Assembly: GCA_963718615.1 (NCBI GenBank)
Contig: OY970368.1
Location: 4,960,001-5,024,000, forward strand
Source of the DNA: an uncultured cyanobacterium
GTDB lineage: Bacteria; Cyanobacteriota; Cyanobacteriia; PCC-9006; JAAUQQ01
DNA: 64,000 nucleotides
Reading direction: 5' to 3'
Each line of letters begins with the position of its first letter. Position 1 is the stretch's first letter. The notes beneath the pieces were generated by a model. The model was not told where the DNA came from. It searched no databases and was given only the letters and a program-made list of their open reading frames with translations. Below are positions 1 to 64,000 of this stretch, in pieces. A program made the translations under genes and the position numbers.

Positions 1-987
1 TCCGTCAATCTAGACACAGCCTTTTGGGAATACACGGTCCTGGGCCAGCTCGTGAAGGCAGGCCACATTAGCCGAGATGTAGCCCGTTCGATTATCCAGG
101 CCAACATCGTCGAAGTCCTGTTTGATATTGTTCAGGCTTCCAAGCTGATCGAAAAATTTAGCTACACCAAAACCAATCTCCTCAATCCCCAGGACACCAT
201 CACACTGATTGCCCCAGAAACGCTGATTCAGGATTTAGAGCGGCAGTGGGGCCAATGGTGTGAAGTGAATTTGGCTCCCTATTCCCCCAACTTGGCTCCA
301 GCAGTCACACGACCTGGGGCACTCCAATCCCAGGTGACGCCTCAGACCTATGAAAAACTGATGCAGATGCTTAAGGGTCACCTGTCTTTGCGAGAGCTGG
401 CGCTACTGTTGCAAAAGGATGTGTGTCACTTTAGTCAGTCAATTATTGCCTACGAGCAACAGGGCATTGTTCAGCTCCAAGTGATTCCGGACTTGGGGGG
501 GACGACTGTTACACCCACAGCCGCAGCCCATTCCAGCGGGAGATCCACGTCTGCCCAAGAGGCCCTAAGCAATCTGCGCCGTACGATTAACCAGGTCACG
601 GTCCGAGCCAAGGAACCGCCTTTGGTTATGTGTATTGATGACAGTCCGATTATTTGTCAGCGTTTACAGCAAATTGTCGAGCGAGCGGGCTATCGCTATA
701 CCAGCATTCAAGACCCGATTCAGGCCCTGCCACTGCTGCTTTCGCAAAAGCCCGATTTGATTTTTGTTGACTTGGTCATGCCGGTCATTGGAGGCTATGA
801 GTTGTGTAGCCAAATCCGTCGATTGCCTTCATTTCAGGACACACCGTTGATTATTTTTAGTGGCAATATGATCGATCGTATTCGCGCCAAACTCGTACGG
901 GCAAACGATATTCTGGCGAAAGATGTTCCATCAGAACAAATTACTGCCACGATTGAGCGCTGGCTACCGCTCCATGTGGATCCCTAA
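1..987 (+). CDS. PatA-family response regulator (N-terminal PATAN/DUF4388-like region plus C-terminal receiver); 5' end outside the window
   Basis: The frame is open from base 1 (SVNLDTAFWEYTVLGQLVK...). C-terminal REC motifs CIDDS, DLIFVDLVMP, GYELC. Confidence 0.8.
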   Translation, partial: SVNLDTAFWEYTVLGQLVKAGHISRDVARSIIQANIVEVLFDIVQASKLIEKFSYTKTNLLNPQDTITLIAPETLIQDLERQWGQWCEVNLAPYSPNLAPAVTRPGALQSQVTPQTYEKLMQMLKGHLSLRELALLLQKDVCHFSQSIIAYEQQGIVQLQVIPDLGGTTVTPTAAAHSSGRSTSAQEALSNLRRTINQVTVRAKEPPLVMCIDDSPIICQRLQQIVERAGYRYTSIQDPIQALPLLLSQKPDLIFVDLVMPVIGGYELCSQIRRLPSFQDTPLIIFSGNMIDRIRAKLVRANDILAKDVPSEQITATIERWLPLHVDP

Positions 988-1934
988 GGTCCATCGGCCA
1001 AGGCTTGGGCTGCTTCAGCCACGAGCGCGGAGACAAAGGGCAAAATCCGTTCATTGTCGCTATGCTCGGAGCCCTCGGTAAAAATAACTAAGGTGTAGGG
1101 TAAACCACCAGGAACCTCGACATAGGCCGCATCATGACGGACACGGCTCATCCAGCCAGCCTTGGAACAGCACTGGGCTCCGGTGGGGAGACCTTCACCG
1201 ATGAATCCCCCGATTTGATTTTCGGGATCCGGTTTCCAGGCGGTGGGATCGAGCGATCGCCCCATCCAGCCTAACAGCCGTTGAGAAGCTGAGGCCGAAA
1301 CCGCGACGCCCCCGGCTATGCTATGCACCAGTCTTGCCACAGCATCCGTGGTGAGGACATTACGATTTTCGTAGTTTTCACCGTAAAAGGCCCGCTCGCG
1401 ACCGTAGGGGCCGTCTCCCCAGGTTTTTTGGTTGATATTGCAACTTTCCAGTTCTTCCCAGCCCAGCGACTGATAGTAGCGATTAACAATATTGCGCTGA
1501 TACTGCCAAGTCTTAAAGGGCTCCGGCGGTAGCTCTGGACCGCTCGTCGTGCCGGTGAGCACATCCACAATTAAGCCCGTGCCGTCATTGCTCGAATCCA
1601 CAATCATGTCCCGCGCCGCCCGTTCAATTTCCGGCGTCAGGCTGAGCATGTCCTTCTCCACCCATTCGAGCAGGGCCACCGCATAAAACAGCTTGACGAC
1701 GCTGGCGGGATAAATACATTCCACACCGCGATAGCTATAGCCTCGGGGCTGCTGGAGCCAAAAATCGTTGGCGGCGATCGCCCCTCCCGTATTCATCGGA
1801 AAGCCCGGATCATAGACCACCCAGGTGAGGGCAATTTGGTTGCGGGCTAGGCTAGGAAACTGGGCGAGGGTAGTTTGGAGGATGCGATCGCCCCACTCCG
1901 TCAGCGGCTCATCTTTTTTGCGGAAAAAAGGCAT
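984..1934 (-). CDS. Class A beta-lactamase-like serine hydrolase
   Basis: SxxK (PASVVKL), SSND and SKAG motifs. Start placed at MPFFRKK because the upstream extension lies in a 13-bp duplication. Confidence 0.8.
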   Translation of the reverse strand: MPFFRKKDEPLTEWGDRILQTTLAQFPSLARNQIALTWVVYDPGFPMNTGGAIAANDFWLQQPRGYSYRGVECIYPASVVKLFYAVALLEWVEKDMLSLTPEIERAARDMIVDSSNDGTGLIVDVLTGTTSGPELPPEPFKTWQYQRNIVNRYYQSLGWEELESCNINQKTWGDGPYGRERAFYGENYENRNVLTTDAVARLVHSIAGGVAVSASASQRLLGWMGRSLDPTAWKPDPENQIGGFIGEGLPTGAQCCSKAGWMSRVRHDAAYVEVPGGLPYTLVIFTEGSEHSDNERILPFVSALVAEAAQALADGP

Positions 1935-1954
1935 GGCAAGTTCAGGGGACAAGT

Positions 1955-2575
1955 TCAGGGGACAAGTTTAATGCAAGGCAAGGCAAGGTCAAAATTGGCG
2001 ACAATCTGGGCTAGGCCCAGGGGAGGCGTCGCATTTAAGTCTAGTTCGGCCCCCAGAAACGGCACCTGGCCAATCACAGGAACATGGGTCAGCGCCATCA
2101 CCTGCCGGGGATGGCTCCAATCCAGCAACCGCGCCTCCGCCTCCGCCGTCAGGCAGTTGAGCACAATGCCCCGCAGATCGCAGCGGCGTTGCTGGGCCAG
2201 GGCCACTTGCGCCACCAGGTTATCTAACCCCTGCTCGGTCACCGCCCCCACCAACAGCGTCGGCAACCGCCAATCTGCCGCCAAATCCGCCACCGTTGTT
2301 TCGGGCGTTACGGGGGTTCCTAAGCTACCCATAGCCTCAATGAGGATGCCGGTCTGGGGCTCGTCCGCCGGATTGGCAGAATTGAGCGGAGGATTCAGCG
2401 ATCGCCAGGTTTCCCCCAAGTCCAAGGTTCCAATCGCCGGTTGATGGAGCTTGATTTGCAGCCAGGGAACGGGCGATCGCAGCAGAGTGGAGCGGGCGAT
2501 CGCCTGGAGCACCAGAGTCTTACCGACGCCATAGCCGGTCCCTGCGATCAATAGACGATGGGGGGGTGGGAGCAT
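1955..2575 (-). CDS. bioD: Dethiobiotin synthase-like protein (shortened)
   Basis: P-loop GTGYGVGKT, plus IEAMGSLGTP, ADLAADWRLP and GIVLN. Appears to lack the KPxQ(S/T)G segment. Confidence 0.65.
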   Translation of the reverse strand: MLPPPHRLLIAGTGYGVGKTLVLQAIARSTLLRSPVPWLQIKLHQPAIGTLDLGETWRSLNPPLNSANPADEPQTGILIEAMGSLGTPVTPETTVADLAADWRLPTLLVGAVTEQGLDNLVAQVALAQQRRCDLRGIVLNCLTAEAEARLLDWSHPRQVMALTHVPVIGQVPFLGAELDLNATPPLGLAQIVANFDLALPCIKLVP

Positions 2576-2603
2576 GGGGCTTCTGCTTGTGTGTGAAGGA
2601 GTC

Positions 2604-2648
2604 GGCCTAGGGAATTGGCCTAGGAAATTGGCCTAGGAAATTGGCCTA
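2604..2648. repeat. 13-bp short tandem repeat (GGCCTAGGAAATT), about 3.5 copies
   Basis: Directly visible: ggcctagggaatt ggcctaggaaatt ggcctaggaaatt ggccta. Confidence 0.85.
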
Positions 2649-4637
2649 CTGGCCCCCCTGGGGCAACTCCACAGGAATATCCGCCGGGGGAGTGGGGGCT
2701 GGTGAGGCGGTTGCGGTCGGCGTCGGTGTTTCCGTCGGTGTCGGCATTTCCGTCGGCGTTGGCGTTTCCGTCGGTGTTGGCGTTTCCGTCGGTTCAGGTG
2801 CCGGTGCCGCCGTCACCCCCAGCGCCACCGAATAGGCTCCCGCTTCGCCCTGGGCCACCTCGATCAGATAATTGCCATCGTTGCTAGCTTGGACCGTTCC
2901 TTCCGTGCCCACCATATCGGGAATCGGGTTCCCATTGGGTAAATAAAATCGCAGGGTTGCCCCCCCTTCCACCACACGAGCACTAAGGGTTTGGCCCGAG
3001 ACCAAGGGCACCCGATAGCGCTGGATCACATTGGGGTCTAGTTTTCCAGAGAAAATACGTTCGATTCCCGGCACCAGCGACACCCGTTCCTCGCGATAGA
3101 CCGGTTCAACCGGGGTGGGTTCCGGGGAAGGGGCTGCCTGACGTTCTAGCCTCAGCTTGAAACGACTACTATCAACCCCCGAGACCGGACTCACCTGAAT
3201 CACATAGGTACCCTCCAGGGGCAGTTCCCCCGACCAAGTTTTGACCTGACTGGCTTGGCCATCAATCACCGCATCATCCGGCGCAATCAACGTCATGAGC
3301 ACCCCGTCATTGCTCAAGCTGGCGTTTAGGGTATCGCCTTGTTGAGCCTGAAACTCGTAGTTGATCGTCTGGTTCGCCTTAAGACCCCGTGAAAATTCCT
3401 GGGGTTTACCGGGCTGGAGCGTAATCGTCTGCCGCAGGCGTTCTAGGGTTGGGGAAGGGGTAGGACTGGAGGTCACCGTGGGGGTGACGGTGGGAGTCGG
3501 TGGTGGCGGCAGCACCTCCGGTTTGGGCGAGAGCGCGGTCACCAGAAGCCAAGAGCCGATCCCCGCCAAAGCAACGATCCCCGCTCCCACCGTGCCCACG
3601 GCCACGGGATCATCCCAAAAGGAGGATTCCGGCTGACTCACAGGACGAGGACTATTCGTTGACATTTTGCGTTCAAAAGAAGGTTCTACCGCCCGACCGA
3701 TGGCCACAGTCTGCATCTGTGAAGGCGGCGGCGCAGCGGCCATGCCAGAGGGATCTAAACCGAGGGTCTGTCCTGGGTTCACCGCTCCCGAAACCGCCCG
3801 CAATGCTTCCATAACATCGACGGCGGCAGGATAGCGATCGCCCGGTCGATAGCTCAACATTTTGTCCAACACACTGGCAAAGCGATCGGGCACCTGGGGA
3901 ACAAACTGCCGCCAAGTCCAAGCCATTTGATTGGCATCAAAGAGTTCCGCCGGTTGTCGGCCTGTCATCAAGACAATCGCCGTCACCGCCAGGGCATAGA
4001 GGTCGCTAGAGGGATAAACTTCACCGCCGCGAATTTGCTCGCTAGGGGCATAGCCCGGTTTCCCCACTGTTGTTGGCCCGCTCAGCTCATTGGTTTGTAG
4101 CTGGGTTGCCACGGCCTTGACCACGCCAAAATCTATCAGGACGGGCTGCCCGTCTTGCTCCCGGTACATGACGTTATCCGGAGAGATATCCCGGTGAATG
4201 ATGCCCTTGTTGTGAATGTGGCTGAGGACCGGCAGGAGCTGTTGCACAAACTGAAAGGCTTCGTCCGGGCTAAAAGCCGTTCCCTTGCTCAGATGTTCGC
4301 TCAACAGATCACTGTAGGAGCGGCCTTCCACATAGTCTTGAACAATAAAAAACCGGCTGTCTTCCTGGAAAACGGCCTGAAACTTAGGCACCTGGGGATG
4401 CTGAATGCGGTGCAGGACCGAAGCTTCCCGCTCAAACAGCTCCTGGGATTTTTCGATCGCATAGCGACTGTCGCGGGGGGGAATAAATTCCTTCAGCGCG
4501 CAATATTCGTTAAATCGGCCTTGGTCTGCTGCCAGGTAGGTGCGCCCAAAGCCCCCCTGGCCGAGGATTTGCAAAATCCGATAGCGATTTTGAAGAACGG
4601 TTCCAATGGGAATGGGTGGTTGCATGGCCAGACACAA
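2646..4637 (-). CDS. Membrane Ser/Thr protein kinase with C-terminal extracytoplasmic (PPC-like) domains and Pro/Thr linkers
   Basis: LGQGGFGRTY, HRDISPDN, LIDFG and GYAPSEQ motifs; one TM helix; PT-rich repeats. Confidence 0.92.
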   Translation of the reverse strand: MCLAMQPPIPIGTVLQNRYRILQILGQGGFGRTYLAADQGRFNEYCALKEFIPPRDSRYAIEKSQELFEREASVLHRIQHPQVPKFQAVFQEDSRFFIVQDYVEGRSYSDLLSEHLSKGTAFSPDEAFQFVQQLLPVLSHIHNKGIIHRDISPDNVMYREQDGQPVLIDFGVVKAVATQLQTNELSGPTTVGKPGYAPSEQIRGGEVYPSSDLYALAVTAIVLMTGRQPAELFDANQMAWTWRQFVPQVPDRFASVLDKMLSYRPGDRYPAAVDVMEALRAVSGAVNPGQTLGLDPSGMAAAPPPSQMQTVAIGRAVEPSFERKMSTNSPRPVSQPESSFWDDPVAVGTVGAGIVALAGIGSWLLVTALSPKPEVLPPPPTPTVTPTVTSSPTPSPTLERLRQTITLQPGKPQEFSRGLKANQTINYEFQAQQGDTLNASLSNDGVLMTLIAPDDAVIDGQASQVKTWSGELPLEGTYVIQVSPVSGVDSSRFKLRLERQAAPSPEPTPVEPVYREERVSLVPGIERIFSGKLDPNVIQRYRVPLVSGQTLSARVVEGGATLRFYLPNGNPIPDMVGTEGTVQASNDGNYLIEVAQGEAGAYSVALGVTAAPAPEPTETPTPTETPTPTEMPTPTETPTPTATASPAPTPPADIPVELPQGGQ
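2705..2800 (-). repeat. 18-bp in-frame repeat encoding (TETPTP)n in the kinase C-terminus
   Basis: Repeated ggcgtttccgtcggtgt units on the + strand. Confidence 0.8.
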
Positions 4638-4871
4638 AAATTAAGGAACGCGGTCAGGAACGATTCATCCCAGACAAGGATTCACCCCAGACAATATAGG
4701 GGGTGATTGGCGATCGCAAGGGATTCCCCTCAGTCCGGCCTAGCCGGTGGCCCTCCACTTGCCAACCGGGTTGCAGTTTAACAGGGCTTTCGATACAGTG
4801 ATCTCCAATACTATTTCAAAAAAATCTTTCAAAAATCTTTCAAAGAATCAAAGTCTACCCTGGCGTTGACC

Positions 4872-5333
4872 TCAGGGGGTCCTCAGACGTTCCTTAACCC
4901 AGGTTTGCACTAACTTGCCATCCGCTTGCCCTTTAAGACGCTGCATCGCGGGTCCCATCACCCTTCCCATATCCTTAGCAGAGCTGGCTCCCACCTCGGT
5001 CATGATTTCATCAATGATGGCTTTGATTTCTGCTTCTGAAAGCTGTTCCGGCAAATATTCTTCAATGATGGCCAGTTCCTGGCTTTCCTGGTCAGCCAGT
5101 TCGCTCCGACCGGCCTGTTGGTACTGGGCGATCGAGTCCCGGCGCTGTTTTGCCAGCTGGGTCAACACGGCCAATTCTTCGTCACTGGAAAGCGTATCTT
5201 TGCCCTTGGCCCGCCCATCCACTTCTTTTTCTAGCAAGAGCTTTTTAATACTCCGCACGGTTTCTAAGCGAATCTTATCGCGGGACTTCATTGCCGCTTT
5301 GATATCTTCCCCAATCCGATCTTTGAGACTCAT
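4872..5333 (-). CDS. GatB/YqeY domain protein
   Basis: MSLKDRIGEDIKAAMKSRD...KQRRDSI...YLPEQLSE...KDMGRVMG. Confidence 0.92.
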   Translation of the reverse strand: MSLKDRIGEDIKAAMKSRDKIRLETVRSIKKLLLEKEVDGRAKGKDTLSSDEELAVLTQLAKQRRDSIAQYQQAGRSELADQESQELAIIEEYLPEQLSEAEIKAIIDEIMTEVGASSAKDMGRVMGPAMQRLKGQADGKLVQTWVKERLRTP

Positions 5334-6002
5334 GGTGAATGCGATCGCCTCCCAGCAATTATTCTCTTAACTATTCAAGCAAACTTCCTGGATAGATGGG
5401 GGATGGAGACATGAGATTATCCTCAGACTTTGCCTATTAAACTTACATAATTTGTCGAGATTCAAGACCCTTTTTCAGGGAAGTTTATCAAGATTTATCT
5501 AGCTCTATCCAGTTTGTGATCGAAGTCTATGGAAGATGTTTAGTCTGATACATTAAGCAAGCATAAGTCTTTAAGATACGCTTGACTCAGAGATCCATCA
5601 GAATCCATGGATCCAGTGAACTTTGCCAGGGACAAGAGATAGGGAATTGCCCTATTATCATCCGCAAATAAGCAATAATGAATCTCTCCTCAATTCCTTA
5701 AGACTTTTAGCACAATGGATTCCAAGGGGTTAACAGACTGAAATCTAGCGAAAAATCCGAGTAAGCAAGCGCTAACATACGTAAATTTTGGGTCCAATGT
5801 TCCTCTAATTCATTTATCTTTATGAAGTCTTCTATCGAACCGTAGCAGAAATGCCGAATTCAGCGAAAGAAAAGCGAAAAGATGGCGATCGCCCCGGCAA
5901 AATTCCAACCGACAAGCTTCGGTTTAAATCCTAGTAATTTGCAATCCCCCCAATGGAATCAAGAGTGATAAAATTGCACTGAATGCGCTCCAGAATTTTG
6001 TC

Positions 6003-6998
6003 GTGATTCGTTCCGCCACCCTTCCTTTCTCGCCTGCTTTGCCTGCTTTTCCGGACAATCAGCGTCTCAGGCTCTTCTCAGGCTCTGCCAATCCAGCCCT
6101 GGCCCAAGAAGTCGCTCGCTACTTGGGAATTGACCTGGGGCCAATGGTGCGAAAACGGTTCGCTGATGGAGAACTTTACGTTCAAATTCAAGAATCGATT
6201 CGGGGCTGTGATGTCTATCTCATCCAGCCGACCTGCTGCCCTGTCAACGACCATTTGATGGAACTGCTGATCATGATCGATGCCTGTCGTCGGGCTTCGG
6301 CGCGGCAGATCACCGCAGTGGTTCCCTACTATGGCTATGCTCGGGCCGATCGCAAAACCGCCGGACGGGAGTCGATCACTGCCAAGCTCGTGGCCAACTT
6401 GATGACCCAGGGCGGAGCCGATCGAGTCCTGGCCATGGACCTCCACTCCGCTCAAATTCAGGGCTATTTTGACATTCCCTTTGACCATGTATATGGATCC
6501 CCCATTATCATGGACTATCTGCTGAGCAAGAGTTTTAGTGATCTTGTGGTGGTCTCACCGGATGTCGGCGGCGTGGCCCGAGCCCGAGCCTTCGCCAAGA
6601 AGCTCAACGATGCCCCCCTAGCCATCATTGACAAACGTCGTCAAGCCCATAACGTCGCAGAAGTGATGAATGTCATCGGCGATGTGGCGGGTAAAACTGC
6701 CGTGCTAGTGGATGACATGATCGACACCGCCGGAACCATTTGCGAAGGAGCAAAGCTACTGCGCCGGGAAGGGGCTCACAAGGTCTATGCCTGTGCCACC
6801 CATCCGGTTTTTTCCCCTCCAGCGGTCGAGCGGTTGGCCCAGCCCGGTTTGTTTGAAGAAGTGATCGTCACCAATACCATTCCCCTCGCTCCCGATCAGC
6901 AGTTTCCTCAGTTGACGACGCTGTCGGTGGCCAATCTCCTAGGCGAAGCCATCTGGCGAATCCACGAAGAAAGCTCCGTCAGCATCATGTTTCGGTAA
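6003..6998 (+). CDS. prs: Ribose-phosphate pyrophosphokinase
   Basis: FADGE, PYYGYARADRK, VSPDVGG, VDDMIDTAGT. Confidence 0.97.
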   Translation: MIRSATLPFSPALPAFPDNQRLRLFSGSANPALAQEVARYLGIDLGPMVRKRFADGELYVQIQESIRGCDVYLIQPTCCPVNDHLMELLIMIDACRRASARQITAVVPYYGYARADRKTAGRESITAKLVANLMTQGGADRVLAMDLHSAQIQGYFDIPFDHVYGSPIIMDYLLSKSFSDLVVVSPDVGGVARARAFAKKLNDAPLAIIDKRRQAHNVAEVMNVIGDVAGKTAVLVDDMIDTAGTICEGAKLLRREGAHKVYACATHPVFSPPAVERLAQPGLFEEVIVTNTIPLAPDQQFPQLTTLSVANLLGEAIWRIHEESSVSIMFR

Positions 6999-7073
6999 AT
7001 TTCTACCCCCACCCCCAGCCTAGGGGTCGGCATCCCCGGCTCTGGGGTATTGCCGACCCAGAAGCCATCCAGG

Positions 7074-7532
7074 TTAACCATCTGCATCGGTATCGGCGAA
7101 CGTATCCGAAGGCCGCCGAGGGGTCGGCCAGTCGGCGTTTTCGCCCCCGACAATGACGGTCTCGACCGTGACATAGTCCTTGGAAAACTGTCGGAAGGTG
7201 TTGATCAAAATATCTAAGGCCATAGCATCACTGGTGCCCAGATCAAACCAGCACCGCGCCCAAAGTCCTTCAAATTCTACTTCGCCCATGTTGTGCATGA
7301 GCGCCATCAGGCTGTCCTCCGCCCGATCATCCTCATAGTTGAGGTAGGACAGATCAACCCCTGCATCTTGGATCTGTAAACTCTCAGCATTAAAACCCCC
7401 CAGTTTCCCGAGAAAGAACCAGGAGTCAAAGACTTCCTCAATGTACTGTCGCTCCATGAGCGAAGGCACGGTCTCAAACTGAACCCAGATCCAGAGGTCA
7501 AAGGCGTCGAATTCGCGAAACTGAACTTCCAT
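7074..7532 (-). CDS. DUF3531 / CRR6-family NDH-1 assembly protein
   Basis: FREFDAFDLWIW, SWFFLGKLGGFNAE, WARCWFDLGTSD. Confidence 0.75.
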   Translation of the reverse strand: MEVQFREFDAFDLWIWVQFETVPSLMERQYIEEVFDSWFFLGKLGGFNAESLQIQDAGVDLSYLNYEDDRAEDSLMALMHNMGEVEFEGLWARCWFDLGTSDAMALDILINTFRQFSKDYVTVETVIVGGENADWPTPRRPSDTFADTDADG

Positions 7533-7585
7533 GGGAGCGTATCGGCCTCAGGACAAAATAACGGAGCGATGGGGGCGATACCGGA

Positions 7586-8665
7586 CTAAAGCTTTGGCAG
7601 ATCCGCCGGAGCCGGTCCCCAATTCCCCTCGCCATCCCGAATCTTATCGCGATCAGCATCGCAGTTGCGCGGCAGAGAATCTAGTTTGCGCTGGTTCTTG
7701 CAGGCTTCGTAGAAAATCTGACCCACAAGACTCTTGGGCATGGTGTCCGACGCCTGGAGCGCCGCCTTGAAATCCGCTTGGGCGGCGGCGGCATTGCCTT
7801 GGGTCGCTAGCAGTTGTCCCTTGAGGTAATGCATTTCTGCATGGTTGGGCTGGGCTTTAAGACCCCGATTGGCAGCTTCTAGCCCTTTGTCATATTGCTT
7901 CATCGTGCGATAGCCCGTGGCCAAGGCCCAGTCGGCTAGGTAGGCGGCATCGGGGCTTTCACTGCGGACGAGTTCGAGTTTGGCGATCGCCGCTTTACTA
8001 TCGGACAACGGCAGATAAACCGACGTCATCATATCCATAAACCCTTGGACTAGATTGAGCTCGGGATCATTGGGATCAAGGTTGCGGGCTTGCTTGAGCG
8101 AACCGTAAATCCCCTTCAGTTTGCCAAAGGCCTTCGACATGCCTCGAATCGGGCCATCGCCGCCATCGGACAAGGCATAGGCTCCTTCTAGAAAATCCGC
8201 CATGGCCAGGTAGACATGACTGCGCAGAGGCTGGCTGGTTTTGAGCGCTGTTGCGGCTTGCCGAGTCTTTTGGGCATAGCTGGGGATCGCAGCCCAATCC
8301 TTGTTTTGATAGGCCAAAACCGCAAGCAGGGTATAAGCCAAGGGCTCATTCGCCTCTGTCGTTTGGGCTTGGTTCAGCAGCTCCGTCGCCGCCGCGTAAT
8401 CATTCGATTTAAACATGGCCTCGAAGGCTTGGCTGGTCTTCTCCCCAACCGGCTTCGGGTTATTCGTGCGGAAGGGGTCTGCGGCCAAGGCTGGAGCCAG
8501 CGATCCCAGGGTCAGCAACGCTGCACCCAAAATCCCGCCGAGGAAAGTCTGAAATTTTCTCGCAGGCAATCGTCTCCGGCCTTGAACGGCGGGCAGAGCA
8601 GCAGGCAAAGCGGCGGGCAGGCGACGGGCAGAAAACGAGGAAATAACCATAAGAAGATCGCTCAA
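7586..8665 (-). CDS. Sll0314/Alr1548-family TPR protein with signal peptide
   Basis: ALAADPFR after a hydrophobic signal; DPNDPELNLVQGFMD; TPR-like helices. Start uncertain. Confidence 0.7.
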   Translation of the reverse strand: MSDLLMVISSFSARRLPAALPAALPAVQGRRRLPARKFQTFLGGILGAALLTLGSLAPALAADPFRTNNPKPVGEKTSQAFEAMFKSNDYAAATELLNQAQTTEANEPLAYTLLAVLAYQNKDWAAIPSYAQKTRQAATALKTSQPLRSHVYLAMADFLEGAYALSDGGDGPIRGMSKAFGKLKGIYGSLKQARNLDPNDPELNLVQGFMDMMTSVYLPLSDSKAAIAKLELVRSESPDAAYLADWALATGYRTMKQYDKGLEAANRGLKAQPNHAEMHYLKGQLLATQGNAAAAQADFKAALQASDTMPKSLVGQIFYEACKNQRKLDSLPRNCDADRDKIRDGEGNWGPAPADLPKL

Positions 8666-8890
8666 TCCTTAACTGATTCAGTCAAACGGAAATCGGGGAA
8701 TACGCAAGCTTTTATGACGGGCGATCGCCCCAGGGTGTTCCAACTGCCGACGGCATCTCCGTCCATTATGGTCAATTTTTTTACAGCCAGAGTCCCCGAA
8801 AATGGACCACAGTTGCCACAATGGATTTAGCCCTTGCCCCGAGTCTGTTTGAGCGAGGGCAGGCTGTGGTTGAACAAAATTTACCGCTGA

Positions 8891-9559
8891 ATGCTCTATC
8901 TCAAAAATATTTCCTATCATCCCCCGGCCACGCCCCAAGCCATTCTCAACGCGGTGAATCTGACCCTCGCACCGCAGCAGTTGGGTTTAGTCATTGGCCC
9001 CAGTGGCTCTGGCAAAACCACCTTGCTAGAAATCCTGGCAGGGTTAGCCCAGCCCACGGCAGGAGAGGTGGCTTGGCGAGAACAGTTACTGACGCCAATC
9101 CATTTGCAACAGTTGGGGGGGCTCGTATTTCAGTTTCCAGAGCGGCATTTTTGCGGGGGCACGGTTTTGGAGGAACTGCGGTTGGGGCATCCGGAATTGG
9201 GGAGCGATCGCGTCTATGAAGCCCTAGAAGAAGTGGGCCTCGGCCATCTCTCGCTCCAGTCTTCTCCCCAAGCCCTCAGCGGCGGTCAACAGCGGCGATT
9301 GTCCCTTGCCGTGCAACTCATTCGCCAGCCCCATTTATTGCTCTTAGACGAACCCACCGCTGGGCTAGATTGGTCCATGCGTCAGCAATTGGTGAATTTG
9401 CTCGCCCGCCTCAAACGCAAGTGGACGCTACTGATCGTCACCCACGATGCCGTCGATCTCATGCCCATCGCCGACTGCGCCTGGACCCTTAATCACGGCA
9501 TTCTCAGTGCCGTCGCCCTAGACTCGATGAATTTGTCCTCGCCACCCTGCACAAACTAA
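8891..9559 (+). CDS. ABC/ECF transporter ATP-binding protein
   Basis: GPSGSGKT, VFQFPE, LSGGQQRR, LLLDEPT, VTHD. Confidence 0.92.
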   Translation: MLYLKNISYHPPATPQAILNAVNLTLAPQQLGLVIGPSGSGKTTLLEILAGLAQPTAGEVAWREQLLTPIHLQQLGGLVFQFPERHFCGGTVLEELRLGHPELGSDRVYEALEEVGLGHLSLQSSPQALSGGQQRRLSLAVQLIRQPHLLLLDEPTAGLDWSMRQQLVNLLARLKRKWTLLIVTHDAVDLMPIADCAWTLNHGILSAVALDSMNLSSPPCTN

Positions 9560-9627
9560 GGCCATTTTGTAAGCTAAAGAAACGAACGGGGTTAAAGATT
9601 TAAGATCAGGAGCAGAAAGGAAGCGTA

Positions 9628-10524
9628 ATGGCAGATCAATTAATTCGGGCAACGGCAGCGGAGGGCGGGATTCGAGTCGTAGGGGTGATCACCACGGATT
9701 TAACCCAAGAGGCTCGCGATCGCCACCAGCTCTCCTACGTGGCCACCGTTGCCCTCGGGCGAACCATGGCCGCCGGGTTGCTCTTGGCTTCGAGTATGAA
9801 GCAGCCCCAGTCTCGGGTCAATCTGCGCATTAAGGGAGCCGGTCCACTCAAGGGGTTGTTGGTCGACGCGGGACTAGACGGTACGGTGCGGGGCTATGTA
9901 GAAAATCCAGCGGCAGAACTGCCTCTCAATGCCAAGGGACAATTGGATGTGGGCCGAGCCCTGGGAGCCGGATACCTCTACGTCATGCGCGATGTGGGCT
10001 ACGGCTATCCCTACAGCAGTACCGTAGAGCTCCTCTCCGGGGAAATTGGCGAAGATGTGGCCTACTATCTCGCTCATTCAGAGCAAACGCCATCGGCGCT
10101 GATGCTGGGGGTATTTACCCATGAATCGGGGGTGCAAGTCGCTGGCGGCCTTCTGGTTCAGGTATTGCCCAAGGCCTCACGGGATGAGTCGCTGGTGGAG
10201 CTCCTAGAGTCCCGCATCAGCCAACTCTCCGGATTTTCGGCGCTCCTGCAAAGCGGCAAGACGCTGACCCAGATTATGGCGGATTTGCTGGGGGATTTAG
10301 GGCTAGAAATTTTTCCAGAGACCCGCCTGCTGAAATTCTATTGTCCTTGTTCTCGCGATCGCGTCCTCGGTGCGCTGAAACTTTTTGGCAGCGAGGAACT
10401 GCGAGACATGGTTGAAAAGGATGATGGCGCTGAGGCCACCTGTGAGCTTTGTGGCGAAATTTATCAGGTCAAAAGCAATGAACTAGAAGACCTGATTGAA
10501 ACGCTGGAAGCGGCGAATGCCTAG
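9628..10524 (+). CDS. hslO: Hsp33 redox-regulated chaperone
   Basis: SGEIGED...SEQTPS; zinc motifs CPCS and CELC; AAAGGAAG RBS. Confidence 0.95.
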   Translation: MADQLIRATAAEGGIRVVGVITTDLTQEARDRHQLSYVATVALGRTMAAGLLLASSMKQPQSRVNLRIKGAGPLKGLLVDAGLDGTVRGYVENPAAELPLNAKGQLDVGRALGAGYLYVMRDVGYGYPYSSTVELLSGEIGEDVAYYLAHSEQTPSALMLGVFTHESGVQVAGGLLVQVLPKASRDESLVELLESRISQLSGFSALLQSGKTLTQIMADLLGDLGLEIFPETRLLKFYCPCSRDRVLGALKLFGSEELRDMVEKDDGAEATCELCGEIYQVKSNELEDLIETLEAANA

Positions 10525-10606
10525 CCCAATCCACACCAACAATCCATACACACAGACGCCCACAGTAAGGGTGCAAGGACAAGGATAGGGGTGAGGTGCG
10601 GGTAAG

Positions 10607-11239
10607 TTACTTCAGGAAGCTGCTGACCGCCCAGAGGACAATCAACGTCATCAACACCGAAAACTGATCGATGGTGATCCCCACGGTCGTCAGCAGCATC
10701 GACTGAAGCGGAATCGCCAGCAGCGTCCCCACCAAGAGTCCCCCGACCAATCCCAAAAACGTCATCAAGACCGCTCGTCCAAAGCGACCTTCCTTACGGT
10801 TGACGAAAAAGATGGCCGAGCCCCAGGCGATCGCCAACAGCAGTTGTTGTCCTCCTCGCTCTAAGTTGGGATAAAACAAACTCACACCCACCAGAGCCAA
10901 AGCGACCCCAGCCGGTAGCAAAATATCCCTCGGTGTGGGCTGATCCACGAGCTGCTGCATCCAAGGCGGCAACTTACGATTAACCACAGGCTCCGATTTG
11001 ACAACCGGTGGAACCGTCCGTTCTGGAAACCGAATGCGCTCTGGCACCTTGATTTTGCCCTCTTGGCGCATCCGCAGCCGATGCATCAGCACCGCATCAT
11101 AGGCCGCTTCGATCGCCTCAACCCGGCTACCATCCTCCTGGTTCACCGTAGTCATCAGGCGCTTTTTCGCTTCTTGAATTTCATCAAAAGAAGCACTTTC
11201 TGGAACCCCTAAGAGCTCATAGGGAGTCTGTTCGCTCAT
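10607..11239 (-). CDS. CPP1-like (DUF3353) J-like membrane protein
   Basis: PYELLGV..ASFDEIQ, IEAAYDAVLMHRLRMRQEGKIKVPERIRF, C-terminal TM helices. Confidence 0.85.
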   Translation of the reverse strand: MSEQTPYELLGVPESASFDEIQEAKKRLMTTVNQEDGSRVEAIEAAYDAVLMHRLRMRQEGKIKVPERIRFPERTVPPVVKSEPVVNRKLPPWMQQLVDQPTPRDILLPAGVALALVGVSLFYPNLERGGQQLLLAIAWGSAIFFVNRKEGRFGRAVLMTFLGLVGGLLVGTLLAIPLQSMLLTTVGITIDQFSVLMTLIVLWAVSSFLK

Positions 11240-11518
11240 TCACAACCTCCAAAGAAGCCCCATTATCAATAACATGTATCAATAGCATCGGGAGACCCTA
11301 ACCGGCATCCCATGGCCGCGATCGGATTTCATTAAACAAATACCCCAGATTATCCCCTTTAGTGTAGGTCGATTTTTCGGGAAAGGCAGGTGAGTTCACT
11401 ATTGCTTTAATCAATTTACTGAAATCTTTGGCAGGATGTCAGGGGAGAGTGGAGCTGTCCTCAGCCTCCTGAACGAATCTCCGTTGCATCCATTCCTGTA
11501 ATTTTTATCCGAATCACC

Positions 11519-11734
11519 ATGGCAGCACTGAAAAAAGGGTCTCTCGTCCGGGTTGTCCGCGAAAAGCTCCAGAACAGCGTTGAAGCTACAGCCAGCGATA
11601 ACCGCTTTCCCGACTATATCTTTGACTCCGATGGCGAAGTGCTGGATATCAAAGGGGACTATGCCTGGGTCAAATTTGCCCTGCCCATCGCCAATATCTG
11701 GTTCCGGCTCGATCATCTTGACACCGCAGCCTAG
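11519..11734 (+). CDS. ndhO: NAD(P)H-quinone oxidoreductase (NDH-1) subunit O
   Basis: KKGSLVRVVREKLQNSVEATASD.RFPDYIF...NIWFRLD. Confidence 0.9.
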   Translation: MAALKKGSLVRVVREKLQNSVEATASDNRFPDYIFDSDGEVLDIKGDYAWVKFALPIANIWFRLDHLDTAA

Positions 11735-11766
11735 AGATTATAGCTGGGGGATTATGGCTATTGCTC

Positions 11767-12522
11767 TCAGCGTCCGATGCGTTTGAGCGACTCTTGAGCC
11801 TCTTGGCGAAATTGCCGAGCGCGGCGAAACAACTCTTTGCCGGAATGCAAATAGGACTCGTCATAGCAGCTCGTAAACAGCTCCAGTTCATCTAGGCCAT
11901 CGCTCAGGTGGTTGATGGCGTAGTACAGCTTGCTGGCAGGACCTGCGGCACTGGGCGGATTGGGCATCGACTGAAACAGTCCATTTGCCTTTTCCTGCAG
12001 GCGACGGCAATCTTCCAGATAGGCCATAAATACAGCCATGAGGTCGTCATCAAAGGGGTCGGCGGCCAGATCATTGAGCTGCTGATTGAGCGGGCGCAGA
12101 ATTTGGTTGAGCAGGCGGCTTACCGGATTGTAGATTTGGCGGGTCCAATCAGCGAGGTCTACTTCAATGGCTTGACCTCGGGTTCGCCGTTTTTGGGCTT
12201 GGGCGGCCTGGGCCTGGGTAGAGCGAGCTTGGGCGGATTGGTAGGCTTGGTCGTAGGCGGTTGAGGACCTGGGATGGCGATCGCATCCTCCTGAGCGATG
12301 CGAGTTATCCCATTGGCGGTGGCGATCGTAATGCCGCCGCCGGTCCACATCGCCTAAGACTTCGTAAGCAGCATTGAGCGAAATAATTTTCTCCGACCCT
12401 AGATCTTCCGTTTGGCTATCGGGGTGGAATGCTTTGGCGAGCCGACGATAGGCTTGCTTGATGTCAGATTGGCTGGCCGAGGGGCTGAGGCCAAGGATTT
12501 TGTAAGGATCGGTTTCGGACAT
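11767..12522 (-). CDS. J-domain (DnaJ type III) protein
   Basis: DPYKILGL..IKQAYRRLAKAFHPD, LNAAYEVL; C-terminal ADPFDD domain. Start placed at MSETDPY. Confidence 0.88.
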   Translation of the reverse strand: MSETDPYKILGLSPSASQSDIKQAYRRLAKAFHPDSQTEDLGSEKIISLNAAYEVLGDVDRRRHYDRHRQWDNSHRSGGCDRHPRSSTAYDQAYQSAQARSTQAQAAQAQKRRTRGQAIEVDLADWTRQIYNPVSRLLNQILRPLNQQLNDLAADPFDDDLMAVFMAYLEDCRRLQEKANGLFQSMPNPPSAAGPASKLYYAINHLSDGLDELELFTSCYDESYLHSGKELFRRARQFRQEAQESLKRIGR

Positions 12523-12544
12523 AGGGTCTATTTTATTCGACCCA

Positions 12545-13444
12545 TCAGGCAGACGGCATCGCAGCGGCAAGACCTGTAACAAACTCTAAAACCGTTTGGA
12601 CAAAGGCTTCAGTCGATTCGTAGGGCAAGACATTGCGACCCGGTATGATTTTTCCCTGACCTTGGGGCAAGGCTGCGAGGTAAGCCTGCAAACGGGCTGG
12701 GGGGGACTCCGCTTGGCCAGAGCGGCTAATGCTGGAGGCTTCTTCCCCAAAGAGTACCAGGGTCGGTAAGGCTAGGGTGCGAAAGGCTTCGCTGTAGTCC
12801 TTTTGCCAAAACCGGGCCAAAAAGGCGAAGACCGCATGACGACTGGCGGGGTCAGCCGCTCCGGCCAGCAAGGGCGTCAGCCAAGCCTCATCCACGGGCA
12901 CCGTACTGGCAAAAAGCTGCTTGCGGGAAAAGGATTCCAAAAACGAACGACGGCGAGCATAGCGATAAAATGCCGCTCCCAACGGGGAGTTGAGCAATCC
13001 CCAGGTGAGCTGCTGTTGCCAGGGGGAGGCGGCTTGGGTCAGGAGTCGCCAAGCGGGGGGACCCGATAGGACTAAACCTTGGAGTAGCGGAGAGTGAAAC
13101 TGGGTCAGTTCGATCGCCGCAGGCACCAGACCCCCTTGAGCGACCACCACCACAGGTCGTTGAACCACGGTATCCAGAAAATGCTGGAGCTGGGCCGCCC
13201 AATCTTCTGGTCGATAGGCGCGGCGGGGCAAATCGCTCTCCCCACAGCCCAGCAGGTCCGGGTTATAGAGGGGAATATCCGAAACCTGCTGCCAAGCGGC
13301 GCAAAAGCGGTCCCAAAATCGTCGGGACAGCCCTACCCCAATGGGATGGATCAGCAGGAGCGCCAAGCCAGGGGAGCCCGGAAGTGTTTCGTAAGCGTAA
13401 CGATCGCCCTGCCAGGTTTGGAATTGGGTCGAGGATGGACTCAT
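12545..13444 (-). CDS. Alpha/beta fold hydrolase
   Basis: LLIHPIGVGLS, PDLLGCGES, PTLVLFGE. The nucleophile position reads AQG (atypical). Start uncertain. Confidence 0.8.
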   Translation of the reverse strand: MSPSSTQFQTWQGDRYAYETLPGSPGLALLLIHPIGVGLSRRFWDRFCAAWQQVSDIPLYNPDLLGCGESDLPRRAYRPEDWAAQLQHFLDTVVQRPVVVVAQGGLVPAAIELTQFHSPLLQGLVLSGPPAWRLLTQAASPWQQQLTWGLLNSPLGAAFYRYARRRSFLESFSRKQLFASTVPVDEAWLTPLLAGAADPASRHAVFAFLARFWQKDYSEAFRTLALPTLVLFGEEASSISRSGQAESPPARLQAYLAALPQGQGKIIPGRNVLPYESTEAFVQTVLEFVTGLAAAMPSA

Positions 13445-13483
13445 AATGGGGGCACTGTTGAATGCTGGTACTTGCGGCAAATT

Positions 13484-14575
13484 ATGCCAGAGGAATCCTC
13501 CAAGCCCGCTCCAGGCTCGACCCCTTCTCCCGAGCCAGGACCTTCAAGTTCTACGTCTTCCAGTTCCGATTCGAGCCCCCCATCTCCCAATCCGTCCTCC
13601 AATCCGTCCCCTAGTCCAGCGACAGCGGCTTCGCCTTCTGGTTTCCCCCGTCCTCAGGCCAGTGCCCTAGGAAAGGCTACCGCAACCTTCAAAGTGCAGG
13701 GTGGACGCTTGTTGCGGGAGGCGGGGGAAGGGTTGGTGGGCTTTTCGGATTGGTTGGCCGATCGCACCACAGAAACCGATACTGCCCGTGCCGCTGAGGT
13801 GGATAAAGCCTTCTTGAACCAGTTTGGGCGGCTCTGGCAACGCTGGTCGGGGTTGCTGGAACAGGTGCGATCGCCCCTCCCAAATAAGCTCCAAACCCAG
13901 CTCACCGATAGCCGCATGACAGGGCTGCTGGTGGGGCTGCTGGTGTTTTTGTGGGTGGCGATCGCCTCGGCCACCGGGGGAGGCTCCGACCGCGCCCAGT
14001 CGACCCCCAACTCACCGGTCGCCAGCCGTCCTCAACCCACCGTCAGCCACCGTCAGCCCCCGCAGACCGTCGTTAGTAGCCGTCCTTATACTGGTCCCAT
14101 TCAGGACAGCTCAGCCCCGCCAGTAACCCCGCCAGTGACCCCGCCAGTGACCCCGCCGCCGTCCATCGCTCCACCCGAATCCACCCGCCCACTTCCACCG
14201 ACTGTCATCGCGGCTCAGCCCCCTGCACCCGCTCCTCTCTCTCCGGTCACGCCGCCTAGCCCGGAGCAGCGGCTCCTCGCCGTTATTCGTCGGCAGCTGG
14301 ACGAGGTTGTTAGCCCCGATCACCCCAACTTAATCGCCTCGGTCCAGGCCAGCCTCAGCAAGGGCGAACTGACCGTGCACCTGGGGGAGTCCTGGTTTAA
14401 TCTGGATGCCGCCAACCAGGATGCGATCGCCCAAGATCTCTTCGCCCAAGCGGAAAGCTTTGATTTTAGCCAGGTGCGGATTGTGGATGAGCGCGATCGC
14501 CTGCTCGTCCGTAAGCCGGTGGTGGGTCAAGAGGTGATTGTGCTGCGACGACGGAAAGTGGAGGGTTTTTCATAG
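13484..14575 (+). CDS. Proline-rich single-pass membrane protein (conserved cyanobacterial hypothetical)
   Basis: ATG at 13484; TM helix; C-terminal PEQRLL..I..Q...L.V.L.E.WF...LVRKPVVG domain. Confidence 0.65.
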   Translation: MPEESSKPAPGSTPSPEPGPSSSTSSSSDSSPPSPNPSSNPSPSPATAASPSGFPRPQASALGKATATFKVQGGRLLREAGEGLVGFSDWLADRTTETDTARAAEVDKAFLNQFGRLWQRWSGLLEQVRSPLPNKLQTQLTDSRMTGLLVGLLVFLWVAIASATGGGSDRAQSTPNSPVASRPQPTVSHRQPPQTVVSSRPYTGPIQDSSAPPVTPPVTPPVTPPPSIAPPESTRPLPPTVIAAQPPAPAPLSPVTPPSPEQRLLAVIRRQLDEVVSPDHPNLIASVQASLSKGELTVHLGESWFNLDAANQDAIAQDLFAQAESFDFSQVRIVDERDRLLVRKPVVGQEVIVLRRRKVEGFS

Positions 14576-14693
14576 TTGACTTTTTCATAATTTGAACGAT
14601 TAAGCGGCTTGCGAGACAAACTCTAGAAGACTGAAGTGATCCCACCAAGATACCGAGGATTCGGAGGGTGATCAGTCTTGAGCAAGATAGGAG

Positions 14694-16862
14694 TTGGAGT
14701 TTCGCAGCATGGGCTTCGACGGTCTCTTGGGGATGATGTGGATACAGTGGCTGTCGGGAACGCCCCAACCAGACTGGAGTCCAGAGATGGGTGAAGGGTG
14801 GACCATGGGTACGCAAGTATGGACCGTCTTGGCCTGGGCCGGTTTGAGCATTGTGGCGGCGATCGCCTCAGCGCTTAGTACTTGGTTGTTCCAGCGTCAG
14901 CGTTTTCAGGGACAACGTTTATCTCGGCTGCGCCTACTAGAGGCCGACAACCACTCCTTGCGTCAAGATGTTCTAGCGCTGCGTCAGCTATTAGAGGAAC
15001 AGGGCATTGAACAGCCTAGCGCTTCCCGCCAGGACCCTTGGGCCTTAGAGACTGAACCGGAAAGGGACTATTTCCCCACGGTGCTCGAAAACATGCCCGT
15101 TATGCTCAATGCCTTTGACCCGCAGGGCAATCTCAAGCTGTGGAACCACGAATGTCAACGGGTGACCGGCTATCTCGCGGAAGAGATGATTGATAACCCT
15201 CGGGCCATGGAATGGCTCTATCCCAACGCCGCCTACCGCCAGAAAATGATGACCGCTTGGCAAACGCGGGGCAATGATTTTCGGGACTGGGAGTGGGATA
15301 TCACCTGTAAAGACGGAACGGTCAAAACCATTGCCTGGTCCAATATTTCGGATCGGTATCCCATCTGTGGGTGGTCTACTTGGTCCATCGGGGTGGAAGT
15401 GAGCGATCGCAAGCGAGCCGAGGCCGAACTGCGAGAAGCCAAAGAGGCAGCTGAAGACGCCAGCAAAGCTAAAAGCCGCTTCTTGGCCAGCATGAGCCAC
15501 GAACTACGCACCCCCCTCAATAGCATTCTGGGCTTTAGCCAGTTGATCAACCGCGAAGGCGCATTGCCGCTGCAAATGCAGGAGTATCTAGACATCATCA
15601 ATCGCAGCGGCGAAGATCTCCTGGGCCTGATCAACGATGTCCTAGAGGTCTCCAAAATCGAAGCCGGTCGCGTGACGCTCCAGCCCGCCGCCTTTGACCT
15701 GCACAAATTGCTCCAACGACTGGAAGAAACCCTGTCGCTCCAAGCCCATGTCAAGGGCCTGCGCCTGCGTTTTCAAGTGGACCCCCAAGCTCCGCGATAT
15801 ATTCAAGCCGATGAGGGTAAGCTGAATCAGATTTTGCTCAATTTACTGGGCAATGCCATAAAATTCACAGACTCCGGTGGCGTGGTTCTGCGGGTTAAGG
15901 CCCCGCTGGCCAGAAAACTGCGGTTTGAAGTTCAAGATTCTGGTCCTGGGATCGCTACAGAGGACCTCCCAGAACTGTTTAAGCCCTTTGCCCAGACTCA
16001 CTTGGGTCAAACGGTTCATAAGGGCAGTGGCCTTGGCCTCTTCATCAGCCAACGTTTTGTGCAGTTAATGGATGGTCAAATCCAAGTCCGTAGCCGCTTA
16101 GGGCGAGGCACATTGTTCATTTGTGATCTGCCGGTTTTGATTGTAACTCCGGCCCACTTAGCGCCTGTAAGGGTTTGCGATCGCCGCATCCAGGCCATCG
16201 CCCCAGGACAACCCCGCTATCGCATTTTAATTGCCGAAGATCGCCCAACCAACCGTTTGCTGCTCCTACAAATCCTCAGTCCCCTAGGGTTTGAGGTGTG
16301 GCAGGCCGAACATGGGCAAGAGGCGGTAGAAATGTGCCAACGGCTGCATCCCGATCTGATTTTGATGGACATGCGGATGCCAGTCATGGATGGCTATGAA
16401 GCAACGCGACAAATCCAGGCGCATTTTTCCAACCAAGGGACGCAGCGGCCCAAAATTATTGCGTTGACCGCCAGCGCCTTTGAAGAAGAACGCCGTCAGA
16501 TGATGGCCCAGGGCTGCGATGCCTTCGTCCGCAAACCTTTCAATCGAGAAGATTTACTCAGCCTGATCGGAACCCATTTGGACGTTCGTTATCTCTACGA
16601 AGAAGCGATCCCGCCGACCCCTCCCAGTTTGCCCCAGTCCCGGCTCCCCGACTTAGAGCCTAATGCCTTAGAGCCTATGCCAGAAGTCTGGCGACAGCAG
16701 CTTTATCAGGCTGCGGCCCAGGGGAGCGATCGCAAACTGCTCCAACTGATTGAAGCCATACCCAGCTCCCACCAAGACCTCGCCATAGCCCTCACCACCT
16801 GGGTCACCCACTACCGCTTTGATCGGGTTATGGCGCTAGCCCAGCCCCAGAAACTCCCCTAA
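14694..16862 (+). CDS. Hybrid sensor histidine kinase (TM, PAS, HisKA, HATPase, REC)
   Basis: MSHELRTPLN, NLLGNAIKFT, DSGPGI, GSGLGL, DLILMDMRMP. True start probably later (about 14805). Confidence 0.93.
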   Translation: MEFRSMGFDGLLGMMWIQWLSGTPQPDWSPEMGEGWTMGTQVWTVLAWAGLSIVAAIASALSTWLFQRQRFQGQRLSRLRLLEADNHSLRQDVLALRQLLEEQGIEQPSASRQDPWALETEPERDYFPTVLENMPVMLNAFDPQGNLKLWNHECQRVTGYLAEEMIDNPRAMEWLYPNAAYRQKMMTAWQTRGNDFRDWEWDITCKDGTVKTIAWSNISDRYPICGWSTWSIGVEVSDRKRAEAELREAKEAAEDASKAKSRFLASMSHELRTPLNSILGFSQLINREGALPLQMQEYLDIINRSGEDLLGLINDVLEVSKIEAGRVTLQPAAFDLHKLLQRLEETLSLQAHVKGLRLRFQVDPQAPRYIQADEGKLNQILLNLLGNAIKFTDSGGVVLRVKAPLARKLRFEVQDSGPGIATEDLPELFKPFAQTHLGQTVHKGSGLGLFISQRFVQLMDGQIQVRSRLGRGTLFICDLPVLIVTPAHLAPVRVCDRRIQAIAPGQPRYRILIAEDRPTNRLLLLQILSPLGFEVWQAEHGQEAVEMCQRLHPDLILMDMRMPVMDGYEATRQIQAHFSNQGTQRPKIIALTASAFEEERRQMMAQGCDAFVRKPFNREDLLSLIGTHLDVRYLYEEAIPPTPPSLPQSRLPDLEPNALEPMPEVWRQQLYQAAAQGSDRKLLQLIEAIPSSHQDLAIALTTWVTHYRFDRVMALAQPQKLP

Positions 16863-16892
16863 AATTTGCTGTGCTCCCCTCCCTCAGCCCCC

Positions 16893-18008
16893 ATGGCGTT
16901 TGCTGTTCCTTTGTCCTCCTCTCCCCAGCCGAACATCCTGATTGTGGATGATACGCCAGATAACTTACGAATTTTGTCCGATATGCTGAGTCTGCAGGGT
17001 TACGAAGTGCGGAAAGCACTCAGTGGCAACATGGCGCTCAAATCGATTCAAGCGCTGCATCCAGACTTAATTCTGCTGGATATCATGATGCCCGGTATCG
17101 ATGGCTACGAGGTTTGTCGGCGTCTCAAGGCCAATCCTGCAACGCTCCAAATTCCAATCATTTTTTTGAGTGCACTCAATGCGACCGAGGAAAAGGTTAA
17201 GGCCTTTAAACTCGGAGCAGCGGATTATGTCACTAAACCCTTTCAGTTTGAGGAAATTGTGGCGCGGATTGAACATCAGCTACATCTCTGCCGGTTGCAG
17301 CAACAGCTCGCCGCCCAAAATGCCTTATTAGAAGCTGAAAAAAGCAAAGCAGAAGCACTTTTGCTCAATATTTTACCCGAACCCATTGTGGCGCAACTGC
17401 GAGATCACCCACACCTCGGGCAGCTCGATCTTGCCCACAGTGCCAATCAAGTCATTTTGGCTCAGTTTTTTCCAACGGCAACTATTTTGTTTGCAGATAT
17501 TGCCAATTTTACGGATTTTGCGACCCAAGTCAGCCCTCGTACCCTCGTTAGCTTGCTCAATCAAATTTTCTCTCAGTTTGATCATTTAGCCGATCGCTAT
17601 CATTTAGAAAAAATTAAAACCATTGGAGATGCCTATATGGTTGCCGGAGGAATTCCGGTGCCGCAGAATGACCATGCTCAGGCGATCGCCCAAATGGCGA
17701 TAGAGATGCAAACCGTCATTACCCACTTCAAAACCACTACGGGAAAATCCTTTCAGCTTCGAATTGGTATCAATACAGGACCGGTCATTGCCGGTATTTT
17801 AGGCATCAAAAAGTTTTCCTACGATCTGTGGGGAGATGCGGTCAATATCGCCAGTCGGATGGAGTTTCACGGCGAACCTGGACGCATTCAGGTCTCTGAA
17901 ACAACTTATGAAATGCTCAAGGACGAGTATGTGTTCTCGCCCAGAGGCATGGTTCACGTTAAAGGAAAAGGTATGATGCAGACTTACTGGCTGCTAGGAA
18001 AACGCTAG
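16893..18008 (+). CDS. Response regulator fused to a class III adenylate/guanylate cyclase
   Basis: REC (IVDDTPDN, LLDIMMP); ILFADIANFT, KIKTIGDAYM, YDLWGDAVNIASRME. Confidence 0.93.
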   Translation: MAFAVPLSSSPQPNILIVDDTPDNLRILSDMLSLQGYEVRKALSGNMALKSIQALHPDLILLDIMMPGIDGYEVCRRLKANPATLQIPIIFLSALNATEEKVKAFKLGAADYVTKPFQFEEIVARIEHQLHLCRLQQQLAAQNALLEAEKSKAEALLLNILPEPIVAQLRDHPHLGQLDLAHSANQVILAQFFPTATILFADIANFTDFATQVSPRTLVSLLNQIFSQFDHLADRYHLEKIKTIGDAYMVAGGIPVPQNDHAQAIAQMAIEMQTVITHFKTTTGKSFQLRIGINTGPVIAGILGIKKFSYDLWGDAVNIASRMEFHGEPGRIQVSETTYEMLKDEYVFSPRGMVHVKGKGMMQTYWLLGKR

Positions 18009-18027
18009 TGGAGACTCGTTTAGAGGG

Positions 18028-18543
18028 TTAGCGTCCTCGTCGAAAATCTCGATTATGTTCTCGGTCATAACATAACCCATCCTCCCAGTGACGGTTTTGA
18101 CCTTTACAAGCAGCTTCCGTTTTAATCCAAGGGAGCGCGGTGGGATAAGAGTTTGAGATTTCTGGGGCAGCTGTCTTTTGGGCAAAATTTCCCGAGAACA
18201 GGAGGAACACATTATAGCTGACAACCCCTAAAACTGCGACAGATCCTGCAAGGAACAGCAGGTTCCCAAGGGTAAAAAACTTTCTTTTCTCCTGCCGTAA
18301 ACGTTCTAGACTTCGGCGTTCTGGGCCTGCAAGAAAGACGATATAAAACCGCTGAAATAGAGTAGGGATGGAAAGACGAATATCAATTAAATGTCGTTTG
18401 GGCTGAGCCAATGCCTGACGAAGAGATTCAAGCTGAATTTCTGTAAAGCTATCAACAATATGGGCGGGCATTCGATTCAAAATTCGATTGACAAGGGGAT
18501 CGGAACGATACATCGCTTTGCGATCATCTGAATTTGTATTCAT
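18028..18543 (-). CDS. Conserved hypothetical membrane protein
   Basis: HLIDIRLSIP..RFYIVFLAGPERRS, a TM helix and a C-terminal PTALPW..C..W..C segment. Start uncertain. Confidence 0.6.
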   Translation of the reverse strand: MNTNSDDRKAMYRSDPLVNRILNRMPAHIVDSFTEIQLESLRQALAQPKRHLIDIRLSIPTLFQRFYIVFLAGPERRSLERLRQEKRKFFTLGNLLFLAGSVAVLGVVSYNVFLLFSGNFAQKTAAPEISNSYPTALPWIKTEAACKGQNRHWEDGLCYDREHNRDFRRGR

Positions 18544-19088
18544 TGCAATCTGGATTAAAAACTGGCAGCACAAGTTGAACCGCATAGGCGGTAATCAAAG
18601 GCTTCTGCACACTGGCAAGATCGACAACTTAAGTTTTTATGGATTTCTTATTATGATTTTTCGAGGAATTCGATGGCCTCGCGACAAGCACCTGAGATCA
18701 TTGAGGCGATCGCCCTCAATTGAACGGAGAGCCTTAATCTAGATTTGCCCAATTATGCGGAGGTTTGCCTTGGGCCTCAGTCGGCATTTTTGCGGCGATA
18801 CTTTAAATAGATAGACAACTAGATAGAAAGGCTATCCAGCCCTTAAGCTTTAAAGCTAAAACGTCAGCTAATGGCCCAAATAGAGTCTGACTTTTTCAGA
18901 ATTTTTACGTAAATTTTAGCGATTCAGAATTAGTTCTACTTTTATTTAGCCTAAAAAAGGGAGTATTTCGAACCCTAGAGTACGGATTACGAGGTTCCGT
19001 ATTAACCACAATCAATCTTTTTATTTTTCAGGAAATCTATGCATTTTCAGGCAGGCTGGGTTTGCCGCTAGCTTCGGTTTTCCCTAGA

Positions 19089-19131
19089 TTTCAAATCTCC
19101 AAAGTTCAAATCTCCAAAATTCAAATCTTCA
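19089..19131. repeat. 15-bp tandem repeat (TTCAAATCTCCAAAR), about 3 copies
   Basis: ttcaaatctccaaag ttcaaatctccaaaa ttcaaatcttcag. Confidence 0.75.
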
Positions 19132-19158
19132 GAGACAAAATCCCTGGAGATAAAATTC

Positions 19159-20688
19159 CTAGAAATTAAAATAAATATAAGGTAATCCACCCTCCGGGGT
19201 AAGCTGCCAGACTACATAGAGCAACAGCGGTACCAAACCGAGTTTAACCGGCCAATTAAACTGAAGCTTGAGGGTGTGCCCCAGGCGATACATGAGCCCC
19301 ATCCCCGCCCAGATCAGCCCCAGGACAATGGAAATTTGGGCGCGATCGAGCCCGGTCACTTCTAGATAAACCTTCTGGACAAACTGGGCATCCGCCGACT
19401 GCCCAAACAGATGGGTCATCGCCCACCAGGCTTGGTTGACATTGGGTAGCGCAAAAAATAGCCAAGATAAAAACACCACCGCCTGCGTAATCGCCCAAGC
19501 CACGGTTTGCCCTGGCCCACTGGCCCACCATAGCTGAAGCCCCTGCCTCCGCTGAGCCAAGGCATCGTTGAGCCGATGCACCACCAGCGCCACGCCATGG
19601 ATCCCTCCCCAGGCAATAAATCCCCAGGTTGCGTCGTGCCAAAAGCCCGCTACTACCATGACAATCAGCAGATTCAAGCAGGTTCGGACCAGGCCCTGCC
19701 GCGAACCACCCAGGGGAAAATAAAGATAGTTCCGCAGCCAGTCGCCCAGCGTCATGTGCCAGCGTCGCCAAAAATCCGCAATGCTCGTGCTGAAATAGGG
19801 GGCATCAAAATTCTCCGGCAGCGTGATGCCTAGCAGCTTTGCTGCGCCTCGGGCCATATCCACATAGCCACTAAAATCTAGATAGAGCTGGAGCCCATAG
19901 GTCAAGGCCATCATCCAGATATCAACACTGCCCGCCCGTTGAAGATTGGAAAAACTGAGCTGAGCCAGAATCCCGAGGCGATCGGCAAAAACTGCCTTTT
20001 TCATCGCGCCCCGCGCAATCAGCCACAGCCCTTGGGAAATTTGCTCTGGGGTCAGGGCCTGCCGTCGCCGCAACTGGGACGACAGCGTGTGATAGCGCGT
20101 GATCGGTCCTGAGATCAGCTTCGGGAAAAAGAGCTTATAGGCCCCAAACCGCAGCAAACTACGAGAAGCTGGGGCTCCCCGATAGACATCGACCAAGTAG
20201 GCAATACTTTCAAACGTAAAATAGCTGATTCCCAAAGGTACCCAGAGGGACTGTTGGACCGACTCCGCTGCGGCCACCCATTCTGTTCGTCCCGTCACTT
20301 GCCCCACCGTCGTCAGGAAGAACGGAATGTACTTGAAGCTGAGCAAGACTCCAATATTGAGAATAATTCCCGCGATCAAATAGCCCGTGCGCCGTTGCCC
20401 CCAATCTGCTTCCGCGTCCTGCCAAGCTTCGTTGGAGAGATGGGTATCGCTATCGTGGGCGAGCTGGATCAGCTTGCGATCGAGCAGGCGACCAAACTGA
20501 AAATTGATCAACGTACTCATCAAAAACAGCGGCACATAGGCGACCTGAATCCCCTTTTGCTGGGTTGCCATAAACAGCACACTGGCCCAGAGTAGCGTCC
20601 ACAGCCGCCATCGCTCGGCTCGAACCGTCCAGTAAATGGCTAACAGCAGCCCTAGGAAGAGGGCATAGGTCAAAGAGACAAACGTCAT
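19159..20688 (-). CDS. MBOAT-family O-acyltransferase (AlgI/DltB-like)
   Basis: PLGISYFTF, FPKLISGPI, YLDFSGY, ENFDAPY, FWRRWHMTL, catalytic FWH. Confidence 0.93.
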   Translation of the reverse strand: MTFVSLTYALFLGLLLAIYWTVRAERWRLWTLLWASVLFMATQQKGIQVAYVPLFLMSTLINFQFGRLLDRKLIQLAHDSDTHLSNEAWQDAEADWGQRRTGYLIAGIILNIGVLLSFKYIPFFLTTVGQVTGRTEWVAAAESVQQSLWVPLGISYFTFESIAYLVDVYRGAPASRSLLRFGAYKLFFPKLISGPITRYHTLSSQLRRRQALTPEQISQGLWLIARGAMKKAVFADRLGILAQLSFSNLQRAGSVDIWMMALTYGLQLYLDFSGYVDMARGAAKLLGITLPENFDAPYFSTSIADFWRRWHMTLGDWLRNYLYFPLGGSRQGLVRTCLNLLIVMVVAGFWHDATWGFIAWGGIHGVALVVHRLNDALAQRRQGLQLWWASGPGQTVAWAITQAVVFLSWLFFALPNVNQAWWAMTHLFGQSADAQFVQKVYLEVTGLDRAQISIVLGLIWAGMGLMYRLGHTLKLQFNWPVKLGLVPLLLYVVWQLTPEGGLPYIYFNF

Positions 20689-20825
20689 TGCTCGGCGGGG
20701 GTAGAGGCGTGCTCAGCAGAAATGCCCCCTATCCTAACTCACTGTTGTCTTTTAGTACCTTGAGTCCTGTTGGTTTGTTTCTCTCTGGCGTTAGCCTAAG
20801 AGCATGTCCCCTCCCTTGAAGGCCG

Positions 20826-21383
20826 ATGAATCGTCAACTTCGTACTCTCCACCGTAAGATTGCTCCGATTCTCTTTTTACCGCTGTTCGCGACAGCCCTG
20901 ACCGGCATGGTCTATCGTCTGGGACTCAGTTGGTTCAAAATGCCAGGATCGGCTGCTGAGATCTTGATGGTGATCCACCAAGGTCGTTTTTTAGGAGCGG
21001 CGATCGCCCCGGTCTATGTATTGCTAATGGGCCTGGGCCTAATAGGCCTGATTGCCACCGGAATTACCCTGGTTCGCAAACGCAGGGCTGGAACAAAAGC
21101 CCCTAAACGGGACGGACGCTGGCTGCATCGTATCCTTGCCCCGATCGCCTGTATTCCCCTCTTGATCAGTGCCCTCACCGGAATTATCTATAGCCTAGGC
21201 GAGGCTTGGTTTAATCTCCCCCGCCCCGTTCTGTCTCTGATGCTGCGCCTCCACCAGGGCTCCTATCTCGGCAATACGCTCAAGCCAATTTATGTGCTTT
21301 TGGTCGGACTCGGCTTAATCGTGATGCTGGTCAGCGGCATTCAGATGACTAGCATTTGGCGTCAGCGTCGAGCCTCGTCCTAG
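20826..21383 (+). CDS. PepSY-associated TM-domain protein (internally duplicated)
   Basis: Two repeats of R.LHR..API...PL...ALTG..Y...HQG. Confidence 0.75.
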   Translation: MNRQLRTLHRKIAPILFLPLFATALTGMVYRLGLSWFKMPGSAAEILMVIHQGRFLGAAIAPVYVLLMGLGLIGLIATGITLVRKRRAGTKAPKRDGRWLHRILAPIACIPLLISALTGIIYSLGEAWFNLPRPVLSLMLRLHQGSYLGNTLKPIYVLLVGLGLIVMLVSGIQMTSIWRQRRASS

Positions 21384-21391
21384 CGGCGGCC

Positions 21392-22009
21392 TTAGGGCTG
21401 AATGAGCAATTGCCATTCCTGCCGATCCAAGTTCCAGTAGGGCAGCTGGGTTTGGCCCACCACATAGGGACCCCAATAGCGGCGGGAGCCATCCTGGGCA
21501 AAGGCAACCAGCACGTCTCCCGCTTCTAATTGCAAATCCCCTTGGGGAAGAGAAAGCACCAGACCCGCTTGTCCCCCTTCTCCGGGAGCAAAATCCCAGT
21601 GAATCGGCTCGATATCGTATCTGGCGGTGGCCTGGAGGTCCTTGCTACCTGCTCCATCCTTTTGACCATTGACTTGACGGGGCAGCAGCGCAATTCGGAG
21701 GGGATGCTCCGTTTGATTGCCGACCCGAAAACTCCCGCTGTGATCGCTCTGGGCCTGGGGCGAAAACAGATCGGCATCGGCGGTCGTGGCCTCACGGGCC
21801 AGGAAAACTTCAGCGGCAGGCGTGGCGATCGCCCCCGCAGACGGAGCCTCCGGCGGCAAGGGCTGCACCACCGGCTTGACCACAATATCTTCCGTCGCTG
21901 CCAAGACCGACTCACCGGATCGCTGTCCCTGATTGACCGAGCACCCCGCGAGTCCCAAACTACAGACTAATCCCACTACCGCGATCCCAAGCCTTAACAT
22001 TCCATTCAC
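21392..22009 (-). CDS. Conserved hypothetical lipoprotein
   Basis: Lipobox LAGC; HWDFAPGEG, FAQDGSRRYWGPYVVG. Confidence 0.7.
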   Translation of the reverse strand: MNGMLRLGIAVVGLVCSLGLAGCSVNQGQRSGESVLAATEDIVVKPVVQPLPPEAPSAGAIATPAAEVFLAREATTADADLFSPQAQSDHSGSFRVGNQTEHPLRIALLPRQVNGQKDGAGSKDLQATARYDIEPIHWDFAPGEGGQAGLVLSLPQGDLQLEAGDVLVAFAQDGSRRYWGPYVVGQTQLPYWNLDRQEWQLLIQP

Positions 22010-22118
22010 CTACTCACCATTTCAACCGTTAGACTGCCCCTAGAGGATTGCGCCTAACTCCGTTATAGCTAGCCGCACCTTCCATTGGCCCCCTTTACAC
22101 GATTCCCCTTACAAATCT

Positions 22119-22442
22119 ATGCAAGACACCCGCCTAACCCGTCTTTTGGACGGTGCTAGCGATCGCCTTGGGCGCTGGTTTAGCAATCCCTGGCGACGTC
22201 TCTCGGTCCAGATCATCAGCTTGCTCGGAGGCTTTTTCCTGGGGAGCGCGATCGCTGCCGTCGCCGGTCAGGCCGCGATTTGGGATACCACCGTCGCAGG
22301 AATTTTGCTAGGTTTGTCCGAGCTGGTCAACTGGTTGGTCTACCGGGTCCGAGGACGGGTCTTACCCATTGAGCTGTTGAACTATCTCAAAATCGGCATG
22401 ATTTACTGCTTGTTTTTGGAAGCGTTCAAGCTTGGATCTTGA
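22119..22442 (+). CDS. ycf20: DUF565 / Ycf20-family protein
   Basis: MQDTRL, NPWRRLS, KIG..Y.LFLEAFKLGS. Confidence 0.88.
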   Translation: MQDTRLTRLLDGASDRLGRWFSNPWRRLSVQIISLLGGFFLGSAIAAVAGQAAIWDTTVAGILLGLSELVNWLVYRVRGRVLPIELLNYLKIGMIYCLFLEAFKLGS

Positions 22443-22482
22443 GCTTCGATCTTGAGCTTCAGATCTTGACGTGACGTTGGGC

Positions 22483-23934
22483 TCAGAGGTACCAGAGAGC
22501 CTCCGCCATGCTAGCGCAGATTCGGTCATCCCTGGGGTTGATCCCCGGCCCCAGCTTGAGCACATGATGCAGCAATAGCAGACCCACCAGGGTCCAGGTT
22601 TGGAAAGAGCGCGTTTGCTGGCCAGTCCAGAGTCCGGTCGGTCCATCGAAATATTCGGCCCACTGTTGAGGGGGAAGCTGGCGAAGTTGACAGTGGTAGC
22701 AATCGTCCAAAAGCTGGGTGAGTTCCTGTTGCAGGGTCGGGGTTTGAGTCAAATAGGCTCGTTGGCGCAGGATGGCGATCGCCAAAAACCAAGTGAGACA
22801 GGGCCAATGCCCGCCATTGTGATAGGAACCGGGGGAATTCTTCGGATCGCAGCCGGTCAATCTTTGCCAGGACAATCCAGTTAAGGGCGGATGACAAATC
22901 CGCAGGGGCATCTCCGCCACGAGGTCGGCGCGATTTTGCAAGATAAGCTGAAACAGCGCCGTTTGCTGCACGGGTTCAAGAATATCGAACAGACAGGCTA
23001 AGCTATTTCCCAGGGTCAAAAATCGGCAATCGAGCTGACCCGTTTGCACATTAGCCACGAGATATCCCCCCGCTGTTCCGAGCCAAGTCTGTAGCCAATC
23101 GGGCAGCGTTCCGGCATAAATATTGTAGGGATTGGTTGCAGTTTCGCCGTATTGTTCGTTGGGTTGCTGACGCAATTGTTGGATGGTTTTGCGATCGATC
23201 CAATAGTGCTGTCGAAGAAAGTCCCGCAGTTCTTGGGCGTGGGCGATCGCCGCTGCTCCCCCTTCCTCTCCCGGCCCGAGCAATCGACCGGCACTGCGCA
23301 ATGCTCCATACAACAACACCTGAACTTCCAAGGGTGCACCGCCCAGGCCCAAAGGGCGATCGATCATAAAAGCACCGTCGGGAACCCAGAGGGTAGGGGC
23401 GGCTTGAAATCGCGGGGCCAGAAGCAATTGGAGTAATTGGTGGAGACCCTGTTGAATGAGGGGCGATCGCGCCCAGTCCCAATCCCCCGTTTGTTCGACA
23501 TACATCTGAGCCAAGATCGGCACCCAGAGCGATGCATCCACAGAGGCAACCCGCCCGATCGCCCGTTGGCCATAGTCTGCGATCAAAACCCCGTCTTCTT
23601 CGAGAAAACTTGTGGGAAAAATACCGATTTGGGGTCCAGCCTGCTGCTGGAGCTGAAAACAAGTCGTGAGAAAATGCTGCACCGTCTCAGCTCGGCCCGT
23701 CAGAAGCAGATAGACCATGACCGGCACATTATCGCGGATGAACACTTCGCCATAGTTGAGTTCGCCCTGGAGTCCTGCGGGTGCGAGGGCGGCGATCGCC
23801 CCCACAATTTTCCCCTGAGCTGTAACCAGCGTCTGCTCAAACAGGGCTTGGGCCTGCTCTAGGACAGTCTGCTCTAGGACGGTCTGCTCTAGGCTTGCCT
23901 GCTCTAGGCTTGTTTGTGGGTCCACTGAGTTCAT
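22483..23934 (-). CDS. Alkaline/neutral invertase (GH100)
   Basis: LNYGEVFIRD, ADYGQRAIGR..SVD..LW, DGAFMIDR, SYHNGGHWP, WAEYFDG. Confidence 0.92.
   Translation of the reverse strand: MNSVDPQTSLEQASLEQTVLEQTVLEQAQALFEQTLVTAQGKIVGAIAALAPAGLQGELNYGEVFIRDNVPVMVYLLLTGRAETVQHFLTTCFQLQQQAGPQIGIFPTSFLEEDGVLIADYGQRAIGRVASVDASLWVPILAQMYVEQTGDWDWARSPLIQQGLHQLLQLLLAPRFQAAPTLWVPDGAFMIDRPLGLGGAPLEVQVLLYGALRSAGRLLGPGEEGGAAAIAHAQELRDFLRQHYWIDRKTIQQLRQQPNEQYGETATNPYNIYAGTLPDWLQTWLGTAGGYLVANVQTGQLDCRFLTLGNSLACLFDILEPVQQTALFQLILQNRADLVAEMPLRICHPPLTGLSWQRLTGCDPKNSPGSYHNGGHWPCLTWFLAIAILRQRAYLTQTPTLQQELTQLLDDCYHCQLRQLPPQQWAEYFDGPTGLWTGQQTRSFQTWTLVGLLLLHHVLKLGPGINPRDDRICASMAEALWYL
23854..23912 (-). repeat. 15-bp in-frame repeat (LEQAS/LEQTV), 4 copies, in the invertase N-terminus
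   Basis: ctgctctagg core repeated four times. Confidence 0.8.
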
Positions 23935-24005
23935 CGTTCACAGCCCAATGGTATAGCCAGTCTAAAGGGTTGGAGCTTGTTAGAACTGTGATTTCAGTTT
24001 ACAGC

Positions 24006-24995
24006 TCATAACTGAAGATTAGGTGATGTTTCATCGCCTGTACTCAGGCGTAAGTCTACCCCTTCCTTTCGTTGTCTTAGATCGTAGTAAGTGACTGCAT
24101 TGACAATAGGTGTAAAGGGAATGAGTAATAAGTCTAGCAGCCAGGAAATAGCCAGAAACAGGCCAATACTAGCGAGGAATATGTAAAAACGAGATGGAGT
24201 CCCATGGTGCAACAGAGATGTGAATGCAGCAACAGGTAATGAAAAGGCTGCCAAATAGGGCGGCATTGTGACGATCGCTGCAAGCAGTCCAATGATCGTG
24301 ATTTTTGGGGCGAATCCTTTGGCCAGATTCCAGCATCGAGAAATCGTTGAATGGGCTTGCTTACCTTCAACAGAAAAGACAACATAGGCTAACGACAAAA
24401 CTGCAGAAACCCAAATCGAAATCGCGCATTGTATTACAGTTAGAACAATCTCAATCCCGTCTAAGCTCGGAGAAGTTGAAAGTTTTTCAGTTATACCTAT
24501 CTCTACTCGATTGAGCAAAGTATTGACACCCATATTTATGAAACCAACTTTGACTCCCAACCACCAGAAGTGCCATATTTTTGAGTTCAGAGCGACCAAG
24601 ACTTGTTGGAGAGATTCCGGTTGATTCAAGAGAAATGAATAGGTTAATCGAGCAATTTGAGCTTGTCGTAGCTTAAAAATAGCTGATCCTATAATCAGAA
24701 AAAGAATACAAACGATCAGCACTATAGCAGTAAAGAATGGATTAACAAATCCCTGAATCAAGGGCTCAAAGTATGAGTTTACCTCTGTGAATTTAGAAAA
24801 CAAAAAAACTCCCACTTGTGCTACAACTACCAGAAGTAGAAGCAAAAAGCTTGCTTTAGATAAGCCCACCCAAATGGCGGCATTGACTGCTACTTTAAGA
24901 TTTTGTTTAAAGTGGCTTTTGTACATCGAGATGCTGAGACTGACAACATTACCAATGCTGAGCATTGTAGAATTAGGACTTGAGGAATTTTGCAT
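24006..24995 (-). CDS. Multi-pass membrane protein (DUF975-like), AT-rich
   Basis: LSIGNVVS..I.MYKSHFKQ N-terminus, YYDLRQRKEG.DLRL C-terminus, several TM helices. Confidence 0.7.
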   Translation of the reverse strand: MQNSSSPNSTMLSIGNVVSLSISMYKSHFKQNLKVAVNAAIWVGLSKASFLLLLLVVVAQVGVFLFSKFTEVNSYFEPLIQGFVNPFFTAIVLIVCILFLIIGSAIFKLRQAQIARLTYSFLLNQPESLQQVLVALNSKIWHFWWLGVKVGFINMGVNTLLNRVEIGITEKLSTSPSLDGIEIVLTVIQCAISIWVSAVLSLAYVVFSVEGKQAHSTISRCWNLAKGFAPKITIIGLLAAIVTMPPYLAAFSLPVAAFTSLLHHGTPSRFYIFLASIGLFLAISWLLDLLLIPFTPIVNAVTYYDLRQRKEGVDLRLSTGDETSPNLQL

Positions 24996-25278
24996 AGCTA
25001 CCTATGTTCGCTGAGGATTTGAACTCTTGACGACGCTCTGGTTTAATTTTGAGGTTCTAGTTTCCGGTGGGCTGTGGCCGGTCAGTTCTCCCTCGCGAGG
25101 GTCAGACCGGGCAATTTATCCACTGTCCAGCTATTCAAATCCGTAGGCTTCAGCCTCAGCAAAACATCACCTTGGCGCATTAGTTTCATGAGATTTACCT
25201 TGTCAGTCAAAGCATGCAAACTCTGAAAGGTCTATCCCCAAGCCCCTTAAAAATTATGTGATTGCCGCGATTTTATTC

Positions 25279-26253
25279 TCAACTCGCCCGACGACGTAAC
25301 ACATCCAACAACGTCGTAAACGTTTTAGGCAGCGGGGCGATCGCCACCACCTCCTCCCCACTCACCGGATGCACCAAACTCAACCGCCAAGCATGCAGCG
25401 CCTGCCCCGGCAAATTGACGCCGAGCGATCGCCCCGCTCCATAAACCTGATCCCCCACAATCGGATTTCCCAACGCCTGACAATGCACCCGAATTTGATG
25501 GGTTCGCCCGGTCTCTAGTTGAAAATGCATCAGCGTGTAGTTGCCCAAGCGTTCTTGAATCGCCCAATGGGTAATCGCTTGGCGTCCGCCCTTTTCCTCT
25601 GGGATAATGGCTTGCTTTTTGCGATCGCTCGCATGCCGCCCAATGGGAGCATTGATCGTACCCAACTCAGTTTTAGGAATGCCATAAACAATCCCCAAAT
25701 ATTCACGACGGGCAGTCTTCTGACGCAGTTGTTCCTGCAAGTTTTGCAATGCCAGCTCCGACTTAGCCACCACGATCGCCCCAGTGGTATCCTTATCCAG
25801 CCGATGCACAATTCCCGGACGCTCAATGCCCCCAATCCCTGGCAAATGCTCACAGTGGTGCAAGAGGGCATGAACCAGGGTACCGCTGCGGTGCCCCGGC
25901 GAAGGATGAACCACCATCCCAGCAGGTTTGTTGAGAATAATCAGATGCTCGTCCTCAAACAGAATATCGAGGGGAATGTCCTCCGGTTCCAGGTTCAGGG
26001 GTTCGGTTTTGGGAAAAATGACGCGGACGGTGTCACCTAGCTTGAGCTTGCCCTTTTTGTTCGTACAGACTTCGCCATTGATGCGAATGTGGCCCTCTTG
26101 GAGGAGGGTTTGGATGCGCGATCGTGAAAAATCCTGCAACTGCTCTGCCAGCCAGCGATCGAGGCGATCGTTAGTGGGGGTTTCAACGAGAAAATCAACT
26201 TTACGCGGCATAGCTGGGCAGGTAAGTGAAAGGTCAGTGAAAGAACAAGTCAA
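25279..26253 (-). CDS. rluD: RluA-family 23S rRNA pseudouridine synthase (RluD type)
   Basis: S4 domain RLDRWL..FSRSRIQ; NKPAGMVVHP; GIVHRLDKDTTG; LETGRTHQIRVH. Confidence 0.93.
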   Translation of the reverse strand: MTCSFTDLSLTCPAMPRKVDFLVETPTNDRLDRWLAEQLQDFSRSRIQTLLQEGHIRINGEVCTNKKGKLKLGDTVRVIFPKTEPLNLEPEDIPLDILFEDEHLIILNKPAGMVVHPSPGHRSGTLVHALLHHCEHLPGIGGIERPGIVHRLDKDTTGAIVVAKSELALQNLQEQLRQKTARREYLGIVYGIPKTELGTINAPIGRHASDRKKQAIIPEEKGGRQAITHWAIQERLGNYTLMHFQLETGRTHQIRVHCQALGNPIVGDQVYGAGRSLGVNLPGQALHAWRLSLVHPVSGEEVVAIAPLPKTFTTLLDVLRRRAS

Positions 26254-26335
26254 TTAAGTCTATTAGATTTGAGCTCATCAGGAGATTCGTTACCCCTAGT
26301 CGGTAGAATCAAAGACCGTGAGCTAGAATAATTCT

Positions 26336-26617
26336 GTGCAGTTTGAGTGGAATGGCTCAAAAGCAGCCAGAAATCTGAAAAAGCACAAGGTTAGTTTCGA
26401 AGAAGCTAAAACTGTTTTTGATAACCCCTTGTCACTTATTTTCAGTGATGAAGAGCATTCTTCTTTGGACGAATGGCGCGAAATCATCATCGGACATTCC
26501 CAGCAAAACCGGCTCCTTTTGGTTGCCTTTACAGAGCGTGCTAAGGCAATTCGCATTATCAGTGCTCGACTAGCAACTCGAACAGAACAAAATGACTATG
26601 AGCAACACTTTTCCTAA
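26336..26617 (+). CDS. brnT: BrnT-family toxin (type II TA)
   Basis: FEWN..KA..NLKKHKVSFEEA..VF, IRIISAR.AT. Confidence 0.9.
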   Translation: MQFEWNGSKAARNLKKHKVSFEEAKTVFDNPLSLIFSDEEHSSLDEWREIIIGHSQQNRLLLVAFTERAKAIRIISARLATRTEQNDYEQHFS

Positions 26618-26843
26618 CGCTTTAGACTCTTCTCAAGAAGATCTTAGTGATGAGTATCGATTTGATTATCAAACAGCCAAGCCCAATCGGTTTGCTGTTG
26701 CCCATTCAGAGCCGACTAAAATCATCGTCCTAGACGAAGATGTCGCCCGCGTTTTCACGACTTCAGAAGCGGTTAACAAAATTCTGCGGGCACTCATCCA
26801 ATCTATGCCTCACATCACTCCGCCGCAAATTTCCGAAAGTTAG
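26598..26843 (+). CDS. Putative BrnA-like antitoxin
   Basis: Overlaps the brnT end; EYRFDY..AKPNRFA, LDEDVA.VF.TSEAVN..LR. Confidence 0.75.
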   Translation: MSNTFPNALDSSQEDLSDEYRFDYQTAKPNRFAVAHSEPTKIIVLDEDVARVFTTSEAVNKILRALIQSMPHITPPQISES

Positions 26844-27637
26844 AATGGGGGAGTAGGGGAATACGGTGACAGTGGAAAGACCGTTGGACGACAGCCTTCG
26901 AGCTGCTGCCGCAGATTCACGACAGAGCCGATGACCGCGATCGCCGGAGCCTCAAACCCCGTTTCTTCCACCTGCCGAACCATCGTCCCCAGGGTACCCA
27001 CCAATTCCTGCTGATCCGGGCGCGTGCCCCAACGCACCAACGCCATTGGGGTTTCCGGCGCTAGCCCTGCGGTTTGCAACTCCCTCGTGATGTAGGGCAA
27101 GTTGTGGACGCCCATATAAATCACAATGGTTTCGCTGCCCTGGGCGATCGCCCCCCAATTCACATCGGGTCGATACTTCCCCGCCATCTCATGACCCGTC
27201 ACAAACGTTACCGATGAGCTATGACTCCGATGGGTCAGCGGAATCCCCGCATAGGCCGGAGCCGCAATGCCCGACGTAATCCCCGGCACCACTTCCACGG
27301 GAATTCCGGCCTTGACCAAATCCTCCGCCTCTTCCCCACCGCGCCCAAACACATAGGGATCGCCACCCTTGAGACGAACCACAACCCCATGCTGTTGCGC
27401 CAGTTCAATCAAAAGCCTAGTCGTTTCCTCTTGCAGCAACGAATGCCGTCCCCGCCGTTTGCCCGCATGAATCCGCTCGGCATGGGGACTAATCATCTGC
27501 AAAATCGGTGGGCTTACCAAGGCGTCGTAAACGACCACATCGGCACATTCCAGCAGGGTTTTCCCCTTAATGGTCAACAAACCGGGGTCGCCAGGGCCCG
27601 CCCCGACGAGATAAACCTTACCAATGGGATGATGCAT
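26840..27637 (-). CDS. cobA: Uroporphyrinogen-III C-methyltransferase
   Basis: VYLVGAGPGDPGLLT, VVYDALV, RLKGGDP, VPGITS. Confidence 0.96.
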   Translation of the reverse strand: MHHPIGKVYLVGAGPGDPGLLTIKGKTLLECADVVVYDALVSPPILQMISPHAERIHAGKRRGRHSLLQEETTRLLIELAQQHGVVVRLKGGDPYVFGRGGEEAEDLVKAGIPVEVVPGITSGIAAPAYAGIPLTHRSHSSSVTFVTGHEMAGKYRPDVNWGAIAQGSETIVIYMGVHNLPYITRELQTAGLAPETPMALVRWGTRPDQQELVGTLGTMVRQVEETGFEAPAIAVIGSVVNLRQQLEGCRPTVFPLSPYSPTPPF

Positions 27638-27736
27638 ACGAACCTGAATGAAGCGGGGGGAGCTGAGGCAGAGACTAAGGAGATATTGAAAGAGATTAAT
27701 TTTATTTTAATTATTGAAGAATGGGCGATGGCAGTA

Positions 27737-27750
27737 GTAGCGATCGTTAC
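27737..27750 (-). promoter_or_regulatory. Putative NtcA box upstream of cobA
   Basis: GTA-N8-TAC (GTAGCGATCGTTAC) about 100 bp upstream of the cobA start. Confidence 0.45.
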
Positions 27751-27812
27751 AAAATCCTAACCTAATGGGATCCCGATGACCAAATCCAGATGGCCAATAT
27801 CCCGCGTTCAGC

Positions 27813-28754
27813 TCACCGCTTTCCCCGCGCCGTTTCAACCGCCGTCAACAGGATCGAGTCTCGGCTCGCCTGGAGCGAAGGCCGCATCCGCTTTTCCATG
27901 GCCAGGGTGGAGTTAAAGTTAAACCCCAGCAGTTTCCCTTGAAAGCTAGTGATATAGAGATCGTTATGGACTTGAGTATCCATGGCTTGGCTAATAAACT
28001 CCAGTTTGATCCAACGAGAGCCGCCCATAGTTTCATAATCGCGGGCCACCCACTTAAACCCTGGAACTGACTCTTCTAGAAAAGATTCCAAAAACTGCCG
28101 CACCTCAGGCAGTTGCTCTGGCGCGAGGTCAATGTCGCTAAAGTTCACACCGATCGAAACACTGCGGGGCACATTGCCATAGGCATGCTGCGGCGGCACC
28201 GAACCCGGAAATTTGGTGCTAATCTCCGCTGCACTCATGGCCGTAAACCCCTGGGGTGGCACAAAAGAAATCTGATTATCCACCAAATAAACTCGCCCCT
28301 CAGCCTTGGAATCCTCCTTGGGATCCTCTTTTGGCTCTTCCTTGGGATCCTCAGCGGCAGGCGGCTCTGTTTCCAGCTGCGGATTGAGCTGGGGTGTTGA
28401 AGACGGATTCGGGGGAATTCCTTCCTCTAGGGGATCGACGGGATTCTCTGGAGACGAGGTCTGGGGCTGAGGGACAATCACCGGCTTGTCATCCCCAGGT
28501 TTGACCTCCGTGGGCTGTTCGTCGGTTTTCAGCGGTGCTGGGGTTAAGGCTTGGGCCGTCTGGGCCACTCCCAACGTTAGCCCACTCGCAAACGTCAGCA
28601 ACAATGCTATCCGCGTCAGGCGCGGGAGGTGCCTACGGGGGTTGCCCCGTTTATAGAATAAGGGGCTACGGAAAAAGGAGGCGAGGGAAAGGCGTTCCAT
28701 GCTTCTTATCAAGACAATCTGGGATCTGGTAGACGAGACCGGGGCAGCACTCAT
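27813..28754 (-). CDS. Exported hypothetical protein with a C-terminal PsbP/DcrB-like domain
   Basis: Signal-like AQTAQA, Pro/Glu linker, ISFVPPQGF, LEFISQAMDTQVHN...LLGFNFNST. Start uncertain. Confidence 0.55.
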   Translation of the reverse strand: MSAAPVSSTRSQIVLIRSMERLSLASFFRSPLFYKRGNPRRHLPRLTRIALLLTFASGLTLGVAQTAQALTPAPLKTDEQPTEVKPGDDKPVIVPQPQTSSPENPVDPLEEGIPPNPSSTPQLNPQLETEPPAAEDPKEEPKEDPKEDSKAEGRVYLVDNQISFVPPQGFTAMSAAEISTKFPGSVPPQHAYGNVPRSVSIGVNFSDIDLAPEQLPEVRQFLESFLEESVPGFKWVARDYETMGGSRWIKLEFISQAMDTQVHNDLYITSFQGKLLGFNFNSTLAMEKRMRPSLQASRDSILLTAVETARGKR

Positions 28755-28893
28755 TTTTGACAGAAGATCTAAGTCTGTATAGCCTGTTAGGTTATCGACG
28801 CTGGGTTATTCGCTCCTAGGCCACAATTCCCTGTGCATGGGCATTTAATGCCTATGGTCAGCGCTCGGCAACCCAATACCTGTTGATGAAACG

Positions 28894-29658
28894 ATGAACA
28901 CATCCTGGGGCAAAAAGATGAAAATCAGTGTAGATCTATTCTCCGGTTCTGCCGGTCTAGCCGGACTAATTCTCGGTTCAACGCTGTGTTTGCCTGCGAT
29001 CGCCCTCCCATCCCCCTCTATAACCCGTTTTACCCCGCTCACTCCATTCGTTAGTCCTCTCCTCACGGGTGTAGCCCCCACGCTGCTGGCTCAGGCCAGT
29101 CCTGCCTACAATCCCACTGGCTGTCGCCTAACGCGGGAAGCAGTAGGCGTCTATGAGGAACCAAACACCACGCAGACCGCACGGGGATTCCTCAAGCCGG
29201 AGACGGCAGTGACGCTAGGGGACGGGAGTGGCGAAGGCTGGGCTCGAATCGTATCTCCTTTGACGGGTTGGGTACAGTCCAAGTTCCTTAAGTTAGCAAA
29301 GCCAACGGATTGCGGCACAGTGGTTTCAGGGCCTGGGGTAACCCCTGGTACAGCTCCGGCTACCACCGTCCCAACGCCCCCGCCCCCTCCTTCGACTCAA
29401 ACGGCAAAACAGGCCGTTTGTACCGTCATCCCCGAGGCGGGACTGGTGGTGCGTGATATGCCCAATCCCGAGAACAGCCGGGTGATTGGCTCCATTCGGC
29501 CCGGTCGCTACACGTTTCAGTTCACCGAGCGGCGTTTGGCCCTAGAGTCACCGGAAGGATTGCGACAGTGGATTTATATCACGGCTCCTGCGAAGGGCTG
29601 GATTTCTCCGGGGTTTGTGAATGGGGGCTCAAATCTATCGGGTGAGAATTGTAATTAG
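28894..29658 (+). CDS. Exported protein with two bacterial SH3-like domains
   Basis: GWARIVSPLTGWVQSKFL and WIYITAPAKGWIS. Confidence 0.7.
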   Translation: MNTSWGKKMKISVDLFSGSAGLAGLILGSTLCLPAIALPSPSITRFTPLTPFVSPLLTGVAPTLLAQASPAYNPTGCRLTREAVGVYEEPNTTQTARGFLKPETAVTLGDGSGEGWARIVSPLTGWVQSKFLKLAKPTDCGTVVSGPGVTPGTAPATTVPTPPPPPSTQTAKQAVCTVIPEAGLVVRDMPNPENSRVIGSIRPGRYTFQFTERRLALESPEGLRQWIYITAPAKGWISPGFVNGGSNLSGENCN

Positions 29659-30191
29659 TGGCTGTCTGGAATCGGTGTATTGATTTGGGGTTTATCGATT
29701 TTGTTTTGATCAATTTCATCCTCGTCAAATATTTCACCCTCGTCCATCTCACTGTCCAATTCACTACCCATTTCACCGTCAATTTCACTGGAGTCAAAAG
29801 GGCTAAACTCCCTCCAGGTTGAGGCAGAGGGTTGAGCCAACACTTGCCAAGCCGCCCTCAGCCCCGCGAACGTGCTTAAGCCTGCTCGACGGGCTGTTGC
29901 TGCCTGGTGTCGCATGCTGACAATACCGTCATCTACCTGCTGAACGACCTGGCTGGCGCTGCGCACGCCTTCGTTGACCTGGTCTGAAAGTTCACTCAGT
30001 TCGTCACCTGTATCACGCAGGGCCTGTAGCGTTAGGGGAAGCTCGTGACGCAGCATATCGAGGAGCTTTTCGGCACTGCGGGCGGCGCGGGCCAGTTCCT
30101 GCATGACCGGAATGGCAATGACCAAAACTGCCGTTAAACTCACGGCGACCAGAATAAGAGAAAGTCCAAGCCAAAAAAGCGGATGCAGCAC
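29655..30191 (-). CDS. DUF948-family membrane protein
   Basis: PLFWLGLS..LVAVSLTAVL, ELARAARSAEKL.D.L..ELP.TL. Confidence 0.75.
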   Translation of the reverse strand: MLHPLFWLGLSLILVAVSLTAVLVIAIPVMQELARAARSAEKLLDMLRHELPLTLQALRDTGDELSELSDQVNEGVRSASQVVQQVDDGIVSMRHQAATARRAGLSTFAGLRAAWQVLAQPSASTWREFSPFDSSEIDGEMGSELDSEMDEGEIFDEDEIDQNKIDKPQINTPIPDSH

Positions 30192-30242
30192 AGCGACTCA
30201 GCGGTCCATTAGCGTCAGGAGATTAACAACGAGGCAGTCAAG

Positions 30243-30635
30243 TTAGGGATGGGAATCCGGTGACGCCACGACTTCGCGCAGTTCATCTGTGGAACTAGGA
30301 CTGGTTTTGGCGCTGGTTTTGGCGATCGCAGTCTTGGGGCGATTAAGCCGACGATTTTCTTCAAGACCCGCTTCTACCCCGGCGGCGATCGCCTCCTTCA
30401 AGCGCACCAACGTCCCCTCCCAGTTTTGCAACGCCGTATCCGAGAGCCGATCCGCCTGCAATTGCAGACTCGTAGCCAGATCCTCCGCCAGCTCCGGCAG
30501 CGCATCCGCTGATTTCCGTAGGAGCTTACGGGTTTCCCGACCGGCCTTGGGGGCGAGCAAGAGACCCGTGACAGCCCCTAGGGCGCTGCCGATGAGCAAG
30601 CCACCCAGGAATCCGCTGGATTGATTGTTCGCCAT
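30243..30635 (-). CDS. YtxH domain-containing protein
   Basis: GFLGGLLIG..LGA..GLLLAPKAGRETR; CAGGAG RBS before ATG 30635. Confidence 0.85.
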   Translation of the reverse strand: MANNQSSGFLGGLLIGSALGAVTGLLLAPKAGRETRKLLRKSADALPELAEDLATSLQLQADRLSDTALQNWEGTLVRLKEAIAAGVEAGLEENRRLNRPKTAIAKTSAKTSPSSTDELREVVASPDSHP

Positions 30636-30666
30636 GGCTCTACTCCTGTCTGAATCACTGATTTGT

Positions 30667-31017
30667 TTATACACCGGTTTGCTTATGCACCGGCTTGTTT
30701 CCCCGCCGCCGCCCCACGTACCCCTGCACCCATCCCAAGGCCAACAGAACTCGCTGGAGCTGCTGGAGCTGCCCGCTTGTACGGCGATAGCCCCCGCGTA
30801 ACCGCTGTAAGCCCTGCTGACCAGTCACGAGCGAGTCTTGGCTGCCCTTGAGGGCGTTTCGAGTATGGTACTCGACATCTTCGAGCATCCAATTCACCTG
30901 GGCCAGGGTGGATTTGAGCCGCCACAGCTTCCAGGCGATCAGGATGAGGAGAAGGGCGATCGCCCCATTCACCAGCACGACTGCCGTAACCGTTGTATCA
31001 GAAGCCATGACATCCAT
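30667..31017 (-). CDS. Hypothetical membrane-anchored protein (upstream of YtxH/DUF948)
   Basis: N-terminal TM helix and coiled coil; co-oriented with downstream genes. Confidence 0.6.
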   Translation of the reverse strand: MDVMASDTTVTAVVLVNGAIALLLILIAWKLWRLKSTLAQVNWMLEDVEYHTRNALKGSQDSLVTGQQGLQRLRGGYRRTSGQLQQLQRVLLALGWVQGYVGRRRGNKPVHKQTGV

Positions 31018-31199
31018 TGCTCTACCATGCCTTGTCTACCCTGCCTTGATTGTAATCTACGGCTTTTCAAGCCCATCGATTGCCGAGAGAATTCGTCGCC
31101 CTAGGGAGGCATAGGAGTGAAACAAACTGTAATAAGGTGGGGATTGCGTGAATCATCACGCGCACCAGTCGTTCTTTTGCATTGCTGTTAGGAGTCTTT

Positions 31200-32405
31200 A
31201 TGGGACGCGCGAAAAAGGTTGTCCTGGCCTATTCGGGGGGCGTAGATACATCGGTTTGTATTCCTTACCTCAAAAACGAATGGGGCGTTGAGGAAGTGAT
31301 TACACTGGCGGCAGATCTCGGACAGGGTGAGGAACTGGGGCCGATTCAACAAAAAGCTCTCACAGCGGGCGCAAGCGTTTCGTTGGTGAATGACGCGCGG
31401 GATGCCTTTGTCCGCGAGTACGCTTTTCCGGCGATTCAAGCCAATGCACTGTACGAAAATCGCTATCCGCTCTCTACGGCCTTGGCTCGTCCGCTGATTG
31501 CCAAAATGCTCGTAGATGCAGCGGCGGAATATGGCGCGGATGCGGTGGCCCATGGCTGCACGGGTAAAGGCAATGACCAGGTGCGGTTTGATGTGTCGAT
31601 CGCGGCGCTCAATCCCCATCTCAAGGTCCTGGCTCCGGCTCGGGAATGGGGGTTTGATCGGCCCACGGCCATCGAATACGGAGAAAAATACGGGATTCCG
31701 GCTCCGGTGAAAAAGTCTTCGCCCTACAGTATCGACAAGAATCTTTTAGGTCGCAGCATTGAAACGGGTCCGCTGGAAGATCCCTGGGTTGAGCCGCCGG
31801 AGGAGGTGTTTGAGATGACGAAGGCGATCGCCGACACCCCCAACGAACCAACCTATGTGGAAATCGGCTTCGAGCAAGGCATCCCCGTCAGCCTAGATGG
31901 TCAAATGCTCTCCCCCGTAGATTTGGTTTCTCAGCTCAACCAACTGGCAGGACATCAAGGCGTAGGCCGCATCGACATGGTTGAGAATCGTCTGGTAGGG
32001 ATTAAATCCCGCGAGATCTACGAAACACCAGCCCTGCTCACGCTCATCTTGGCCCACCGCGATCTGGAAAGCCTGACGCTGACGTCCGACGTGAGCCACT
32101 ACAAGCGCCATATCGAAGATTCCTACGGCCAGATGATTTACAACGGCCTCTGGTACAGCCCGCTCAAGGCCGCGCTCGACGGCTTTGTCCAAAAGACCCA
32201 GGAGCGAGTAACGGGAACGGTCCGGGTGAAGCTGTTCAAGGGCAACGCCATCATGGCAGGGCGCAAGTCTGAAAAATCGTTGTACAGCGAAGAAATGGCA
32301 ACCTACGGTGCCGAGGACCAGTTCGACCACAAAGCAGCGGAAGGCTTTATCTATATTTGGGGCATGTCTACCCGGATTTGGTCCAACAAAGTCCGCCAAG
32401 GCTAA
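31200..32405 (+). CDS. argG: Argininosuccinate synthase
   Basis: [39 protein letters not shown]; AGGAG RBS. Confidence 0.98.
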
Positions 32406-32435
32406 AGAGCCAGCGACCCACAGCCTGTAATTTGT

Positions 32436-32465
32436 GTAGGGACGAACCGCCGTTCGTCCTTTTCT
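32436..32465 (+). repeat. GTAG-type REP-like hairpin, probably also acting as the argG terminator
   Basis: GTAG GGACGAAC CGCC GTTCGTCC followed by a T run. Confidence 0.6.
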
Positions 32466-32484
32466 AGTCTTCCTTATCCTAGTT

Positions 32485-33135
32485 TTAGGTGCTGGGATTT
32501 TGCTTAAGGCGTTGTTCAATCACCCAATACAAACCCAAGCCCCCCACAATCGCCAGTGCCACCAGACCAAACTGCGAAACCCAAGTCAGCAACTGCTCTA
32601 GAGGCACCAAGCGCCCGACAAAAAAGGCCAGGGAAACCATGGCGATCGCCCAAACCGCTGCCCCTGCCGCATTAAAAATCAAAAACTTCCCATAGGGCAT
32701 CCCCGCGATGCCAGCGAGCGGCCCCGCAAAAATCCGTAGCAGCGTGATAAACCGTCCCAGAAAAACCGCTTGACCGGAATTTTTACTAAATTTGTCCTTG
32801 GCTTGGTTGAGCTGCTCTTCAGAAATGTTGAACCAATGGCCCACCCGTCGGAGCAAGGACCATCCCCCCCATTTGCCGAGCCAGTAGCCGAAGTTATCAC
32901 CCACAATCGCCCCTGCGATCGCACTGGCCAAAACCCCTCCATAGGTCAACTCACCATTACCAGCCAGAAAGCCTCCGACCAAAGTAATCGTCTCCCCTGG
33001 AATAGGAAGACCTGTGTTTTCTAACAGTACACCTGACAAAACGGCCCAATATCCGTATTGCTCGGCAAGCTGCTGAACAAAATCCAGCGAAATGACCTCT
33101 AGGGACATGGGGCTTAATTGTACAAATTGATACAA
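32485..33135 (-). CDS. DedA-family membrane protein
   Basis: ENTGLPIPGE, GDNFGYWLG, FLGRFI..LRIF....AG. Confidence 0.92.
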   Translation of the reverse strand: MYQFVQLSPMSLEVISLDFVQQLAEQYGYWAVLSGVLLENTGLPIPGETITLVGGFLAGNGELTYGGVLASAIAGAIVGDNFGYWLGKWGGWSLLRRVGHWFNISEEQLNQAKDKFSKNSGQAVFLGRFITLLRIFAGPLAGIAGMPYGKFLIFNAAGAAVWAIAMVSLAFFVGRLVPLEQLLTWVSQFGLVALAIVGGLGLYWVIEQRLKQNPST

Positions 33136-33321
33136 AGAACATCCTAGCGAGCTTCAGGATTAGTCTCAAGGTCGCTTTTACGGAACTGGAACCCAAGAAA
33201 CCGTCAGCACCTATGGGCACTTACGGGAATATACAAAGCTTTCCCAGCCTAATCCGTTCAACCGGATATTCCTTGTCTTTTAGAAGACCAATCTAGAGTT
33301 TGGGCTTCCAGTTCGGGGGTT

Positions 33322-33867
33322 CTAGATTTGAGGTTGTAGTGCAGCGCCAAATCGAGGGAACGAAGGCAGATCAACCCCACTCGGACTGGCATTACGATTG
33401 CGCACCGCGAGGCGATAGCTCACACTTTGCAGTTCTGCGTGGAGACGGCGATTTTCCTTCTGGAGCTGGCTGACGCGATCGCGCACCGTAGCCAGCCGTT
33501 CCGCAAATTTCTTGCGATAGACATTGGGGAGCTCTTGCACCACCTGTTCTAGCATGCGCGAGCGATCGGTCAACTCATGGACCGACTGACGCAGTTGAAA
33601 AATTTCAGCATCGCGATCGGAAATTTCGCTCTGATAATCCCCCACCTGCTGCTCTAGGCTTTGGAGCTGCTCTCGCAGCTTACGCACCTCGGCCTTATGC
33701 TTCTCGGACATTTCTAGCCCCGGCGCGGCACTCGCGTTGCCTTTCACTAAGCGAAAGAGCTCCTGAGACAATTGCTGCACGAGCTGATCACGCACCTCTA
33801 GCTCACCCTTAAGCCGGGTCACTTCCGTTTTGAGGTTGTGGGTATTGAGCGCTTCCGTCTGAATCAC
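33322..33867 (-). CDS. Conserved cyanobacterial coiled-coil protein (Npun_F5560-like)
   Basis: RDQLVQQLSQELFRLVKGN, LEQVVQELP..YR.KF, LHAELQSVSYRLA. Confidence 0.75.
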   Translation of the reverse strand: MIQTEALNTHNLKTEVTRLKGELEVRDQLVQQLSQELFRLVKGNASAAPGLEMSEKHKAEVRKLREQLQSLEQQVGDYQSEISDRDAEIFQLRQSVHELTDRSRMLEQVVQELPNVYRKKFAERLATVRDRVSQLQKENRRLHAELQSVSYRLAVRNRNASPSGVDLPSFPRFGAALQPQI

Positions 33868-34098
33868 GTCTTTCTCTACTCCGAATCAATGGGGCCTGAT
33901 GGGGGATTGATAGGTTGATCTCAAAGCCTAATCTCAAAGCTTGATCAAATAATCTAGGGCAATAGATTTAGGGCAATCGGCAGCGTTTGTCAACTAAAAC
34001 CCCTAGTTGCCGCCCACTGTATCACCTGATCCTGGAATTGGCACCCATCCGAGAAAAGTTTTTGCTCCGGTTCATTCCCCTAGGGGCGTGGGCGGGTC

Positions 34099-36690
34099 TT
34101 AGCCCTCTCCCTTCTCCCTCAGCATCGCCCCTTTCCGCTGACGACCATATAAAGGCACGGGGGTCGGCTCTGGCTCATTACCCGCAGTGACTTCGTCAAC
34201 AGTTACCTCATTAACGGTTACCTCATTAACGGCTACCTCATCAAGGATCGGTGGCTCTAAAGCTGCCGTTGGACTCGCAAGCGGATCAGCCAAAGTCCCT
34301 GCACCAATCACATCATCAATCCCCGCCGGATTCAGCAACGCAATCGGCTCGCCCACGGTATCCCGTGCCGCTAAGTAGCCAAGAGCATAGGACATGGGCA
34401 CCATGGTTTCAAAAATCGTGAACTCCGTCACTGGCGGCAATAAAAACACATCCAAATAGGTTTCTAGGGTGGGCCAGTCATAGACATTCGGGAATATGTC
34501 CTGACTCACCTGCTCCAGAAGGGGATATTGCCCCAAAATAGACAGATCATTGGGTCCATAGAGCGTAATCCCTGGGGGGGGCTCGACCCCTAAATTCCGG
34601 GAATCAAAAATCAACGGGTTTTGAGGGTTGCGCGTCCCTAACCCAGTCGTATAAGTCATGTTGTCCGGATTGGCCCCGACGGCAACCTGAGTCCCCAAAA
34701 TCCCGTAAGTCAAGAAATTCTGGTTCCCCGTCAGATAATGGGCACGGAGCAGGGTTTGCACATTGGGGGACCCTAAGGCTCCGCCCCAGGTAGTTGCTTC
34801 AAAGCCATTATCTTGAGTCCAGTTAAAGCTGCCATATTCGGAGAAGAACGCAGACTCCGTCGCCTCTAGGACCGTTGCATTGATGGCGTTTTGCTTAACA
34901 TTGGCATCCTGCCCCACAAAATCCATACGGGCATAGAGGAAAGCAGCTTCTCGCTGATTATGGCTATCAAACAAATAAAGGCTACTATCGGCCTCTTTGA
35001 AAGCCGTGGTCTCTAGAAAAATGTTATGCCAACGAACATCCTCGGTATCCTGAAACAGGGACAGGGCCGCAAGGTTACGGGCATCCCTGACCTCCGAAAT
35101 CGTCAGATAGGGGGCGGACTCTCGCTCGGCATAGTCCATAGCCCGGAGAGCGCTGTCAAGATAGATCTGGGCGAGAGTAGGATCGTAGCTCCCTAAGGCA
35201 TGGGCCGCCTGGGCGGCGGTGGCGGCGTAGAGATAGCTAGACCAGGGGTCTGGCGCATAGGCAAAAATTTTCTGGGATTCTTGCCAACTGGCTTCGCCTG
35301 CACGGGGATGATTAGCTGACTCAATCCCGCCGGGAATCCCACCGTCGCTCTTCTGCAATCGGCGGAATAAGTCCAGCCCCCACAGGGCTTCGTCGAGGAG
35401 ATCCGGGAGTTGATTATTAGACTCAGGGATATTAAGACCAAACGAGGAATAGTAACTGGGGAAGAGATCCAGCAACTCTAAAAATGAGCGGCTAGAGTCT
35501 AGATGCTGAATTCGGCGGTCCCAATCTCCTGCGTCGTAGTAGCCCCCCCAGGCGTCGGGCAAAACTTCATCGCTGGCCCGAGCCACCAGGGTCTCAAAAA
35601 TGCCATCCGCTGTGATATTGGGGTCGAAGGTGACCTCTAGGAGCGTTGTGTAGGATTGTTGAACCACAACCCCATCGGCGGGATTGAAGGCGCGGGGTCT
35701 GGAGTAGTCGGTGTAGGGTTCTTCTAGGGCGATGCCGCTACGCTGATGATAGAATCCCCGTGCTGAGATGTAGAAGGCTTCATCCCACACCATAAGATCG
35801 GCGACTTCGAAGGGCATGGAGCAGCCAATGCCGTCCACACAAATGCGGTATTCACCGGCCTGCTGAAAATCGGTGAAGTCTAGGAGGTAGGTGTTGGTGA
35901 GGGCATAGTTTTGGCCTTTGGTGGGTTCACTCACATTCGCAGGCTTGCCGAGTTTGCTGAAACCTTCGTAAACCTTCTCCCCGGTGGTGGTGTCTATAAG
36001 CCAGAATGGCAGACCGTCTTGGTAATCTAAGCCTCCCCCATTCCCCATCCAGGTGGATAAATAGGCAATTTTGGCGGGGTCGTCAGGCCGGAAGCCTACT
36101 TGATTGACATGAATGGCTTCGGTCTCGCTGGTATTGGGGTCGAACTGAAAGGTTAGGTCTGGGAGGCGATCGCCATTGATATCAATCTCATAGGTTTGCA
36201 GCGGCGCTAAGACGCTCGGCAAATCAAGATAGATCGTATGAGAAAAGAGATACTCACTCCCTAGGGCCGTGACTTGGGCGCTATCGATGGGCTTACTTTT
36301 GCGAAATACAAATTCAGGATTAGCCCCGACTGTATAGTTGGCGTCGGTGGTAGAAGTCACCTGATAGGAGAGGGGGTTGTCTGCGATCGCCGTATCCAAC
36401 GGTGCGCCCACAAGCTGATCCAACGTTCGCAGGATCGACTGATCGCTCCCAACCAGGTAACCCAGGTCTTCATCATTGCGAACGACCCAGAAGTCTACGC
36501 CATTGGTTTGAACGGTGTCATTGGATTCGGGAACATAGGGAACTTGCGATCCAAACAGGATACTTCCCGCTTGGATTTGAATGGCTAAAATATCAGGCCG
36601 GACTAGATATGTCTGAGTAACAGTGAGGCCACTATCTTGTAGGGTGCTACTGGCTTGAAAGTCCAATGGTTGGAGTTCCGATGAGGTCAC
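34099..36690 (-). CDS. Glycoside hydrolase family 9 with an N-terminal Ig-like (CelD_N) domain
   Basis: IHVNQVGF.P, FYHQRSG, GGYYDAGDWD, DLLDEA.W.LD, TEFTI. Confidence 0.88.
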   Translation of the reverse strand: MTSSELQPLDFQASSTLQDSGLTVTQTYLVRPDILAIQIQAGSILFGSQVPYVPESNDTVQTNGVDFWVVRNDEDLGYLVGSDQSILRTLDQLVGAPLDTAIADNPLSYQVTSTTDANYTVGANPEFVFRKSKPIDSAQVTALGSEYLFSHTIYLDLPSVLAPLQTYEIDINGDRLPDLTFQFDPNTSETEAIHVNQVGFRPDDPAKIAYLSTWMGNGGGLDYQDGLPFWLIDTTTGEKVYEGFSKLGKPANVSEPTKGQNYALTNTYLLDFTDFQQAGEYRICVDGIGCSMPFEVADLMVWDEAFYISARGFYHQRSGIALEEPYTDYSRPRAFNPADGVVVQQSYTTLLEVTFDPNITADGIFETLVARASDEVLPDAWGGYYDAGDWDRRIQHLDSSRSFLELLDLFPSYYSSFGLNIPESNNQLPDLLDEALWGLDLFRRLQKSDGGIPGGIESANHPRAGEASWQESQKIFAYAPDPWSSYLYAATAAQAAHALGSYDPTLAQIYLDSALRAMDYAERESAPYLTISEVRDARNLAALSLFQDTEDVRWHNIFLETTAFKEADSSLYLFDSHNQREAAFLYARMDFVGQDANVKQNAINATVLEATESAFFSEYGSFNWTQDNGFEATTWGGALGSPNVQTLLRAHYLTGNQNFLTYGILGTQVAVGANPDNMTYTTGLGTRNPQNPLIFDSRNLGVEPPPGITLYGPNDLSILGQYPLLEQVSQDIFPNVYDWPTLETYLDVFLLPPVTEFTIFETMVPMSYALGYLAARDTVGEPIALLNPAGIDDVIGAGTLADPLASPTAALEPPILDEVAVNEVTVNEVTVDEVTAGNEPEPTPVPLYGRQRKGAMLREKGEG

Positions 36691-37482
36691 TGGCGTTGCT
36701 CTCCATCAAACAAAGGCATTAACGGTATTAAAGGCATTCAACAAAGGCTCGTGAGGCCCAGCCTTAAGGTCGGTACATTGACGCCTGACCTAAACTCTGC
36801 ACAAAAAGAAAAATGCAAAATAGCAAAATGCAGCCCACAAGGCTGCATTACAAATCTCGCTATTTGAGGTGGAAAAATCATCCACGAAAAAAGACAAATG
36901 GTGAGAGATAGTAACTCGAAAATGCCTTTCGCTTGGTACATGCAAATGCGGAACGGCTATGAGTCCTAAATCTAGCAAGTCTAAGTTTTTTAGCTTTTAT
37001 CAGGCCCTGACACAATTTCAATTTAGCGATAAAACTCAGGTCTTGTCAAATCATCTTTAAACAGACAAATTCCTGATCTAGAAATGAGTCATTGGTTGGC
37101 CACTAGGGGTAGATTGCTATCATAAGTCCGGTGACAGAAAGCTAATGTTAAGTAGGCTTAAGCTATTTGAGCAAAAGTATAATTTCATCCATAAATAAAG
37201 ACAAAATACTAGTTCTCTTGGCACATTGGTTTAGGTTATAAAGCTATTTTCTTCGAGCAGTTTCTAGCAAGTTGAGAAGTACTTAACTCCGCCGATCTAG
37301 ACCATTCTCTATGTATAAAAAACACCCAAAATCCCAAAAGCACATTTTTTAAGGCATGGGTAAGGCATAAAAAAATTCGGTCGAAGCCGACATTTTCGAC
37401 CTTCGACCGATTGAGAACTGGTACAGATCGAGCCTGGGGACGCATTTCGTCTTTCCGCAGGCTCAGCAACATCCCTCACCCC

Positions 37483-38604
37483 CTAGGAAGTCGTGTCTTC
37501 CCCGCCCCCGCTGGGATTGGGTTCGTAGCAGCGCCCTTGAGTGTCCGTAAATTCGACTTTTATTGTGTGTAGAGCGTCAATCAAATTCCCAGATTCATCT
37601 TTATCATTCCCTGGCTCAAAGGTCTGGGCCTCAATAGCTTTGATAGCCTCTTGATTCAAATACTCATATCCTGTACTTTGCATTGTATCCACAGAGGTTG
37701 GCTGCCCCCCCTCAGAAGAAACGCGAGCAACAAAGATGCCCATACGAGTGCTGGTGGGACATTTTCGATCTGGAAACTGAAGGCTCAAGGCTTCTTGGAG
37801 TGGCATTGGTTTACCCGGTCTGTTTTTTGTTATCTCGGAAATGAAATTCGAGTCGTCACCTTCGTCTAAAGCCTCGCTACCATCGCCTGGGTATCGCGCC
37901 CGTAGTTCTGCCGTACGAGATGCAATCACGTCTTCCGCACTGCTCAACGTCGGCTGAGGCGGAACGGGGGGGGGGGCTGGAGCTGGGGAAGGCTCAGGGT
38001 CGCTCCCGTTAGGCTGAGGCGGCTCGTTTGTCTCATCAGGCAAGGCAGCGATTGGCGGCGGTGAATTGTCAATCATCGAGTTGTCGATGGGCGGTAGCGG
38101 CTGGGTTGGGCTACTCGACACCGAAAAACTACCGCTCAAATCCAATGCCGTTACCGGAGGTGCGGGTGGGAGGCTCACATTGCCATTGGACCCTCCGCCG
38201 TTATCCATGGGAATCGGAAAGAACAAATCCGACGATGGGCTCAAAACCCCTGCGGACAGGGGTTCATCCAGATTGAAGTTATACATTTCCCCGAGGGGAG
38301 GCTGGTCGGGAACCGGCAGCGGCGGCAGATTATTTTGACTCACCAGCGGATTTTGAAAATTTTGGGGATTGAGCTCACCCCCCTGCTGCACCGCATCTGG
38401 GAGACGAGCCATATCCTGGGGAGACAGCTCAACCACACCAACCGACTTGGGCTCTTCGGGGCAATCGCTCCCGAGGGACAACAACGGCACCGCAGCGAAC
38501 AAAACCCCATGCAGCCCAACGGAGAGGGCAGTCGCAATGAAGATGGGCTGACGAACACGCTCGGACCAGCTTTTCGAAGCAGAGTAGAGGGGGACCATGG
38601 CCAT
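37483..38604 (-). CDS. TonB-like energy transducer (TM anchor, Pro-rich linker, TonB_C-like domain)
   Basis: SVGLHG TM motif; QSTGYEYLNQEAI..I....F.P. Confidence 0.65.
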   Translation of the reverse strand: MAMVPLYSASKSWSERVRQPIFIATALSVGLHGVLFAAVPLLSLGSDCPEEPKSVGVVELSPQDMARLPDAVQQGGELNPQNFQNPLVSQNNLPPLPVPDQPPLGEMYNFNLDEPLSAGVLSPSSDLFFPIPMDNGGGSNGNVSLPPAPPVTALDLSGSFSVSSSPTQPLPPIDNSMIDNSPPPIAALPDETNEPPQPNGSDPEPSPAPAPPPVPPQPTLSSAEDVIASRTAELRARYPGDGSEALDEGDDSNFISEITKNRPGKPMPLQEALSLQFPDRKCPTSTRMGIFVARVSSEGGQPTSVDTMQSTGYEYLNQEAIKAIEAQTFEPGNDKDESGNLIDALHTIKVEFTDTQGRCYEPNPSGGGEDTTS

Positions 38605-39135
38605 GGGAATCTAGGAGGGCACACAGGCGAGAGGGTTGGCGGAGGGTTGGGGGCATCCTCTAGAAGCCCCTGCAAAAGCAGCACCCTTCAGCGTAGACAA
38701 GCCGCTAGTACACCTGGGACAGCATCAGAAATTGCGATCCTATTCTAATAACTGAGCCCACCTTTGGGGTGCAAGGGCGCAGCAGCTCTCATACATTGAC
38801 GGTACTTCCCCCTACCAAGTTGCTATTTCTCAAAAACTTATCCTTTTTCAGGACAAGAAAGATTTTATACAAAAACTAAATTAGACTAAACCTGACTAAA
38901 ATGATTAGCGAAATCCTCTGGATATCTTCTAAATAAAGATTTTTACCATCGTCTATGGGTGCGATCGCCCTCTTTTCATCCCCCGTGTTTCCACTCTGTT
39001 TCAACGGGGTACTCTAGAAATTAAGACTCTAAAAAACCGTGAAACAACCGTGGCATCCCCTCTCTCCCGCCGGGATTGCTGTGACACCTCCACAAACTGG
39101 CACAACTTGAACCGCTCTTTTGACTCAACAACGGA

Positions 39136-39141
39136 TATTAT
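39136..39141 (+). promoter_or_regulatory. -10 element (TATTAT) for the putative Yfr2 RNA
   Basis: TATTAT a few nt upstream of GGTGTGAGGAG. Confidence 0.5.
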
Positions 39142-39144
39142 CTA

Positions 39145-39225
39145 GTGGTGTGAGGAGTGAAAGTTCGAGTGAAAAAACCTCTGGAGTCGAAACACGGCCA
39201 GACGCCCAGGGGTTTTTTCTTTTTT
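39145..39225 (+). ncRNA. yfr2: Probable Yfr2-family cyanobacterial sRNA
   Basis: 5' GGTGTGAGGAGTGA, then the hairpin AAAAAACCTCTGG..GTC-GAAACACGG..GAC..CCAGGGGTTTTTT with a U tail. Family assigned from recalled motifs. Confidence 0.65.
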
Positions 39226-39226
39226 C

Positions 39227-39251
39227 AAATTTCCGGCAATGCCGGAAATTT
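39227..39251. terminator. Perfect 12-bp inverted repeat downstream of lnt
   Basis: AAATTTCCGGCA-A-TGCCGGAAATTT. Confidence 0.55.
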
Positions 39252-39291
39252 TAGATTTTTAAGCTTCTATCCATCGACAGTCTGAGTTGCT

Positions 39292-40869
39292 TTAAGGCTT
39301 GCGCAATCGGTCAACCAGCCTCTGGCAGCCAGCGACAACCCCTAGACTGAGCCAAAGCAGGCCATCGCCCCAGTGACTGTAAGGGGTTTGCGATCGCCGC
39401 AGTTCAACCCTTTCGGCGTGGCTAACCCAGGTGCTGGGAAGGGCACGCCATTTTTGCTGGCCATGGGGGGTAATAAAGCCGGAATAGCCGGTATTCGCCG
39501 CTCGAATCACCCAACGATCATTCTCGATCGCCCGCATCACATCATGGGCTTCGCTTTGGGCCATCAGCACTTCGCTATAGGGATCGAGATTGGCACTGCT
39601 CAGAATCAGCCTTGCCCCTTGGGCGACCTGACGGCGGGCGATCGCAGCAAAAGCGGGCTCATAGCAGATTTCAACGGCAACGCTGCCCCACGGCGTTCGG
39701 AAGGACTGCTGGGGGAATCCTGGAACCATACTCTCCGGTAAGGGAGAAAGCTGTTCGAGCCAACGACCCAGACTCCGGGCTAAAGGAATGTATTCTCCCA
39801 AGGGAACCAACCGAACCTTGTTATAGCGGCTGCTGGGCTGCTGAGGGGTCTGGGGATTGAGATTAAACAGACTTTGGGTATAGCCCGCACCCAGCCTCTC
39901 AACCGAAGAGTCCGCCCAGCCAAAGGCTCCGACCCAGGCAGTGGTGTTATTCTGGGCGATCGCCCGGTTCAGCGGTTCAGTGCGGTTGTCCTGGGCATCC
40001 CAAACAAAAGGGAACGCCCCCTCCGGCATCAAAACGGCGTCGGCTTGCAGGGCTGCCAGTTGCTCAAAACTTTCGGTATAACGAACTAACGCTTGCTCAA
40101 TCCCCTGAGGCGTGAGTTTGATACGAGTGGGAATATTGCCCTGAATGATGCCGATTTGGAGAGTTTCTCTGGCGGGGTTGAGCCCTGGCGAATCGGCTTG
40201 AGCGGAAGTCATCGCCCAAAGGCTCCCCAGTCCCTGAAGGGTCAGCCAGAGGCAGAGGGCAATGGCACCCCAAGCACGACGGTGGGCGCGGTGGGCAGAG
40301 GAGAGGGCGATCGCCCCATAGCCATTCACCGCCACAATCGCCGCCGTAATCAGCAGGGGTCCACCCCAGCGACCCAAATGTAAGAGGGCAAGATTACCGG
40401 GACTCTGGGTCAAGGCCAAGGGATTCCAAAACAGCGGGCTCCAGCTCCAAAGCGTATCCAACAGCACCCACAGGGCAGCCCCCGCGATCACCCGCCCAGC
40501 AGCAGACCCATTAGATCCAAGGCAATGCAGGATGCGGGTCCAGAGCACGACGGCTAGAGTCCCCCAGGCTGTGACCGCCAGCCAACAGACCAGCGTAATC
40601 CCAACACTGGCCCCCCCAGGAATCCCCATCCAGGTCAGCGGGTGCAGCCCCCAAAGCCAGTGCAGCGTCCAGCCGTGATACACCGCCCCCCAGATCAGCG
40701 CTATCCGCCAATGACCCCGCAAAACCCCCCAATCCCAAAGGGGCACCAACGCCACCCAAGCCAAGGGCCAGAGGCTATAGGGTGGGGCCGCCAAGGCCAT
40801 GGCCAATCCACCAAAGCCTGCCATGGCCCAAGGTTGTCCCGAAAGTTTTCTTAAAGAACCTGTAACCAT
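39292..40869 (-). CDS. lnt: Apolipoprotein N-acyltransferase
   Basis: IQGNI, MPEGA, YNKVRLVPLGEYIP, EICYE, RAIEN, ANTGYS. Confidence 0.95.
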   Translation of the reverse strand: MVTGSLRKLSGQPWAMAGFGGLAMALAAPPYSLWPLAWVALVPLWDWGVLRGHWRIALIWGAVYHGWTLHWLWGLHPLTWMGIPGGASVGITLVCWLAVTAWGTLAVVLWTRILHCLGSNGSAAGRVIAGAALWVLLDTLWSWSPLFWNPLALTQSPGNLALLHLGRWGGPLLITAAIVAVNGYGAIALSSAHRAHRRAWGAIALCLWLTLQGLGSLWAMTSAQADSPGLNPARETLQIGIIQGNIPTRIKLTPQGIEQALVRYTESFEQLAALQADAVLMPEGAFPFVWDAQDNRTEPLNRAIAQNNTTAWVGAFGWADSSVERLGAGYTQSLFNLNPQTPQQPSSRYNKVRLVPLGEYIPLARSLGRWLEQLSPLPESMVPGFPQQSFRTPWGSVAVEICYEPAFAAIARRQVAQGARLILSSANLDPYSEVLMAQSEAHDVMRAIENDRWVIRAANTGYSGFITPHGQQKWRALPSTWVSHAERVELRRSQTPYSHWGDGLLWLSLGVVAGCQRLVDRLRKP

Positions 40870-40926
40870 GGACTAGAATCACGACGCATGTTATCTAATG
40901 GCTGAATCCCGCACGCTCCTATCGCC

Positions 40927-41619
40927 ATGGCCTCCTTAGAAGTCCTCATTGTCATTATCTACGTCACCTTTGCGGTCTACGTTCTCTATCGAGCGAGAAA
41001 GTCCTATTTGGCAGATAAGGCAGCAAGGCGCGCTAAGGCCAAAGCGGGCTTGATTTATATCACACCGGACCAAGAGGGGCTCAACAAAGCGCTCGACGAG
41101 CAACTGGCTCCGCTAGCCCTTAAGGACTACCTGGACATTACCCTAAGCAGCGGTATCACCGCCGATGACAAGGTCAATTTGCTCTCCCTCAAAATCGACA
41201 ATCGCTCAACCACCTATGCGGTTTATCTCAATTGGAAGGAAAGCTGGCTGACCAATGCGCGGAATCAGAGTCGGTCGATCGCCCGGATCACCCCCAGCGA
41301 TGGCAGTTTTTCCCAGGATGCCAGCATGGTGCCGCCGGGGCGATCGCTCCAAGAATTCTTTAGCGTCCTCACCGCTGAGGGACCTCAGCCCCTACCCGAG
41401 GCACTTGCACTCCACATCCTGCGGCAGGAAGGCAAAGCCGACAATCCTTCAGCCAAGGTACTCCTCTCGCTATCCATTCAGCTCAAATCCGTCAGCCAAT
41501 TTAGCCGCAATCATCTGATCGCCGTGAGCTGCCCGATTACGCTGCGACTCCCCAGTGATGACGAAGTGCAGAAATACAGAGAAGAACTCGAAAAGCGCTT
41601 TGCCAAGATGTTTGGCTAA
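40927..41619 (+). CDS. Hypothetical membrane-anchored protein
   Basis: 230-aa ORF with N-terminal TM helix filling the gap between lnt and the PBP gene. Confidence 0.65.
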   Translation: MASLEVLIVIIYVTFAVYVLYRARKSYLADKAARRAKAKAGLIYITPDQEGLNKALDEQLAPLALKDYLDITLSSGITADDKVNLLSLKIDNRSTTYAVYLNWKESWLTNARNQSRSIARITPSDGSFSQDASMVPPGRSLQEFFSVLTAEGPQPLPEALALHILRQEGKADNPSAKVLLSLSIQLKSVSQFSRNHLIAVSCPITLRLPSDDEVQKYREELEKRFAKMFG

Positions 41620-41652
41620 GAACGCCAGATCAAAAACGCTTCGTACAGGGGA

Positions 41653-43566
41653 TTAAGGCTGCGGGAAGTTTTCCACTGGGCTATCCTTCAGTGCGCGACT
41701 CATATAGTCAGCCCAAATGGGAGCCACACTCGTCCCCCCCGAGGCACCCCGATAGAGGGGCGTAAAGTCATCGTTACCAATCCAAATGGCGGTTGCCATC
41801 TGCGGAACATAGCCCACAAACCAAACGTCCCGCTCGGAGCTTGTAGTTCCGGTTTTACCTGCCGCTGGACGACCGATCGCCGCCCGAGTCGCGGTTCCGC
41901 CGTTAATCACCCCTTGGAGCATGGTGGTGAGATGGCTTGTCGCCTTTGGATCTAAAACCAACTGAGGACGGGGCGTATTATCCAAAATCACGCGGCCTCG
42001 GCTATCGGTCACCTGGGCAATAAAGGTCGTGGGCGATTGCCAGCCGCCACTGGCGAAGGTTGCGTAGGCTCCTGCCATTTCAATGGGCGTAATTCCCATG
42101 GCCCCCAGAGGGAGTGAAACCACCGGATCCATAGGACTTTCAATCCCCATGATGCGACAAATTTCAATCACCTTATCTAGTCCCACGTCTTGGCCCAACC
42201 GAATGGCAGGAATATTGCGGGAATAGGCCAAGGCGGTGCTCAAACTGATGGATCCCATAAACGAACCATCGTAGTTTTGGGGCGTGTAATAGCCACTGCC
42301 ATCGCGATAGCTCACCGGACTGTCAGAAATCGGGGTACCCGGCGTATATTTTTTGGTCGCGAGTGCCGCGTAGTAGACAAAGGGTTTAAAGGCGGAACCT
42401 GGTTGCCGATAGGCATTGACCGCTCGGTTAAACTGGTTTTTCTCATAGTCTGAGCCCCCTACCATGGCTTTGACATAGTGGGTGCGGGGGTCTACTGAGA
42501 CTAGTGCCATTTGGTCGGCTCCAATGCTGTACCAGTTGCGATCGCTCCAATATTTCACTGTTTCCTCAGCCAACCGTTGCAGCTTCGAATCGATCGTCGT
42601 TTGAACCCGCATTCCCCCCTTCAGAACCGCATCTCGTCCAAAGCGATCGTTCAGTTCTTGCACCACCGCTTCGGTGACGTAGGGCATCTTGCTCACCTGA
42701 AACGACGTCACCCGACCCAGCTTAATCGGCTGATCCTGGGCAACTTTCTTTTCCTGGGGGGTAATCCAGCCTAACTCCACCATCCGCTGCAGCACCAACG
42801 CCTGACGCTCCTTGGCAATTTTCATACCTTCTTTGGAGGGATTGTAATTGCCATCAAACGGGCTGTAGGACTCCGGTGCTTGGATAAACCCCGCCATCAT
42901 AGACGCTTCCGCCAGATTCAAATCCGCAGCGGATTTATTGAAATAGCTCTGGGCTGCGGTTTCTGCCCCGTAGGTATTGTGTCCCCAGTAAACCTGGTTG
43001 AGATAGAGCTCAAAAATTTCATTTTTCTTCAGGACCTGCTCCAAGCGAATCGCCAAGACCGCCTCAGCGATTTTGCGGCTCATGGACCGCTCTGGACTGA
43101 GAAACAGGTTCTTAATCAACTGCATCGTAATGGTAGAGCCCCCTTCGACCACACCGCCACTGGTGTAGTTGGCAAGGGTTGCCCGTGCAATGCCCGTCGG
43201 ATTGATACCGCTGTGGCCGTAAAAGTGACTGTCCTCCATGGCAATCACGGCCCGCTTGAGGTGGGGCGAGATCTTCGCCAACGGCATCACCTTGCGGTTC
43301 GCTTCATCGTGAAGGCTAGAGAGCAACGACCCTTTCATGTCGTAGATGTAGGTCGTCTCGGTGGGCGAATATCCCTTCATGCCCCGCACATCCGGCAGGT
43401 TACGGAATGTCGTGGCCAAACCGACCAAGGTCCCAGCCACAAGGGAACTGGTAATCACCACTGCACCCAGTAACGTACCGCCGGTCAGTTTTCCGGCAGT
43501 ATCCAGGAAGCTGACGGTCTTGGAGGAGCGCTGGGGAGGACGACCGGAAAGGGTGTTGGAGGACAC
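41653..43566 (-). CDS. Class A penicillin-binding protein (PBP1A family)
   Basis: EDSHFY.H.G, GGSTITMQL, RKIAE, SAFK, SRN, KTGT. Confidence 0.95.
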   Translation of the reverse strand: MSSNTLSGRPPQRSSKTVSFLDTAGKLTGGTLLGAVVITSSLVAGTLVGLATTFRNLPDVRGMKGYSPTETTYIYDMKGSLLSSLHDEANRKVMPLAKISPHLKRAVIAMEDSHFYGHSGINPTGIARATLANYTSGGVVEGGSTITMQLIKNLFLSPERSMSRKIAEAVLAIRLEQVLKKNEIFELYLNQVYWGHNTYGAETAAQSYFNKSAADLNLAEASMMAGFIQAPESYSPFDGNYNPSKEGMKIAKERQALVLQRMVELGWITPQEKKVAQDQPIKLGRVTSFQVSKMPYVTEAVVQELNDRFGRDAVLKGGMRVQTTIDSKLQRLAEETVKYWSDRNWYSIGADQMALVSVDPRTHYVKAMVGGSDYEKNQFNRAVNAYRQPGSAFKPFVYYAALATKKYTPGTPISDSPVSYRDGSGYYTPQNYDGSFMGSISLSTALAYSRNIPAIRLGQDVGLDKVIEICRIMGIESPMDPVVSLPLGAMGITPIEMAGAYATFASGGWQSPTTFIAQVTDSRGRVILDNTPRPQLVLDPKATSHLTTMLQGVINGGTATRAAIGRPAAGKTGTTSSERDVWFVGYVPQMATAIWIGNDDFTPLYRGASGGTSVAPIWADYMSRALKDSPVENFPQP

Positions 43567-43679
43567 GATAACTCCTCTACGATAAGAAATTGAGGTGAGT
43601 CTACAAGAAGAAGCCTACTAAGCCTGCAAGTATAATGGGCAAGCTTCAGATTGGCGACTTTTCATAGCGTTAACTTTCG

Positions 43680-44939
43680 ATGACGACGTTCTCGGTCAAA
43701 ACGGCTTCCGCACAGGCCCAGTCTCTCGATTGGCTCACTCGTGGCACCAGCGAAATTTTCCCGAATCAGCCCGATTCTCGAGATCCCCATGAAAACCTGG
43801 TGGCACGCCTTCAAGCGACGGATCGCCCCCTGCGGATCAAACTGGGGATTGACCCCACAGGGGCGGATATCCATCTGGGTCACAGCATTGCGATGCGCAA
43901 GCTACGGGCCTTTCAGGATGCAGGTCATCAGGCCGTACTGATTATTGGTGATTTTACAGCGCGGATTGGGGATCCGACGGGAAAATCCGAGGTGCGTCGC
44001 CAGTTGACCGAGGCGGAGGTAAAGCAAAATGCGGCGACCTATTTGGAACAAATCAAGCCCATTCTGGACTTTAGTCCCGATCGCCTAGAAATTCGCTACA
44101 ACTCCGAGTGGCTCTCGGACCTGGACCTTAACCAAATCCTGGGACTGCTGGCCACGATGACCGTGGGACAGATGTTGGCAAAGGAAGGCTTTGATAAGCG
44201 CTATCGAGAGGAGACGCCGATTTTCCTCCATGAGTTTCTTTACCCGCTGATGCAGGGCTATGACTCCGTGGCGGTGGAAGCGGATGTGGAACTGGGCGGT
44301 ACGGATCAGAAATTTAATATCGCGGTCGGTCGGGATCTGCAACGCCATTTTGGTCGGAAAGACGGCAGCCCACCGCAGTTTGGTTTGCTGCTGCCGATTT
44401 TGCTGGGGACCGATGGCCAGCAGAAAATGTCCAAATCCTTAGGGAATTACGTGGGTTTGGGCGAAGACCCATTGAGTATGTATTCCAAGCTAGAAAAAGT
44501 CCCCGATGGGCTGATTGAGGATTACTTTACGCTGCTGACGAATCTGTCGCTGACGGATTTGCCGGAGAACCCGCGCGATCGCCAAAAACGCCTAGCGCTC
44601 GATGTGGTCAACCAATACCACGGGAAAGCCGCTGCCCAGGATGCCCAAAAAGCTTCGTTGGAGCTGGTCCAGGGGGATGCGAAGCAGGCGGAGGCAGTAC
44701 CGGAATGTTCGATCGCCCAGACGATGGCAGATTTGGAATTTCCGGCCAAGCTGTTTGTGATTCTCGGGCGGACGGGGCTTTGTGCCACGAGTTCTGATGC
44801 CAAACGGCAAATCAAAGGGGGGGCCGTCAAGCTAGATGGCGAAAAGGTCTCCGATCCGGACCAGCGCTTTGAGGCCAATGCCTTGGTGGGGAAGGTTTTG
44901 CAGGTGGGCAAAAAGCGGTTTGCTCGGCTGACGGAATAA
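43680..44939 (+). CDS. tyrS: Tyrosine--tRNA ligase
   Basis: GIDPT...[26 protein letters not shown]-terminal S4 domain. Confidence 0.98.
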
Positions 44940-44964
44940 TTCTAATCACGTTCTAATTTTGCCT

Positions 44965-45675
44965 ATGTCTCCTGAAGCTCAAATCATTGTCCCGCTGGAT
45001 GTTGCGGGGGGAGAGGAGGCGATCGCCCTGCTCGATCGCATTCCCGAGGTCCAGTTTTGGAAAGTGGGTCTCGAACTTTTTGTGAGCGCCGGACCCAGCA
45101 TTTTGCAGGAACTCAAGGCACGCAACAAAAAAATCTTCCTGGATCTGAAATTCCACGACATCCCCAACACTATGGCCGGAGCCTGTCGAGCGACGGCAGG
45201 TTATGGCGTGGATTTGCTCACGGTCCATGCCCCAGCGGCGAAGGCGGCGTTGGTCGCCTCTCAACAGGCCGCAGCACAAGGCGCAGCGGCAGCCGACGTT
45301 GCGCCGCCGATACTCTTAGCCGTAACGGTATTAACCAGCATCAGCACAAGAGCCTTGGCCTTTGAGCTCAAGGTACCGCTGGAAATGCTCGACTACGTGC
45401 AGCAAATGGCGTTGCTAGCCCAGGAAAGCGGCATTGGCGGCTGTGTCTGTTCCCCCCAGGAAATTACAGGCATTCGCCAGGTTTGCGGTGACGAGCTGGT
45501 CCTGGTTTGTCCCGGTGTCCGACCGACCTGGGCGGCGTCCGGCGATCAGCAGCGGGTCATGACGCCAAGGGCGGCGATGCAAGCTGGAGCTAATTATTTA
45601 GTGATTGGCCGACCCATTACCCAAGCCGACGATCCGGCAGCGGCCTTTGCGCGGATTTGCGAGGAAATTAGATGA
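44965..45675 (+). CDS. pyrF: Orotidine-5'-phosphate decarboxylase
   Basis: [34 protein letters not shown]. Confidence 0.97.
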
Positions 45676-46193
45676 CTAGGGCGATCGCGATCGGCGTGGC
45701 GATCGCCCAAACCGCCCTGGCCCAAACCAACCCAGCCTGTCCCGCAGACCCCAACACCTGGATCCCCCAACTTCTCAACGCCCTGCCCGCCTACGCCAAC
45801 CGGACCATTCAACGCGATCGCCTCACCCCCCGCGCCCCCCAAACCTACATCCTCCTCACCAGCACCCCCGAAATCGACCCCATCCCCCCATCCCCCACGC
45901 CCCCTACCCCACCTAACCCCACCCAACTCCACCAAATCTTCTTCACCACCCTCGAACGCCAATACGTCGGTCCTAGCGACGGCACCGCCACACCCCAATT
46001 AATCCAGCAATTCCACTGGCTTGTGCTGTCGCAGAGCAGCCAAGGGCGACGGCTGATTCGATTGCGATCGCAATTTGCCCCCTATCCCGCAGAAGGCCAA
46101 CTCCTCAGCCCGCCTCGCAGCGCCGAAAGCGGTCCCATCGCTGAAGCCATTCGGCTCTGGCTGCGCGATTGTGACGCAAAACCTGTACCCTAA
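45672..46193 (+). CDS. Conserved cyanobacterial hypothetical protein
   Basis: CP.D....[31 protein letters not shown]; ATGA overlap with pyrF. Confidence 0.65.
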
Positions 46194-46466
46194 GAGATAT
46201 AAAGACCCTGTAAAGATTTGGCACTATACAGCCAGAAAACAGCCAGAAACGCCCCATGCTCGTAAATTCGCCTAAGTAGGGGCTGTCCATTTTGAGTTTC
46301 TAATATTACATTGTTAGGTGGGTTCAGGCAGCGTTCGGCACTCAAGTCTGTTTCTGGCCTTGAGGCGCGGTGGGCTCCGCCAAGTTCCGAAGGACCGCCC
46401 TATCACTTACAATCCCGGAAGCTTGTGTCTTTTGTGAAGTCATCTTCTGTGCATGCGCCTCTACTC

Positions 46467-48623
46467 ATGAGTGCAGAAACAGCCCTCGAACAACTGGGTG
46501 AGGGATTGCTTTTCTTGAATGCGGACTGGCAAATTTGCTACTTCAATGCTCAGGCTGCGGAGTACCTGGGGGGAGCCCGTCCTGACCTTGTGGGTCAGTG
46601 CATCTGGGACTGCTGGCCTCAGCTGCGGGGCGAACAACTCAATTTTTATACGGCCTGTCAGCGTTCCCTAACGGAACAGGTACCGTTGGAACTGGAAGAA
46701 ACGCAGCTCGCCCAAGAGCCCCTGTGGATTCGGTTGGTGCCCAGTCCGAATGGATTGGTGATTTATCTGCGGGGACTGTCGAGCGATCGCCGCATCAGCC
46801 AGCAGCAGCAACAATACGAAGCGCGGGAAGCGTTGCTGTCGTCCATCGCCCATTGGGTCCAACAGTATCAGCCCCTTGAAACCATCTTTCGTGAGGCCGT
46901 AGCGCGATTGCGGCTTTTGCTTCGGGTTGATCGCATTTTGCTCTACCGCATTCAAAACTGGGAAGAGGTTCAACTCCTCGCCCAAGCAACGTCACCGGAT
47001 TGGATTCTGGATGGCCAGGATGACCGTTGTGGTACCTGGGTGATGAATAGTCTCCAGGATTGGGAAGAAGATTCCTATTATCCGGTCGAGAATGTTGACC
47101 AAGATGACCTGACCGCAGCGGAACAGCGGATCCTACGTCAGCTCAAGGTCAAGGCCCAGTTGGTCATGCCGATTTTCCTGGACCAAGAGCTGTGGGGCCT
47201 GCTGGCAATTCACCAATGCACGGTGCCGCGCACCTGGCACAGCCGGGACATTGACCTCCTCAAAAAAGTCATTATTCAAATGACCGTGGCCCTCCAGCAG
47301 GCGGAACTGCGCGGTCAAGTCGAGCATCTGAATGTGGACCTCGACAAACAAGTACAAGAGCGCACCACCCAGTTGCAAAAGGCCCTGGACTGGGAGGCAA
47401 TGCTCAAGCGGATTACGGACAAAGTCCGCGACAGTCTCGACGAAAACCAGATTTTGCAGAAGGCCGTTCAGGAACTGGCACTGGTGATGGGCATGGGAGC
47501 CTGCAACGCCGCGCTCTACGACCTAGAGCGGCAAACCTCGACGATTTACTACGAATACGTCACGACGCTACCCACCTCCCAGGGCCGCGTGGCCAAGATG
47601 GCCAATTATCCCGAAATCTATAACCAACTGCTCCAGGCCCAGCATTTTCAGTTCTGTTCGATTACGCCTAACCCGGTCCGGGGGCGGGTGGCCATGTTGG
47701 CCTGTCCGATTTTTGACAATGAGGGGGTGCTGGGCGACCTCTGGTTGGTCAATCATGAAGATTATTCCTTCGGTGAGCGGGAAATTCGGCTGGTCCAGCA
47801 GGCGGCGAACCAATGTGCGATCGCCCTCCGTCAAGCCCGTCTCTACCAAGCGGCCCAAGCCCAAGTCGCAGAACTGGAAAAAATTAACCGGCTCAAGGAC
47901 GAGTTTCTAAGCACCGTCTCCCACGAGCTGCGCACGCCCATGACCAATATGAAAATGGGCATTTTAATGCTGGATGTGGCGTTGAAGCGGCGGCAGGCTC
48001 AGATTCAGTCGGAATTGCCCGACCTGATGCTCCTAGACGATAAGGTCACCCATTACCTAGAAATCCTTCGTAAGGAATGCGAGCGGGAAAGCCAGCTCAT
48101 CAACGACCTGCTCGATCTGCAACGACTCGACGCGGATACCCAACCCCTCGATCTCAAGCCGATCTTGCTCCAGGAATGGTTGCCGCCCTTGGTCAATATT
48201 TTCACGGAGCGCGCCCATGAGCGTCAGCAGGAGCTCATCCTGGATGTACCAGGGGACTTGTCCACGCTAATCACCCATATTCCTGGCCTTGAGCGCATTG
48301 TCGCGGAGCTGCTCAACAATGCCTGTAAATACACCCCCTCCCACTGCCAAATCTTTGTGCGGGCTTGGCGGGCGGGAGATCATCTGGCCCTGGAAGTGGC
48401 CAATACCGGCGTCGAGATTCCCCCCCCTGAACTAGAGCGAGTCTTTGACAAATTTTATCGAGTGCCGAGCAACGATCCCTGGAAACAAGGCGGCACGGGC
48501 CTCGGACTGGCCCTCGTCAAGAAACTCAGCCAGCATTTGGGAGGCGATGTCGCCATTCACAGCGGTGAGGGACGCACCAGTTTTACGGTGGAGTTGCCCT
48601 GGGTTCTGGAACTCAAGCGGTAA
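46467..48623 (+). CDS. Sensor histidine kinase (PAS, CBCR-like GAF, GAF, HisKA, HATPase)
   Basis: DRILLYR, LWGLLAIHQC, SHELRTP, ELLNNACKY, GTGLGL. Start uncertain. Confidence 0.92.
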   Translation: MSAETALEQLGEGLLFLNADWQICYFNAQAAEYLGGARPDLVGQCIWDCWPQLRGEQLNFYTACQRSLTEQVPLELEETQLAQEPLWIRLVPSPNGLVIYLRGLSSDRRISQQQQQYEAREALLSSIAHWVQQYQPLETIFREAVARLRLLLRVDRILLYRIQNWEEVQLLAQATSPDWILDGQDDRCGTWVMNSLQDWEEDSYYPVENVDQDDLTAAEQRILRQLKVKAQLVMPIFLDQELWGLLAIHQCTVPRTWHSRDIDLLKKVIIQMTVALQQAELRGQVEHLNVDLDKQVQERTTQLQKALDWEAMLKRITDKVRDSLDENQILQKAVQELALVMGMGACNAALYDLERQTSTIYYEYVTTLPTSQGRVAKMANYPEIYNQLLQAQHFQFCSITPNPVRGRVAMLACPIFDNEGVLGDLWLVNHEDYSFGEREIRLVQQAANQCAIALRQARLYQAAQAQVAELEKINRLKDEFLSTVSHELRTPMTNMKMGILMLDVALKRRQAQIQSELPDLMLLDDKVTHYLEILRKECERESQLINDLLDLQRLDADTQPLDLKPILLQEWLPPLVNIFTERAHERQQELILDVPGDLSTLITHIPGLERIVAELLNNACKYTPSHCQIFVRAWRAGDHLALEVANTGVEIPPPELERVFDKFYRVPSNDPWKQGGTGLGLALVKKLSQHLGGDVAIHSGEGRTSFTVELPWVLELKR

Positions 48624-48716
48624 TGTTTTGTCCCTACAGGACGAAGCAAATTATCGGGCCGAGCCAGAAAGCTCGTATGATCGAAAAACGGCGACGCGTA
48701 CGCAATTACAGGGCCT

Positions 48717-51700
48717 ATGGCGATTCTGCACGGCAGTTGGACTGCGATTGGACAATTTTTGCTTTGGGGAGAAGCATGGCGAACCGTAGAGCCGGTCAGC
48801 TTGCCCGATCTGCGAGAGCCTGAGACTAAGGCGACGATTCCCAAGCAGCCCCTGGCCCTTTCCTTAAAAGACCTAGAGCCAGTCCTAGCGGAGTTATTGC
48901 CCCAGCTTGACCGTAAAACCTGGACTGCTGCCGATTGGGCGATCGCCCTCCCCACCCCCGCTGCCCCCACCAAAGGCCGAGGCCGCAAAAAAACCGAAGC
49001 CCCCCCCAGCGCCCTTTTACCCCAACATTCCGCCAGTGACTTAGAAGATCCGCTGCCGCCCCTCTATCCCTGGCGCGTGTCTGGCTATTGCCTCTCCCCG
49101 GCGGAGGCGATCGCCCTACTCGAATGCCTCCCCCTTGGCCTCCCCCAAACGGAAAACGCCTGGGTCGGCGGTGATCTACGGTTTTGGTCCCACATCGCCC
49201 GCTGGTCCATGGATCTGATGGCCCGCTCCAAATTTTTTCCTGGCCTCGACGCCTTACCCAGCGACCCCCAACACCCCAACACCCCAACACCCCAACACCC
49301 CAACACCCCCAGCCATCACAAAGATAAAGATAAAGACACAGACACAGACACAGACGAACCCGAGGCCCCCGAAGCCGAAGAAGACCTCGATACCCCTCCC
49401 CCTACCCGCTGGCTCACCCGCTGGCTGCCGCTGCTGGATAGCCGGATTGATCGCGATCGCTTCGTCCGTTTCACCCAGCAGATGCCCAGCAGTTGTCGGT
49501 GCTACTGGCCGGAGAGCGAAGGCTATGGTGTTCCCCTTTTAGGCAATTCCAGCGATTTGCTGCGGGATTTCTTGGGCCGGATGCTGGACGTGCAGATTAA
49601 ACCTGCGATTCATGGTGCATTGCCCAAAATTGAACCCGAGGTGCAATCCTGGCTCAAGGCCCTGGGCTCGGACCAAGCAGAATTGGATTCGGCAGTGGGC
49701 GATCGCCTCCAGGAGGTTCTCCAACGCTGGTCCTTACCGTTGCAGACTCAACTACAACAATATCGAACCTGCCTAACGCTCACACCACCAAGCTCAAAGC
49801 AGACCCCTTGGCATTTGAGCTATAGTCTTCAAGCGGAAGACCGGGCCGATTTCCAAGTGGATGCGGCGACGATTTGGCATCATCCGGTCGAACAGCTCAG
49901 CTACCAGGGACGGTTAATTCCCAATCCCCAGGAAACATTGCTAGAGGGACTGGGTCGAGCCCTGCGGTTGTACCCCAAACTAGAGCCCAGCCTTGAAGGT
50001 GCAGCCCCCACGGGGTGTGAGTTGACGCCGCCGGAAGCCTATGAGTTTATTAAGGCGATCGCCTGGAGGCTCCAGGACAATGGCCTGAGCGTGGTTTTGC
50101 CGGAAAGTTTAGCCAATCCGGAGGCGATCGCCAATCGACTGGGCCTAAAAATTAGCGCAGAATTGCCGAAGCGCACCACCTCTGGGGTTGGGCTGAATAG
50201 TTTGCTACGGTTCAAATGGGAACTTTCCATTGGAGGGCAGACCCTGACCAAGGCAGAATTCGAGCAGTTGGCGAAGCAAGAAATTCCCTTAGTTGAAATT
50301 AACGGCGAATGGGTCGAATTGCGCTCCAGCGACATCAAGGCCGCCCGCGAGTTCTTTGCCAGCCGTCAGGACCAGCCCAATCTTTCCCTCGAAGATGCCC
50401 TGCGGATCAGCACGGGGGATGCCCAAACTATCAGCAAACTGCCGGTGGTCAACTTTGAGTCTTCGGGGGCATTGCAGGAGCTGGTAACGACGCTGACGGG
50501 GAATCAGCCGGTGGAGGCGATCGCCGCCCCAGCCAGTTTCAAAGGCCAACTACGGCCCTACCAAGAACGCGGGGTTGGCTGGCTGTCGTTCCTACAACAG
50601 TGGGGACTGGGGGCCTGTTTGGCTGACGATATGGGCTTGGGCAAAACCGTGCAGATGATTGCATTGCTCCTGCATCTGAAAGAACAACAAACCCTGACTG
50701 CTCCGATTTTACTCATCTGCCCCACCTCCGTCCTTGGCAACTGGGAGCGGGAAGTTCATCGCTTTGGCCCGAGCCTCAAGGTCCGGGTCCATCACGGTCC
50801 CGATCGGCCCCAGGGTACTGCCTTAGCCAAATTGATGGAAAAAACCGATTTGCTAGTCACCAGCTATGCCCTCGTGCAGCGGGATTTGAAGTCGCTTAAA
50901 GCCATTGAATGGCTGGGGCTAGTTTTGGATGAAGCCCAGAATATCAAAAATGCCGACGCCAAGCAGTCGAAGGCCGTGCGCGAACTAGAAGCGGATTTTC
51001 GCATTGCGCTGACGGGGACACCGGTCGAAAACCGTCTGAGTGAGCTTTGGTCAATCATGGATTTTCTCAACCCTGGTTACCTGGGTCCGCAAAACTTTTT
51101 CCGACGACGGTTTGCCATGCCCATCGAGCGCTATGGGGATACGGATTCGCTGAAGACTTTGCGATCGCTCGTCCAACCCTTCATCCTCCGCCGTCTCAAA
51201 ACCGATCGTTCAATCATTCAAGATCTGCCTGAAAAGCAGGAAATGGCAGTGTTCTGTGGCCTAACCCAAGAGCAAGCTGACTTGTATCAACATCTCGTTG
51301 ATTCAACGCTCGAAACCATCGAATCTGCTACGGGGATTCAGCGACGGGGATTGATTTTGGCGTTGCTGACGAAGCTTAAGCAGGTGTGCAATCACCCTGC
51401 TTTGTTTGATGGTAAGCAAACTACAAAAAGCAGTTTTGCGGCGCGATCGGCGAAGGTGCAGCGGCTGGATGCGATGTTGGAGGAGGCGTTGGTGGAGGGC
51501 GATCGCGTCTTGATCTTCACTCAGTTTGCAGAATGGGGCAAGCTGTTGCAAAACCATCTGGAGCGTCAGTTTGGTGAGGTGTTGTTTTTGTATGGCAGTA
51601 CAACGAAGGCGAAACGGGAGGAAATGGTCGATCGCTTCCAGAAGGATCCTCAAGGTCCGCGTATTTTGCTGCTGTCGCTGAAGGCAGGGGGAGTTGGCTT

Positions 51701-51992
51701 GAACTTAACGCGGGCTAATCATGTGTTTCATTTCGATCGCTGGTGGAATCCGGCGGTGGAAAACCAGGCCACGGACCGAGCGTTTCGCATTGGCCAAACC
51801 CGTAATGTGCAGGTGCATAAGTTTGTCTGTAGCGGCACGTTGGAGGAGCGAATTCACGACATGATTGAAAGCAAAAAGGCACTGGCGGAGCAGGTGGTCG
51901 GAACGGGTGAGGATTGGCTGACGGAGATGGATACGGATGCGCTGCGGAATTTGCTTTTGCTCGATCGAAATAGCGTCATTGAGGATGCCTAA
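48717..51992 (+). CDS. SNF2-family helicase/ATPase (DUF3670 + SNF2_N + Helicase_C)
   Basis: MAILHGSW, LADDMGLGKT, DEAQ, LTGTPVEN, GGVGLNLT, QATDRAFRIGQ. Confidence 0.95.
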   Translation: MAILHGSWTAIGQFLLWGEAWRTVEPVSLPDLREPETKATIPKQPLALSLKDLEPVLAELLPQLDRKTWTAADWAIALPTPAAPTKGRGRKKTEAPPSALLPQHSASDLEDPLPPLYPWRVSGYCLSPAEAIALLECLPLGLPQTENAWVGGDLRFWSHIARWSMDLMARSKFFPGLDALPSDPQHPNTPTPQHPNTPSHHKDKDKDTDTDTDEPEAPEAEEDLDTPPPTRWLTRWLPLLDSRIDRDRFVRFTQQMPSSCRCYWPESEGYGVPLLGNSSDLLRDFLGRMLDVQIKPAIHGALPKIEPEVQSWLKALGSDQAELDSAVGDRLQEVLQRWSLPLQTQLQQYRTCLTLTPPSSKQTPWHLSYSLQAEDRADFQVDAATIWHHPVEQLSYQGRLIPNPQETLLEGLGRALRLYPKLEPSLEGAAPTGCELTPPEAYEFIKAIAWRLQDNGLSVVLPESLANPEAIANRLGLKISAELPKRTTSGVGLNSLLRFKWELSIGGQTLTKAEFEQLAKQEIPLVEINGEWVELRSSDIKAAREFFASRQDQPNLSLEDALRISTGDAQTISKLPVVNFESSGALQELVTTLTGNQPVEAIAAPASFKGQLRPYQERGVGWLSFLQQWGLGACLADDMGLGKTVQMIALLLHLKEQQTLTAPILLICPTSVLGNWEREVHRFGPSLKVRVHHGPDRPQGTALAKLMEKTDLLVTSYALVQRDLKSLKAIEWLGLVLDEAQNIKNADAKQSKAVRELEADFRIALTGTPVENRLSELWSIMDFLNPGYLGPQNFFRRRFAMPIERYGDTDSLKTLRSLVQPFILRRLKTDRSIIQDLPEKQEMAVFCGLTQEQADLYQHLVDSTLETIESATGIQRRGLILALLTKLKQVCNHPALFDGKQTTKSSFAARSAKVQRLDAMLEEALVEGDRVLIFTQFAEWGKLLQNHLERQFGEVLFLYGSTTKAKREEMVDRFQKDPQGPRILLLSLKAGGVGLNLTRANHVFHFDRWWNPAVENQATDRAFRIGQTRNVQVHKFVCSGTLEERIHDMIESKKALAEQVVGTGEDWLTEMDTDALRNLLLLDRNSVIEDA
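49266..49355 (+). repeat. (CCCCAACA)x5 followed by AAAGAT/ACAGAC hexamer repeats inside the SNF2 gene
   Basis: Directly visible; encodes PQHPNTPTPQHPNTP...KDKDKDTDTDTD. Confidence 0.85.
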
Positions 51993-52029
51993 ACTTCTTG
52001 CCTAGGAGCATCGGCCTGTGAAGATGCGA

Positions 52030-52656
52030 TCATCCACCCGCCCTCAACACTTGTTCAGCCGTCAATTTCAGTCCTGAGAAGGTTGGAGAGACGATAGTTT
52101 GGTTGCCTCGAAATTGCTGAATTTCATACTCTCCACCCTCTAATGTACAAATAGAAAGCGTAGGTTGTTTGGGTTTTCCAATATGTCGAATTCCTCCCAA
52201 TCCTGCGTAGTCTGCAATCCAGTATTCGGGAATACCTAAAGCTGCATAGTCTTCGACTTTGCGAGCATAATCGTTTTGCCAGTTGCGACTCACGACTTCT
52301 GCAACCCATTTAATCGAACGACCCAGCGTCAAGATCGACTGATCAGACCAAAGCAGTTCTTGGGTCAGTTCATCTCGATTGATAACGGCGACGTCAGGAC
52401 GAAATGCTGTCATCGTGCTGTTAGAAGGGCGTAAGAGTCCTCGCTGAAGAACAAACCAAGGTAGGCCAGCACAGTCGATTTGTACACAGATCTTTGTGGT
52501 GATGAAGGCTACGACTTCTTCATGAAAACCGGTTGGTTCCAAGTCGAATACTTCTCCATCAATGAGTTCATAGCGGTTATTATCACCATAACGGGTGATA
52601 AACTCGTCGAAGCTGAGTGGCCTCTGTTGCAGGGGTTGGTCGATCGCAAGGGTCAT
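52030..52656 (-). CDS. Uma2-family (DUF820) endonuclease
   Basis: YELIDG, RPDVAV, VAEVVS, DY..K..DYA..GIPEYWI.D. Confidence 0.92.
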   Translation of the reverse strand: MTLAIDQPLQQRPLSFDEFITRYGDNNRYELIDGEVFDLEPTGFHEEVVAFITTKICVQIDCAGLPWFVLQRGLLRPSNSTMTAFRPDVAVINRDELTQELLWSDQSILTLGRSIKWVAEVVSRNWQNDYARKVEDYAALGIPEYWIADYAGLGGIRHIGKPKQPTLSICTLEGGEYEIQQFRGNQTIVSPTFSGLKLTAEQVLRAGG

Positions 52657-52780
52657 AGGTCAACTTAGCCCAATCGATACCTTCAGTTTAACAGAGAGTA
52701 GATGTGTGAGGTGGACCCAATCGACTGAACAGATTTAACAGGAGACTAAGCTCTGAATTCTCCCCGGATTGGACCTCTAT

Positions 52781-53644
52781 TCAGCGACTGCTCTCAGCTG
52801 CACCGTCAAAGTAAATCTCATCCGGTGTTTTGTAATCCAACGACTGATGCAATCTCAACTGATTATACCAGCTAAACCATTTCTTCACCTCCTGATTTAA
52901 GTGATTCCCATCCTCAAAACTCTTCAGATAAATCAGCTCGTACTTCAGCGATCGCCACAGCCTTTCAATGAAGATGTTGTCATGACACCTTCCCCGTCCA
53001 TCCATGCTCACCTGGGCTCCGGCTGTTCTCAACCTCTCGGTAAACACCTTCGCCGTGAACTGAGACCCCTGATCTGAATTGAAGATATCAGGACATCCAT
53101 ATTCCTCCAACGCTTCCTCCAATGCATCCAAACAGAACTGCACATCCATCGTGTTCGAGATTCGCCAGCTCAGCACCTTACGGCTGTACCAGTCCATAAT
53201 CGCCACCAGATAGAAATGCCCCTTCAGCACCGGCAGATAGGTGATGTCCGTGCTCCAGACCTGGTTTACCTTATCAATCGCCACACCCCTCAGCAGATAG
53301 GGATATATCTTGTGCTCCGGGTTTGCCACAGTCAGCTTCGGCTTCGGATACAGCGTTTGTAGACCCAGCTTTCGCATCAACCGCTGCACTCGCTTGCGAT
53401 TCACATCATGACCCTCTCTCTTCAACTGAGCCGTCATCCGACGAGAGCCATAGAACGGCATCTCCAGATACAGCTCATCCAAGCGACGCAGCAGTTCTAG
53501 CTCAGAGTCACTCACTGCTTTGGCACGGTAGTACAAGCTCGAACGGCTGATGCCCAGTAGCTGACATTGACGCACCAGGCTCAACTCCTCGTGCTCTCGC
53601 TCTACCAGGGCTTTTCGCTGCTCAACCCCAGTTTGGCTGAGCAC
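52781..53644 (-). CDS. IS3-family transposase OrfB (DDE); probably fused to OrfA by a -1 frameshift at the T6 run (53651-53656)
   Basis: YGSRRM, WSTDITY, FNSDQGSQF, IERLWRSLKYE. Confidence 0.92.
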   Translation of the reverse strand: MLSQTGVEQRKALVEREHEELSLVRQCQLLGISRSSLYYRAKAVSDSELELLRRLDELYLEMPFYGSRRMTAQLKREGHDVNRKRVQRLMRKLGLQTLYPKPKLTVANPEHKIYPYLLRGVAIDKVNQVWSTDITYLPVLKGHFYLVAIMDWYSRKVLSWRISNTMDVQFCLDALEEALEEYGCPDIFNSDQGSQFTAKVFTERLRTAGAQVSMDGRGRCHDNIFIERLWRSLKYELIYLKSFEDGNHLNQEVKKWFSWYNQLRLHQSLDYKTPDEIYFDGAAESSR

Positions 53645-53925
53645 TCCGCTAAAAAATCCCGTTCCACCTTCAGCTTGCCGATTTGCCGATACAGCTCGTT
53701 GATTTCTGCCTGTTTATTCGCTTCCTCCTTTCCTCTATCAGATGTCTGGCCTGAATCAAAGACGCTGCTTGCCCCTTCCAAGAGCTGCCTCTTCCACTGA
53801 TGGATCAGCGTTGGATGCACATTGTGTTGGCTCGCCAGTTCCGGCACCGTCTTTGCCCCTTGCAAGGCTTCCAAGGCGATTCTCGATTTGAACTGGGCGC
53901 TGTACTGTCGGCGTTTCTTGCTCAT
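53602..53925 (-). CDS. IS3-family transposase OrfA (HTH + leucine zipper)
   Basis: RRQYSAQFK..IAL, ELAS.H.VHP..I.QWK, LYRQIGKLKVERDFL. Confidence 0.9.
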   Translation of the reverse strand: MSKKRRQYSAQFKSRIALEALQGAKTVPELASQHNVHPTLIHQWKRQLLEGASSVFDSGQTSDRGKEEANKQAEINELYRQIGKLKVERDFLAECSAKLGLSSEKPW

Positions 53926-54240
53926 CTTCTACTCCTATCATTTTTCGTGGAGTTTCAGAGCTTAACCCCCTGTCCAGTTTTTGGGGTCCACTATAGTGGC
54001 AGGTTATGGGTTTCAAATCGTCAACGGCTATAAAGCTTAATTAATAAAGTGGGTGAGCCATATTTAAGCTCCGAGATAGATGATTTCTGTGTAGTCACAT
54101 CTCTTCGCTAAAATCCTTGCCTATGAGTCATCATTCACTTTTTTTCTGCAACCCAGCAGCTTTATCGTCCATTTTTTTACACGTGCAAACTGAAGCTTAC
54201 AATCAACAACCTTAAGGCACTCTCTAGCGAGAATTGAGCG

Positions 54241-54329
54241 ACATAACGTTGCCCATCACCCGCCGTAAATAACCTTCGAACTACAATAGATGACTTCTTT
54301 GCGGTCGGTGTGCATGGTCGTTGTTAGAC
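54241..54329 (-). other. attC: Integron attC-like recombination site (89 bp)
   Basis: Minus strand: R'' GTCTAAC, left arm CCATGCACACCGACCG, right arm CGGCGGGTGATGG, R' GTTATGT. The left arm carries extra unpaired bases. Lies 58 nt after the hsdM stop. Confidence 0.75.
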
Positions 54330-54387
54330 GGCTTGCAGATGAGGTCTCTCAAGCGGCGAGTTGATGGTTGGACGAGTAATCTGCAAT

Positions 54388-56013
54388 TCATGGCAATAGC
54401 GACAGTCCCAGCTCTTTCAGGAACTCATTGTGCTGTGCCGTTGCCGTTTGAATCGTGCCCTCGATTTCCATCAGCTCGGCATGAATTGCCGTCAAATCAA
54501 TCTCCTCTTCGGGGAGCGCAGTGCTGATATAGCGGGAAATGTTCAGGTTGAAGTCGTTTTTTTCAATCTCCTTCATCTCGACGCGGCGGGAGTAGCGCGG
54601 CTCTTCTTTGCGAAATTGGTAGGTTTCGATGATTTGGGTGATGTGTTCGGGCTTGAGCTGGTTTTGGCGTTTGCCTTTCTCGAACTGTTCGGCGGCGTTG
54701 ATGAAGAGCAGGTCGTCTGGCTTCTTGCAGCGTTTGAGCACGAGAATGCAGACGGGGATGCCGGTGGAGTAGAACAGGTTGGCGGGCAGGCCGATGATGG
54801 TGTCGATGTGGCCGTCTTTGAGCAGTTTGGTGCGGATGCGTTCTTCGGCACCGCCTCGGAAGAGTACGCCGTGGGGCAGGATGATGGCCATGACGCCTTC
54901 GTCTTTGAGGAAGTGGAAGCCGTGTAGGAGGAAGGCGAAGTCGGCGGCGGATTTGGGGGCGAGGCCGTGGTTTTTGAAGCGCACGTCGTCGCCCAGGGCT
55001 GGGGTGGGGGTCCAGCGGTAGCTGAAGGGTGGGTTGGCGACGATCGCATCGAAGGCGGGCTGCTTGGCGGGGTTGAGTTCGCGCAGAATCTCCCAGTCGT
55101 TGGTCAGAGTGTCGCCGTGGTAGATCTCGAACTCGCTGTCTTTGACGCCATGCAGCAGCATGTTCATGCGGGCGAGGTTGTAGGTGGTGATGTTTTTTTC
55201 TTGGCCGTAGATTTTGCCGATGGTGCCGCCTGCGTGCTTGAGGCGTTTGCGCACGTTGAGCAGCAGGGAGCCGGAGCCGCAGGCGAAGTCTAGTACGCTT
55301 TCGAGGCGTTGCTTTGATCCGGTTTTGGGTTCTTGGCTGTCGAGGGTGACGATCGCGGAGAGGATGTCGGAAATCTGTTGTGGGGTGTAGAATTCGCCTG
55401 CTTTTTTGCCGGAACCGGCGGCGAACTGGCCGATCAGGTATTCGTAGGCATTGCCCAGGGCATCAATGTCGGTGGAGAATTCGTTTAGTCCTTCGGCGAT
55501 TTTTTGGATGATGGTGCAGAGTTTGGCGTTGCGATCGGCGTAGGTTTTACCCAGTTTGTCTGAGGCGAGATTGATTTCGGAGAAGAGTCCCTGGAAGGTG
55601 CTTTCAAAGGATTCTTCTTCGATGTATTTGAATCCCGTCTGCAAGGTGTTGAGCAGTTCGTCGTTTTGGGTGCGGGCCAGGTTGGCGATGCTGTTCCAGA
55701 GGTGCGACGGCTGGATGACGTAGTGCGTTTTGCGGCGCATTTGTTTTTCAAATGCGGCGATGTCGTCTGGGTTATTGGCATACCAGAGGGCTAGCGGGAC
55801 TGGGTGGGTGTCGTCGTTGGGGTCGGGATAATCGCGTCCTAGTTCTTTTTTTGCGGCTGTCTCGTAGTTGTCGGAGAGGTAGCGGAGGAAAAGGAAGGAG
55901 AGCATGTAGTCGCGGAAGTCGTCCGCGTTCATGGCTCCGCGCAGTTGATCAGCGATGCCCCAGAGAATACTGCCCAGTTGTTTTTGCTTGGTGTCGTTCA
56001 TGGGGTTGCTCAT
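54388..56013 (-). CDS. hsdM: Type I restriction-modification methyltransferase subunit
   Basis: LWGIADQLRG, GEFYTP, LDFACGSGSLL, ANPPF, PHGVLFRG. Confidence 0.96.
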   Translation of the reverse strand: MSNPMNDTKQKQLGSILWGIADQLRGAMNADDFRDYMLSFLFLRYLSDNYETAAKKELGRDYPDPNDDTHPVPLALWYANNPDDIAAFEKQMRRKTHYVIQPSHLWNSIANLARTQNDELLNTLQTGFKYIEEESFESTFQGLFSEINLASDKLGKTYADRNAKLCTIIQKIAEGLNEFSTDIDALGNAYEYLIGQFAAGSGKKAGEFYTPQQISDILSAIVTLDSQEPKTGSKQRLESVLDFACGSGSLLLNVRKRLKHAGGTIGKIYGQEKNITTYNLARMNMLLHGVKDSEFEIYHGDTLTNDWEILRELNPAKQPAFDAIVANPPFSYRWTPTPALGDDVRFKNHGLAPKSAADFAFLLHGFHFLKDEGVMAIILPHGVLFRGGAEERIRTKLLKDGHIDTIIGLPANLFYSTGIPVCILVLKRCKKPDDLLFINAAEQFEKGKRQNQLKPEHITQIIETYQFRKEEPRYSRRVEMKEIEKNDFNLNISRYISTALPEEEIDLTAIHAELMEIEGTIQTATAQHNEFLKELGLSLLP

Positions 56014-57212
56014 GGGGTTGGGGCGGGTGCTGCGGAAGGCGATGCAGCGGGTGCAGGCGCGGGTGTGGCAGCTGGTGGATTTTCGACTATCTCCGGCAGG
56101 GCGAATTGGAATGTCGTTACAAAGTCTGTAAGTAGGCGTCGGAACAGGTCTTTGTTGTCGTCGCCCATTTCGGTGGGTTCGTGGATGGCGTATTTGCCGT
56201 GGCTCAGGAGGTTGAGCGCGCGGTTGTAGAGCGCTCGATCGTCCTCATTATTTAGGGATTTGAGGCAAAAAGAGATGTCTGGGTGGCCAAAAAAGGCGGC
56301 GGTTTTTTCCATGATGCTCCGCAGGGCGTTGAAATGGAATGTGTAGAGCGTGCCGCTGGTGGCGGCCAGTTGCAGTTCGGCAAGGCTGGCGACGTGATGA
56401 AAGAACGGTGTGTCGTCGGTGGCGCGTAGAGTATAGGCACCGTCGCCATTCGGACGGTGGAGGAAGTAGCGTTTGTGAGTGACCTTTGGCTCCCCTGCTT
56501 TGGGTCTGCCAATCTCGTTGCACATCACGTTGAAGAAAAGGGCGTGGTGTGAGGAGAAGACGATTTTGATGGGTGCGGGATCGCCATTTGGGTCTTGGCG
56601 GCTGGCGGCGCGGCGCAGCAGTTGGGCGAGGTCGCAGGCGACAGCGATCGCGTTGTTGTCATCGAGGGAGGAGATGGGGTCGTCGATGTAGAGGAATTTG
56701 TTCGATTGGTAGGAGATGTGGCCGTCGAGCATGCGCTCGCAGATGGCCATGAAGAGGCACCAGATGAAGATGTTCTGCTCGCCACGGGAGATTTTGATGT
56801 TTTCTGCTTCTCCTTTGCGGAAGGAGACTTTCCATTCGGTGTAGTCGATGTCGAAGTCAAAATCTGCGTAGCGATCGAGGTAACCCGCGATTGTCTCGTC
56901 GAGGGCGAGGTCTTTCAGGCCGTTGAAGAAGGTGGAGTCGGGATTGAGCTGGAGATGGCGGGCAGCGTCTCCATCGAGATCGTTTTCCCAGGTGAACAGG
57001 TCTTCGGTGAAAGCGTTGAAGTAGAGGGTGTCGGCGGTGCCGTTGTTTCGGCGTTTGCCTGCGTCTTTGAACTCCATGGAGAGGCGCGTTTTGCCTGTGC
57101 GGTTGTAGGCGTAGAGGAGGATGAGCTGCGTCGGCTTTGTAGGATTGTTCAAGTCGTCGCGCAGGCGGGTGACTAAGGTGCGCAAGCTCTGATAGGTGCG
57201 AATGTTGCTCAT
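56010..57212 (-). CDS. prrC: PrrC-family anticodon nuclease (ABC ATPase + HEPN RNase)
   Basis: YAYNRTGKTRLS, YFNAFTEDLF, KISRGE, IDDPISSLD, SHH, LRSIMEKTA, RALNLLSH; about 400 aa; inside an hsd operon. Confidence 0.85.
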   Translation of the reverse strand: MSNIRTYQSLRTLVTRLRDDLNNPTKPTQLILLYAYNRTGKTRLSMEFKDAGKRRNNGTADTLYFNAFTEDLFTWENDLDGDAARHLQLNPDSTFFNGLKDLALDETIAGYLDRYADFDFDIDYTEWKVSFRKGEAENIKISRGEQNIFIWCLFMAICERMLDGHISYQSNKFLYIDDPISSLDDNNAIAVACDLAQLLRRAASRQDPNGDPAPIKIVFSSHHALFFNVMCNEIGRPKAGEPKVTHKRYFLHRPNGDGAYTLRATDDTPFFHHVASLAELQLAATSGTLYTFHFNALRSIMEKTAAFFGHPDISFCLKSLNNEDDRALYNRALNLLSHGKYAIHEPTEMGDDNKDLFRRLLTDFVTTFQFALPEIVENPPAATPAPAPAASPSAAPAPTP

Positions 57213-58603
57213 GCTTTAACCTCCTCTGGGGATGGGAAAAGCTGCTGCATCAGGCCGCGCTTGTGGGTTTTGAGGGCTTCGAGCTTTTGGGTGGCGGCGG
57301 CGATCAGGTCGTCTAGGGTGGTGAGGCAGGTGGCGATGCGTTGTTGTTCGATGACATCTTTTGGCAACTGCACCCTCAACTTCGCTTGCTCAGTAATCCC
57401 AATGTAGGCTCTGGTTCCTCCTCCCGATACTTCCAGAAGGTTTGACTGAAAAGTCTCGGAGACGAATAGCTGAGCCAGGAACTCACTCGAAAGCTTCTTC
57501 GGGTTTTTCACGCGGTAATAAGTTACTTGGGGAGTCAGCATCAGATAGGGCGTATTGATTTTCCTCACGACGGCCACTTCGCCAACGGTTCCTTTGTGCG
57601 AAAGAAGGACGTCACCTTCCCTTGCGAATCCTTTTTGCAATGTGTCAGCTAGCTCTCTGCTAATGAAATGGCAATGGTCGATGTCGATCAGCCCTCCATT
57701 AAGGTCACTCGCCATAATGAACGGAATCCCTTTGGGGACGTAATCCGACGACTTTGGATGAATATTTCCATGATTTCCATCTTTCGGCGGGAACAAGCAG
57801 TTTGCTTCGACTAGTCCCCCGACGGAACTGAGAACCCACTCCCCCTTCCCACGAAACTCTGGAAACCGCAGGCGGGGTTGGGTTTCGCCTTCGCGGGGGA
57901 AAAGCTGCTGCATCAGCCCTTTTTTATGGGTCTTGAGCGCGTCCAGTTTGCGGGCTTGGGCGGCGATCGCCTCATCCACCGAACTCAGGCACTCCGCGAT
58001 TTTTTGTTGTTCGGGGAAGATTGCTGGAAGGGGAATGATGAACGACCTGATTTGCTCAAAATTTAGCCCTTGCCGATTGCCGCCAGCTTGAAAACTGTCA
58101 ATCTGTTTCTGCCCATCGTGGGAAATGAGATATTGATTCAGGAAATAGGGGCTCAGTTCGTCAGGTTTGGCGCGAATAATGCAAACGTGCTGATTGACAT
58201 TGCCTCCCTCAATTTTTAAATTAGCCACCGCGCTTCTTCCAATTGAAGCGCCAGTAATATTGAGAAGAACATCAAAAGCTTCGATTTGAGTTGATCGAAA
58301 TGAGTTGTGCGTTTCTTCGTCGATGAAGGCCACATCGTCCAAAAGCAATTCTCCCCAACCAATATTCTGACTGCGAACGAAAGGGCGACCCGAAGATTTG
58401 TAATTCTTTTCGCCGCCTGTTGGAGTGATTCCGCTTCCAACCTTTATGGTTTTTGAACCAAGCTTTTCCCCTGCCCACCCCTCCGCTTCCCGAAACTCCG
58501 GAAACCGCAGGCGGGGAATCAAGCATTGAGAATTTTGAACAGAGAAAGACTCATCCTGCCTCCCTTTCTCACTGCTCACTTCCAACTTCTCCCTTTTTTT
58601 CAT
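57209..58603 (-). CDS. hsdS: Type I restriction-modification specificity subunit
   Basis: Two TRDs; duplicated PRLRFPEF and EQQ.IA..L..LD..I...KGLMQQLFP regions. Confidence 0.95.
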   Translation of the reverse strand: MKKREKLEVSSEKGRQDESFSVQNSQCLIPRLRFPEFREAEGWAGEKLGSKTIKVGSGITPTGGEKNYKSSGRPFVRSQNIGWGELLLDDVAFIDEETHNSFRSTQIEAFDVLLNITGASIGRSAVANLKIEGGNVNQHVCIIRAKPDELSPYFLNQYLISHDGQKQIDSFQAGGNRQGLNFEQIRSFIIPLPAIFPEQQKIAECLSSVDEAIAAQARKLDALKTHKKGLMQQLFPREGETQPRLRFPEFRGKGEWVLSSVGGLVEANCLFPPKDGNHGNIHPKSSDYVPKGIPFIMASDLNGGLIDIDHCHFISRELADTLQKGFAREGDVLLSHKGTVGEVAVVRKINTPYLMLTPQVTYYRVKNPKKLSSEFLAQLFVSETFQSNLLEVSGGGTRAYIGITEQAKLRVQLPKDVIEQQRIATCLTTLDDLIAAATQKLEALKTHKRGLMQQLFPSPEEVKA

Positions 58604-59694
58604 GGTTCCCCCTCCGTTTCGTCAGCAAAGTCACCGGACAATTCAGCCTCAATTTCCTCAATGGTAGGGAGGACAGTTTGGAGGCGATCGGGAAGGGACT
58701 GCACCAGTTGGTATTCAGCCACACCGATCGGTTTGTTGCTATTCCGGAGTGCATACTCCGCTACCACAGAATTTTTACTTTTGCACAAGAGGATGCCGAT
58801 CGTCGGCTGATCGTCGGGATGTTTCACCTGGGCATCCACCGCACTGAGGTAAAAGCCTAGTTGTCCCGTGTGCTCTGGCTTGAAGGAGCCAGCCTTAAGC
58901 TCGACCACGACATAGCAGCGCAGCTTGAGGTGATAAAAGAGGAGATCCATGAAAAACTCGTCACCGCCAACATCCAGCAGCACTTGTCGTCCGACGAAGG
59001 CAAATCCCGCCCCCAGTTCCAGCAAAAACTGAGTAACATGCTTGATTAGAGCGTTTTCGATTTCCCGTTCGTTGGCCTCCTTTCCCAGCACGAGGAAATC
59101 GAAGCGATACGGATCTTTCAGGGATTCACGGGCTAGATCAGACTGGGGAGTGGGCAAAGTCCGACTAAAATTGGTGACGGCTGCACCGCTACGATCGCGC
59201 AGGCGGGACTCGATGTGCATAACGAGAACGTTCCGCGACCAGCCATGCTCCACGGACTGTGCCGCATACCACAGCCGCTCCTGAGGCGTTTTGAGCTTAT
59301 CCAGCAAAGCGATGTGGTGATACCACGGCAATTGTGCAAGACCCACTTGCACAATTTGGCCCGTTGCGATTTGGTCAGTAACCTGCTGACCCATCATTTG
59401 CCCATCTGGCCAAGCCCTGGCAAAGGCACGCATATATTTGAGATTGCGAGGAGAAAAGCCCTTCATTTCAGGGAACGCCGTGCGGAGATCGTGGGAGAGC
59501 CGATCGATCACCTTCGCGCCCCAGCCCTGTGCTGCCTGCCGATCGAGGATATCCTTACCGATTTCCCAGTAAAGCATCACGAGTTCGTGATTTACTGCCA
59601 TCGTGGCCCGCTGCTGCGCTGCATGGATACGCAGTTTCAAGTCAGCGAGCCATGCTTGGTAATCGGGGGGAATGATGTCGGATTTACGATTCAT
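58600..59694 (-). CDS. YhcG/DUF1016-family PDDEXK nuclease-like protein
   Basis: YWEIG, WGAKVID.LS.DL, FS.RNL.YMR.F, LKDPY.FDFL, DLLFYH..L.CYVVVELK. Confidence 0.92.
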   Translation of the reverse strand: MNRKSDIIPPDYQAWLADLKLRIHAAQQRATMAVNHELVMLYWEIGKDILDRQAAQGWGAKVIDRLSHDLRTAFPEMKGFSPRNLKYMRAFARAWPDGQMMGQQVTDQIATGQIVQVGLAQLPWYHHIALLDKLKTPQERLWYAAQSVEHGWSRNVLVMHIESRLRDRSGAAVTNFSRTLPTPQSDLARESLKDPYRFDFLVLGKEANEREIENALIKHVTQFLLELGAGFAFVGRQVLLDVGGDEFFMDLLFYHLKLRCYVVVELKAGSFKPEHTGQLGFYLSAVDAQVKHPDDQPTIGILLCKSKNSVVAEYALRNSNKPIGVAEYQLVQSLPDRLQTVLPTIEEIEAELSGDFADETEGEP

Positions 59695-62600
59695 ATGCGC
59701 TGAGTCCTGAAATATCGCGGCCAGCGGCCCGTTTAGTCAGCAGCGGCACCAAGTCATCCATCAGCGCCAGCTCAGCCTGAGTGCGTGCCTTCCAGCCCAG
59801 ATCCAGCGGAGCCATCAAGTCGCCAAGCTGCTCGCCATCAAAAATCATCCGCTCCAAAATGCCATCCACAAAAGCTTGCAGCGCCGCCGCAGCAAGGCCG
59901 TGCTTACCCGCGATCGCCGCCAACTCCCGCCCATCCTTCTCCGCCTTAAAACGGGCATAGCCCTCACGGATCGCCGTTTCGCTCAACCCCTCCCCCGCCT
60001 TCAGCGTGGCAATGTAAGCCGCAATATCCTCCCGCTCATCCATAAACTTAGCATCGGCACCGATCAAGCCGATCAGCGCCTCCCGGCTCATCTTCGCCTT
60101 GCCCGAACCTGGAGCCGAGAACTTAGCAATCAGCCCCATGATGTAGTCGTAATCAATCACCGCCGAGGCAAACAGCACAAACTCAAAATCGAGCTGATCC
60201 ACATTGTCTGGCACCGGCTGATCGGCACCCTTGCCCTTACCCTGCTGCGCCTTGAGCCGCTGAGCCGTCTCCAAATACGCCCCCTTAAAGCCCCGATGCC
60301 GCTCCTCTGGCAGCACCTGCTCGATCGCGGCTTTATTGTCCTCGGTGAGGTCGGTGTATTGGTCAAGCTGCGTCTTCAGCCGCTGAACTTCCTTGTATTG
60401 GGCGCAGAAAGCAGCGCGGGCCGCATCACCCTTCAGGTTCGGCACAGCCTCCGGTGCGGTGGTCAGCCCCTGGGATTTCATAAAGCTGTCGAGCTGCTGC
60501 ACAGCCTCCTCCAGTTTTTGGATGACGATGGGAGCCTTATCCACTAGCCAAATTTCCCGCGCCTGCTCACTGGTCTTTTCCCCAGAGAAGAGGGCGATCG
60601 CCGCATCCACAGCCTCCTGCTGCTGGCGAAAGTCGAGGATATTGCCGTAGGGCTTGGTGCCATTGAGCACGCGATTCGTGCGGGAAAACGCCTGGATCAA
60701 ACCGTGGTACTTGAGATTCTTATCCACATAGAGCGTATTCAGGTACTTGGAATCAAAACCCGTGAGCAGCATATCCACCACGATCGTGATGTCGATCTTC
60801 TGCGCCGCAGGGAAGTCGGCATTGGGCCACTGCTGATCCTTGATGCGCTTCTGCACATCCTGATAGTAAAGGTCAAACTCGCTGAGCTTGTGATTGCTAC
60901 CGTAGCGGCTGTTGTAGTCCGCCAGGATGGCCTTGAGCGCGGCTTTTTTACCCTCAGGGTCTTCTTCGTTATCGGCCTTCTCCTGGGGCAGATCTTCCTG
61001 GATCTGGCGCACGTCCTGGTTACCCTCGGCGGGCGGCGAAAACACACAGGCGATATTCAGCGGCCTGAACTCGGTGCCGTCGGCCTGCTTCTCGGCCTGC
61101 TTCTCGGCCTGCATCGTCTTAAACAGGCCGTAGTACTCGATCGCGTCATTAATCGAGGCAGTGGCCAGGATGGCATTGAACCGACGGCCAGCGGTGGCCG
61201 CATCGTGCTTGGCGAGAATGGCCTCGATCACGGCGCGCTTGGCGATCGCTTCACCGGGCTTCGGCAGCTTCTTGCCCTTTTCTTCCTTGGGCTTGAAGTA
61301 GTCCACATGGAAGCGGAGCACGTTCCCGTCTTCGATCGCGTGGGTGATGGTGTAAGCATGGAGCGGCTTCTGGAAGAGATCTTCCGTGGTGCGCATCGAT
61401 GCCTGGGTGCCCTCGATCTGTTTCAGGGTGGCATTGGCCTCAAAGATCGGCGTACCCGTGAACCCAAAGAGCTGAGCCTTGGGAAAAAATGCTTTGATGG
61501 CCTTGTGATTCTCGCCGAACTGCGATCGGTGGCATTCATCAAAGATCAAGACAATGCGTTTGTCCTTCAGCGCCTCAAGCTGATCCTTATAGGTGGCTTG
61601 GCCGCTTTTGCGGCGCTGCTTGTTACGCTTGCTGTTTTCATCCAGCGCCAGGCCCAGCTTCTGGATGGTGGTGACGATCACCTTGTCCGCATAGTCCTCC
61701 GAGAGCAGTCGGCGCACGAGGGCGGCGGTGTTGGTGTTTTCCTCCACGCAGCCCGCTTGGAACTTGTTAAATTCCTCGCGGGTCTGGCGATCGAGATCCT
61801 TTCGATCCACCACGAACAGGCATTTGTGGATATGGTCATTGAGCTTGAGCAGGGTAGAGGCTTTGAAGGACGTCAGCGTCTTACCGCTGCCGGTGGTGTG
61901 CCAGATATAGCCGTTCCCCGCATCGTCCTCAATACACTGCACGATCCGCTGCACAGCATAGACCTGGTAGGGCCGCATGATCATCAGCTTTTGCTCGCTC
62001 TGGATCAGGACCATGTAGCGGCTGAGGGTCTTGCCCAGGGCGCACTTTTGCAAGAAGCGATCGGCGAAGTCGTTCAGGTGGGTGATCTTCTGGTTCGCCT
62101 CGTCCGCGAACTCATAGATGGGCAGGAACCGCTCCTCGGCATTGAAGGCGAAGTGGCGGGTGTTGTTGTTGGCAAAGTAATAGGTGCGATCGCGATTGCT
62201 GACAATAAAAAGCTGGAGAAAACAAAGCAGGGTCTTGGTGTAACCGTTGCCCGCGTCGTTTTTATATTCGACAATCTGCTCCATCGCCCGACGAGGGCTG
62301 ATGCCGAGGGTCTTCAGCTCGATCTGCACAGCGGGCACACCATTGATCAAAATCAGCACATCGTAGCGGTGGTGGCTGTTGTCGGTATTGATGCGCAGTT
62401 GGTTAACGACCTCAAAGGTGTTTTTGCACCAGTCTTTGAGGTTTACTAGGGTGTAGTTGAGTGGGGTGCCATCGTCACGGGTGAAGGCATTGATTTCGCG
62501 CAGGGTCTTAGCAGCGGTGAAAACGTCTGGGCTGACGATTTCGTCGAGCAGGCGGGCAAACTCGGAATCAGTGAGACGGCAACGGTTGAGCGCCTCGAAT

Positions 62601-62767
62601 TTCTCGCGGAAGTTCTTTTCTAGGGAGGCGCGATCGGTGATGTCTTGGCGGTATTCGTATTTGAGTTTTTGGAGCGTGCCGATAAAGCCGTATTCGATGT
62701 CGTCCTCTCGGAGAACCGAGGGCGCGGCCTGGTGTGACGGGTAGTTGATCTCAGAGTCAGTGGGCAT
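59684..62767 (-). CDS. hsdR: Type I restriction endonuclease subunit R
   Basis: D....NG.P...IELK, HTTGSGKT, DECH, FTGTP, MLLTGFD, QAFSRTNR. Start placed at ATG 62767 (MPTDSE). Confidence 0.95.
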   Translation of the reverse strand: MPTDSEINYPSHQAAPSVLREDDIEYGFIGTLQKLKYEYRQDITDRASLEKNFREKFEALNRCRLTDSEFARLLDEIVSPDVFTAAKTLREINAFTRDDGTPLNYTLVNLKDWCKNTFEVVNQLRINTDNSHHRYDVLILINGVPAVQIELKTLGISPRRAMEQIVEYKNDAGNGYTKTLLCFLQLFIVSNRDRTYYFANNNTRHFAFNAEERFLPIYEFADEANQKITHLNDFADRFLQKCALGKTLSRYMVLIQSEQKLMIMRPYQVYAVQRIVQCIEDDAGNGYIWHTTGSGKTLTSFKASTLLKLNDHIHKCLFVVDRKDLDRQTREEFNKFQAGCVEENTNTAALVRRLLSEDYADKVIVTTIQKLGLALDENSKRNKQRRKSGQATYKDQLEALKDKRIVLIFDECHRSQFGENHKAIKAFFPKAQLFGFTGTPIFEANATLKQIEGTQASMRTTEDLFQKPLHAYTITHAIEDGNVLRFHVDYFKPKEEKGKKLPKPGEAIAKRAVIEAILAKHDAATAGRRFNAILATASINDAIEYYGLFKTMQAEKQAEKQADGTEFRPLNIACVFSPPAEGNQDVRQIQEDLPQEKADNEEDPEGKKAALKAILADYNSRYGSNHKLSEFDLYYQDVQKRIKDQQWPNADFPAAQKIDITIVVDMLLTGFDSKYLNTLYVDKNLKYHGLIQAFSRTNRVLNGTKPYGNILDFRQQQEAVDAAIALFSGEKTSEQAREIWLVDKAPIVIQKLEEAVQQLDSFMKSQGLTTAPEAVPNLKGDAARAAFCAQYKEVQRLKTQLDQYTDLTEDNKAAIEQVLPEERHRGFKGAYLETAQRLKAQQGKGKGADQPVPDNVDQLDFEFVLFASAVIDYDYIMGLIAKFSAPGSGKAKMSREALIGLIGADAKFMDEREDIAAYIATLKAGEGLSETAIREGYARFKAEKDGRELAAIAGKHGLAAAALQAFVDGILERMIFDGEQLGDLMAPLDLGWKARTQAELALMDDLVPLLTKRAAGRDISGLSAYES

Positions 62768-62772
62768 AGTGG

Positions 62773-62885
62773 TCAGTTGCGAAAAAGAGCCTTGAACGGG
62801 ATGCGGAATTGAGCGATCGCATCCCACAGTCGCTTTTCGAGCGAAGCGGTGTCGGCATTGTTTTCGGTGGGGGCGTCCAGTCCAT
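62773..62885 (-). pseudogene. Frameshifted 5' remnant of a second hsdM gene
   Basis: MDWT then, in the shifted frame, APTENNADTASLEKRLWDAIAQFR, resembling the HsdM N-terminal LEKRLWDAADQFR. Confidence 0.6.
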
Positions 62886-62913
62886 TAGTTCTCAGCTCGT
62901 TCTCTGTATATCG

Positions 62914-63000
62914 GTCTAACGGTTGCGGTCAGCGGTTGCCGATACTTTTGCATCCTACCCAAGCAGCTTTGGTCAATCCGCTGCACCGCAATTGTTATAC
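62914..63000 (-). other. attC: Integron attC-like recombination site (87 bp)
   Basis: Minus strand: R'' GTATAAC, left arm TTGCGGTGCAGCGGATTGACC, right arm GGCAACCGCTGACCGCAA, R' GTTAGAC. Extra bases on the left arm. Lies 24 nt after the upstream gene stop. Confidence 0.78.
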
Positions 63001-63024
63001 AGCGTATCTATTTGGTTCGTTATG

Positions 63025-64000
63025 CTACCTTTTTCTTTTAGATTGTTGAAAGAGTAAGCCAACTGGGGATGCTTTCATCGTTTTTGCCTCTTTTTGAATC
63101 TCCTGAAACTTATTAGGTAATTCCTTCAATTTAGGTACATCAAGCAATTGATCAGCAGCAAATGCTAATAGACCAAAGGTTGGTGCACCGCTAAGAGCCG
63201 CTGCAACCTCAATAGTTCCAATTGCAATCCAACTTCCCACATCAACACCCGCAAACTTCCAAGTTTTATTACGAAGCTTTGTCATATTTTGCTGGTGTTG
63301 CTCAAAAGCACCACGAATGTTATCAACCACCTGATCAGTAGTCTGAAAGAAATTGGTTGGCTCAGATGCTGCAATATCAGATACTCCTCTGCCCAAAATT
63401 TCTCGGAGTTCTTCAGTAGCACCCTGTTGTCTCATTTCAACTAAAGCTTCTGGTGGGATATTGCCAAGCCATTGCATCTCACCTCTAGCAGCAGACTGAA
63501 GCCCTCGCACAACGTGTAGAGGAGTTAAGTCAGTGTTTGATACACGATCTGCATCGTATTCAAGTTTCCAATTAAGATATCTCCAAGATGTTTCAGCATC
63601 TATGAGTGGGGTTCCCCTAAGTTCTAGGCTCCGCCTCAATAAATCGTTGGCTTGCGACATTCGACCAATGAAATTTGGAAGAATAATATCACCCGCACGT
63701 TGTGGATTAAAGACTCTACCTTCTCCTCGCATATACTCGCGAATTTGTTCATCTAGAGTTTGTGTAGCTTCGGTATCAAAAAGAAGAAGATCAGGATTGG
63801 CAAGTGCAGCAACAAGATCACTAGGTTGCTCAAACTGTTTTGCATAATCTTGTAGCTCGTCAATTGACTCAAAGTTTCTTCCAAACATTGTAGAAACGTG
63901 CTTCAAACAATCACCCTCTGCCATAGAGTGAATAAACTCTGAATAACCTTCCTCTAAATCAAGCTTGTCAGGAACGATCGCAATGATTGGTGTATCAACT
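63025..64000 (-). CDS. Hypothetical protein, probable cassette gene; 5' end outside the window
   Basis: The frame stays open to the window end (VDTPIIAIVPDKLDLEEGYSEFIHSM...). AT-rich, and followed directly by an attC-like site. Confidence 0.75.
   Translation of the reverse strand, partial: VDTPIIAIVPDKLDLEEGYSEFIHSMAEGDCLKHVSTMFGRNFESIDELQDYAKQFEQPSDLVAALANPDLLLFDTEATQTLDEQIREYMRGEGRVFNPQRAGDIILPNFIGRMSQANDLLRRSLELRGTPLIDAETSWRYLNWKLEYDADRVSNTDLTPLHVVRGLQSAARGEMQWLGNIPPEALVEMRQQGATEELREILGRGVSDIAASEPTNFFQTTDQVVDNIRGAFEQHQQNMTKLRNKTWKFAGVDVGSWIAIGTIEVAAALSGAPTFGLLAFAADQLLDVPKLKELPNKFQEIQKEAKTMKASPVGLLFQQSKRKR

Follow-up and report, generated by a model that had tools for sequence, protein, structure and literature searches.

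A typical integron cassette is shorter than about 2 kb and holds a single short gene that often lacks a promoter, which raises the question of whether an entire multi-gene defence operon can be a single cassette. The window, a stretch of 64,000 nucleotides from the source genome G000 (contig OY970368.1, 4,960,001-5,024,000; positions marked "genome" follow the contig numbering), contains a type I restriction-modification (RM) operon with an embedded prrC-like gene that the initial annotation saw bracketed by two attC-like hairpins and proposed to be one giant cassette. We confirm this observation and find the interpretation largely supported: the region from 62919 to 54247 on the minus strand is most likely a genuine integron cassette carrying a complete five-gene defence operon, with the origin proposed below. 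With its five genes and 8,673 bp, it departs from the usual one-gene form, which is a typical rather than a defining trait of cassettes.

Gene content and boundaries of the unit

An attC site is an imperfect hairpin of 57-141 nt with the layout R''-L''...L'-R', located at the 3' end of its cassette. The unit and its two bounding sites comprise the following features (window positions; R2 is the covariance model described in the next section):

62914-63002, minus strand: opening attC, the boundary between the upstream cassette, whose own site it is, and the RM cassette (R2 77.5 bits, E 5e-20)
54247-62919, minus strand: cassette proper, 8,673 bp, from TTAGAC (62919) to the G of GTTATGT (54247)
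59684-62827, minus strand: hsdR, type I restriction subunit, 1047 aa (PADLOC REase_I, 1114 bits)
58600-59694, minus strand: yhcG, DUF1016 N-terminal domain and PDDEXK nuclease, 364 aa (PADLOC candidate family PDC-S02, 541 bits)
57209-58603, minus strand: hsdS, specificity subunit, 464 aa (two stretches of Pfam Methylase_S; PADLOC Specificity_I, 324 bits)
56010-57212, minus strand: prrC-like anticodon nuclease gene, 400 aa (PADLOC PDLC02360, 436.7 bits, positions 18-350 of 372)
54388-56013, minus strand: hsdM, type I methyltransferase, 541 aa (PADLOC MTase_I, 504.5 bits; Pfam N6_Mtase, 346 bits, and HsdM_N)
54241-54329, minus strand: closing attC, the cassette's own, 89 nt (R2 83.4 bits, E 1e-21)

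The initial gene calls, hsdR-yhcG-hsdS-prrC-hsdM, agree with both Pfam and PADLOC for all five genes, whose reading frames are open and abut or overlap their neighbours. In type I RM systems, host DNA carries the mark set by the methylase, and DNA lacking it is cleaved by HsdR. HsdR (Pfam domains HSDR_N, ResIII/SWI2_SNF2, T1R_D3-like and EcoR124_C), HsdM and HsdS are all intact, with full-length family matches. The yhcG gene, whose product scores 215 bits with YhcG_C and 142 bits with DUF1016_N, fills a slot of variable content flanked by hsdR and hsdS. The PrrC-like protein, encoded between hsdS and hsdM, also matches Pfam AAA_13; it shows a full-length family match inside a type I hsd operon, its nuclease activity being predicted only. 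The RM complex keeps PrrC inactive until a phage inhibits restriction, whereupon the nuclease cleaves tRNA-Lys. The coding strand of the operon is the attC top strand, with 58 bp between the last stop codon and the attC and 92 bp between the cassette start and the start of hsdR, which is the standard layout of a cassette. A promoter and terminator scan of positions 54150-63100 returned three promoter-like sites, compared with 4.0 expected, and none in the cassette leader.

All four R boxes were recovered on the minus strand at the positions originally assigned to them, and only the end of the opening attC had to be corrected, from 63000 to 63002. The opening site has the boxes R'' GTATAAC (63002-62996) and R' GTTAGAC (62920-62914), with its crossover between G62920 and T62919. 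The closing site has R'' GTCTAAC (54329-54323) and R' GTTATGT (54247-54241), its bases 54246-54241 being part of whatever comes next. As noted at the outset, the opening R' is the exact complement of the closing R''; among 22 other sites of the genome, a hand count gave GTCTAAC as R'' in two and GTATAAC in one. The proposed lack of an attC inside the unit likewise held, since the best internal match reached 9.4 bits (E 4.4) with a second model, R1, and R2 gave none.

The same cross-match could be followed into the surroundings of the operon, which form a small array:

genome 5026960-5024838, minus strand: attI-like multi-repeat module, split by an IS4-like element
genome 5024836-5022920, minus strand: cassette 1, 1,917 bp, one ORF of 552 aa
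window 63025-64000, continuing to genome 5024683, minus strand: 3' part of the cassette 1 ORF, without a Pfam family
window 52698-54002, minus strand: IS3-family insertion sequence (Pfam HTH_Tnp_1 and rve; orfA 53602-53925, orfB 52781-53644)

On the minus strand, the order is attI-like module, cassette 1, RM cassette and IS3 element, the last separated from the RM cassette by 244 bp and having at least seven other 100%-identical copies in the genome. Applied to cassette 1, the logic of matching boxes predicts a start at TTATAC, the exact complement of its R'' GTATAAC, and this start was indeed found: the sequence '...GTCTAATCAGATT G|TTATAC' marks the end of the attI-like unit at genome 5024837, which is 837 bases beyond the window. 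Thus, both local cassettes are complement-matched and fit former circles with one attC each. Elsewhere in the genome, a cross-match is seen in one further pair (L025, sites 1 to 2, AGCTAAC and GTTAGCT), and of four other consecutive pairs whose boxes are canonical, two break the rule (L027 and L030). A search for intI found neither a gene nor a remnant within 20 kb of the local array. The array is a small chromosomal integron remnant that lacks an integrase gene, with the RM unit as its second cassette.

The attC family and its integrase

The model R2 was built from 22 other attC sites of the genome, with both window sites left out, and was run with filters off on both strands over the window and two further loci, L023 and L043 (100 kb in total). 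It lends both hairpins the covariance-model support on which their proposed identity depended: the only three real matches were the two window sites (83.4 and 77.5 bits) and an attC in another genome, G003 (77 bits), followed by next-best scores of 11.3 and 10.1 bits. No further attC was detected with R2 in 84 kb, none within the operon, and none in 1.54 Mb of unrelated control loci. Folding of the single-stranded DNA gave a divided picture. The opening attC folds at -20.6 kcal/mol (z -3.57; none of 200 shuffles as good), with unpaired bases predicted on its R''-side arm, whereas the closing attC alone folds weakly, at -10.6 kcal/mol (z +0.59), a stability that 151 of 200 shuffles match. Given this discrepancy, we used family covariation as evidence instead of folding. 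The weak predicted fold may cause the closing site to recombine poorly.

The closing attC belongs to a genome-wide repeat family (15 nhmmer matches at E<0.01). In an alignment of 16 sequences, the 22-pair attC structure leaves 86.3% of cells paired, compared with 32-44% when partners are slid, and 13 pairs have changed on both sides, a value equalled in none of 500 shuffles. The sites are co-oriented and adjoin integrase genes or their remnants, both in the source genome and in others; examples from the source genome, given as positions within two of its loci, are:

L025: attC sites at 3622, 11850, 14936 and 15958, near intI or remnants
L026: attC sites at 15270, 9913 and 2682, near intI or remnants

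In a further genome, G013, the attC at C5:622623-622731 adjoins an intact intI (C5:624441-625379). Of the 41 genomes of the class, at least 36 contain the family, and the units it bounds carry cargo such as AbiTii, the rifampin ADP-ribosyltransferase Arr and a Schlafen/AlbA_2 protein. The repeat family bounding the RM unit is attC. It is very improbable that the hairpins belong to some other cyanobacterial repeat family, or are chance matches, with the operon being an ordinary defence island. Such a reading could draw on the Rfam search of the window, which at gathering thresholds yielded only a Cyano-1 RNA (39144-39224) and no attC-like family (Rfam may hold no attC model), on the fold of the closing site, which is no better than that of shuffled sequences, and on the lack of an integrase gene nearby. 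Against it stand the attC architecture with its 13 covarying pairs, the co-oriented arrays next to intI genes or remnants in several genomes with typical cassette cargo, and the divergence of attI and cassette copies exactly at G|TT. Repeats unrelated to recombination are disfavoured by the covariation, the arrays near intI and the G|TT divergence.

An intact intI, whose presence elsewhere in the genome had been left to a search, was found at genome 948635-949606 (TIGR02249, 443.8 bits, cut-off 265). It encodes a protein of 323 aa whose sequence contains HxxR and IYTHV motifs and which, judged from these features, looks functional. The region between this gene and its first cassette consists of repeated palindromic units with a 5-base spacer and GTTRRRY, the same architecture as that of the local attI-like module. 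Two copies of this intI-side region (L031 and L025) are 96% identical and split right after 'TTAAGA G|TTA'. Architecture and divergence points together suggest that the repeat modules act as attI sites. No integrase remnants emerged from a tblastn search (E 10) beside four attI-like modules (genome 2250414, 4665498, 4667049 and 5026721).

Copies in related genomes and the origin of the cassette

Copies of the operon in relatives are described here as found among the matches listed, and more may exist. The most informative one lies on contig C200 of G003, a genome of another genus. This unit measures 9,862 bp and is 91-95% identical to that of the source genome, whereas the core genes of the two genomes share only 67-78% identity. 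Homology covers window positions 62920 to 54244, between unrelated flanks, and its end points fall within 1-3 bases of both G/TT crossovers. Upstream, the genomes match from '...G|TTAGACCGATATAC' and are unrelated before it; downstream, they match through the attC to '...GGGCAACG|TTA' and are unrelated after it. The 5' boundary thus lies at the G|TT crossover, G62920|T62919, with an R' half complementary to the unit's own R''. In the source genome, the upstream neighbour is an attC; in G003, the cassette is instead joined straight to an attI-like unit ('GTTAGGCAGAATCAATTCCGTCTAATAGATA G|TTAGAC'), and the same attI-like unit heads the array in the source genome. Since the two upstream partners share only the 7-base box, homologous recombination cannot explain this junction. 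The genes downstream of the unit in G003 map to genome 3.30 Mb in the source genome, and these differing chromosomal flanks indicate movement, at the least of attI and cassette together. In G003, the closing attC is altered (GTCT-CCCCAT-AAC in place of GTCTAAC), the yhcG slot contains two other ORFs, one of them PDC-S13 at 286 bits, and an IS200-family gene, also present in the genome G004, lies just upstream of hsdM.

The expectation that relatives would gain or lose the operon at the G/TT crossover points thus held for G003 and failed for G004. There, an operon 93-94% identical to that of the source genome lies between miaE/aroQ and a GNAT gene/hflX, without attC. Homology is limited by the hsdM stop (54388) and, at the other end, by position 62903, which lies 16 bases inside the cassette; the insertion is flanked by an 11-bp direct repeat, and the orthologous site is empty in the source genome. 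The absence of attC and the different boundaries show that the operon also exists and moves outside integrons, and the cassette could have originated when an operon segment was placed inside a small cassette. Among public sequencing runs, the fraction of sampled words contained in any one run did not exceed 0.20; four runs aligned, all of them metagenome contigs, one of which (X2) has G004-type junctions. No RNA runs were listed among the public runs containing the sequence, and neither the circle joint (...GGGCAACG|TTAGACCG...) nor the precise deletion joint (site 62914-63002 joined to TTATGTCGC) was seen in public runs. Loose ends at 54244 and 62916 in these runs probably represent attC sites of other cassettes. 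A search with R2 of 80 loci of close HsdR homologues from other phyla gave no attC match, and no further cassette copies were therefore found by that route. Two other operon homologues were rejected as cassettes, one (G013:C4) because the adjoining attC matches lie only on the opposite strand, the other (G039:C3) for lack of an attC match.

In the sequence of events that we favour, a circular form with one attC (R'' GTCTAAC, R' GTTAGAC) would have been integrated by an integron integrase at the attI-like site. The arrangement in G003 would be this state, still kept, and cassette 1 would later have been inserted ahead of the RM cassette in the source genome or excised from G003. The unit would be expected to excise as an 8.7-kb circle and might still be mobile today; the operon would then act as type I RM loci with PrrC do, presumably in defence. 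It is conceivable, though unlikely, that the cassette is accidental: an RM operon put into an ordinary small cassette by illegitimate or homologous recombination, with a 5' stub of 16-17 bp and a 3' stub of 141 bp left from that cassette, and never moved as a whole by an integrase. The exact boundaries in G003 would then reflect movement of the neighbours or mean that the array was inherited as a whole, vertically or horizontally. In keeping with this scenario, the RM segment of G004 and run X2 lacks the stubs and ends just inside the cassette (62903/62881 and 54388/54407), the IS200-family gene upstream of hsdM links the cassette copy in G003 to the non-cassette copy in G004, and excision declines with cassette length, as reported in the available text of PMC5371416. 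What argues against it is that the 5' TTAGAC exactly complements the attC GTCTAAC, as expected if both stem from the attC of one circle, that the G003 unit lies directly at an attI-like site, attI being where incoming circles preferentially enter, and that the chromosomal flanks differ between the two genomes. However it arose, the unit as it now stands is structured as a complete cassette. The boundaries in the source genome and G003 could also have been set by recombination of the neighbours, the 8.7-kb unit itself having made no further move as a circle once first integrated.

Size limits and comparison with known systems

Cassette length is regarded as a biological limit of integrons. The available text of Cury et al. 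2016 (PMC4889954) puts the largest known cassettes at ~2 kb, for which reason the standard detection tool clusters attC sites only within 4 kb; the RM cassette is ~4 times the size cited there as the largest. According to the accessible part of PMC12409362, which reports on Darracq, Littner et al., defence systems of more than two genes are absent from integrons and the systems are streamlined. Two published results speak against mobility of so long a unit: for long cassettes, the excision frequency drops when a flanking attC folds poorly (PMC5371416, available text), and a capture assay failed to recover a 4-kb IS-bearing cassette (bioRxiv 10.64898/2026.03.17.712381, available text). Our literature search found neither a type I RM system nor an IS-free cassette above 4 kb as an integron cassette, although subscription papers or supplementary tables may list long ones. 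Other long attC intervals in the source genome are enlarged by insertion sequences, namely 8.2 kb in L025 (two IS copies) and 5.4 kb in L026 (IS21).

A structurally intact five-gene cassette of 8.7 kb with base-exact ends in two genera indicates that the integron size limit is not absolute, and it suggests that large cassettes go undetected. With slightly less than even confidence, we propose more broadly that integrases handle cassettes of 9-10 kb, that multi-gene operons circulate in this way in cyanobacteria, that the apparent absence of systems with more than two genes is partly an artefact of 4-kb clustering, and that the three copies capture the birth or loss of a cassette. If so, G004 (without attC, between core genes) and the attC-bounded copies of the source genome and G003 would record such an event at single-base resolution, the non-cassette copy and the cassette copy being a rare matched pair for how cassettes arise, and a layered RM and abortive-infection module would be movable and reorderable by an integron. 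The RM cassette would also provide a natural substrate for studying the length dependence of IntI recombination.

Clusters of attC sites without an integrase are known as CALINs. Like the cassettes of sedentary chromosomal integrons and CALINs, the RM unit has a single 3' attC that shows R''/L''/L'/R' boxes and carries its unpaired bases in the R'' arm, a 5' end at G|TT, top-strand coding and an attI-like head of its array. Its anti-phage cargo also has counterparts in mobile and chromosomal integrons (bioRxiv 10.1101/2024.07.02.601719 and PMC12409362, as far as their available text goes). It differs from integron cassettes in its 8,673 bp and five genes and in a local array lacking an integrase gene. 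The E. coli prr locus comprises the type Ic RM system EcoprrI with the PrrC anticodon nuclease, and shares with the present operon a PrrC gene within a type I hsd operon; here, by contrast, the order is hsdR-yhcG-hsdS-prrC-hsdM, with an extra YhcG/PDC-S02 gene, and the operon is cassette-borne, its activity being predicted only. A variable slot for defence genes inside an hsd operon also recalls TgvAB in the type I RM locus of VPI-2 from Vibrio cholerae (PMC12409362, available text), whereas the genes embedded here are others and the operon is bounded by attC sites rather than situated in a pathogenicity island. Finally, an attC-to-attC distance far above the norm is shared with the 4-kb Sucellos cassette of the V. 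cholerae integron (bioRxiv 10.64898/2026.03.17.712381, available text). Unlike such IS-enlarged cassettes, the RM cassette of the source genome contains no insertion sequence and owes all of its length to the operon, whereas the G003 copy contains the IS200-family gene.

Operon and boundary sites

Five genes on the minus strand, running from 62827 to 54388 and with adjacent genes overlapping or abutting, were delineated by ORF calling, Pfam and PADLOC. The initial annotation had proposed that this restriction-modification (RM) operon is a single giant integron cassette bracketed by two attC sites, and reading of the sequence confirmed the four boxes it had described.

Features of the RM unit and its surroundings (window positions)
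63002-62996, minus strand: R'' box of the opening attC, GTATAAC
62920-62914, minus strand: R' box of the opening attC, GTTAGAC
59684-62827, minus strand: hsdR (PADLOC REase_I, 1114 bits; Pfam)
58600-59694, minus strand: yhcG/DUF1016 (PADLOC PDC-S02, 541 bits; Pfam)
57209-58603, minus strand: hsdS (ORF, Pfam/PADLOC)
56010-57212, minus strand: prrC-like gene (PADLOC PrrC, 437 bits)
54388-56013, minus strand: hsdM (PADLOC MTase_I, 504 bits; Pfam)
54329-54323, minus strand: R'' box of the closing attC, GTCTAAC
54247-54241, minus strand: R' box of the closing attC, GTTATGT
52698-54002: IS3-family element, 244 bp downstream of the RM cassette (Pfam)

The GTTAGAC that opens the RM unit is indeed the exact complement of the closing R'' box GTCTAAC. 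Similarly, the box opening the adjoining upstream unit of 1,917 bp is GTTATAC, the exact complement of the R'' box GTATAAC in the opening attC. Both local units (2/2) thus show the cross-match expected for former circles with a single attC. By hand count, GTCTAAC serves as R'' in two and GTATAAC in one of 22 other attC sites.

The IS3-family element has at least seven further copies at 100% identity in this genome among the matches listed. It is followed by a Uma2-family endonuclease gene (52030-52656, minus strand), which is convergent with a large SNF2/DUF3670 helicase gene (48717-51992, plus strand). An attC model search of the window found no attC closing this third unit. A Cyano-1 RNA lies at 39144-39224 on the plus strand (46 bits; gathering score 41).

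At 77-87% amino-acid identity, HsdR has homologues in Nitrospira, Verrucomicrobiota, Betaproteobacteria and others (80 loci, L054-L133), a similarity across several phyla which suggests that this type I RM lineage has spread widely by horizontal transfer. A search with the leave-out covariance model R2 found the cyanobacterial-type attC in none of these 80 loci.

The attC family and its chromosomal setting

Compared with shuffled sequences, the opening site folds far better (z -3.57) and the closing site no better (z +0.59), so that predicted folding on its own is ambiguous as to their identity as attC. The closing site belongs to a chromosome-wide repeat family (blastn; nhmmer, 15 hits with E<0.01). 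An alignment of 16 sequences, including the opening site, revealed a common architecture comprising an RYYYAAC-type box, a three-part stem with unpaired bases on the 5' arm only, a variable loop, a return stem and a GTTRRRY box. RNAalifold predicted 15 pairs for these sequences, ten of them with compensatory changes. When the R''/R' pairs were added, 86.3% of cells were paired, as opposed to 32-44% with slid partners, and both-sided changes occurred in 13 of 22 pairs, a result reached by none of 500 shuffles.

Model R2, built from 22 sites of this genome and none from the window, was run with filters off on both strands of 100 kb (the window, 20 kb beyond it and the contig of a relative discussed below). 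It supported both sites, scoring 83.4 bits for the closing and 77.5 bits for the opening attC, as well as 77 bits for the attC of the relative; the next-best score was at most 11.3 bits. It gave zero matches in 1.54 Mb of unrelated loci and, among the matches listed, hit at least 36 of the class's 41 genomes. As initially annotated, the operon interior is free of attC according to the covariance models, R2 included.

A search with TIGR02249 identified one intact intI gene in the genome (443.8 bits; cut-off 265), with intI fragments at four further places (TIGR02249; tblastn). Co-oriented attC family members adjoin two of these fragments (loci L025 and L026) and are oriented divergently, as would be expected of integrons. 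Units bounded by family members carry typical cassette cargo, namely AbiTii, an Arr rifampin ADP-ribosyltransferase, a Schlafen/AlbA_2 protein and a STAND NTPase. In a fusion protein encoded by one cassette of a cyanobacterial integron remnant (L025:15108-15851), a TPR domain is joined to an Arr-type rifampin ADP-ribosyltransferase domain (Pfam Arr-ms, 157.6 bits).

The genome contains five or six copies of a module of 300 nt made up of palindromic units (TTAGGCnGAA...TTCnGnCTAA). One of them (genome 5026947-5026721) lies upstream of both window attC sites on the same strand; an IS encoding a DDE_Tnp_1_4 transposase interrupts this module, which then resumes and ends with ...GTCTAATCAGATT G/TTATAC (G at genome 5024837; slashes mark the G/TT crossover point). 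From this end to the opening attC extend 1,917 bp with a single 552-aa ORF, for which no Pfam family was found, and the RM unit comes next. We read the module as attI-like because the stretch from the intact intI to its first cassette is built alike, and because two copies of that intI-side region, 96% identical, diverge directly after TTAAGA G/TTA. Multi-repeat attI-like modules fall into three sequence families, with two copies of the intact-intI type, about 11 of a second type and five to six of the palindromic type, 'module A' (examples: L026:16240-16640; L028:1498-1790 and 3049-3340; genome 5026721-5026947, just past the window end). One to three attC-ended cassettes come after most of them, and most are without an integrase remnant. 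Judged by these dispersed modules and their short cassette runs, the chromosome carries about twenty scattered mini-integrons.

No other interval seen in this genome is as long as the RM cassette, which contains no IS.

Other long intervals
8.2 kb, L025: two IS copies within a STAND/TPR gene
5.4 kb, L026: IS21 element
7.2 kb, L026: genes on both strands
5.2 kb, behind module A at 2.25 Mb: NACHT NTPase and IS110-family gene

In a subclass of attC sites, CCCCAT replaces the AAC of R''.

CCCCAT-type attC sites
L025:14936-15045 and 15958-16066
L026:9913-10023 and 2682-2790
L030:8568-8680
L134:307-415
L043:10023-10132 (relative)

All except the site in the relative share a conserved extension of ~50 nt on the 5' side. 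At L134, an IS110-family transposase gene directly adjoins the site, which suggests an IS1111-type element that targets attC, or the footprint of one.

Copies of the operon in relatives

Among 40 relatives, one from another genus of the same family carries the operon on contig C200. Blastn homology to this contig covers window positions 62920..59683 (94.9% identity), 57329..55977 (91.1%) and 56001..54244 (91.4%), with none detected outside 62920..54244. Base-by-base comparison placed both ends at the predicted G/TT boundaries: at the 5' end, identity runs through G/TTAGACCGATATAC... and the upstream sequences are unrelated; at the 3' end, the attC is common up to ...GGGCAACG/TTA and the downstream sequences are unrelated. 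The unit's upstream neighbour is the terminal unit of an attI-like module instead of an attC; this terminal unit is 92.5% identical to two copies in our genome, and the contig runs out 249 bases further upstream. Core-gene identity between the two genomes is only 67-78%, and the genes downstream of the relative's unit map to 3.30 Mb in our genome. By these identities and positions, the unit was shared recently by the two lineages and sits in different chromosomal contexts.

The relative's cassette measures 9,862 bp, with hsdS split over two frames, an IS200-family gene ahead of hsdM and two other ORFs in place of yhcG, one of them matching PDC-S13 (286 bits). The slot between hsdR and hsdS, holding yhcG (PDC-S02, 58600-59694) in the window and two unrelated ORFs (L043:3717-4687) in the relative, appears to be exchangeable within an otherwise conserved operon.

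In another relative, G004, hsdR (split over two frames) and hsdM show 93-94% identity, and model R1, with filters off, found no attC on either operon contig. Homology stops at 54388, the end of hsdM at its stop codon, and at 62903. This copy is flanked by miaE/aroQ at one end and by a GNAT gene and hflX at the other; in our genome these same flanks are adjacent and the orthologous site is empty. An 11-bp direct repeat brackets the insertion between miaE and the GNAT gene.

Insertion in G004
L045:3098-3113 and L044:2445-2690: positions in G004
Genome 3689440-3689495: empty site in our genome

At the same spot, the empty site contains three 14-nt repeats in tandem that terminate in GTTAAC/GTTAGC. 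Metagenome contigs (run X2) show junctions as in G004. Boundaries away from the crossover points, which the initial annotation regarded as speaking against a cassette, are therefore found in part: the G004 copy ends elsewhere and has no attC, whereas the C200 copy ends exactly at G/TT. The operon thus also moves without attC. An attC-less form may have been converted into a cassette, or a cassette may have lost its ends; either direction is conceivable.

Relation to known integron cassettes

Collectively, these findings support the proposed interpretation as far as structure and evolutionary history are concerned, and in these respects the RM unit is likely an integron cassette. Its present-day excision by the intact IntI is plausible. 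The excised circle would show the junction ...GGGCAACG/TTAGACCG..., and precise deletion would join the site at 62914-63002 to TTATGTCGC.

Cyanobacteria are listed among integron carriers by Cury et al. (2016; PMC4889954), who describe the 4-kb clustering distance of IntegronFinder as double the length of the biggest known cassettes (~2 kb). Cassettes of up to ~3 kb were tested by Loot et al. (2017; PMC5371416), who report that long ones with a poorly folding flanking site were excised less and conclude that the size limit is not stringent. According to a 2026 preprint (10.64898/2026.03.17.712381), a 4-kb IS-bearing cassette was not recovered, and cassette size is termed a biological limit. 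Kieffer et al. (10.1101/2024.07.02.601719) describe defence cassettes in mobile integrons, with non-integron homologues lacking attC, and a 2025 review (PMC12409362), citing Darracq, Littner et al., characterizes integron defence systems as streamlined, with systems of more than two genes absent. In size and gene number, the RM unit clearly stands apart from these published cassettes, whereas its build is exactly cassette-like.
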